Of a stretch of 32,000 nucleotides of DNA, positions 1 through 32,000 are shown piece by piece. Made by a program: the position numbers and the translations under genes. This stretch comes from Trichodesmium erythraeum IMS101 (GTDB lineage Bacteria > Cyanobacteriota > Cyanobacteriia > Cyanobacteriales > Microcoleaceae): positions 4,920,001-4,952,000 of the forward strand of contig NC_008312.1 of assembly GCF_000014265.1 (NCBI RefSeq), given 5' to 3'. The notes beneath the pieces were generated by a model, which worked only from the letters and a program-made list of their open reading frames with translations, had not been told where the DNA came from and searched no databases. Numbering within the stretch: the stretch's first letter is position 1; every line of letters starts with the position of its first letter.

Positions 1-1
1 T

Positions 2-166
2 TTAATTAACCAACAAGGAGAAGTTGTGATCAATGAGAAAGGTCAAGTTTCTTTTGAAAAAATAGACGATGTTTTTCGAGAAGTTTTTGATTTATTACCG
101 CGTTCTGAGTCTGCTGAACTTAAACGTCGAATTGTTAATGAAATTAATGTTGAGTTGAGAGAGTAA
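2..166 (+). CDS. 3' end of an unidentified CDS cut by the window edge
   Basis: Frame is open from base 2 to TAA at 164-166 (...FEKIDDVFREVFDLLPRSESAELKRRIVNEINVELRE*). No family recognised by eye. Confidence 0.35.
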   Translation, partial: LINQQGEVVINEKGQVSFEKIDDVFREVFDLLPRSESAELKRRIVNEINVELRE

Positions 167-307
167 TATCAATGGGGCGATATAGCAGAAGTAGGAACAA
201 ATAGCCATTCGCCCTCAGGGGGTGAAAAGCCCCTCAAAACTATTGTTGGATGAGGGTTGAGACTGAAATTTATATGTTAAAAACCATAATTGATAAATTG
301 TACAAAG

Positions 308-493
308 TGTGATCCGAATGCCCCCGAACAAAACCCCGTAGAAGATATTTGGTTACCAGCCCAAAACTTCAGCATACCACTTGATAATTTTTGCAGTTAT
401 TGTCAAGTATTTAAGTAGCTATTTAAGTTTTTTGCCATGATCAAATATTCAATTTTCTCCAACTTTTTTAGTATAAAATTTGGCAACAATTAA
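308..493 (+). pseudogene. C-terminal remnant of an IS630/Tc1-mariner-type transposase
   Basis: Translation CDPNAPEQNPVEDIWLPAQNF...K*LFKFFAMIKYSIFSNFF has an internal TAG. The PExNP(V/I)E..W motif is typical of the last catalytic region of IS630-family DDE transposases. No N-terminal part is present. Confidence 0.4.
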
Positions 494-860
494 TATACAG
501 ATTACTATAGCTATGTTTATAATACAATAAAATTAATTTATTTATAATCATTAAATAAGTATTATTGATAAGGGCTAGATTCATCTTTTTTGGCAAATTT
601 TTGGTCATCAGACTTCTTAGTCAACTTTTTTTACCCCCCAGTTATGTTCACTTAACTTTTCTAAAAAAATTTTGAATATTTATTTTTATTTTGGGTCTTT
701 TCTTAGTAATAATTACTGAGTTAGGCTTGTATATATTATTTAACTTAGTTGAGCTGAAACTAAGCAGTTTCTCTAATTGTTTTTTTTTTACTTATTTCCT
801 ACTATATATAAATAGATAAATAACATTAAAACTTTTGAACTGCAACTAAGGAGTTAGAAA

Positions 861-2648
861 ATGTCTAATAGCTATATTTATGGTACTGGAGAAGACGATC
901 TGCTATATGGTACCGGAGGAAACGATAAGGCGTATGGAAGCTCCGGAAATGATATTATCGAAGGTAAAGGAGGTGATGATGAACTTTATGGTAATGGTGG
1001 GAATGACACAATTAAAGGAGAAGAAGGCGATGATACAGTTTTAGGTCATCCTGGAGATGACTCAATAGAAGGAAACGCAGGTGATGATAAGCTTTATGGT
1101 GGTGATGGGGATGACCTAGTCTCAGGGGGAGAAGGAAACGATATGCAGACTGGAGGAGGAGGAAACGATACCATAGAAGGAGGAGAAGGTGATGACAAAC
1201 TTTATGGAGGGCCTGATGATGACTTGATCAAGGGAGAAGACGGTCAAGATAAGCTTTATGGTAATGATGGGAATGACGCAATGGAAGGAGGTGCGGATGA
1301 TGACACAGTTTTAGGTCATGCTGGAGATGACTCAATAGAAGGAAATGCAGGTGATGATAAGCTTTATGGTGGTGATGGGGATGACCTAGTCTCAGGGGGA
1401 GAAGGAAACGATATGCAGACTGGAGGAGGAGGAAACGATACCATAGAAGGAGGAGAAGGTGATGACAAACTTTATGGAGGCCCTGATGATGACTTGATCA
1501 AGGGAGAAGACGGTCAAGATAAGCTTTATGGTAATGATGGGAATGACGCAATGGAAGGAGGTGCGGATGATGACACAGTTTTAGGTCATGCTGGAGATGA
1601 CTCAATAGAAGGAAATGCAGGTGATGATAAGCTTTATGGTGGTGATGGGGATGACCTAGTCTCAGGGGGAGAAGGAAACGATATGCAGACTGGAGGAGGA
1701 GGAAACGATACCATAGAAGGAGGAGAAGGTGATGACAAACTTTATGGAGGGCCTGATGATGACTTGATCAAGGGAGAAGACGGTCAAGATGAGCTTTATG
1801 GTAATGATGGGAATGACGCAATGGAAGGAGGTGCGGATGATGACACAGTTTTAGGTCATGCTGGAGATGACTCAATAGAAGGAAATGCAGGTGATGATTT
1901 ACTTTCTGGTGATTCTGGGGATGACGTAGTCTCAGGCGGAGAAGGAGAGGATATACTGTACGGAGGAGCAGGAAACGATGAACTTTATGGTGGTGATGAT
2001 AATGATACCATTGATGATGGTGGTGGGGATGACATACTAGAAGGAAATACGGGTAATGATATACTTCGTGGTCGTGGAGGTCAAGACGAGCTCATAGGAG
2101 GTGATGGTGATGACCTCATCATTAGTTATAGTGATGCAGGAGAACCTGAAATTGCCCAACAGACAAATGAATCTAAGGTTTATCCAGATCAACCCTTTTT
2201 TGAAGCTAATGATACTTTAACTGGAGGATCAGGGGCTGATACTTTCCTATTTAGACCGTTGATGAATGCCAAGCCTGAGATTATTGAGAAACACAATATG
2301 CACAATATGCACCAAGATATGCATAATATGAACTTGCATAAACAAATCGCTGGCGAAAATGGTTCAGTCCATGATCACTGGGTTGATAGTATTGGTGATG
2401 ATATCATCCTTGACTTTAATAGAAGTGAAGGGGATAAAATTGAGATTAAGGGTCATACAGTAAAAGTAGAAAAAATTGAAGAGCTTGATGATGGAAGTGG
2501 ATCTATTGTTCATTTAATTAGTGATCAAGGGGCTAATGGTGGAGCCCACCACCTAGATAAACTAGGAACAATTACTGTTTATGGTGATCTGGTTACAGAA
2601 TCAGATTTAATAGCAGATATCTTTGGGGATGGTGCTGGTATGGGTTGA
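861..2648 (+). CDS. RTX-type calcium-binding repeat protein (hemolysin-type GGxGxDx[LIV]x nonapeptides), probable type I secretion substrate
   Basis: 595-aa ORF with AAGGAG at 848-853, 7 nt before the ATG. Roughly 45 consecutive G-G-x-G-x-D-x-hydrophobic-x nonapeptides. No N-terminal signal peptide. The C-terminal non-repeat domain carries the D.I.DF....GDKI motif that typically follows RTX blocks. Confidence 0.9.
   Translation: MSNSYIYGTGEDDLLYGTGGNDKAYGSSGNDIIEGKGGDDELYGNGGNDTIKGEEGDDTVLGHPGDDSIEGNAGDDKLYGGDGDDLVSGGEGNDMQTGGGGNDTIEGGEGDDKLYGGPDDDLIKGEDGQDKLYGNDGNDAMEGGADDDTVLGHAGDDSIEGNAGDDKLYGGDGDDLVSGGEGNDMQTGGGGNDTIEGGEGDDKLYGGPDDDLIKGEDGQDKLYGNDGNDAMEGGADDDTVLGHAGDDSIEGNAGDDKLYGGDGDDLVSGGEGNDMQTGGGGNDTIEGGEGDDKLYGGPDDDLIKGEDGQDELYGNDGNDAMEGGADDDTVLGHAGDDSIEGNAGDDLLSGDSGDDVVSGGEGEDILYGGAGNDELYGGDDNDTIDDGGGDDILEGNTGNDILRGRGGQDELIGGDGDDLIISYSDAGEPEIAQQTNESKVYPDQPFFEANDTLTGGSGADTFLFRPLMNAKPEIIEKHNMHNMHQDMHNMNLHKQIAGENGSVHDHWVDSIGDDIILDFNRSEGDKIEIKGHTVKVEKIEELDDGSGSIVHLISDQGANGGAHHLDKLGTITVYGDLVTESDLIADIFGDGAGMG
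1036..1897 (+). repeat. 270-bp (90-aa, ten nonapeptides) tandem repeat, three full copies plus about 50 bp of a fourth, inside the RTX gene
   Basis: The string cagttttaggtcat recurs at 1036, 1306, 1576 and 1846. Copies differ at only a few bases (e.g. catcctgg vs catgctgg, gataagctt vs gatgagctt). Confidence 0.95.
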
Positions 2649-2696
2649 GAATTATGTCTATCATCAACAATTGATATAAAAATCAACTGAAAGAGG

Positions 2697-2727
2697 AGGT
2701 GTTGTTTAGGGTATCTAACCAACACCT
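2697..2727 (+). terminator. Hairpin downstream of the RTX gene (possible terminator)
   Basis: AGGTGTTG (2697-2704) pairs with CAACACCT (2720-2727) around a 15-nt loop, about 50 nt after the stop. There is no clear U-tract, so confidence is low. Confidence 0.3.
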
Positions 2728-3061
2728 TCACTAATAATCACAAATTATCTCAAATTTCAATATTCCCATTAAGCCATTAAACCTTTATCCTACAATCGTT
2801 TTGAGTTACTTGTTTCTCCGTGAATTTGGACCCATATCGGCAACCATCATTACTTTTAGGAATAGTTAAGTACCTTTGCGATCGCCTGAAGATGAGACTC
2901 TTTCTGCAGATTTTTTTGATATTTTTGTAATTTTTCTAAATATTTTTTTCTGATAAATTGAATTAGAAAAAATTCAGTTTTTGATTACCATGTTAAGTAT
3001 AAGCTAGGGAAATTTCTCTGAGTAAATATTTAGCTAATTAATTTTCCTTGACTAACTTATC

Positions 3062-4152
3062 TAATAGACCTCTCCAAAATAAAAATTAGGGTAAAATTGT
3101 AGTGGCTAATTATATATATCCTGTTTCCAAATGAATAATGTATTGGAATATATTTATAACCATCCAAAAGAAACAAAAATAATTATTGGTATTAGAGATT
3201 AATAGCTAATAAAATCAATATAAAAACCTCAAAAGTTGAAAAAATAAAGATAGGCGATCGCCAGCCAATAAAAAAGGTTAATCAAAGCAGGAGGAGGAAG
3301 AAAAAAGTCTTTAAGCAAGACATAAGAGATAATGTTGAGCTTATATTATTTGTATCATATACCAAAATTTCGGCGACTAGGAGTAATATTTGGAGTTAGC
3401 TCATCAACAGCAAATAATATTTTTCAGGCTTTAGATAGATATTTTGAGGGAATTATTACCATCTAGTTTACTAGAGGAATTCTCGGGAAAAGAAAACAAA
3501 TATTTATGGATAAAAGAGGCTTTGACAGAAATAGAATATGATGATAAACAGAAAAAGTATTATTCAGGAAAGCCAAAAATTCATAGGTTTACAAATCAAA
3601 TAGTAATCACAGAAAAGGCAGAAAAATAGTATATATAATAGTAGGAGAAAGAGGTCGAAAAGGTGATATAAAGTTATTCAAAAAAACACAAAAAAGTTGG
3701 ATAGAGAACAAATTTTTCAAGGAGATAAGGGCTATCAAAGTGGTCAAAAAATCAACAAGCAAAACGAAAAAAAATAAGCTATAAAATGTCAGAATAAGCA
3801 AATAAAGAGAATCAAAAAAAACACAAAAAAGAATATTTTTATAAAATATAATAAGACTGATAAAAATATTTATATCGGTACTAAAAAGATTGAGATTTAA
3901 AGATAGTAATCATGAAAAAGTAGTTTAAAATATGTGGTTTAGTCAGATTAATAAGAGGAGAATTAATATTCTTATAAATTAGAAATTTTGCAAAAAAAAA
4001 TAATAAAAAACTAGATAAAAATGGTAAATAACTAATAGTAACTATCTGTAATACTATAAAGCCCGTAAAAAATGACTATCTAATGGAGCTGGCGATCGCT
4101 CCCCAAAAGATAGTTACAATAAATGCTTGATAATTTTTGGAGATGTCTATTA
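3062..4152 (+). mobile_element. Decayed IS5/Harbinger-type insertion sequence with terminal inverted repeats
   Basis: Left end TAATAGACCTCTCCAAAA (3062-3079) is the reverse complement of right end TTTTGGAGATGTCTATTA (4135-4152), with one clear mismatch. The interior encodes a broken HTH + DDE transposase. A second, 5'-truncated copy lies at about 29230-29932. Confidence 0.65.
3131..3975 (+). pseudogene. IS5-family (HTH_Tnp_4 + DDE type) transposase, multiply frameshifted and stopped
   Basis: Recognisable fragments in different frames: MNNVLEYIYNHPKETKIIIGI, YLYHIPKFRRLGVIFGVSSSTANNIF, YSGKPKIHRFTNQIVI, GDKGYQSG, and a final ...ICGLV motif. Confidence 0.6.
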
Positions 4153-4187
4153 AAGCCACAAGATATAGTAATTTTAACCTAGTTTAG

Positions 4188-5156
4188 TTAATTTTTTTCT
4201 AAAGTTCCAGTTATTTGTAACTCAAAAGCTGTATATTCCCCACCCAAAGCTTCAACTATTGCCTGAGTATTAGACACCAACATTTTCGTATAACTATCTC
4301 CCTCACTCCCTGGAGCCCCAATAGAATCAGAATATAACTCCCTAGGAGCTAACCGTACCCCAGCTTCCTGAGCTACCGTAGTAATCAACTTAGGATTAAT
4401 AGTAGTCTCCGCAAAAATAGCAGGTACTCCACTTTTCTTAATTTCCTTCACCAAATTTTTTACAGTCTGCGCACTAGGTTGCTCCTCCGTACTCATCCCA
4501 ATCAAAGTTCCAGTCATCTCTAAACCATAAGCTTTCGCATAATACTCAAAAGCATCATGGGTAGTCACCAGTCGGCGCTGACCTTCCGGAATAGTTCCTA
4601 TTTGTTCCATGATCCAAATATCAACCTGCCCTAACTCCTCAACTAATTTGGCAGCATTTTCCATAAACACCTCTTTATCTTCCGGTGACAACTCAATTAA
4701 AGCATCCCGAATACCTTTCACCATTACAATTCCATTTTCCGCATCACCCCAAACATGAGGATCTGGCACTAACTCCCCCTTACCCAAATTTTGTAAAGGC
4801 TTCACCTTTTCCCCCACCGCCAACTTTTGAGCCTTTATACCCGCAGCATTCATAAGTTTAATTAAAGTAGGTTCCAAATTATAGCCATTATAAATAATTA
4901 AATCTGCTTTCTCAAAAGCCACACTATCAGTAGGAACAGGTTCATAAATATGAGGGTCAGCCCCTGGTTTAATAATTCCCTGATGCTCAATTTCATCTCC
5001 ACCTATTTTTTCTGTCATATCAGCAATGATCGTACTTGTAGAGACTACTAAGAGTTTATTCTCACTCTCAGGGGAAATATTTGAAGATGGGGCAGCACAA
5101 CCACTTATCCATAATCCTAATAAAATTCCTAACATTGACCAAATTGTATTTTTCAA
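4188..5156 (-). CDS. mntC: Metal (Mn/Zn) ABC transporter periplasmic substrate-binding lipoprotein, TroA/ZnuA/MntC family
   Basis: Motifs seen: VVSTSTIIADMTEKIGGDEIEHQGIIKPGADPHIYEP...DPHVW...LVTTHDAFEYYAKAYG. Lipobox ISGC. I prefer the TTG start at 5156 (MKNTIWSMLGILLGLWISGC), or the ATG at 5135, over the 379-aa track ORF, whose N-terminal 57 aa look non-coding. There is no His-rich loop, so Mn is more likely than Zn. Confidence 0.85.
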   Translation of the reverse strand: MKNTIWSMLGILLGLWISGCAAPSSNISPESENKLLVVSTSTIIADMTEKIGGDEIEHQGIIKPGADPHIYEPVPTDSVAFEKADLIIYNGYNLEPTLIKLMNAAGIKAQKLAVGEKVKPLQNLGKGELVPDPHVWGDAENGIVMVKGIRDALIELSPEDKEVFMENAAKLVEELGQVDIWIMEQIGTIPEGQRRLVTTHDAFEYYAKAYGLEMTGTLIGMSTEEQPSAQTVKNLVKEIKKSGVPAIFAETTINPKLITTVAQEAGVRLAPRELYSDSIGAPGSEGDSYTKMLVSNTQAIVEALGGEYTAFELQITGTLEKN

Positions 5157-5331
5157 ATCTTGAGTAGAAATATTAAGCAGGTAGGCCAAATTATTTGTGT
5201 ATTTACCACTCAGATATATTTCCTGTTTCCTGTTCCGAGTGAAGCCTTTTCTCACTGCATTATTAGTTAAATTAATTTGGAACAGATATCTACTAATTTT
5301 CATGTTTAATTTTGATTTAGTTGACAATTTT

Positions 5332-5381
5332 TCATATTCTTTTCATAATTTATATCATATTACTTTCATATTTCTCATATT
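5332..5381. promoter_or_regulatory. Five phased TCATA(A/T)T direct repeats in the mntC-mntA divergent promoter region
   Basis: TCATATT or TCATAAT starts at 5332, 5343, 5355, 5366 and 5375 (spacing 11, 12, 11, 9 bp), between the two divergent start codons. Confidence 0.3.
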
Positions 5382-5464
5382 CCAGGGTCAAAATTTGAGA
5401 GGTATCTCTATGAGTGAGAAGATTTCAAAGAATCATACTTGATAATTGATAGGAGTTATAATTA

Positions 5465-6214
5465 ATGAATGAGGACAAAATTACAATTAGTCATTTAGGA
5501 GTCCATTATCGTACCCTTGAGGCGTTGCGAAACATTACCCTAAAGATACAAGCAGGAAGGTTAACAGGTATTATTGGCCCTAATGGAGCAGGAAAAAGTA
5601 CTTTATTAAAAGGAATGCTGGGATTAATTCCGGTGAGTGGAGGTTCTGTAATCTACAATAACAAATCACTTCAGAAACAGTTAGGCAGAGTTGCCTATGT
5701 TCCTCAGCGATCGCAAATTGATTGGACTTATCCTGCGACTGTCTGGGATGTGGTAATGATGGGTCGAGTCCATCAGACTGGTTGGTTTTGTCGCTTTTCT
5801 AGGATGAGTCGCCAGATAGCATTGGAGGCATTGACAAGGGTGGGGATGGATAGTTATCGCGATCGCCCCATCGGTCAACTTTCTGGTGGTCAGCAACAAC
5901 GGGTTTTTTTAGCGCGGTCTTTAGCTCAGAAAGCAGATATTTTCTGTTTTGATGAGCCATTTGTTGGGGTTGATCAGAAGACTGAAAATATTATTTTTGA
6001 GATTTTTCACGAGTTAGCTAAAGCTGGAAAAGTTGTGATAGTTGTTAATCATGATTTGGGAAAATCTATTACTAATTTTGATGATTTGATTCTGTTAAAT
6101 AAAGAGTTAATTGCTGTTGGCAATCGACAAATTGTATTACAAGAAGAAAATTTGTATCGTGCTTATGGGGGTAAAGTAGGTTTCTTTTCGGAGTCCTTAA
6201 AGCAAGTTGCTTGA
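5465..6214 (+). CDS. mntA: Metal (Mn/Zn) ABC transporter ATP-binding protein
   Basis: Walker A GPNGAGKST, signature LSGGQQQR, Walker B IFCFDEP, H-loop VNHD. The size (249 aa) and divergent partner fit the MntA/ZnuC class. Confidence 0.85.
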   Translation: MNEDKITISHLGVHYRTLEALRNITLKIQAGRLTGIIGPNGAGKSTLLKGMLGLIPVSGGSVIYNNKSLQKQLGRVAYVPQRSQIDWTYPATVWDVVMMGRVHQTGWFCRFSRMSRQIALEALTRVGMDSYRDRPIGQLSGGQQQRVFLARSLAQKADIFCFDEPFVGVDQKTENIIFEIFHELAKAGKVVIVVNHDLGKSITNFDDLILLNKELIAVGNRQIVLQEENLYRAYGGKVGFFSESLKQVA

Positions 6215-6404
6215 ACGTTCTAGATTTTGTTTAGTAGGAAGAGCTTCTCACTAATTTTTTTGATTATGATCATATTTTTACTTGTTATATTATTTTTTAT
6301 ATTTAGTTTTTAACAAGTAATTATTGAAGCAATAACATCATTAACTTGATAAATTTATCTTTAAAATATTTATTTCAATTCAACTAAAATGTAAGGGATA
6401 CTTA

Positions 6405-7280
6405 TTAAATGCTTTTCTTTATATCAGATTTAGTTCTATCAATCTTTCCTTCTAAATCTGATTCTCCAATATGATTTTTACCTGTGTTATCAAAAACTTC
6501 CAAATGAGCAGATTTTCCATAATGTAGATTATCCACATACCAAAGATATCCTGTTTCTTTCTCTTCATAAATTGTCCTACCATCATATTGATTTTTAGTT
6601 CGTTTAAATCTATGAGTATCTTTTAGTATTGTTTGAGTATCTGTAGGTGGAGAGCTGGAAGATTCATCATAGTTTAACTGACTTAATTGACAACTTTTTT
6701 CCAACCAGTTTTGTAATCCAACTTTCTGATCAATACTATCTAATTGACTTAGATTTTCTGTATCATTATTTTTCACAATAGAGATAGAATTGCATTCTCT
6801 AATCTCCTGACTTAGACATTGAAAACAAGAATCTCTAAAATTAATTAATAAGTACTTTGAGTCTAAATTAATTAATTGTCTTTGTGCCGCTTCTGCTAAA
6901 GATGTATTTGTTGCATCTTTGTAATCTTCACCATCAATATAATCAAAATTATCTTGTTCAGAATGAATTCTTTCTTTTTGCCAATCCTTGGAATTGGCTT
7001 TATTACAGATAATACTGATAATTGACGTTTTTAAGCCTTTGTCTTTAATCTGATTTAAACTAGATTTAAAATTATTGCCTTTGATTGCTTCATAATTTTT
7101 AATAGCTTCAGTCGAGTAAGTTTTTATGCTTATATTTTTTGTGCTTATATGTTGTTTTTTTAATTTATTAATATCTTCAAAAATACTTTTGATAACTTTG
7201 GCCGTCTCTTCAAACTATTTTTAGGTATAGTATTGCTCTTGTAAAGACACTTCATTAATAAACATTTCAATTTTAATCAT
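6405..7280 (-). pseudogene. Disrupted gene with a C-terminal colicin E3-like cytotoxic (16S rRNase) domain
   Basis: The frame is open for 270 codons (7214 down to 6405). The only in-frame start upstream (ATG at 7280) is separated from it by TAA-AAA-TAG at 7215-7223. The C-terminus DGRTIYEEKETGYLWYVDNLHYGKSAHLEVFDNTGKNHIGESDLEGKIDRTKSDIKKSI aligns by eye with colicin E3 ...GRKIYEWDSQHGELEGYRASDGQHLGSFDPKTGNQLKGPDPKRNIKKYL. Confidence 0.5.
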
Positions 7281-7312
7281 TATTTTAAATCCCAAAAAGA
7301 CGTTCAAAATCT

Positions 7313-7708
7313 TTATCCATTTGAAAGATCTATAACTTCTTTTGTTATGTGAAAATAATATTTATTTGTAGAAACATCAATTATTTTATCTGATATCAAA
7401 ATACTAATGAAATATTGAAATAATGAAATACTCCGTGGAATTAGACTTGTTTTTGTTGATTGAATTTTCTGAATTACCTTTTTAGCTTTTTCTTTAATCT
7501 TTTTTTCTTCAACTACATTAATTAACAGACGATATAAGTTATCGCAAAAACGGCTCATATCTTTTGGATAAAGCTCATCTGGTATTTTTTTATCTTCAAA
7601 TAATTTATTTATTTCTTGAGCAAAATATTTTTTATGTTTAATTTCTTGATAACCATTATCTTCAATAACCTCAGAAGTTTTTTCAAAAGCAAGTATTAAT
7701 ATATCTAA
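7313..7708 (-). pseudogene. Decayed hypothetical gene immediately upstream of the E3-like gene on the same strand
   Basis: The 81-aa track ORF continues upstream in frame (LDILILAFEKTSEVIEDNGYQEIKHKKYFAQEINKLFEDKK...) to an in-frame TAA at 7709-7711. Further stops and frameshifts lie above that. No family recognised. Confidence 0.3.
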
Positions 7709-8159
7709 TTATTCAGCCGTTGCTTTAATTTGCGCAGCTAAAGATTATCTTTTTTAGGAATACTCATTGCTGAATAATCATCAAGTTTATCTATGCCCAA
7801 TCGAATTGTATACTAGTCACATCCAAATAGTAGGATAATATAATTTATACCTCCTCACCCCAGTTTGAGTGCTGCTATCGCAGTATAGCGACGACGCTCT
7901 TTTTCCGATCATGATTTATACAGTTTTTTCATTTATAGCTTTACTTTTTTAGGATAGGGACTTATAGAATTAATATAATTAGAATTTCAAATAATATAAC
8001 AATTAGTCTATAATTACTGTGTTGATTTTTGGCTCTTATTTAATTTTCATTCCTTCATCGGGTCAATTCTAGACTTATAAAAATAGTACAAGCCCACACC
8101 ATACTTAAGTTATTGTTGGGTCATTAACTATCCATTATCCATGATCAATTAATATTGTA

Positions 8160-8183
8160 GGGGGTTTGGAGACCAAACTCCCC
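8160..8183 (-). terminator. GC-rich hairpin just downstream of the futC stop codon
   Basis: GGGGGTTTGG-AGA-CCAAACTCCCC sits 12 nt from the TGA (8195-8197). It is the only GC-rich stem in an AT-rich spacer. There is no obvious U-tract. Confidence 0.4.
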
Positions 8184-8194
8184 ACCTATATCCA

Positions 8195-9331
8195 TCAAAA
8201 ATTCCTACTACCGACTAGATCAGAAGATTTTTCAGGCTTTTCTTCAGCTGTTGTAGGAAAAACTCGCAAGTTATCTTCAGCAATAGATACTTTTACTTTA
8301 ACTCCAATTTTTAATGCCACCTGTGGAGTAGTACGAGCAATTAACTCTTTTCCAGACTCAGTTTGTAAACAATAACGAAATTCACGACCCAAAAACTGGC
8401 GATCGCGAATCACTATACACCCCTCATTATCAGCTTTCAAAATCAAGTCTTCCTGACGGATCATCAACTCAAGACGATCAAACTCATCTAAACTATCAAT
8501 TTCCCCACCAAACACATTATTATTTGTCAACTCAAAAGCACCCACTTCCGTTTCCCAAACCTGGTCGTGACGATGTGCAGGCAAAAAATTAGCCTGAGTC
8601 ACAAACTCCGCCACAAACTTAGAAGCAGGTTCAGTATAAATATCCTTTGGTGTACCAAATTGTTCTACAGATCCAGCTCTCATAACTGCCACTCTGTCAG
8701 AAATAGCCATAGCCTCCTCCTGGTCATGAGTAACAATAATTCCCGAAGCACCTGCATTTTTAAGAATATCCCGTAATTCCTGGCGTAATCTAATCCTCAC
8801 CTGTACATCCAAGTTACTCAAAGGTTCATCCAATAACACCAAAGCTGGATTTGGCGCCAAAGCACGCGCCAAAGCTACTCGTTGCTGCTGACCTCCAGAC
8901 AACTCGTGGGGATAACGATTTTCTAGATCAGACAAACCTACCAACTCCAGAACATCTCTTACCTGATGATTAATTTGTGTGCTTGACTTTTTCCCAGAAT
9001 TATGTAATCCGAAAGCAATATTTTTGGCTACAGTCAGATGGGGAAACAAAGCATAATCTTGAAAGACCATACCAACATTACGTTTTTCCGGTACTATCCA
9101 ATCATGTTTACCAGCAACTAACCGGCCATTAATTGTCACAATACCTGACTGTGGTTCCTCAAATCCAGCAATTATTCTCAATAAAGTTGTTTTACCACAG
9201 CCTGAAGGTCCCAATAAGCCTAGTATATCTCCCTGGTATAGTGTTAAATTTACATTTTGGACAGCAGTGGTAGTACTCCGAGAAAATTTCTTGCTCACAC
9301 TCTCAAGATAGAGAATTACTGATTTGGTCAT
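8195..9331 (-). CDS. futC: Fe(III)-type ABC transporter ATP-binding protein with a C-terminal TOBE-like domain
   Basis: Walker A GPSGCGKTT, signature LSGGQQQR, Walker B LLDEP, H-loop THD. The C-terminal extension of about 130 aa is typical of the FbpC/PotA/FutC class. It is divergent from a double-domain Fe(III) permease gene. Confidence 0.85.
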   Translation of the reverse strand: MTKSVILYLESVSKKFSRSTTTAVQNVNLTLYQGDILGLLGPSGCGKTTLLRIIAGFEEPQSGIVTINGRLVAGKHDWIVPEKRNVGMVFQDYALFPHLTVAKNIAFGLHNSGKKSSTQINHQVRDVLELVGLSDLENRYPHELSGGQQQRVALARALAPNPALVLLDEPLSNLDVQVRIRLRQELRDILKNAGASGIIVTHDQEEAMAISDRVAVMRAGSVEQFGTPKDIYTEPASKFVAEFVTQANFLPAHRHDQVWETEVGAFELTNNNVFGGEIDSLDEFDRLELMIRQEDLILKADNEGCIVIRDRQFLGREFRYCLQTESGKELIARTTPQVALKIGVKVKVSIAEDNLRVFPTTAEEKPEKSSDLVGSRNF

Positions 9332-9569
9332 TTATTTCTTAACCTCCGTCATTTCAGTTATTAGTTATCAGTACCTTTAGCTGAAGCTAAAAACTTGAAA
9401 TACTGAATTGAATATTTTTTTCATTTCCTTAAAAGTAAAAACTACTGACTTAATTTTATCGTCAAAAGTCACAAGTGATCAAGTCAAAAATTAATATAAA
9501 AACTGGGTTTATAAAAAAACATTGTGGAATTACCAACTGTTATGGAATAAACCAAATTTTAAAGAAAAT

Positions 9570-9595
9570 TTGAGAATATATATAATAGTTCTCAA
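9570..9595. promoter_or_regulatory. Palindrome TTGAGAA-N12-TTCTCAA, copy 1 (candidate operator)
   Basis: Perfect 7-bp arms flank an AT-only spacer (TATATATAATAG). The 35-bp block aaaatttgagaatatatataatagttctcaaagtc is identical in both duplicate units, although the surrounding sequence has diverged. Confidence 0.35.
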
Positions 9596-9817
9596 AGTCA
9601 TCTACAAAGCTATTTATTGTTAAATTATTATAGCCATTATTTCAAGAAAAATTCTCATTTATTTTTTTCATTTTCAGAAAAGAAAAAGCTATTGACTTGA
9701 TTTTATGGTCAAAAGTCATAAATAATCAAGTCAAAACTCAATGTAAAAACTAGGTTTATGAACAAACATTGGGGGGGTTACCAACAGTTATGGGAGAAAC
9801 TCAATCTTAAAGAAAAT

Positions 9818-9843
9818 TTGAGAATATATATAATAGTTCTCAA
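9818..9843. promoter_or_regulatory. Palindrome TTGAGAA-N12-TTCTCAA, copy 2 (candidate operator)
   Basis: Same sequence as 9570-9595, located 248 bp downstream and about 100 bp upstream of the futB start. Confidence 0.35.
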
Positions 9844-9943
9844 AGTCGTCTAGAAAGTGATTTTTTGTAAAATTATTATCACCTAATTGTTCTGAAAAAT
9901 TCTTATTAAGTTTATGTAAACCTTTTTAATATATACAATTAAA

Positions 9944-11611
9944 ATGTTAGGTCAAATGAAAAAATTTAACCGTCTCAACTGGAATGCTTCGACAATATTT
10001 GTTGTAGCGATCGCCTGCCTCATTTCAGCCCCTGTAGTATTTGTCCTGAGCAGTATTTTCTCTGATACAGGAGAAATTTGGAGTCACTTAGCCTCTACAG
10101 TTTTACCCCGTTATCTCCTGAACTCCTTTATATTAATGCTAGGAGTAGGTTGTGGAGTTTCAATCATCGGAGTAGGAGCAGCATGGTTAATCACAATGTG
10201 TCGTTTTCCAGGGAGCCGTATATTTGAATGGGCAATGTTATTACCTTTAGCAACTCCCGCCTATATTCTCGCCTACACCTATACAGAATTGCTAGAATTT
10301 TATGGCCCTGTACAAATGTGGTTGCGAGAAATATTTGGTTGGACTAGTATCAGTGATTATTGGTTCCCACAAATTCGTTCTCTGGGCGGAGCGATCGCCC
10401 TGTTAACCCTAACTTTATATCCCTACGTTTATCTACTAACGCGAGTCGCCTTTTTAGAACAGTCAACCTGTACTTTAGAAGCTAGTCGTTCTCTAGGAGC
10501 AAACCCATGGCGTAGTTTCTTCACAATAGCTTTACCTCTGGCTCGACCAGCAATAATGGCAGGTTTAGCCCTAGCACTAATGGAAACCCTCAATGATTTC
10601 GGTACGGTGCAGTATTTTGGAGTTGATACATTTACGACTGGCATATATCGTACTTGGTTTGGCATGGGTGAAAGAGTAGCAGCAGCACAATTAGCAGCAA
10701 TGTTACTATTATTTATTTTATGGCTAATTTTGCTCGAACTGTGGTCGCGTCGGCAAGCAAAATATTATCAAACTAGCAGTCAACAACAAAACTTACAACA
10801 ATTTCCCTTAGATAGAATACGAGGAATAGCAACATCTTTTGCTTGTTTATTGCCAGTTTTTTTGGGTTTTCTCTTGCCAGCAGGATTATTATTAGAAATG
10901 ACTATAACTGAAAGTGGAGCCAGCTTTCGGGGTCGGTTTTGGGACTATGCTTCCCATAGCTTGACCTTAGCAGGAATTACCGCTATTTTAGGAGTGGCGA
11001 TCGCTGTGATCATGGCTTATGGAGTACGTCTAAATCAAAATTTGGGAATGCGTATATCAACTCGTATTGCAGCCATAGGTTATGCTGTACCTGGTTCTGT
11101 TATTGCCGTAGGAATTTTGATTCCTATTGGTACAGTTGATAATGCTATTGATAGTTTTATGCGTTCCATGTTTGGCATCTCGACTGGTTTATTATTGAGT
11201 GGCACCATTACAGCATTAGTTTTTGCTTATTTAGTCAGATTTATGGCAGTAGCATTTGGTGCTGTTGAATCAAGTTTAGTGAAAATTAAACCAAGTTTAG
11301 ATGATGCTTCCCGGAGTTTAGGTTATGGTTCTACAAAGACTTTAATTAAAGTTCATGTACCCATGATGTGGGGTGGGTTATTAACAGGAGCAATGTTAAC
11401 ATTTGTAGATGTCATGAAAGAGTTACCGGCAACAATGGTAATTCGTCCGTTTAATTTTGATACCTTAGCAGTAAGAGTTTATAACTTGGCTGCTGATGAA
11501 AGACTTACTGAAGCAGCCGGTCCGGCTTTAGCAATTGTATTGGTCGGAATAATACCGGTAATTATATTAAGCTTAAAAATTGCCAAGTCTCGTCAATATC
11601 AAGATTATTAG
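9944..11611 (+). CDS. futB: Fe(III) ABC transporter permease, fused double-domain type (FbpB/FutB-like)
   Basis: 555-aa polytopic membrane protein with two MetI-like permease halves, each with an EAA-type loop (LEASRSLGANPWRSFFTIALP and DDASRSLGYGSTKTLIKVHVP). Confidence 0.9.
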   Translation: MLGQMKKFNRLNWNASTIFVVAIACLISAPVVFVLSSIFSDTGEIWSHLASTVLPRYLLNSFILMLGVGCGVSIIGVGAAWLITMCRFPGSRIFEWAMLLPLATPAYILAYTYTELLEFYGPVQMWLREIFGWTSISDYWFPQIRSLGGAIALLTLTLYPYVYLLTRVAFLEQSTCTLEASRSLGANPWRSFFTIALPLARPAIMAGLALALMETLNDFGTVQYFGVDTFTTGIYRTWFGMGERVAAAQLAAMLLLFILWLILLELWSRRQAKYYQTSSQQQNLQQFPLDRIRGIATSFACLLPVFLGFLLPAGLLLEMTITESGASFRGRFWDYASHSLTLAGITAILGVAIAVIMAYGVRLNQNLGMRISTRIAAIGYAVPGSVIAVGILIPIGTVDNAIDSFMRSMFGISTGLLLSGTITALVFAYLVRFMAVAFGAVESSLVKIKPSLDDASRSLGYGSTKTLIKVHVPMMWGGLLTGAMLTFVDVMKELPATMVIRPFNFDTLAVRVYNLAADERLTEAAGPALAIVLVGIIPVIILSLKIAKSRQYQDY

Positions 11612-11772
11612 AGAAGCTCTCAGCCCTAATTAATTAGAAAGAATTAACATGTTAACTGATCATTAGCATTCATTTATCTGTTAAGTTTTAGCAGGTTTCG
11701 GATAATATTTTCAGCATTGAAAGCAAATCATTTTTTAGAAGAACTTTGTGCTCTCAAATTAGCTACAATTCT

Positions 11773-11973
11773 TTATAAGAGTATTATAAAATTATCAGTT
11801 TCATCAGCTTTGTTGCACAAAGCCTCTATTGTTATAAAAGCATCAAAACTTGATGATACTAATTTTAATAATTCCCCATTTTTTATTCCTGCCCAACCTT
11901 GTTCGGGAACTGTTATTACTTGATGATTTATGATTTCTTTTTTGAGTTTTTTAGGTAAGCACTCATCCAGCAA
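11773..11973 (-). pseudogene. PIN-like toxin (DUF5615-type, the usual partner of DUF433), prematurely stopped
   Basis: LLDECLPKKLKKEIINHQVITVPEQGWAGIKNGELLKLVSSSFDAFITIE matches the cyanobacterial pattern ...DEC.P..LK......H.V.TV.E.GW.G.KNGELL........FD.FIT.D. It ends at an in-frame TAA about 35 aa short of the usual length, has only a TTG start, and its start overlaps the upstream antitoxin stop. Confidence 0.4.
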
Positions 11974-11977
11974 TATT

Positions 11978-12175
11978 TTAATAAGTTTGTTTCAATAATG
12001 TTTCTTGAGCTAACTTTAATAGAGAAATTGCTTGTTCTTGAGTAACCGTAGGAAAATCATCAATAAAGTCTGCTATGGTTTCCCCTGCACTTAAATAATC
12101 AATAAGAGTTTTGAAGATAGCGCGAGTATTTTTAAAGACTGGTGTTCCTGATAATATTTCTGGAGATATTTCGAT
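11978..12175 (-). CDS. DUF433-type antitoxin-like protein with no canonical start codon (possibly decayed)
   Basis: Hand translation gives IEISPEILSGTPVFKNTRAIFKTLIDYLSAGETIADFIDDFPTVTQEQAISLLKLAQETLLKQTY*, which fits the DUF433 pattern (I..dP.i..G.Pvf.gTR......l.dyL..G.......dFP.vt.eq). It is absent from the ORF track because the open frame (up to about 12232) contains no ATG, GTG or TTG. Confidence 0.45.
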   Translation of the reverse strand: MEISPEILSGTPVFKNTRAIFKTLIDYLSAGETIADFIDDFPTVTQEQAISLLKLAQETLLKQTY

Positions 12176-12236
12176 TAAATTATTGCTGATAGTTTTTGCT
12201 CTTTTATATTTTGATTTTTGTAATCTTTAATTTAAA

Positions 12237-12278
12237 GGATAATTGATAATTAGAGATACTTTTCATTATCAATTATCC
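12237..12278 (-). terminator. 14-bp perfect AT-rich hairpin made of GATAATN heptamers, downstream of chlH
   Basis: GGATAATTGATAAT (12237-12250) is the exact reverse complement of ATTATCAATTATCC (12265-12278), with a 14-nt loop. It starts 20 nt after the chlH stop (12298-12300). The heptamer run ATTATCN continues to 12293. Confidence 0.4.
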
Positions 12279-12297
12279 ATTATCCATTATCAACTAA

Positions 12298-15200
12298 TTA
12301 TTCTATTCCTTCTATCCGATCCTCCACTTGCTGATACAACTCCCGCAACCGATCCAAATTACTCTCACCTGTCTCCCAATAACCGCGACCATTCACCTCC
12401 AACAATGTAGCTACGATCTTCCGGAACGAATGGGGATTCAAATTCAACAACCGCTGCTGCATCTGCTTATCCTGAATAAACGTCTCATTGACATCCTCAT
12501 AAACCCAATTATCAACCGCGCCTGCAGTCGCACTCCATCCCATAGTATTCACCAGACGCTTAGACAACTCCCGCACACCTTCATAACCATGAGACAACAT
12601 CCCCTCATACCATTTTGGATTCAACATTTTTGTTCGCGCATCCAAACGCACCGTCTCAGACAAAGACCGTACCTGAGCATTCGCAGTCGTCGTATCCGCA
12701 ATATAAGAAGCTGGTTGTTTACCATCACCCCTGAGAGTTGCCACAACTTTTGTCGGATCCGAATCAAAATAATGACTCACATCGGTCAAACTTATCTCAG
12801 ACGAATCTAAATTCTGAAAAGTCGCATCAGCAGTTTTCAATGCCGACTCAAAAACTTTCCGGTTATCCTCCATCATTCCTGGGTTATCAGAATTAAAAGC
12901 AAAAGACTTGCGCTTCAAATACATTTCCTGTAATTCCGACTCATCTTCCCAAGTACTATTCTCCACCGCCAAATTTACATTTGCAGCATAAGAACCGGAA
13001 GCATTAGAAAATACCCGTGTTGCAGCTTGACGTAAATTCACTCCCAAATCTTCAGCTTGCTTGAGAGCATGCTTGCGAACAAAATTCATCTCTTCCGGTT
13101 CATGTGCTTCTGCTGCCATTTTCACAGCCTTATCCAAAAGATTCATTTGATTAATAAATAAATCTCGGAATACACCAGAACAATTAATCACCACGTCAAC
13201 CCGGGGCCGACCCAACTCTTCAAGGGGAATTAACTCCAGCTTATTCACCCTACCCAAAGCATCAGGTACAGGTTTAACCCCTACCATCCACATCACCTGA
13301 GCAAGAGATTCACCATAAGTCTTGATATTATCAGTTCCCCACAAAACAACAGCGATAGTTTCTGGATACTGCCCACCATTCTCCTGCATCTGTCGTGCCA
13401 ATAAACGATCAACTACAGTTTTTGCCGACTTAACCGCAGCAGCAGTAGGAATAGACTGGGGGTCGAGAGCGTGCATATTCTTACCAGTAGGCAAAACATC
13501 AGGGTTCCGAATGGGGTCGCCACCGGGTCCTGGTAAAATATATTCCCCTTCAAACGCTCGTAACAGAGAACCCAACTCATTATCAGCACAAACCTGTTCT
13601 AGGCAAAACTCTAAATATTCAAACAGAGGCTTGATAGCTTCTTCATCAACATCAGGAAAACCTGCTGCTTCCAGAGCTTCTATCCAAGGTGCTTTTTTCC
13701 TCATATTAAAGAAATTGAGTTTACCCACCATCGAAACTCGACCCTCAGCATCAGTTTGTTGGTGCACTAATGCCGCTACAGCAGCACGAGTCCCTTCCGT
13801 AATATTCTGAAGTAACTCCACATCTGCCAAAATACCTTTATTATTATTTTGGTAAAGTTCCTCAATATCCCGGTTGAGGCTATTAGCAATTATTCGAGGT
13901 AAACCAGTTATCCCTTCCTCTTCCCGGTCTAAACTAGCAATATTTACCAAAGTAGCGATCGCTTCCTCAGCAGTAGGAGGTTTACCAATAACGTGCAAAC
14001 CACAAGGCAACAACCGGGACTCAATTTCCATCAACCTGCGATAAACATCCCCAACAACTTGATCCCGTTCCTCAGCGGTCAACTCCTGAGCATCTTTTTC
14101 CGGCAGAGTTACATCCTGGTCTAAATTCACTATCCGGCATTTATCCATAATAGTGTTAACAATAGGAACACCTCGCCCGCTATCCTTCAAAGTTTGATAG
14201 GAAGCTATTAACTCATTCAACTCCTGCAAACCTTTATATAAACCAGCATTTTCTGCAGGGGGAGTTAAGTAAGAAATAGTCTCAGCATAACTCCGGCGTT
14301 TAGCAATAGTTGCCTCACTAGGATTATTTGCAGCATAATAATAGATGTTGGGAATATTGCCTATGAGATTATCCGGGTAACAATGTCCAGACATACCAAT
14401 TTGCTTGCCAGGCATAAATTCTAAAGAACCGTGAGTACCGAAATGTAGGACTGCATCTGCTTTCCAAATTTGTTCTAAATAGGTATAGTAAGCAGCAAAA
14501 CCATGATGGGGACTTGCAGAATGGGAGAATAACAACCGCATGGGGTCCCCTTCATAACCAAATGTTGGTTGGACGCCGATGAAAACATTTCCGAAACTCT
14601 TACCGTAAATAAGTAAATTTTCGCCATCGCTATTCAGGTTTCCTGGAGGTAGTCCCCAATTTTCATGCAACCTTTCCGAGTATGGTGTCAGACGTTCATA
14701 TTCTAGAACTGACATTCGGTAAGCAATATTGAGCTCCGGACTTTGATATTGGGCAGTAGCATCTTGGATGACTTGCTTCATTAATTCTTCTGCAGAGTCT
14801 GGCAAGTCTTGAATATCGTAACCATTGCCTTTGAGTGCTTTCACAACTTCATAGATAGAGCCAAATACATCTAAATATGCAGCACTACCCACATTCCCTT
14901 TATCTGGAGGGAAACTGAAAATAGTAATAGCAATTTTTTTATTCAGTTTGGGTTTACGTCTAAGACTTGCCCATTTAAGAGCGCGTTGAGCTACAGCTTC
15001 GATACGGTCTTGGAGAGCGATCGCTTTTCCCGTTGCTCCGTCTCGCCCAGACATAATGATAGGTTCGATCGCCCCATCAAGTTCAGGAATAGCTATTTGC
15101 AAAGCAACTTGTATGGGGTGGAGACCAAGGTCACTTTCTTGCCATTCTTCAGTAGTTTGGAAAACCAGAGGTAATGCTACCATGTAGGGTCGGTTCAACC

Positions 15201-16287
15201 TTTTTAAAGATTCTACCGCTTTTGGATGGTCTTGTCTAGCAGGTCCACCTACCAATGCAAAACCAGTTAAAGAAATAACCGTATCTACTAATGGTGTAGG
15301 TTCAACTCCTTTAGTTACCACTTCCCAAAAGTAGGCATCGACCGGTTTAGAAAAATCTAATCCTCCGGCAAATACAGGCAGAACTCGCGCTCCCATTGCT
15401 TCCAACTCTTGCAACATGGCAACATAATGAGCATCATCTCCTGTCACTAGGTGGGTTCGCTGCAAGACAAGACCAACACAGGGGGCCAGGGGATCTTTCA
15501 AATTTTCGGAAATGTCTTTACGGTTGTTGTACCAGTTGAGATATTCTTTGACATCCTCAAACATTTTGGGCGCCAGGGGATGCCAGATACCCATGTCTGG
15601 ATAAACAACAGGATCGACATATTGTAGAGAACTTTTTTTCTGGTCTTTGAAAACGTATTTGTCTGCCAACATGAGCAGGAAATTTTCCAGGTTTTCCGAG
15701 GAACCTCCTAACCAATACTGGAAACTCAGCATAAAGTTTCTAGCATCTTGGGCTTTGTCAAGAGGCATATACTTCAAAACTTTTGGCAGAGTTTGTAGTA
15801 ATTTCAACATTCCGTCTTGAAAAGAAGAACCAGATTTTTCTTTCCGCTTCCGCATAAATTGAGCAATGGCGCTTTTGCTCTGGCCTAGTTGGGCCATTGA
15901 GAATGTTCCCATTTTATTCAGGCGCATCACTTGTGGCATGGAAGGGAAAACCACAGCAGCGTCAAGTTTGTCGCGATGGGGTGTGACGGCTTCTACGACT
16001 TTTTCTGCTAGGTCTTCAATGAAAATTAGGGAAGCTATAAAGATGTTAGCTTCGGAAACTTCTCGCCTAAAGTTTTCATAGTTTTTTGGGTCCCGGAGTT
16101 CTTCAATTAGATAGCCACTTATTTCTATGGCCAGATTAGGATTTTTTTCATTTATAGAACGCACTGCTGCTGAGAGGGAGCTTTGATATTGAGCTTCTAA
16201 AACTATATATACGACTTTTAAGAGCGATCGCCCTTTTAAGTCTGCTGGGACAATGTGGCGAACAGTAGGCTTTACGGATGTGAACAT
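12298..16287 (-). CDS. chlH: Magnesium chelatase subunit H (Mg-protoporphyrin IX chelatase large subunit)
   Basis: 1329-aa uninterrupted ORF. The CobN/ChlH-type sequence runs throughout (e.g. [24 protein letters not shown], the N-terminal [14 protein letters not shown]... form typical of cyanobacterial ChlH). The length is typical of ChlH. Confidence 0.97.
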
Positions 16288-17985
16288 TAAGTGTTGCTCC
16301 TTGAGGGTAATAATAAATAAGTATTACTATCAAATATCAAAAAATTTTAAACAAAGGTAGGGTAAAGTCTTAGTTTGACACAATTCGATAAGAACTTTTA
16401 AATTTTTCGTTACATCTATTGACTAAAAGCAATTTATATAAGATTATGTATATCTTTTAAACTTAATATTTTGTGATGAATTAAGTAGATGATAAATTTT
16501 TCTGATAAATGGAAAAGTTAATATTGTTTTATGGAAGTCAAGCCTCTTCTTATTGCCCCCCGGAGAAAGTCAACTCTCTACTTACCCTTTTGTTATAAAT
16601 ATCTTTAGTTCATCGGAGACAAAAAGTGTATTGAATAATAATTTTTTTGAGGACTTAAAATAGTTTTGCCTAGCTACTATAGTTTTTCTCTCTACTCCCC
16701 TTTTAACTCGCGGTTAGATTTCCGGTAAGGTTTTCAGAAGTTCCTGAGCAGAAATAGCCTGTATAGACCAGGCTAATTTCCAGACTATAACTGGAGAATA
16801 TTTGTAATACTAAGGGTAAAAAAAAGAATGCTTTTCTCGGGTAAAGCTTCAATTATTAACAGACTATTTCTAAACAAAACCTTAAGCTTTTGTAGGAAGG
16901 CTTAGGTAGACTATAGATAGGAAAAGTCGTATATTTTAAAGAGAAAGTACTTTTAACTCCTAGACTTACTCTACCAATCAAAGTTATTAAAGTACTCAAG
17001 GTATAGTAGATACTAATCATTATCTAACCTATCATTATCTTGAACATAAAGTTGTCTTGAATATGTTTAATTAGATCTAGGTATAACAATACAAATATTC
17101 CTATTTATAACCCTCTGATAAATGTCTAATAAATCAAAGAAGATATTTAAGAACTAGAACCTAAGGAGTGACTAAGAAAGGCTAAAAAAAAATTGTAAAG
17201 TTTCTTCTAGATTCTGAAAATATGGTATTATAATAGGACTAACTTATGGTTTACAATAATCATAAAAATAAATAATTATATTTGTAATAAAAACTCTTAC
17301 CTAACTTAAGAACAAGCATTTTATTTTCAGTAAATTTGACCTTGATTTTGCTGAGACTAATACTAGTAAAGGTAAAATAATTGTCGAAGCTACCACGGTA
17401 TTAGAATCAGAAAAAGTGCTGATGATACAAAGCATCATACAAAACATCATAAAAATTAAGAATTTATCTTTAATATTAAGGGGAAAGTAAACAACTGAAA
17501 TTACATTAGTAATACAAGTAATAGATTTTATATCTATTAATTAATTTCCCGAAAATCTGTGATCCTATTAAATCACATAAAATATCAGAATATTGGCTCA
17601 AAAAGTTATGAGTAAAGTAGGAAAAATATTAAATTTTACTGTTAATCTATTGAGGCTAAATATTAACAGAGACTAGATAAGCTAACAGAAATATTGCTAA
17701 CATTTCATATATCACATCCCAGTTAGCTAAATATACTAGTCCGAAAAAAAATCAGGGGTAGAAATAGTTTTATGCTTTCATTATGGTGAGAGTTAGGTAT
17801 TGCTATGACATTTTGGGAAGTTTTTATAAATAATTTAGGTATAAAATTCCATTATTTCCAATAAATAATATTCATACTATAAGTCAGAATTAATATTCTA
17901 ATTATAACTGCTGGCTGTTGACTAAACCTATGACTATCTAATGTAAAATTTTAAAATTATGATTGAGTATTTTTTTCTGTCTTAA

Positions 17986-18924
17986 TCATTGTTTCTCAAA
18001 GCCAATTTTTTCCTGAATAATATAGTAAGGTCTTTGCCGAACTTCATCATAAATTCTACCTATATATTCTCCAATAATTCCTAAAGAAAGTAGTTGAATT
18101 CCTCCCATAAAAAATGTAGTAGTTAAACCATAAGCCCAGGAGAGAAATTCTTTTCCTAAAATAAATTTAACGTAAAGACCAATTAAGCCAATAATAAAAG
18201 ATAAAATTGCTGAGACTAAACCTAAAATAGTTGCCATTTTTAGAGGAATTGTAGAAAAAGAAAATATGCCATCAAAAGCAAGTTTAAATAATTTAGAAAC
18301 TGACATTTTTGGCTCACCCCTATATCGTGGTCCTCTTTCTACATAAACTCCTATTTGTTTAAATCCAGCATAAGCTCTTAAACCACTTAAATATTTATTG
18401 CGTTCTGGCATTTGCCGTAAGGTTAGAATCACTTTTCTATCCATTAATGAAAAGATTCCTGCATCCATGGGAGTTACAATTCCTGACAACTTTCTTTGGA
18501 TGTAATAAAAGCTTTTAAATGCTAATCGTTTTAACCATTTTTCTTTGCGATTTTTTCTAATGGCATATACTACATCATATCCCTGTTGCCAAAGCCTCAA
18601 AAAACTGATAATTGCTTCTGGAGAATCTTGTAAATCTCCATCCATAAGAATAACTGCTTTACCATTAGCATGATCTATTCCAGCAGATAAAGCACATTGA
18701 TGACCGAAGTTTCTGGAAAAGCTAATAATTTTGACTTTTTGATTTTTATGGTTTATTTCTTTTAGTAATTCTAAAGAATTATCTACACTTCCATCATTGA
18801 TGAAAATTACTTCACTGCTGCTATCAAGTTTGTCTAAAATATCTGATAATCTGCGCCACAGCTCAGGGATAATTTCTGATTCATTAAAAATGGGAATAAC
18901 TACAGAATAATCAATATATTTCAT
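17986..18924 (-). CDS. Family 2 glycosyltransferase, polyprenyl-phosphate sugar transferase type (DPM1/GtrB/ArnC-like)
   Basis: N-terminal GT-A fold motifs VVIPIFNES, FINDGSVD and DGDLQD, plus two C-terminal transmembrane helices (ATILGLVSAILSFIIGLIGLY and TTTFFMGGIQLLSLGIIGEYIGRIY). Confidence 0.9.
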   Translation of the reverse strand: MKYIDYSVVIPIFNESEIIPELWRRLSDILDKLDSSSEVIFINDGSVDNSLELLKEINHKNQKVKIISFSRNFGHQCALSAGIDHANGKAVILMDGDLQDSPEAIISFLRLWQQGYDVVYAIRKNRKEKWLKRLAFKSFYYIQRKLSGIVTPMDAGIFSLMDRKVILTLRQMPERNKYLSGLRAYAGFKQIGVYVERGPRYRGEPKMSVSKLFKLAFDGIFSFSTIPLKMATILGLVSAILSFIIGLIGLYVKFILGKEFLSWAYGLTTTFFMGGIQLLSLGIIGEYIGRIYDEVRQRPYYIIQEKIGFEKQ

Positions 18925-19339
18925 CGTATTTACTAACTATTTTAACAATAATACAAATTTTTTTTATGATTGTCAACCTAAGCATAATTAATATAATTTA
19001 TAATCAAGGAATAAAGATTATATAGAGTAAAATTACTTTTCATATTAATTATTAATAATCAGTCTATTTATTCTGATAAAAACCTATTTTTTGTATTTGG
19101 TATTTCTTCCTTGAAAGCAAGCATCATAATTTTAGGTACAATATTATAAATGTCATTATTTCTAGTTTCCTGTATTTTATAATTTTCAGAATAAATAAAT
19201 TACGTTCCAGGCAGTTTATCAGAAAAAAATTTAGTTATTTTGAAAAGTTTATTAACTGTTAATACGACTTTCAATACCCCTATAAATTACAGAATAGAGT
19301 GGTTAATAAAATGCCTTAACTTAGAAGTAAAAGTTATAA

Positions 19340-19712
19340 AATTGCGGTTTTTAAATTACTGAATTTAGTTGATAAATGAAGTATCTAAGGTTACCTTGCT
19401 TGATTTATAAATAATCTATTGTTAAAAATGATGCTTGATTAGGTTATGAACCAGATGTAATTGTTGTCAGCCGAAATTACTTTTAAAATTAACTAGGATG
19501 GGAAAAAAATATACTTTTTTTTAAATTACTGAATGTGGTTAATAAAATGCCTTAACTTATTAGTTAATCAATCAACAATCTAAGATTATTTTGCTTTATC
19601 TACTAAATAATCTATTATTAAAAATGATAGTTGATTAGGCTATAAAGCAGATGTAATTGTTGTCAGTCGAAATTACTTTGAAAATGAACCAGGTGGGGAA
19701 AAATAATATACT
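19340..19712. repeat. Intergenic tandem direct repeat, about 197 bp x 2
   Basis: taaataatctatt(g/a)ttaaaaatgat(g/a)(c/g)ttgattagg...cagatgtaattgttgtcag(c/t)cgaaattactt...ggg(a/g)aaaaa...atatac occurs at about 19408-19515 and 19604-19712. Upstream parts (ttaaattactgaat, ggttaataaaatgccttaactta) are also shared but rearranged. Confidence 0.7.
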
Positions 19713-20562
19713 TTAATAAATGGTTAGTCAATTAAGTTAGTAATTGAAATTATAAGTAGTAATTGGAGGAATAATTATGCCTTTAAATTAGATGCTTATC
19801 AAACTATAGGTATTGAATAATATTGGATTTGTAGATAATTTTGGATTAGATATAAGAGAATTTATCGGTTATGCCAAAACCCTAATTTTTAAAGTTAATA
19901 TCTTGAAAATAGAAATTATAAATCTAATCAATTTCAGGAAAACTACTTATTTAATCTTTTAATTTTCCTAAATCATAATTGATTACAGCACAATTTTTAT
20001 ATAATAAAAACACTAATTTATAATAAAAATTGTCTTTAAATTTTCATGCTTTTATGGCAGTTATAATTCAGTATTCAGGAGACTATAGTTAGACAAAAAT
20101 TAGCCTATAAAAAAAATTACAATTTCATGGAATTGAGAAAATCAAGTTACTAAAAAAAAAGATTTTTAGCCGAGATTGTCTCAAACATAACTGTTAGAAG
20201 CTATTGGTCATAAAAAATAAAATTTACACTAGACTTAAGGAGACAAATACCAATTAATAAAACTGACCAAAAAATTAAATATAAAATTTGTATTTCTTGG
20301 CGCTTTAGCTACTCTATAAAGTAGAGATTATTTGGTGAAAAAAATAAAGTACAGCAGGAATTGACAATACCATTTATCAACAACTTTCTATCCTGAGATA
20401 TGAAGTAGGGGAAGGACATACAAAGGTAAGTTATTAATAATTGATACTATAAGGCCTGAGTATGGGAGGTCTGGGAGAAAAATCTATTTTTATTAATGCC
20501 GCTTGTGTATCTTCGAGCTCCTGTACTCCCCAGGCTCCCTTTACTTTTCCTTACTCCTATAA

Positions 20563-21042
20563 CTAATTATCACGATCGCGCATCTGCTTCAACAACTCCA
20601 CTACATCTTTATGACCTTCTGAACCTACCCAGAGGAAAGGTGTCCATTTGTTGTGATTTTTTGCCCTAATATTTGCTTCCCTTTCTAGTAAAGTTTGCAC
20701 TATACCAACATGACCACTACTAGCAGCAGTCATCAAAGCAGTCATACCAAAATTAGTAGCAGCATTAATATCAGCACCGACATCTAACAATAGTTGCAAA
20801 ATTTCCTGGTTGTCACCAGCAGCAGCACCCATAAAAGGAACCCAACCATCAATGTCATTGCCATTGACATCTGAACCAGTAACTAATAATTTTTTCACGA
20901 TCTCTACATGGCCAGTTTCAGCAGCAACAATTCAAGCAGTTGAACCCTCTGAGTCTTGAGCGTTGACATCCACACCCCCACTTAGCAAAGTTTCAACTTG
21001 AGCAACATCTCCAACTTTAATGGCATCTATTAATTCTGTCAC
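20563..21042 (-). pseudogene. Ankyrin-repeat protein with an in-frame TGA at codon 37
   Basis: GTG at 21042 is preceded by AGGAG (complement of 21051-55). The translation MTELIDAIKVGDVAQVETLLSGGVDVNAQDSEGSTA-TGA-IVAAETGHVEIVKKLLVTGSDVN... runs in the same frame into the 111-aa track ORF. The stop (20932-20934) replaces the conserved Leu of the ankyrin G-x-T-A-L motif. Confidence 0.8.
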
Positions 21043-21200
21043 TTAATTTTCTCCTATAATTTAGTTAGTATATTAGTTCATAATACCGTTTTACTAAAAG
21101 TTAGCTCCTCCTTATTCCTTTAAGGGGAAAGTCAAAAGTTGCAATAACATTTTAGGTGGTGGTGCAAAGTGAATTAGTATAAATTAAAAAAGTTTACCTC

Positions 21201-22649
21201 ATGCCTTCCATCATGGAAAAAGTTGATATTGTCATCCTCTCAAATGGTCCGGGAGAATTAGTTACCTGGGTAAGACCTGTTGTACAAGAGTTGCGACAAC
21301 AGGCGAATATTGATATGAGAATTTCTCTTGTTCTCTCCCCTTGTCCTCATGCTACGGGAAAAGAAGTAGCGATCGCTCGTTCTTATCCAGAAGTAGACCG
21401 GGTACAACCACCTGAATTTTTTTGGCGGTTTTTGCTCTGGGGTAAGACGGCAGAAAATTGGCATTGGTATCCTCAAGGAGTAGTTTTATTTCTGGGAGGT
21501 GACCAGTTTTTTACTGTTGTGGTGGGAAAACGTTTGGGTTATCGCACTGTTATCTATGCTGAGTGGGATGCTAGATGGTGGCGTTGGGTAGATAAATTTG
21601 GCGGGATGAAACCAGAAGTTTTTGCTCAGGTTCCTCCCAAATATGCTGATAAATTTACTGTTGTGGGAGATTTGATGAATGAGGTCAGAAGTAGCAATAA
21701 ACTCAGAGCTCAGGACTCAGAATTCAGGACTCAGAATTCAGAATTAGTAATAAATTCAGAACTCAGAACCCAGAACTCAGAATTCAGAATTAGTAATGAA
21801 CTTGCATCTGAAAACTTAGAAGTGAGAAGTAATTTTTCTAACCCTTCAAAAGGGGAGAGTAGTGTGGAGTTAATTGGGTTATTGCCTGGGTCGAAACCTA
21901 CTAAGTTGTCTTTAGGTGTACCTTTAACTTTAGCGATCGCTCAACATCTCCATAAAATTCGTCCGCAAACTAAATTTATAATTCCGGTAGCTCCCACCCT
22001 TGACTTAAATACTTTAGCTAATTTTGCTGACCCGGAAAAAAATCCAGCAATTGAAAAAATGGGGGGTGTGGGAGCAAAATTATTAACGCCTTCTTTGAAT
22101 AGGAAGAAAACAGATAGTAGAAAACAGGGAGCATATTTTGAAATTCAAAATTCTCATCTGGTGACAACTGGAGGTTTAAAAATAGAATTAATCACCCGGA
22201 ACCCTGCTTATGACCTACTTTCTAAATGTCGTCTTTGTCTGACTACTGTCGGTGCGAATACTGCTGAGTTAGGTTCCCTGGCAATACCGATGATAGTTTT
22301 GTTACCCACTCAAGAATTAGATGTTATGAGAGCGTGGGATGGTTTACCTGGGTTACTTGCAAATTTGCCAGTGGTTGGCGCTGCTTTTGCTACCGGAATT
22401 AATTGGTTAGTGCTCCGTAAGGGACAACTGTTTGCTTGGCCAAATATTTGGGCAAAACAGGAAATTGTGCCTGAGTTAGTAGGGAAATTAAAACCCGAAG
22501 TTGTGGCAGAGTTGGTTTTAGAGTTTCTGACTCATCCAGAGAAGTTGGCAGAAATGCGCGATCGCCTCTGTAATGTGAGGGGTAAACCAGGGGCAGCACA
22601 AAAGTTAGCAGAAATTGTATTATCGTTGAGCTATGGTAGTCAAATATAA
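21201..22649 (+). CDS. Lipid-A-disaccharide synthase-related protein (cyanobacterial LpxB-like family) carrying a low-complexity insert
   Basis: The N-terminal VILSNGPGELVTWVRPV and C-terminal TTVGANTAELGSLAIPMIV...WPNIWAKQEIVPEL are characteristic of the LpxB-related family. An insert of about 60 aa (RSSNKLRAQDSEFRTQNSELVINSELRTQNSEFRISNE...) interrupts it. Confidence 0.8.
   Translation: MPSIMEKVDIVILSNGPGELVTWVRPVVQELRQQANIDMRISLVLSPCPHATGKEVAIARSYPEVDRVQPPEFFWRFLLWGKTAENWHWYPQGVVLFLGGDQFFTVVVGKRLGYRTVIYAEWDARWWRWVDKFGGMKPEVFAQVPPKYADKFTVVGDLMNEVRSSNKLRAQDSEFRTQNSELVINSELRTQNSEFRISNELASENLEVRSNFSNPSKGESSVELIGLLPGSKPTKLSLGVPLTLAIAQHLHKIRPQTKFIIPVAPTLDLNTLANFADPEKNPAIEKMGGVGAKLLTPSLNRKKTDSRKQGAYFEIQNSHLVTTGGLKIELITRNPAYDLLSKCRLCLTTVGANTAELGSLAIPMIVLLPTQELDVMRAWDGLPGLLANLPVVGAAFATGINWLVLRKGQLFAWPNIWAKQEIVPELVGKLKPEVVAELVLEFLTHPEKLAEMRDRLCNVRGKPGAAQKLAEIVLSLSYGSQI
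21701..21798 (+). repeat. Heptanucleotide tandem repeat (YTCAGRA/CAGAAYY, about 13 units) inside the LpxB-like CDS
   Basis: Split by sevens: actcaga gctcagg actcaga attcagg actcaga attcaga attagta ataaatt cagaact cagaacc cagaact cagaatt cagaatt agtaatg. Confidence 0.85.
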
Positions 22650-22686
22650 TAAGATGCGACATTGGTGATCACAAATTACTATTTGC

Positions 22687-22971
22687 CTACCCTAATACAG
22701 TTGCCTGAAAGTCTTGATCCCAGTAGTCATTCAAAACACCAGACTCAAAAATTCCGAAATTTTCTAATTCGTTAGCACTGCCAAATATGACTATGAAAGC
22801 GCGGTTGCGTACTATTGATGCCACCACTGCCGGATAGTCAACCTCACGATATTCGTCATTATTCAAGTACTCCGCTATGATAGTGACTGCGCCAGAGAGC
22901 TTGGTATCTGGGCTTGTGGAGAAACCACGAAGGCTACCCCGAATACCGTGCTTTCGGGTGAAGTAACGACT
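22687..22971 (-). pseudogene. Start-less C-terminal gene fragment in a locally GC-richer island
   Basis: 94 codons are open between TGA (22972-74) and TAG (22687-89): SRYFTRKHGIRGSLRGFSTSPDTKLSGAVTIIAEYLNNDEYREVDYPAVVASIVRNRAFIVIFGSANELENFGIFESGVLNDYWDQDFQATVLG*. There is no plausible start, and the family was not recognised. Confidence 0.3.
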
Positions 22972-23128
22972 TCATGGATTAGCTAGCCTGATCAACTAGC
23001 TGAATGTGTAGCCTGGTTGAAGCCCTAAGCCTGCCCTGCTCAAAGGTAACAAACCTTCTAATTTCGCTGGATGACTGTAAATTTAATTAAATATACAACA
23101 TATTCATAAAACTGATATAAAACATTAT

Positions 23129-23220
23129 CAGGACTTACGGACGGGCATTTCCTGAGGGTGAGGGCGAATACCAGAAGGCCCCTATATAGGTGGGAACTAG
23201 ATAAATTTGCGTAAGTTCTG
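23129..23220. repeat. 92-bp GC-rich segment bounded by 11-bp inverted repeats (MITE-like element or structured leader)
   Basis: CAGGACTTACG (23129-39) versus the reverse complement of CGTAAGTTCTG (23210-20) matches at 10/11 positions. It lies about 190 bp upstream of the GDSL lipase start. Confidence 0.25.
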
Positions 23221-23407
23221 GTCATGAACTATAACATTTTTCAAATTTATTCGATAAGGCTCGACGGGAAATTTTTTTCCTAATTATTCAGAAGGAAAAT
23301 GTAACCAGAATTGACTTAATAAGTATATTAACTTTTTGGAATTAGACACTAGCATATAGTATAATGATATATATAAATCTATATGTAAAGATAAAAATAA
23401 GTGATCA

Positions 23408-24664
23408 ATGGCATTAACAATAGACAAATTATTCGACGAACAATTCTATCTCGAAACTCACCCAGGAGTAGCTGAAGCAGTTGCCAATAATATTATCAGT
23501 GATGGTTTTTTCCACTTTACTAGATTCGGTCAATTTGAAGATCGTGACCCCAGTAGGATTTTTAATACTAACTTTTATCTCACTACTAATCCCGGAGTTG
23601 CAACTGCTGTAGAACAAAATATTCTCACCCCTACAGAACACTTTATCAACTTTGGTCAGTTTGAACAACGAGATCCTAGTGCTTTGCTGAACACCAGTTT
23701 TTATCTGGAGCGTTATCCAGATTTAGCTGAAGTAGTTGTAAATACCCCACTCACAGCCACAGAACACTTTCTCAATTTTGGTCAATTTGAAGGTCGGTTG
23801 CCACGCCTGTTATTTAGCGATATTTATGTATTTGGTGATAGTTTATCTGATACAGGGAATCTTTTGGCTGCTGCTGAGAATTTTTTGGGTGCTACCGATG
23901 AGTTTGTGTTGGAATTTTTTGCTCCCTATTTTGAGGGGCGTTTAAGTAACGGTCCCGTATGGGTAGAAACTCTCGCACCTCAGTTAGAATTAACATCTGA
24001 TCCTAACCTCAATTTTGCAGTCAGTGGAGCTACCACAGGAATTAGCAATAATGGCAACAACAGGTTACCAGAGGGTACACCTCCTATTTTTATAGGTTTA
24101 CAAACGCAAATTGATGACTTTATTGCAGACACTCCTACCACTGATCCAGATGCTTTATATGTAGTATGGGCAGGAGCTAATGATTATTTAGGCGCTGGAA
24201 ATTTGGATGCCCAGTCAACTGTAGATAATTTGTTAGATGCAGTAAATAGCCTTGCCGATACTGGAGCCAAAAATTTTGTTTTACCAAATCTACCAAACCT
24301 AGGAGTGATTCCAGTTGGACAGGCTCTTCCTCCTGAACGACAACAGGGATTAACTTTATTAACTGAAAGTCATAATAATACCCTAGCAACAGCTTCCCAA
24401 ATATTAGAACAAAACCCAAATATTAATATTGTTAATCTTGATATTAAAACTTTATTTGATAATATAATTGCTAATCCTGATGATTTTACTTTGACAAATG
24501 TTACAGATAATTTCTTGACTTCTGGTTTGGATGACCCTAGTGGCTTTTTATTCTTTGATGATATACATCCTACTACTAATGTTCATAGTTTTATAGCAGA
24601 GAATACGATGAAATCAATTACACAAATTCCAGAACTGCTCAGTATTGTAGAAACTTCTCTGTGA
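23408..24664 (+). CDS. SGNH/GDSL-family lipase/esterase with three N-terminal ~42-aa repeats
   Basis: Block I IYVFGDSLSDTGN, block V FFDDIHPT, and an internal WAGANDY. The N-terminus has three repeats of FYL...PGVA.AV.......T.HF..FGQFE.RDPS. Confidence 0.85.
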   Translation: MALTIDKLFDEQFYLETHPGVAEAVANNIISDGFFHFTRFGQFEDRDPSRIFNTNFYLTTNPGVATAVEQNILTPTEHFINFGQFEQRDPSALLNTSFYLERYPDLAEVVVNTPLTATEHFLNFGQFEGRLPRLLFSDIYVFGDSLSDTGNLLAAAENFLGATDEFVLEFFAPYFEGRLSNGPVWVETLAPQLELTSDPNLNFAVSGATTGISNNGNNRLPEGTPPIFIGLQTQIDDFIADTPTTDPDALYVVWAGANDYLGAGNLDAQSTVDNLLDAVNSLADTGAKNFVLPNLPNLGVIPVGQALPPERQQGLTLLTESHNNTLATASQILEQNPNINIVNLDIKTLFDNIIANPDDFTLTNVTDNFLTSGLDDPSGFLFFDDIHPTTNVHSFIAENTMKSITQIPELLSIVETSL

Positions 24665-25575
24665 GGAAAACAGAAATTACGCGGAAAAACCCGAAAACCA
24701 GGTTTTTTTAGATGTCTATTAGGCATCTAAATAAGTTTCTTATAAAGTGAAAAAATTACCGGGATTATAGGGATTAATAATAGTTAAAAATTAAGTTCTT
24801 TTTTCTCTATCAAAAATAATAGTATTTAGACAACTAATTAAGATATTTTGACTATCTTTGTAACTAATTTATTTTGAATACAAAATCAATTTTATAGCTA
24901 ATAAACTTGATTTATTCTGATAAAAAAAATTCTAAAATTTAAGTTTTTTATAACACAAATAGTAGAGCATATAGTTGAGTCTCAAATATTTAGAGATGAA
25001 ACATACTTGTTACCTATTTAGTAGTCTACTTATTTAGAGCGATCGCTCTATTCTAGATAAATTTACTCTAGTTATTGCATAGTAGTTTACCACTGCCCAT
25101 CACTCTATAAAATTACTCATATTTGACTAGAGAAAAGCTCCTATATATTCTGGAGCGATCGCTTCCAATATTTCCCTGAGAACTAGAGCAGCTATAGTTG
25201 ATGTCAAAGCCTTAAAATACTGAATTTTATTTTTTTCATCCCCCTTAAAAGGGAAGCTTAAAAACTTTTTTTTGTTTTTGGCATATACTTGCTTGGTGAG
25301 AATAATAAAGTTAATTCTAGGTAGTATAACTTTAACTTTAGATAGAAATTTTGAGATTTATCGAAAAAATATAAATAAAACTCTAGATTTGATTATTCCT
25401 GTTAATTTATAATGGAATTATTTCCATATCATAGACATACTAAAATGAAAAAAATCTCCATTATTCATCAATCAAAGCATTTCCTAATACTTATTTTATA
25501 GACACTTTTTCCGAGAATTATATAGAAAAATAGAGAAAAAAAAAGACTCTTTAACTATCAATTATTCATTATCAA

Positions 25576-26556
25576 TCATCCATTATTAGCTAGCCAGTTT
25601 TCTAAGTCTGCTATTATTGCTAAATCAAAAATTTCATCACCTAAAATATCTAACTTTTCCAAAGATAATTGCTCTATCTGAGTCTGAACTTCTGGAGGCA
25701 CTTCCCCAAACTTCCGGCGAATTTGACGTTTAACTAATATTCTCATTCCTTCCTCTCTTCCAATTCCAATGCCTTCCTCCCGTCCAATTCCAATACCTTC
25801 CTCTCTTCCAATTCCAATACCTTCCTCCCGCCCAATTTCTATTCCTTCCTTTCTGGCTAAACTAATTTGTCCTTTCTTATCTCTAATCAACTTTTCTTGT
25901 TGCTCTAATTCCTCTAATTCTTCATTACTTAAGTTAGCCATATTTGCTATATTTAATGCTGACTCTATTTCTGATACCTCTTCTAAAGAGGAAGGTATTA
26001 CTTCTAAATTTGGAGCCGAGCTAATAAAATATATCCACTTATCACTGAGGGTTTCTAATACTGACAATTCTTTCTTGAATTTGGGTAATTCTACAAACAT
26101 TAAAGTTAATTCATCTTGGTAATTAAACAACTCTGTCTCTTCTTTAAATCGGAATTTAGTAATCATTTTATCTGTGTTTTCAAATAAAACAAAATCGGCG
26201 ATTGTTAAAGCTACAAAAGGTGTCAACATCATATAACCTTGCCCTACCTCTAATTGATTTCCATAAGCTTTAGCTAGATTATAAATTACTCGTTTTTCAA
26301 AATCTTCTACGTTTAATACTTGCATTTCAATAATCACAGTAGAACCATTATCTAAAACTGCTTTTACATCTAAATAAGTCTCTTTAATAGTGTTCGTAAC
26401 TCCAGGATTATAAGGATTAATTATTTCTAGAGATTGAATAATATTCTGATTATTATAAACTATAGCATTAAGAAAGCTAATGAGAATATTTTGACTGTGA
26501 ATAGAACCAAATATTTTTTTAAAAGCAAAGTCGGTTTTAGGGCTAATAAATTTCAT
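25576..26556 (-). CDS. Rpn/YhgA-like PD-(D/E)XK nuclease-family protein with C-terminal DUF4351-like domain, copy 1 (short repeat tract)
   Basis: The N-terminal ISPKTDFAFKKIFG...YLDVKAV...VIIEMQV matches the PDDEXK_2/TIGR01784 (putative transposase/invertase) core. The C-terminal RQIRRKFGEVPPEVQTQIEQLSLEKLDILGDEIFD...LENWL matches the DUF4351 pattern. It has 4 EGI(G/E)IGRE units. Confidence 0.85.
   Translation of the reverse strand: MKFISPKTDFAFKKIFGSIHSQNILISFLNAIVYNNQNIIQSLEIINPYNPGVTNTIKETYLDVKAVLDNGSTVIIEMQVLNVEDFEKRVIYNLAKAYGNQLEVGQGYMMLTPFVALTIADFVLFENTDKMITKFRFKEETELFNYQDELTLMFVELPKFKKELSVLETLSDKWIYFISSAPNLEVIPSSLEEVSEIESALNIANMANLSNEELEELEQQEKLIRDKKGQISLARKEGIEIGREEGIGIGREEGIGIGREEGIGIGREEGMRILVKRQIRRKFGEVPPEVQTQIEQLSLEKLDILGDEIFDLAIIADLENWLANNG
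25747..25854 (-). repeat. Coding 24-bp VNTR, copy 1 (4 units plus a partial)
   Basis: tccaattccaat(g/a)ccttcc(tcccg/tctct) units run phase-exact from 25759, and the first unit in gene order is an EGIEIGRE variant. Confidence 0.95.
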
Positions 26557-26699
26557 AGTTATATATTATTTTGCTGAACTAGTATAATTTATTTTATACT
26601 ATTTCATCATAATTAAAAAGCGATCGACACTTTTTCCGAGAATTATATAGAAAAATAGAGAAAAAAAAGACTCTTTAACTATCAATTATTCATTATCAA

Positions 26700-27848
26700 T
26701 CATCCATTATTAGCTAGCCAGTTTTCTAAGTCTGCTATTATTGCTAAATCAAAAATTTCATCACCTAAAATATCTAACTTTTCCAAAGATAATTGCTCTA
26801 TCTGAGTCTGAACTTCTGGAGGCACTTCCCCAAACTTCCGGCGAATTTGACGTTTAACTAATATTCTCATTCCTTCCTCTCTTCCAATTCCAATGCCTTC
26901 CTCCCGTCCAATTCCAATACCTTCTTCTCTTCCAATTCCAATACCTTCTTCTCTTCCAATTCCAATACCTTCTTCTTTTCCAATTCCAATACCTTCTTCT
27001 CTTCCAATTCCAATACCTTCTTCTCTTCCAATTCCAATACCTTCTTCTTTTCCAATTCCAATACCTTCTTCTCTTCCAATTCCAATACCTTCTTCTCTTC
27101 CAATTCCAATACCTTCCTCCCGCCCAATTTCTATTCCTTCCTTTCTGGCTAAACTAATTTGTCCTTTCTTATCTCTAATCAACTTTTCTTGTTGCTCTAA
27201 TTCCTCTAATTCTTCATTACTTAAGTTAGCCATATTTGCTATATTTAATGCTGACTCTATTTCTGATACCTCTTCTAAAGAGGAAGGTATTACTTCTAAA
27301 TTTGGAGCCGAGCTAATAAAATATATCCACTTATCACTGAGGGTTTCTAATACTGACAATTCTTTCTTAAATTTGGGTAATTCTACAAACATTAAAGTTA
27401 ATTCATCTTGGTAATTAAACAACTCCGTCTCTTCTTTAAATCGGAATTTAGTAATCATTTTATCTGTGTTTTCAAATAAAACAAAATCAGCGATTTTTAA
27501 AGCTACAAAAGGTGTCAACATCATATAACCTTGCCCTACCTCTAATTGATTTCCATAAGCTTTAGCTAGATTATAAATTACTCGTTTTTCAAAATCTTCT
27601 ACGTTTAATACTTGCATTTCAATAATCACAGTAGAACCATTATCTAAAACTGCTTTTACATCTAAATAAGTCTCTTTGATAGTGTTCGTAACTCCAGGAT
27701 TATAAGGATTAATTATTTCTAGAGATTGAATAATATTCTGATTATTATAAACTATAGCATTAAGAAAGCTAATGAGAATATTTTGACTGTGAATAGAACC
27801 AAATATTTTTTTAAAAGCAAAGTCGGTTTTAGGGCTAATAAATTTCAT
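26700..27848 (-). CDS. Rpn/YhgA-like PD-(D/E)XK nuclease-family protein, copy 2 (long repeat tract, R/K variants)
   Basis: Same as copy 1 apart from 11 octapeptide units (two of them EGIGIGKE) and T118K. Confidence 0.85.
   Translation of the reverse strand: MKFISPKTDFAFKKIFGSIHSQNILISFLNAIVYNNQNIIQSLEIINPYNPGVTNTIKETYLDVKAVLDNGSTVIIEMQVLNVEDFEKRVIYNLAKAYGNQLEVGQGYMMLTPFVALKIADFVLFENTDKMITKFRFKEETELFNYQDELTLMFVELPKFKKELSVLETLSDKWIYFISSAPNLEVIPSSLEEVSEIESALNIANMANLSNEELEELEQQEKLIRDKKGQISLARKEGIEIGREEGIGIGREEGIGIGREEGIGIGKEEGIGIGREEGIGIGREEGIGIGKEEGIGIGREEGIGIGREEGIGIGREEGIGIGREEGMRILVKRQIRRKFGEVPPEVQTQIEQLSLEKLDILGDEIFDLAIIADLENWLANNG
26871..27146 (-). repeat. Coding 24-bp VNTR, copy 2 (11 units plus a partial)
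   Basis: 168 bp (7 units) longer than copy 1. The unit order on the + strand is A B B B' B B B' B B C', where B' ends in ttcttt and encodes K instead of R. Confidence 0.95.
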
Positions 27849-27995
27849 AGTTATATATTTATTATTTTGCTGAACTAGTATAATTTATTTTATACTATTT
27901 CATCATAATTAAAAAGCGATCGACACTTTTTCCGAGAATTATATAGAAAAATAGAGAAAAAAAAGACTCTTTAATTATCAATTATTCATTATCAA

Positions 27996-29144
27996 TCATC
28001 CATTATTAGCTAGCCAGTTTTCTAAGTCTGCTATTATTGCTAAATCAAAAATTTCATCACCTAAAATATCTAACTTTTCCAAAGATAATTGCTCTATCTG
28101 AGTCTGAACTTCTGGAGGCACTTCCCCAAACTTCCGGCGAATTTGACGTTTAACTAATATTCTCATTCCTTCCTCTCTTCCAATTCCAATGCCTTCCTCC
28201 CGTCCAATTCCAATACCTTCTTCTCTTCCAATTCCAATACCTTCTTCTCTTCCAATTCCAATGCCTTCCTCCCGTCCAATTCCAATACCTTCTTCTCTTC
28301 CAATTCCAATACCTTCTTCTCTTCCAATTCCAATGCCTTCCTCCCGTCCAATTCCAATACCTTCTTCTCTTCCAATTCCAATACCTTCTTCTCTTCCAAT
28401 TCCAATACCTTCCTCACGCCCAATTTCTATACCTTCCTTTCTGGCTAAACTAATTTGTCCTTTCTTATCTCTAATCAACTTTTCTTGTTGCTCTAATTCC
28501 TCTAATTCTTCATTACTTAAGTTAGCCATATTTGCTATATTTAATGCTGACTCTATTTCTGATACCTCTTCTAAAGAGGAAGGTATTACTTCTAAATTTG
28601 GAGCCGAGCTAATAAAATATATCCACTTATCACTGAGGGTTTCTAATACTGACAATTCTTTCTTAAATTTGGGTAATTCTACAAACATTAAAGTTAATTC
28701 ATCTTGGTAATTAAACAACTCCGTCTCTTCTTTAAATCGGAATTTAGTAATCATTTTATCTGTGTTTTCAAATAAAACAAAATCGGCGATTGTTAAAGCT
28801 ACAAAAGGTGTCAACATCATATAACCTTGCCCTACCTCTAATTGATTTCCATAAGCTTTAGCTAGATTATAAATTACTCGTTTTTCAAAATCTTCTACGT
28901 TTAATACTTGCATTTCAATAATCACAGTAGAACCATTATCTAAAACTGCTTTTACATCTAAATAAGTCTCTTTAATAGTGTTCGTAACTCCAGGATTATA
29001 AGGATTAATTATTTCTAGAGATTGAATAATATTCTGATTATTATAAACTATAGCATTAAGAAAGCTAATGAGAATATTTTGACTGTGAATAGAACCAAAT
29101 ATTTTTTTAAAAGCAAAGTCGGTTTTAGGGCTAATAAATTTCAT
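27996..29144 (-). CDS. Rpn/YhgA-like PD-(D/E)XK nuclease-family protein, copy 3 (long repeat tract)
   Basis: Same as copy 1 apart from 11 octapeptide units, all encoding EGIGIGRE after the first EGIEIGRE. Confidence 0.85.
   Translation of the reverse strand: MKFISPKTDFAFKKIFGSIHSQNILISFLNAIVYNNQNIIQSLEIINPYNPGVTNTIKETYLDVKAVLDNGSTVIIEMQVLNVEDFEKRVIYNLAKAYGNQLEVGQGYMMLTPFVALTIADFVLFENTDKMITKFRFKEETELFNYQDELTLMFVELPKFKKELSVLETLSDKWIYFISSAPNLEVIPSSLEEVSEIESALNIANMANLSNEELEELEQQEKLIRDKKGQISLARKEGIEIGREEGIGIGREEGIGIGREEGIGIGREEGIGIGREEGIGIGREEGIGIGREEGIGIGREEGIGIGREEGIGIGREEGIGIGREEGMRILVKRQIRRKFGEVPPEVQTQIEQLSLEKLDILGDEIFDLAIIADLENWLANNG
28167..28442 (-). repeat. Coding 24-bp VNTR, copy 3 (11 units plus a partial)
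   Basis: The unit order on the + strand is A B B A B B A B B C, which is a 72-bp super-repeat. Confidence 0.95.
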
Positions 29145-29229
29145 AGTTATCTATTATTTTGCTGAACTAGTATAATTTATTTTACACTATTTCATTATAA
29201 TTAAAAAGCGATCGCTTAGGATTTAATTG

Positions 29230-29932
29230 GGATTTGGAATTGGTAAAAGAGATATTAACAGAATTAGAATTAATTTTAGATATTACAGAACAAGGTAGAG
29301 AAAGACCAAGTGAATATAAAAACCAAGAAAAATATCAAATATGAAAAAAGAAAAATCATACTTTTAAAAATCAAATAATAACGACACCAAAAAGAACAGA
29401 AATAGTGGATATAATAGTAGGGAAAAAAGATCCAGGAAGTGATGTAAAAATATTCAGAAAACAACCGGATAAACTTGATAAAAAACAAAAATTTTAAGGA
29501 GATAAAGCTGATGAAAGAGTAGAAATAACTACTACACCAAAAAAGAAACCAAGAAAAAAATAAATGCTACCAGAAATCAAAGAATAAAATCAAGAAAAAG
29601 CCAAAAAAAGAATATTTGTAGAATATGTAATAAGATTAATTAAAATATTTTTACTTCCTAGAGAAAGATTCAGATTAAAATATAATAATTATCCAAAAGT
29701 AATTTTAAAAATATGTGGTTTAGTGCGACTAATAATTAGCTAATGTATATTAGTAAAAATCATCAAAAACTGAGATAAAAACAATAAATCAAAATCTAAT
29801 AAATATTTGAATTAGTAAAACGAAGTATCTCTGATAACCATAAAACTGTACAAATTAACTATCTTCAAGGTGAGCGATCGCTCCACTAAAAATAGTTAGT
29901 ATAAGCTTGAGTATTTTTGGAGACGTCTATTA
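29230..29932 (+). mobile_element. 5'-truncated second copy of the decayed IS5-type element seen at 3062-4152
   Basis: Collinear with about 3500-4152: ...aaaaatcatacttttaaaaatcaaataataacg..., aaatatgtggtttagtgcgactaataa, gcgatcgctccactaaaaatagttagtataagcttgagtatttttggagacgtctatta. There is a right IR but no left IR. The left boundary abuts the tandem array. Confidence 0.6.
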
Positions 29933-29934
29933 GA

Positions 29935-30390
29935 GAAAACCAAACTATTGTAGTTGAGAATTTAGCCGCAGGTAACATGGTCAAAAACCATAAATTAGCT
30001 AGAGCAATAAGTGATGCTAATTTGGGAGAATGAGTCAGACAATTAAAATACAAAGCTGAATGGTATCGTCGTACATTAATAAAAATTGACAGATATTTTC
30101 TTAGTTCCGTCGCGTTGCTCTAACTGTAGTTATGTAGTAGAAAAATTACCTTTAAATATTAGAGAATGAGATTATTCTGAATGCGCTAGTCACCATGACA
30201 GGCAGATAAACTGCCATTTTCAACATTTTGGCTACCCGGCAGGCAGTGTTAGTCTGGGCCGCCGTCTTTATCCCTGAAGACAGTAAATTTCGGAGGGCAA
30301 GCGCTATGAAGCAGAAAGTCCCTAACAACAATGCTAGGACATCCCGCCCTGCCTTGAGTATAGAAGTGTCTGGAGGATGTCAACAGAAGA
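29935..30390 (+). pseudogene. IS200/IS605-family TnpB (OrfB) C-terminal remnant with the region where the omega-RNA/right end would lie
   Basis: ENQTIVVENLAAGNMVKNHKLARAISDANLGE*VRQLKYKAEWYRRTLIKIDRYF, then after a frameshift SRCSNCSYVVEKLPLNIRE*DYSECASHHDR (RuvC-II glutamate region plus a CxxC...CxxC zinc finger). Stops at 30031-33 and 30167-69. The N-terminal ~60% is missing, and the fragment begins directly at the IS5-type right end. Confidence 0.6.
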
Positions 30391-31720
30391 AGTAACTATT
30401 AATTATTGTAGACTTTCCATGACCAGGCTAGCCCTTGATAAGAGTTCTAAGGGGGAAATGACAGGATGGAAATAACAATAATATAGGGCTATTGATTTTT
30501 TCGAGGTATTGTGACCTCCAGGATATTCTTCAACTCTGCTAATTATCGAGTCTCTTTCTCTAATGAGGGTGGAGCTTCCTGGGAATTTGGGATCGATGAA
30601 TTATTCTACTTGCAAAAATTGTCTGAGGTGTTAGCGGAGGATGGTGGCGGTAGCAACATTGCCTATTTTAGGTTTTGCTCTTTTACTGGTATAGCCCTAC
30701 TGTTCCTCTAAAATGTTTGTTAGGCAGCTCATTGGTAGTTTACGATTTTTCCATCCAGGTTGCTCTGGTTCAGCCATAAAAATTATCTATGTTTCCCCCA
30801 TGTTTAATTTTTCTCCATGAAAGTTGTTTATTGGTCTTCAAAAATACAATTGACTTTGAGTATTTTGTTTTTTGTTGCTTCTATTCTAATTAGTTTCCAC
30901 TGGTTCAAGAAAGCATTTTTTTGAAATTGTTATTTATTAGTAACAGAGTGACTATTTTCTGCTTTTTTAGTGATGTAGAAAAATAATTTTTGACGGTAAA
31001 TTTGCCGTAAGTTTATATTATAAATAATTTTCAGTTTGTAGTCAATTATATTTAGTATTTCTTAGGTTGATGACCATTGCTTGTTCCCTATTCCTGAAAT
31101 AAGAAAGTTTTTTTTAGCTAAGATGAAAGGGATTTTTTTCGGCATAGTTAATTTTTTGAGTAGATTTATATTTAAGTTTTTATGGGTAATAAGGGTATGA
31201 TTGCTGGGGAATTAGTTTATTTGTTATTAGAGACCTCTCATTTTTTTTGAAGTATGTGTAATTTATGAGGGAAGTATTTTTAATGACATTTCTGAATAAA
31301 TAGAAGATGAAATATAGCAATATTTGGCTAGTTTAAATGGTTTTATTAAGTAATGAAAGTTTTTTATAAGGTGGGTTTAATCATTAGTTTAGAAAAAATA
31401 GATAAACTTAGTTTACTTAAGAAAATAGGTGGCGCGATCGCTCTTGATGAATTGTATAAATAAACTGGTTTTTCTTAATTTTAATATCTGGCTTTATTGT
31501 TTTTTAATGTGGTAAAATTAATGGTAAAAAAAATGTTTAAAAAAAAGTGTTTGCTAATAGTATTACTGATGTGGAGGGCATTGTTATTAGTACCGAAGTT
31601 ATTAATGAAGTTGGTTCCATTCTGAAGCGAAATGTGTTTCAATAGACTTGAAGATTAGTTGGTTATATAGTATTAAGGGTAAGTTTAAGATGTTTAAGGT
31701 GGATTTCTGGTGGGGTTGCT

Positions 31721-32000
31721 ATGGGTAATGAGGTTATGAGTGCTGGACAATTGTTGAAGCAGGCTAATCAGTTGAAGAGGGCTGGGAGGTTGGATGAGGC
31801 GATCGCTCTTTATTATCAGGTGATTGAAATTAATCCTAATTTTGCTTGGGCATATAATAATTTAGGAGATGCTTTAGTTAAACAGGGTAATTTAGACGAG
31901 GCTGTTGCTTACTACTTTGAAAGCTTAAAACTGAATCCAAATTCAGCTTGGTTACTTTATGGCTTAGGGGAAGCTTTAGCCAAACAGGGAAATTTAGAAG
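31721..32000 (+). CDS. TPR-repeat protein, N-terminal part (runs off the window)
   Basis: The ATG at 31721 opens a frame to the window end: MGNEVMSAGQLLKQANQLKRAGRLDEAIALYYQVIEINPNFAWAYNNLGDALVKQGNLDEAVAYYFESLKLNPNSAWLLYGLGEALAKQGNLE. This gives three canonical 34-aa TPR units. Confidence 0.75.
   Translation, partial: MGNEVMSAGQLLKQANQLKRAGRLDEAIALYYQVIEINPNFAWAYNNLGDALVKQGNLDEAVAYYFESLKLNPNSAWLLYGLGEALAKQGNLE

What the first reader, a model, noticed from the sequence alone, without database searches (positions are those of the whole stretch)
6405..7280. Colicin E3-like rRNase toxin domain in a cyanobacterial gene, interrupted by two in-frame stops and with no visible immunity gene
The last ~60 residues (GRTIYEEKETGYLWYVDNLHYGKSAHLEVFDNTGKNHIGESDLEGKIDRTKSDIKKSI) can be aligned by eye to the colicin E3 catalytic domain (GRKIYEWDSQHGELEGYRASDGQHLGSFDPKTGNQLKGPDPKRNIKKYL). 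Candidates for the catalytic Asp, His and Glu of E3 are retained in the pattern D..H....LE.[YF], followed by G..H[IL]G..D. Colicin E3 cleaves 16S rRNA in the decoding centre, so such domains are normally lethal without a cognate immunity protein encoded immediately downstream. Here only 190 bp of ORF-free AT-rich DNA follows, before the end of mntA. The frame is open for 270 codons, but its only upstream start codon is cut off by TAA-AAA-TAG at 7215-7223. A GTG at 6776 could still express a free 123-aa toxin domain. The N-terminal ~200 aa match nothing I recognise, and there is no obvious secretion or delivery domain. Either this is a dead polymorphic toxin, or it is a small stand-alone E3-like RNase with an unconventional partner, possibly the decayed upstream gene at 7313-7708.
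Basis: partly seen in the sequence, partly recalled or inferred. Interest (0 to 1): 0.65.

Follow-up and report, generated by a model that had tools for sequence, protein, structure and literature searches.

The report
Decayed Menshen defence gene, E3-like RNase
This is the broken last gene (nsnC) of a known three-gene anti-phage system called Menshen. Its two partner genes were removed by a 2.8-kb deletion, and its toxin end does look like the ribosome-cutting domain of colicin E3. That explains why there is no immunity gene and why the find is fairly ordinary.

Summary
Window 6405-7280 (-) is one frame broken by TAA (7221-7223) and TAG (7215-7217), with 190 ORF-free bases before the convergent mntA-like gene.

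The gene is not a polymorphic toxin. It is nsnC, the effector of the Menshen anti-phage system (PADLOC NsnC, E=3e-92). Intact 286-aa orthologues follow nsnA (DUF262) and nsnB (ABC ATPase with DUF3696) in about 50 genomes.

A contig about 99% identical to the window carries intact nsnABC at the same site. The window lacks 2,787 bp of it (junction 7323/7324), and its two stops replace Gln and Glu. Two independent assemblies carry the identical decayed allele, so it is real. The "decayed upstream gene" is a fragment of an unrelated RelA/SpoT-like gene.

The colicin E3 resemblance is supported:
- The AlphaFold model of the last 91 residues (pLDDT 96) hits colicin E3 RNase structures first, at probability 1.00.
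- Profile-profile alignment (P=3e-4) pairs Asp, His and Glu, invariant in 171 homologues, with E3 D510, H513 and E517.
- Pfam's Cytotoxic model does not match.

No immunity gene is conserved, which fits the published prediction that NsnB restrains NsnC. Verdict: a pseudogenised remnant of a known system, with a modestly new E3-type annotation of its effector.

The parts
6405..7280 (-). nsnC pseudogene, the effector gene of a Menshen anti-phage system. It is 291 codons including two premature stops. Intact orthologues are 286 aa.
   Evidence: PADLOC NsnC model PDLC03889 scores E=3.4e-92 on the window's own translation and 4.4e-103 on intact orthologue P0001. There are 55 homologues, most about 286 aa.
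7215..7223 (-). TAA-AAA-TAG: two nonsense codons, TAA at 7221-7223 and TAG at 7215-7217.
   Evidence: The intact alleles L003/L076, L004, L006, L072, L073 and L075 have C at 7223 and G at 7217, so most read CAA and all read GAG. These are among 9 substitutions private to the window allele.
6681..7265 (-). N-terminal, NsnC-N type region (called 'inactive PIN-like' in the literature). It is hypervariable and mosaic among alleles in this population.
   Evidence: PADLOC NsnC model PDLC03896 matches residues 1-183 of P0001, E=4.7e-11. Most polymorphic sites among alleles lie in 6800-7299. The fold could not be confirmed because pLDDT was below 50.
6408..6680 (-). C-terminal 91-residue colicin-E3-like (Tox-ColE3 type) RNase domain. 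Its sequence is identical to that of intact allele L003.
   Evidence: AlphaFold2 gave pLDDT 96.1 and pTM 0.88. Foldseek PDB top five are colicin E3 RNase chains at probability 1.00, TM up to 0.67. hhalign P=3.2e-4. There are no mismatches to L003 across 6405-6810.
6498..6533 (-). Codons of the predicted catalytic residues: Asp 6531-6533, His 6522-6524, His 6504-6506 and Glu 6498-6500 (motif VDNLH....HLEVF).
   Evidence: D, H and E are 171/171 conserved. They align with E3 D510, H513 and E517 in hhalign and hmmsearch. Those E3 residues are reported as essential in PMC4905994.
7285..7323 (-). The last 12 codons plus the stop of nsnB (QMDKDFERLFGI*). This is all that remains of the ABC-ATPase gene.
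   Evidence: Window 7323-7285 matches L003 5312-5350, the 3' end of the 416-aa NsnB gene (PADLOC NsnB, E=1.5e-121).
7323..7324 (.). Deletion junction. 2,787 bp present in close relatives are absent here: the 3' end of the RelA/SpoT-like remnant, the spacer, all of nsnA, and nsnB except its last 39 nt. No microhomology is evident at the junction.
   Evidence: blastn places window 9500-7324 on L003 347-2524 (99.3%) and window 7323-4001 on L003 5312-8634 (99.1%). L006 shows the same break points.
7325..7771 (-). Stop-containing remnant of a RelA/SpoT-like gene (residues 168-316 of 333). It belongs to a neighbouring DUF262 + RelA/SpoT-like gene pair.
   Evidence: tblastn of the intact L006 2194-3195 product gives 89% identity over 149 aa. 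That product matches Pfam RelA_SpoT PF04607, E=7.9e-10.

Best explanation
The feature is the pseudogenised effector gene nsnC of a Menshen anti-phage system, in a Trichodesmium-like marine cyanobacterium.

**Intact state (shown in close relatives at this exact site).** Three co-oriented genes sit between two ABC-transporter loci:
- nsnA, a ParB/DUF262 protein proposed to sense DNA;
- nsnB, an ABC ATPase with a DUF3696 tail, proposed to transduce the signal;
- nsnC, the effector.

NsnC has an N-terminal, fast-evolving NsnC-N domain. Published AlphaFold3 models predict that this domain docks between the DUF3696 tails of an NsnB dimer. Its C-terminal 91 residues form a nuclease domain.

**Inferred mechanism.** This C-terminal domain has the colicin E3 / Tox-ColE3 fold and an invariant Asp-x-x-His...Glu catalytic set. 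My inference is that, when phage DNA is sensed, NsnB releases or activates NsnC. NsnC then cuts RNA, most likely 16S rRNA at the decoding centre as colicin E3 does. That would stop translation and abort the infection. On the published model's prediction, self-protection comes from NsnB restraint, not from an immunity protein, which would explain why no immunity gene exists.

**State in this window (shown).** The system is dead.
- A 2,787-bp deletion removed nsnA, almost all of nsnB, and presumably any promoter upstream of nsnA (inferred; no promoter was mapped).
- nsnC carries two nonsense codons at codons 20 and 22.
- The order of these events is unknown.
- Losing NsnB could have freed the toxin and so selected for the nonsense mutations. 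That idea is speculation.
For: **Identity**
- PADLOC hits: NsnC E=3.4e-92 on the window translation; NsnA E=1.8e-113 and NsnB E=1.5e-121 on the upstream genes of the intact allele.
- The nsnA-nsnB-nsnC order is found in about 50 of 65 genome loci, and in L001, L003 and L004.

**Decay**
- L003 is 99.1-99.3% identical to the window on both flanks and has 2,787 extra bp at window 7323/7324.
- L006 (Trichodesmium sp. MAG_R02) shows the same break points.
- The stops replace Gln and Glu.
- An identical decayed allele occurs in L071 and L074. Intact alleles occur at the same site in L072, L073, L075 and L076.
- A second, independent deletion allele fuses nsnB to the 3' end of nsnC in L077.

**E3-like domain**
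- AlphaFold2 pLDDT 96.1.
- Foldseek ranks 1-5 are colicin E3 RNase at probability 1.00. Rank 6 is CdiA-CT of E. cloacae. From rank 7 on, probabilities are mostly 0.11 or below (highest 0.23).
- hhalign score 25.2, P=3.2e-4, against a maximum of 17.4 in 31 controls.
- A targeted hmmsearch aligns the full domain to an Arsenophonus E3-family toxin, E=2.4e-4 in a database of 30.
- D, H and E are 171/171 conserved. The second His (HLG) is 157/171. This fits the Tox-ColE3 signature 'R, Dxx[HK], E, H' of PMC3482391.

**No immunity gene**
- No Im3 homologue and no conserved downstream ORF in 63 loci.

**Mechanistic framework**
- Taken from PMC12065111.
Against: - Pfam PF09000 (Cytotoxic) matches none of 48 family members, even at E of 1 or less.
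- A family profile finds nothing among PDB sequences at E of 10 or less.
- Foldseek E-values are only 0.013-0.1, and hhalign probability is 39%. E3 homology therefore rests on several weak-to-moderate signals that agree, not on one decisive score.
- I could not make a residue-level structural superposition of the active site.
- No RNase activity, RNA target or anti-phage activity has been measured for this NsnC subfamily.
- The published Menshen survey leaves open whether NsnC cuts phage or host RNA.
- The N-terminal fold was not confirmed (pLDDT below 50).
Confidence: 0.85

Rival explanations
1. The 123-aa ORF from GTG 6776 is still expressed as a free E3-like RNase. It would act as a small stand-alone toxin or a domesticated RNase with some other partner.
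For: The ORF exists. The C-terminal 406 bp show no difference from the intact allele L003, while the 5' half shows 24.
Against: - Zero changes in 406 bp is not unusual at the flank divergence of about 0.2-0.7%, which predicts 1-3 changes (my estimate).
- Most 5' differences are polymorphisms shared with intact alleles. They are not decay that spared the 3' end.
- The deletion removed everything upstream of nsnA, where an operon promoter would be expected, although no promoter was mapped. Promoter-like matches in the region are no more frequent than in shuffles, 11 against 13.7.
- GTG 6776 lies inside a conserved strand of the N-domain (SIVKNND) and is not a start in any orthologue.
- The ORF would lack the NsnC-N region that is predicted to dock on NsnB.
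- No candidate partner or immunity gene is present.
Confidence: 0.05
2. This is a dead polymorphic or bacteriocin-type toxin of the colicin E3 family that has lost its immunity gene.
For: The C-terminal domain is E3-like. Tox-ColE3 domains are reported in polymorphic toxins, including some in cyanobacteria (PMC3482391).
Against: - There is no secretion, receptor-binding, RHS or filamentous-haemagglutinin region. The protein is only 286 aa.
- The whole length matches NsnC models.
- Orthologues are always the third gene after nsnA and nsnB.
- The best 150 of 631 domain homologues are almost all 250-320 aa proteins, or shorter fragments, with the domain at the C-terminus.
- No Im3-like or any other conserved downstream gene was found.
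Confidence: 0.02
3. The gene is an nsnC remnant, but its C-domain only resembles E3 superficially. It would be another small beta-rich RNase, for example a BECR-type or Ntox21-type domain as catalogued for other NsnC proteins. Its target would be mRNA or tRNA rather than the 16S decoding centre.
For: - Direct HMM searches against PF09000 and PDB sequences fail.
- Foldseek E-values are weak.
- The published survey lists nine BECR families, including one related to Ntox21, and does not mention ColE3 in its main text.
- The E3 E515 position is His in 162 of 171 members. There are two insertions relative to E3.
Against: - E3 chains are the only confident structural matches. Colicin D and other BECR folds score probability 0.07 or less.
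- The E3 catalytic triad aligns and is invariant.
- The family fits the Tox-ColE3 motif, not the Ntox21 motif K,[DS]xDxxxH,K,RxG[ST],RxxD.
- Even so, a shared fold does not prove a shared RNA target.
Confidence: 0.25
4. The in-frame stops and the deletion are sequencing or assembly artefacts, and the gene is intact in the organism.
For: The 5' end is AT-rich and low in complexity. Five private changes are clustered within 33 bp.
Against: Two independent assemblies from different projects are 100% identical over 2,086 bp, including the stops and the junction. Nine further similar places were reported.
Confidence: 0.01

Closest known systems
Menshen anti-phage system, NsnC effector (described bioinformatically by Li et al., NAR 2025, PMC12065111; discovery by Millman et al. 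2022 is from my own knowledge)
   Same: - Full-length match to PADLOC NsnC models.
- Orthologues are the third gene after a DUF262 NsnA and an ABC-ATPase/DUF3696 NsnB.
- Two-part build: a variable N-domain and a nuclease C-domain.
- No immunity gene.
- Domain shuffling: the same C-domain is joined to unrelated N-domains in Bacteroidales loci.
- Sporadic pseudogenisation was anticipated by the paper.
   Different: - This copy is dead: the partners are deleted and there are two nonsense codons.
- The C-domain is of the colicin E3 (Tox-ColE3) type. The main text of the survey does not name this among its 15 effector families. I could not see the figures or supplements, so it may be listed there under another name.
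Colicin E3 / cloacin DF13 / pyocin S6 rRNase domain (Pfam PF09000 'Cytotoxic'; Tox-ColE3 of Zhang et al. 2012)
   Same: - Predicted fold: top five PDB matches at probability 1.00.
- The GRxIY...DxxH...LE[FY]...HLG..D..G motif order.
- Invariant Asp, His and Glu at the positions of D510, H513 and E517.
- A basic residue near the C-terminus at the position of R545.
   Different: - No hit to PF09000.
- About 15-19% identity.
- A 9-residue hairpin insertion before the Asp and a 4-residue insertion after the His.
- His instead of Glu at the E515 position.
- Cytoplasmic effector of a defence operon, not an exported bacteriocin.
- No Im3-type immunity protein.
- RNA target untested.
CdiA-CT of Enterobacter cloacae (Ntox21; PDB 4NTQ), a 16S rRNase
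   Same: Sixth-best structural match. It is cited by the Menshen survey as related to one NsnC C-domain family.
   Different: The structural match is weaker (probability 0.57, TM 0.42-0.49). The Ntox21 motif [DS]xDxxxH is not present. It is delivered between cells with a CdiI immunity protein.
PARIS (AriA/AriB), Septu (PtuA/PtuB) and Gabija (GajA): ABC-ATPase-controlled nuclease defence systems
   Same: NsnB matches AriA, GajA and PtuA models. The logic is the same: a toxic nuclease is held or regulated by an ABC ATPase instead of an antitoxin (PMC12065111).
   Different: Menshen adds a separate DUF262 sensor. Its effector is an RNase-type domain, not a Toprim or HNH DNase.

Membership tests
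Menshen NsnC | Significant match to NsnC profile models | tested here: met
   PDLC03889 scores E=3.4e-92 on the window translation. Three further NsnC models also match.
Menshen NsnC | Encoded immediately downstream of nsnA (ParB-DUF262) and nsnB (ABC ATPase + DUF3696) on the same strand | tested here: met
   Met for the intact alleles at the same site (L003, L004, L006, L072) and for about 50 other loci. In the window itself only the last 39 nt of nsnB survive, so the window holds a remnant, not a working system.
Menshen NsnC | N-terminal inactive-PIN-like domain | tested here: inconclusive
   The N-region matches the N-part of another NsnC model (PDLC03896, E=4.7e-11). The AlphaFold model of residues 1-190 is low confidence, with pLDDT mostly below 50, so a PIN-like fold was not verified.
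Menshen NsnC | C-terminal nuclease or effector domain | tested here: met
   A confident 91-residue domain with the E3 RNase fold and invariant D, H and E.
Menshen NsnC | Confers phage resistance together with NsnA and NsnB | not testable with these tools
   This needs phage challenge of a strain carrying the intact cyanobacterial operon.
Colicin E3 'Cytotoxic' domain (Pfam PF09000) | Score above the Pfam gathering threshold | tested here: not met
   No PF09000 hit at E of 10 or less for the window protein, or at E of 1 or less for 48 family members. True E3 relatives all carry PF09000.
Colicin E3 / Tox-ColE3 fold | [quoted passage not shown] | tested here: met
   Foldseek ranks 1-5 are 4udm_B, 2b5u_A, 1e44_B, 1jch_A and 4v5k_AY at probability 1.00, TM 0.56-0.67 for the isolated RNase-domain chains. 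E-values are 0.013-0.098.
Colicin E3 / Tox-ColE3 fold | Conserved signature R, Dxx[HK], E, H (E3 D510, H513, E517 and the HLG histidine) | tested here: met
   hhalign and hmmsearch pair D50, H53 and E61 with D510, H513 and E517. Conservation is 171/171 for each, R35 is 153/171 and H70 is 157/171. This is sequence alignment only. No 3-D superposition of side chains was made.
Colicin E3 / Tox-ColE3 fold | Cognate immunity gene (Im3/Imm-Cloacin or Imm45) immediately downstream | tested here: not met
   No Im3 homologue in the window or in any of 78 loci. No downstream ORF is conserved across 63 loci.
Colicin E3 / Tox-ColE3 fold | Cleaves 16S rRNA between A1493 and G1494 | not testable with these tools
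   A biochemical assay is required.
Polymorphic toxin / bacteriocin | N-terminal secretion, receptor-binding, translocation or repeat (RHS/FilH) region that delivers the toxin | tested here: not met
   There are no Pfam or NCBIfam domains of this kind. The protein is 286 aa and its N-region is of the NsnC type.
Ntox21 (CdiA-CT, E. cloacae) | Ntox21 fold and motif K,[DS]xDxxxH,K,RxG[ST],RxxD | tested here: inconclusive
   4ntq_A is only the sixth structural hit (probability 0.57). No Pfam Ntox21 hit was returned. By inspection the family has DxxH rather than DxDxxxH. No profile-profile test against Ntox21 was run because I had no sequences for it.

The most novel reading that the evidence does not exclude
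A large subfamily of Menshen effectors may carry a true colicin-E3-type decoding-centre rRNase. The subfamily has 631 clusters at 50% identity and occurs in cyanobacteria, Bacteroidales, Campylobacterota and others. On this reading, a domain known only as an exported inter-bacterial toxin with a tight immunity protein has been recruited as an intracellular abortive-infection effector. It would be silenced by docking on an ABC ATPase. This gives the mechanistically unsolved Menshen system a concrete, testable target: the host 16S rRNA A-site. The assignment is not stated in the main text of the only dedicated Menshen study.
Probability: 0.35. Interest if true: 0.5.

Novelty: new member of a known kind. 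Interest (0 to 1): 0.25.

Why it matters
For the window itself it matters little. This is one more eroded defence locus in a genome already rich in non-coding DNA.

Two by-products have some value.

1. **A testable target for one Menshen subfamily.** If the intact effector is a colicin-E3-type rRNase held in check by an ATPase rather than an immunity protein, Menshen gains a specific prediction: ribosome inactivation at the decoding centre. The known uses of the E3 fold would also extend from bacteriocins and contact-dependent toxins to phage defence.

2. **A natural record of defence-system loss.** The Trichodesmium-like population carries at least three allelic states at one site: intact nsnABC, the deletion of nsnA-nsnB plus nonsense mutations, and an nsnB::nsnC fusion deletion. 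This could be followed in metagenomes against phage pressure.

Tried and rejected
- **Direct profile searches.** The 269-aa and 123-aa translations gave no credible hit in Pfam, NCBIfam or PDB sequences. The best hits were Formyl_trans_N at E=0.079 and a Plasmodium protein at E=0.006, both judged noise. A 20-sequence family profile found nothing among PDB sequences at E of 10 or less.
- **Full-length AlphaFold model.** Mean pLDDT was 61, with the N-terminal 190 residues below 50. The inactive-PIN assignment therefore could not be checked.
- **Relaxed selection sparing the toxin domain.** I considered this as the cause of the excess of differences in the 5' half of nsnC. It is rejected. Only 9 substitutions are private to the window, and 55 other sites are polymorphisms shared with intact alleles.
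- **The 7313-7708 ORF as partner or antitoxin.** Rejected. It is the 3' half of a RelA/SpoT-like gene. A weak ParE_like Pfam hit (E=0.11) is noise.
- **Promoter and terminator scan** of 6200-8250: no more matches than in shuffled sequence.
- **Rfam scan** of the whole window: nothing.
- **Beck et al. 2014 (PMC4016183)** is not held, so the Ntox21-E3 comparison rests on the Foldseek row and on Zhang et al. 2012.
- **Supplements of the Menshen paper** are not held. I could not find out what name, if any, that study gives this C-domain family.
Full report
**1. The observation**

Window 6405-7280 on the minus strand reads as one frame, MIKIEMFINEVSLQEQYYT*K*FEET...DIKKSI*. The TAA is at 7221-7223 and the TAG at 7215-7217, followed by 269 open codons. 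The first canonical start after the stops is GTG 6776, giving a 123-aa ORF. The 190 bp between the stop codon and the convergent ABC-ATPase ORF at 5465-6214 hold no ORF. The description is therefore correct.

**2. What the gene is**

A search with the conceptual translation found 55 homologues. Most are 284-293-aa hypothetical proteins from cyanobacteria such as Okeania, Geminocystis, Coleofasciculus, Scytonema, Cylindrospermum and Microcoleus. The best are 94% and 88% identical. In the alignment the window's two stops sit where every intact protein has Gln and Glu in ...YSTQKEF....

Two hits were fusion products with an AAA_15/AAA_21/DUF3696 ATPase, which pointed to the upstream neighbour. 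Gene context confirmed it. In Geminocystis NIES-3708 and in two metagenome contigs, the gene is third in a co-oriented trio:
- a DUF262/GmrSD_N protein (about 377 aa);
- an ABC-type ATPase with DUF3696 (416-469 aa);
- this protein.

PADLOC models name the three NsnA (E=1.8e-113), NsnB (E=1.5e-121) and NsnC (E=4.4e-103). These are the components of the Menshen anti-phage system. The window's own translation scores E=3.4e-92 on the same NsnC model.

A scan of one genome per species returned 65 loci. About 50 show the nsnA-nsnB-nsnC order. Most are cyanobacterial, but Parabeggiatoa, Aminicenantes, Campylobacteraceae and Bacteroidales are also represented. In the Bacteroidales loci only the C-terminal about 75 residues match, which indicates domain shuffling.

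**3. What happened in this genome**

Contig L003 is 99.3% identical to window 9500-7324 and 99.1% identical to window 7323-4001. It has 2,787 additional bases between those two blocks. The extra DNA holds all of nsnA and all of nsnB except its last 39 nt. Those 39 nt survive as window 7285-7323 (QMDKDFERLFGI*). No microhomology is visible at the junction. Trichodesmium sp. MAG_R02 (L006), the closest named genome, has the intact operon at the same place with the same break points. The window therefore most likely comes from a Trichodesmium-like cyanobacterium.

The decayed allele is real. Assemblies L071 (GCA_018457135.1) and L074 are identical to the window over 2,086 bp, including the junction and both stops. 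L072, L073, L075 and L076 carry intact alleles next to an identical MntA-like protein. A further allele (L077) has a different deletion that fuses nsnB codon about 257 to the last 30 codons of nsnC. Comparable internal-deletion remnants occur in other cyanobacteria: L050, L052, L058, L061 and L066. Erosion of this system is therefore recurrent.

**4. The 5' cluster of differences**

Twenty-four of the 29 mismatches to L003 in the 3.3-kb downstream block fall in the 5' half of nsnC. None fall in the last 406 bp. Comparison with six intact alleles shows that only nine substitutions are private to the window:
- 7237, 7228, 7223, 7217 and 7205;
- 7015, 7011, 7006 and 6997.

This set includes both nonsense changes. 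The other differences are polymorphisms shared in mosaic fashion with intact alleles. The N-terminal domain is thus the fast-evolving part in all lineages, as reported for NsnC-N domains (PMC12065111). The clean 3' half is not evidence of continued selection on a free toxin domain.

**5. The 'decayed upstream gene'**

Window 7325-7771 matches residues 168-316 of a 333-aa protein at 89% identity. That protein is intact in L006 (2194-3195) and carries a RelA_SpoT domain (PF04607, E=7.9e-10). In L006 it is preceded by a second DUF262 gene (PF03235, E=7.3e-20). In the window the frame contains stops, and its 3' end was removed by the same 2,787-bp deletion. The annotated-looking 81-aa ORF at 7313-7558 is a chimera that reads across the junction. 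It is a neighbour's remnant, not a partner of the RNase.

**6. Is the C-terminus colicin-E3-like?**

Direct HMM tests are negative.
- No PF09000 hit for the window protein or for any of 48 family members.
- No PDB-sequence hit for a family profile.

More sensitive tests are positive and agree with one another.
- **Structure.** AlphaFold2 on the last 91 residues with 28 aligned sequences gave pLDDT 96.1 and pTM 0.88. Foldseek against 350,542 PDB chains ranked five colicin E3 RNase chains first (probability 1.00, TM 0.56-0.67, E 0.013-0.098). The E3-like CdiA-CT of Enterobacter cloacae followed (probability 0.57). From rank 7 on, probabilities are mostly 0.11 or below, with 0.23 the highest. The full-length model gave the same top six.
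- **Profile-profile.** hhalign of 171 C-domains against 30 E3-family domains scored 25.2 (P=3.2e-4, probability 39%). The alignment was GRxIY / D-x-x-H / LE[FY] / HLG..D..G. A reversed E3 profile and 30 column-shuffled ones scored at most 17.4, with P of 0.013 or worse.
- **Targeted HMM search.** A search of the 30 E3 domains with the NsnC-C profile aligned the whole domain to an Arsenophonus E3-family toxin (E=2.4e-4 for 30 targets). It made the same Asp, His and Glu pairing.
- **Conservation.** The paired residues are 171/171 conserved. The HLG histidine is 157/171 and the GR arginine 153/171.

D510, H513 and E517 are the residues reported as essential in colicin E3 (PMC4905994). The pattern R, Dxx[HK], E, H is the published Tox-ColE3 signature (PMC3482391).

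I conclude that the domain is a divergent member of the E3 fold with an E3-like active site. It falls outside the Pfam family as currently modelled. Its RNA target remains an inference.

**7. Why there is no immunity gene, and how the system should work**

No Im3 homologue exists in the window or in any fetched locus. Across 63 loci no downstream same-strand ORF is conserved beyond close relatives.

The only dedicated study of Menshen (PMC12065111) proposes this division of labour:
- NsnA senses phage DNA;
- NsnB forms a GajA-like tetramer whose paired DUF3696 tails clamp the NsnC N-domain;
- ATP binding or hydrolysis activates or releases NsnC, as in PARIS and Septu.

Under that model the ATPase plays the role of the immunity protein. 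For this subfamily I infer translational shut-off by rRNA cleavage. This step is not shown.

**8. Comparison with what is known**

Menshen and the polymorphic nature of NsnC are published. The main text of that survey lists nine BECR families (one related to Ntox21, the E. cloacae rRNase), two Toprim families, PB-PLD1, DUF4160, PB-UF1 and a DUF2103-like family. It never mentions ColE3. Its figures and supplements were not available to me, so this family may be catalogued there under another name.

The window feature is thus a new, dead member of a known kind. The explicit E3-type assignment of its effector is at most a modest refinement.

**9. Verdict**

- Observation: confirmed.
- Interpretation: partly supported. 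The E3-like domain is supported; the polymorphic-toxin, stand-alone-toxin and upstream-partner ideas are not.
- Interest: low to moderate, 0.25.

Noticed in passing
L006 1092-3195; L007 228-2313; remnant at window 7325-7771: Directly upstream of Menshen in Trichodesmium sp. MAG_R02 and Okeania sp. SIO3I5 lies a second co-oriented pair. It consists of a DUF262 protein (365 aa) and a 333-aa RelA/SpoT-like nucleotidyltransferase, with a weak PADLOC PDC-S33 hit (E=4e-7). This could be a separate, uncharacterised two-gene defence module. It is split by a stop or frameshift in Okeania and reduced to a fragment in the window and in L003.
   Followed up: partly
L077 692-1555 (protein P0055); also P0054, L050, L052, L058, L063, L066: Independent internal deletions fuse nsnB, or nsnA, to the 3' part of nsnC in other Trichodesmium-like alleles and in other cyanobacteria. 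Menshen loci of this type seem to erode repeatedly by deletion.
   Followed up: partly
window 7205-7237 and 6997-7015: The nine substitutions private to the decayed allele are tightly clustered: five within 33 bp, including both nonsense changes, and four within 19 bp. There is no obvious mutational bias. Possible causes are short gene-conversion tracts from an unsampled allele or a multi-nucleotide mutation event. This remains unexplained.
   Followed up: partly
window 25576-29144 (-): Three tandem paralogues of 326, 382 and 382 aa, each with PDDEXK_2 (transposase-like nuclease, E about 1e-49) and DUF4351 domains. Two of them carry a 173-aa antisense ORF. The strongly negative GC skew coincides with this region.
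   Followed up: partly
window 861-2648 (+): A 595-aa protein made almost entirely of RTX calcium-binding nonapeptide repeats (HemolysinCabind, 16 stretches, E=2.6e-95). This explains the high GC content and GC skew at 1001-2000.
   Followed up: partly
window 16300-17985, 18925-21200, 29145-32000: Long AT-rich stretches (GC 0.23-0.33) hold no ORF of 120 aa or more, and the whole window has no Rfam match. This low coding density fits a Trichodesmium-like genome. The stretches may hide further gene remnants like the one studied here.
   Followed up: no
window 21201-22649 (+): A 482-aa ORF with no Pfam match at E of 1e-5 or less. It was not examined further.
   Followed up: no

Follow-up and report, generated by a model that had tools for sequence, protein, structure and literature searches.

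In Trichodesmium erythraeum IMS101, an Rpn-like gene encoding a PD-(D/E)XK domain and a C-terminal DUF4351 domain has recently been triplicated head to tail. As the original prediction had stated, three complete and near-identical units follow one another. The window analysed here is the whole stretch of 32,000 nucleotides from contig NC_008312.1 (4,920,001 to 4,952,000), and all positions refer to it. The three ORFs of the array are all intact and all lie on the minus strand (Table 1), so that the single orientation described earlier stands while the strand had to be corrected. By sequence the array proteins belong to the Rpn family of PD-(D/E)XK nucleases and carry DUF4351 at the C-terminus; nuclease activity is predicted for them. 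Nearly all of the features flagged at this locus are already known from the work of Zhong and others, who described the Rpn proteins as toxin-antitoxin “genes within genes” (Zhong et al., PNAS 2023, PMC10400941), and the array adds a clean example to a known type of system. The family had been called functionally uncharacterised, a statement superseded by the toxin-antitoxin function of RpnL/RpnS shown in that study.

Array layout and family assignment

The boundaries of the units were obtained by unit alignment and exact boundary search, in which the two internal junctions proved identical (...GCGATCG|ACACTTTTTCC...). Downstream of copy A, in the same orientation, lies the decayed remnant of a fourth, divergent Rpn paralogue with ~58% identity, recovered by tblastn (E 2e-8) and by the family HMM (domain E 5e-13). 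Two plus-strand ORFs of 117 and 173 aa (PIPIPSS...) were rejected as genes, being the repeat read antisense. An Rfam scan of 24500-32000 returned no match; in the locus, promoter-like sites were no more frequent than in shuffled sequence, and the scan gave no terminator-like site.

Table 1. The array and neighbouring features, in window positions
Feature	Positions	Strand	Remarks
Decayed fourth Rpn paralogue (remnant)	24722..24911	-	N-terminal aa 1-64; frameshift and in-frame stops
Unit A (last in transcription direction)	25502..26626	-	1125 nt; unit alignment and exact boundary search
Gene A	25576..26556	-	326 aa; identical to ABG52347.1 / WP_011612692 / Q10ZH7
Tract A	25747..25851	-	4 units + 9 nt; 9 GxxxG periods
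GCGATCG kept at internal junction	26620-26626
Unit B	26627..27922	-	1296 nt; unit alignment and exact boundary search
Gene B	26700..27848	-	382 aa; private T118K and two R->K units in tract
Tract B	26871..27143	-	11 units; architecture b1 (Y Y Z)x2 (Y Y X)
GCGATCG kept at internal junction	27916-27922
Unit C (first in transcription direction)	27923..29214	-	1292 nt; unit alignment and exact boundary search; 67-nt upstream spacer + gene C + ~73-nt downstream spacer
Gene C	27996..29144	-	382 aa; identical to ABG52349.1 (T. erythraeum IMS101); PDDEXK_2 aa 6-232, DUF4351 aa 322-378
Tract C	28167..28439	-	11 x 24 nt + 9 nt; architecture b1' (Y Y X)x3, 72-nt super-unit
HIP1 octamer GCGATCGC	29208..29215	.	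Outer array boundary falls inside
DDE_Tnp_4 transposase, C-terminal remnant	~29564..29743	+	In-frame stop; context, not at a junction

Profile searches recovered the domains that had been predicted. Both were matched in Pfam (PDDEXK_2, 1e-49; DUF4351, 3e-19), and the NCBIfam model of the Rpn family (COG5464), TIGR01784, gave 149.3 bits against a cut-off of 52.1, E. coli RpnA itself scoring 160.9 bits. The functional residues of RpnA are D11, D63, E82, Q84 and R94 (PMC5350276). In the family studied here D63, E77, Q79 and R89 do not vary across 33 diverse homologues, at least 90% of which also have D9; this follows the Rpn pattern of PD-(D/E)XK catalytic residues. The pairing with RpnA (D63 to D63, ExQ to ExQ) was read from a local hhalign alignment without significance of its own. 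The N-terminal Pfam families differ, PF12784 (PDDEXK_2) here versus PF04754 (Transposase_31) in RpnA, RpnC and RpnE, and a PDB sequence search was negative.

For the C-terminal part, profile-profile comparison with hhalign matched the last repeats and the DUF4351 helices to the repeats of E. coli RpnC and the RpnS helices (E 8.5e-5, probability 60%). A shallow profile of close relatives against RpnA alone was not significant, and a more diverse profile was required. This match, together with the RpnS-like N-termini of stand-alone DUF4351 proteins, argues for a variable C-terminal helical module homologous to RpnS. Pfam DUF4351 did not match the E. coli RpnS regions, and a Foldseek search against the PDB, with no match below E 0.6, missed RpnA-S (PDB 7TH0). 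The AlphaFold2 model of full-length copy A had a mean pLDDT of 45.6 and that of the C-terminal 124 aa one of 63.4, with only DUF4351 confident.

Stand-alone forms of the 65-aa module were surveyed among its 150 best-matching representatives, for which 149 sequences were retrievable. The majority (116/149) are 150 aa or shorter, and 99 of these 116 begin with Met. Where such small proteins have at least two GxxxG periods, the first repeat Gly stands 8-20 residues past the Met in 42 of 75, the layout reported for RpnS (Zhong et al., 2023, PMC10400941). The N-terminus of one of them, P0159, reads MELTTSWEEKGIEKG, compared with MMTLAQWFEEKGIEKG in RpnC-S. In two further small homologues, P0137 and P0142, the initial Met aligns with L223/I224; the codons there are TTG-ATT, the first of which can serve for initiation. 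A conserved internal Met is absent: a Met 5-20 residues before the tract occurs in 58/182 homologues, equal to the background of 32.5%. No obvious RBS precedes the tract of the array genes, and M271 of copy A, directly after the tract, is not conserved, close relatives carrying I.

An in-frame repeat tract of variable length

The copies differ chiefly in the length of an octapeptide tract, and outside it only 5 coding sites are variable. The unit-by-unit parse gave 4, 11 and 11 units in A, B and C, each followed by a terminal EEG, which agrees with the 326, 382 and 382 aa of the proteins and with the numbers given in the original prediction; by TRF, the 24-nt repeat is present in ~4.5 (A), 10.2 (B) and 11.5 (C) copies, with a 72-nt higher-order period in C. 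The peptide of tract C is KEGIEIGR(EEGIGIGR)10EEG, that is, 23 GxxxG periods. Tract B has the same length, but two super-units differ from those of C by 5 nt each. The DNA differences between the tracts are mostly synonymous and the peptide GREEGIGI is kept. AlphaFold left the tract unresolved (pLDDT ~25-40), and a continuous helix through it is uncertain because it holds 3 Gly per 8 residues.

Across the 876 nt of coding sequence per copy that lie outside the tract, two sites are private to A (both synonymous), three to B (T118K and two synonymous) and none to C, giving 4 synonymous versus 1 non-synonymous substitutions (P 0.007-0.02). Elsewhere, C has two private synonymous changes in the first tract unit, three in the upstream spacer and one in the downstream spacer, and B carries a 4-nt insertion ahead of the ATG. 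The overall divergence among copies is 0.2-0.6%. These counts reproduce the earlier ones for A, for T118K and for the spacer of C, and raise the total for B from two to three.

Variation in tract length extends well beyond the array, as would be expected of the diversifying element that had been proposed. Over 151 distinct cyanobacterial homologues the (GxxxG)n tract ranges from 1 to 20 periods, and the 23 periods of B and C are the longest seen. Members of the same 90% cluster differ in 8-aa steps, although many of them come from short-read assemblies. The tract consists of four-residue repeats whose number varies among close relatives, both in the array (4/11/11 octads) and elsewhere. Tandem pairs were found as well, with 4 versus 9 periods (L110), 3 versus 1 (L117), 99% identity between the members (L045), and two others (L154, and L005 in another Trichodesmium). 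Since pairs differing in length occur in unrelated genera at 80-90% identity, they are long-lasting. The PDDEXK_2+DUF4351 families of Okeania, Dapis, Microcoleus, Coleofasciculus and Tychonema share the architecture at 50-90% identity and the position of the tract, with EGIEQG, EGREEG or EGIEAGRQQG motifs and occasional tandem pairs. IMS101 differs from them in its three near-identical copies and longest tracts, the other pairs being older (80-90%) with the exception of L045. In the JGI metagenomes a junction-specific search gave 0 matches, and a protein scan found no relatives at T. erythraeum level, the best being 79-87% identical.

The locus had also been called a contingency locus. Like the simple-sequence contingency loci of phase variation it has a hypermutable tandem repeat within a gene, but its unit is a multiple of three and alters the length of the protein without toggling expression. 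Tract changes come in multiples of 24 nt throughout, the variants observed all keep the reading frame, and there is no shift of frame or promoter spacing that could switch expression; the diversification part of the claim is thus retained, and phase variation does not fit.

Origin of the array

The outer end of the array was correctly placed at a HIP1-like GCGATCG, which is part of a full HIP1 site with the boundary inside it. A random breakpoint would fall in or at a HIP1 octamer with a chance of ~0.006, and as this concerns a single event, the proposed HIP1-mediated amplification is suggested by the sequence and goes no further. At other tandem pairs HIP1 is present at the junctions of L047 and L154 and absent from those of L045 and L117, so no general HIP1 rule can be drawn. 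The nearest IS remnant lies ~350 nt past the array, which therefore does not abut a truncated IS as had been described, and the array junctions carry no IS sequence, terminal inverted repeats or target-site duplication, which leaves the suggestion of an IS-mediated amplification without support. A tandem direct duplication, with 1-nt microhomology at the junctions, describes the array, which has none of the defined ends of an insertion sequence or transposon.

From these observations a simple history may be proposed. One illegitimate duplication, with its breakpoint inside the HIP1 site and 1 nt of microhomology, would have founded the array, and the third copy would then have come from unequal homologous exchange. 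Slippage in frame, or unequal exchange, would lengthen and shorten the tracts in steps of 24 and 72 nt, much faster than point substitutions accumulate.

Two other explanations of the triplication are both very improbable. One is that a mobile element, the “putative transposase” of some annotations, inserted three copies of itself at one site, for which the older annotation of the array proteins as transposase/invertase and the IS debris in the flank could be cited. To our knowledge, there is no autonomous transposase of the fold of these proteins. The contiguity of the units, their identical internal junctions and the lack of terminal inverted repeats and target-site duplications argue against such an element, and Zhong and others saw no evidence of transposition in their study. 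The other is an assembly artefact, either one gene assembled as three or incorrect tract lengths, as two short-read contigs (L001 and L003) carry one copy between the same flanks. These “single-copy” contigs, however, hold the majority alleles, and the shortest k-mer path through copy B yields the tract that they carry (a0 p r s), as expected from a collapse. L001-L004 all share these features, and the short-read contigs were set aside as unreliable evidence on copy number or tract variation. An artefact would hardly account for copies with private substitutions and tracts of different composition, for proteins that match the deposited finished genome, or for an independent contig, L002, which begins in the tract of an upstream copy and crosses the inter-unit junction into the last one. 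The 5' end of L002 consists of 5 or more identical units in a row, an arrangement absent from every reference copy.

Proposed role and significance

The arrangement closely resembles that of E. coli RpnA-E and plasmid RpnP2 (PMC10400941; Kingston et al., J Bacteriol 2017, PMC5350276). Common to both are TIGR01784 membership, the D...ExQ pattern, a C-terminal helical module after G-containing repeats of four residues that differ in number among close relatives, arrays that arose as tandem direct duplications lacking inverted repeats and target-site duplications, and stand-alone copies of the module annotated DUF4351. Zhong and others reported that the rpn arrays of E. coli arose by tandem direct duplication, that the C-terminal RpnS/DUF4351 module has a strain-variable number of four-residue repeats, that only RpnS of the same repeat number blocks RpnL, that stand-alone RpnS genes carry the DUF4351 annotation in some species, and that RpnP2 protects against T-even phages (PMC10400941). 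Beyond the N-terminal family, IMS101 departs from E. coli in a longer form of DUF4351, in its octapeptide (GREE+GIGI) with 24-nt/72-nt DNA periods and up to 23 GxxxG periods, and in genes that lack a conserved internal ATG and are known from sequence. The TAEL repeats of the EcoR124I/EcoR124II HsdS, cited by Zhong et al., offer a functional parallel, since the number of in-frame four-residue repeats in a helical spacer alters specificity; that family is unrelated, and the repeat number there spaces DNA target half-sites instead of governing protein-protein pairing. FliH/YscL proteins also have a Gly at every fourth residue, and NCBIfam FliH models match aa 197-285 weakly (E 1e-4, far below cut-off), a compositional and periodic similarity that does not imply homology.

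The array is probably a birth-and-death set of Rpn genes, three intact and one decayed, with an RpnL-type toxin, an RpnS-type module, pairing by repeat number and a part in phage defence. All of these functions are inferred, from the nuclease activity and toxicity to the separate production of a small protein, the matching of partners by length and the role in defence. The N-terminal PD-(D/E)XK DNA endonuclease would be the RpnL-type toxin, and the (GxxxG)n segment with the small helical DUF4351 domain would act as an oligomerisation/antitoxin module of RpnS type. By analogy with E. coli RpnC, the number of repeats would tune the choice of partner between C-terminal modules and full-length nucleases, thereby insulating the 4-unit copy from the 11-unit copies, and the array would hold at least two toxin/antitoxin specificities. 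Its role would most likely be phage defence of the abortive-infection type. Around the locus no defence island is recognisable, the neighbours being a GDSL lipase, glycosyltransferases, ChlH and ABC transporters, and PADLOC had no model matching the array.

Against this reading, a neutral and very recent segmental amplification, whose 24-nt repeats simply slip and whose copies are heading for decay like the neighbouring remnant, seems unlikely. It would explain the decayed copy adjoining the array and the ordinary surroundings of the locus; tract slippage needs no selection, and a divergence as small as 0.2-0.6% leaves little time for it. It sits poorly with three intact ORFs, the synonymous bias of the substitutions, tract variants that preserve GREEGIGI, and the recurrence of length-differing tandem pairs at 80-90% identity in unrelated genera. 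We give similarly little credence to the view that these are Rpn nucleases with no intragenic small antitoxin, in which the repeats and DUF4351 act in cis or as a dimerisation arm and the tract spaces two nuclease heads instead of directing pairing. Consistent with it are the missing conserved Met and RBS before the tract, the variable M271 and the precedent of EcoR124, whereas the abundance of Met-initiated stand-alone repeat+DUF4351 proteins and the starts of P0137 and P0142 favour a separately made module. The toxin-antitoxin reading with pairing by repeat number is accordingly the one followed here.

A bolder extension of this reading, speculative and less likely than not, takes the array as a snapshot of new Rpn immunity specificities arising: after duplication, a jump between 4 and 11 units would instantly insulate the spare gene from its parent, length serving as the pairing code. 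That B and C are equal in length despite reshuffled 72-nt super-units would point to length, not sequence, as what is selected. If so, length-coded and mutually orthogonal toxin-antitoxin arrays would be a general mechanism of diversification in filamentous cyanobacteria, possibly with a non-ATG internal start.

Trichodesmium is a globally important marine nitrogen fixer with a repeat-rich genome. It also has no identifiable cas genes (Pfreundt et al., 2014), and for these reasons its defence repertoire is of interest. So far, one engineered repeat in RpnC of E. coli has provided the demonstration of the rule of pairing by repeat number, and this array, very young yet with remodelled tracts, is a convenient natural test case for it. 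Judged by their sequences, the PDDEXK_2+DUF4351 expansions of filamentous cyanobacteria would belong to the RpnL/RpnS phenomenon, which should provide a better annotation for many genes now called “putative transposase”.

Three copies of an Rpn-family gene

The best explanation of the locus is that Rpn-family toxin-nuclease genes, of predicted toxicity, form a young tandem array here, with a hypervariable repeat in an RpnS-type module. The array itself is real and was well described by the original prediction: direct-repeat and tandem-repeat searches recovered units spaced about 1.3 kb apart, holding three intact ORFs (A, B and C), and both internal junctions are GCGATCG/ACACTTTTTCC. That description needs amending in strand, the genes being on the minus strand, and in a small undercount of the differences between copies. 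Outside the tract, five sites vary among the copies in 876 coding nt, two of them private to A and three to B (including T118K); in the spacers a few positions vary, and B has a 4-nt indel 5' of its ATG. The same searches placed a 24-nt repeat tract inside each unit, with a 72-nt higher-order period in C; the tract lies between the nuclease domain and DUF4351 and has 4, 11 and 11 repeats in A, B and C. The antisense ORFs opposite the tracts are a mechanical by-product of the repeat, without support as genes.

Features of the array and its surroundings (window positions)
Feature	Position	Strand	Description
Gene A	25576-26556	-	intact ORF, 326 aa
Gene B	26700-27848	-	intact ORF, 382 aa
Gene C	27996-29144	-	intact ORF, 382 aa
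Units A / B / C	25502-26626 / 26627-27922 / 27923-29214		exact limits, plus-strand numbering
Antisense ORFs	25769-26122, 26893-27414, 28189-28710	+	117 and 173 aa, PIPIPSS... repeats
Decayed fourth Rpn/PDDEXK_2 paralogue	24722-24911	-	N-terminal remnant (aa 1-64), ~665 nt downstream of copy A
DDE_Tnp_4 C-terminal remnant	~29564-29743	+	in-frame stop
Probable TnpB/Cas12f-like (IS605 OrfB) pseudogene remnant	29917 to ~30260	+	contains IVVENLAAGNMVKNHKLARAISDANLGE followed by a stop; PF07282 match E 1.4e-4, under gathering score
RTX protein	861-2648	+	595 aa, 17 HemolysinCabind repeat matches, E 2.6e-95
ORF beside znuA-like and ABC ATPase genes	6405-6776	-	123 aa, PADLOC 'NsnC' 2.5e-52
Ankyrin-like ORF	20563-20898	-	111 aa, PADLOC PDC-M72A 1.6e-18, Ankyrin 3.5e-8

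Four contigs assembled from short reads match the array flank at 99.9% identity, and two of them (L001 and L003) hold one copy between the same flanks. A third, L002, starts in an upstream copy's tract and continues through the junction between units and into the last copy. At the A-private sites the one-copy contigs have the majority allele, and their tract (a0 p r s) equals the shortest k-mer route that copy B allows; to judge from their sequence they look like collapses, useless for counting copies or repeats. L002 begins (1-130) with at least five consecutive identical 'q' repeat units, a run absent from all three reference tracts, which would be a loop of the assembly or else a true variant of the tract in that culture.

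Copies A and C are identical to ABG52347.1/WP_011612692 and ABG52349.1 of T. erythraeum IMS101, respectively. The predicted PD-(D/E)XK and DUF4351 membership was borne out by Pfam (PDDEXK_2, 1e-49, aa 6-232; DUF4351, 3e-19, last 57 aa) and by NCBIfam TIGR01784, 'Rpn family recombination-promoting nuclease/putative transposase' (149 bits, cut-off 52). E. coli K-12 RpnA also matches this model, at 161 bits, although it belongs to Pfam PF04754, a different family from that of the array genes. RpnA function requires D11, D63, E82, Q84 and R94 (Kingston et al., 2017, PMC5350276); among the probable counterparts in the array genes, D63, E77, Q79 and R89 show no variation across 33 diverse homologues, and D9 is kept in at least 90%.

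The C-terminal module and RpnS

Zhong et al. (2023, PMC10400941) showed that RpnL proteins are toxic DNA endonucleases, and that RpnS are small proteins made from in-frame internal starts of the same gene that inhibit RpnL. In the same study, separate RpnS genes, annotated as DUF4351 in some species, also exist; neutralisation is lost when one repeat is added to RpnC-S or RpnC-L, unless both partners have it; rpn arrays come about through tandem direct duplication, not transposition; and an Rpn from a plasmid gives protection against T-even phages.

A profile of diverse cyanobacterial members matched an E. coli RpnA/C/E profile (E 8.5e-5, probability 60%), specifically over the last repeats and the helices after them. 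With the 65-aa C-terminal module as query, exhaustive HMMER searching (E <= 0.001) returned 1199 representatives, and lengths were taken from the 149 sequences retrievable among the best 150. In this best-150 set, 116 of 149 proteins have at most 150 aa, 99 of these 116 starting with Met, and in 42 of the 75 with at least two GxxxG periods (Gly-every-fourth-residue steps) the first repeat Gly lies 8-20 residues past the Met, the spacing reported for RpnS. Some N-termini nearly equal that of E. coli RpnC-S, as in P0159 (MELTTSWEEKGIEKG vs MMTLAQWFEEKGIEKG). The stand-alone proteins show that repeat plus DUF4351 is a separable unit. Five small proteins (P0141, P0144, P0145, P0151 and P0153; 141-180 aa) have two consecutive DUF4351 modules, in some cases with GxxxG repeats ahead of each, an architecture for which no description was found in the sections of Zhong et al. 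(2023) drawn on.

No internal start for a small protein could be placed in the array genes. A Met 5-20 residues ahead of the tract is not enriched among homologues (32%, equal to background), nor is the Met directly after the tract (M271, copy A) conserved. The small homologues P0137 and P0142 start where IMS101 has TTG-ATT (L223/I224), a lead towards a putative non-ATG internal start there. Scanning of the locus gave promoter-like matches at chance level and no terminator-like sites. AlphaFold was confident for DUF4351 only, the Gly-rich tract being poorly modelled, and fold searches with these models did not recover RpnA-S (7TH0).

Origin of the array and change within the tract

Since duplication, four synonymous substitutions have accumulated against one non-synonymous (P 0.007-0.02 under neutrality), and the peptide is kept despite DNA variants within the tract. 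In REEG codon blocks, tract C reads b1'(Y Y X)(Y Y X)(Y Y X), tract B b1(Y Y Z)(Y Y Z)(Y Y X) and tract A b1 Y' X; Z is 5 nt from X and 1 nt from Y. B and C have the three-super-unit architecture and length in common, and, on this block pattern, exchange within the tract must have spread the variant found in two of B's super-units. While B and C gained three differences in the 876 coding nt elsewhere, the tract went through several events, so it evolves much faster than point substitution proceeds.

The identical junctions imply that the array arose through one illegitimate event, then unequal homologous exchange. The flanks, TTTTATAG/ACACTTTTTCC on the left and GCGATCG/CTTAGG on the right, share 1 nt of microhomology. 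Amplification mediated by an IS or by HIP1 had been proposed. The former finds no support at the junctions, which hold no IS, the nearest IS debris starting about 350 nt off. For HIP1 (GCGATCGC; 21 in the 32-kb window vs 0.05 expected from shuffles), the outer breakpoint does lie within the octamer, with a random-breakpoint chance of about 0.006, but that is one event, and the picture in other tandem pairs is mixed: HIP1 lies within a few nt 3' of the stop codon of both rpn genes in L047 and once in the spacer of L154, and is absent from the L045 and L117 pairs. The decayed fourth paralogue, divergent (about 58% identity), in the same orientation and carrying one frameshift and three in-frame stops, points to a longer birth-and-death history of the locus.

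In 151 distinct full-length proteins, taken from 164 genomic and metagenomic loci, a Gly-every-fourth-residue run of 1-20 periods occupies the same position, with motifs such as EGIEQG, EGREEG, EGKLEG or octads, e.g., EGIEAGRQQG; the tracts of B and C, with 23 periods each, are the longest seen. Tandem pairs on one strand were found in L045 (from Limnofasciculus, at 99% identity and with equal tract length), L110 (90% identity, 4 vs 9 periods), L117 (88% identity, 3 vs 1 periods), L154 and L005 (a second Trichodesmium species), and the genes in L047 lie about 1.9 kb apart on the same strand (7 vs 5 periods). The pairs with unequal tracts show that duplication followed by tract-length change is recurrent. 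Members of the 90% cluster form an 8-aa length ladder from 302 to 342 aa, soft evidence of natural tract variation to which the short-read collapse problem applies.

Surroundings and place in the Rpn family

The surroundings are housekeeping rather than a defence island. The 'NsnC' match is confined to the profile's C-terminal half (147-266 of 269), and that ORF may be an ABC permease gene that is truncated or has a misplaced start, rather than a defence gene.

In light of the findings of Zhong et al. (2023), every seemingly unusual feature of the array is an already documented property of the family. The array is not categorically new and belongs to an already known Rpn type. It aids the re-annotation of cyanobacterial 'putative transposases', and could offer a natural setting in which to test the repeat-number pairing rule.
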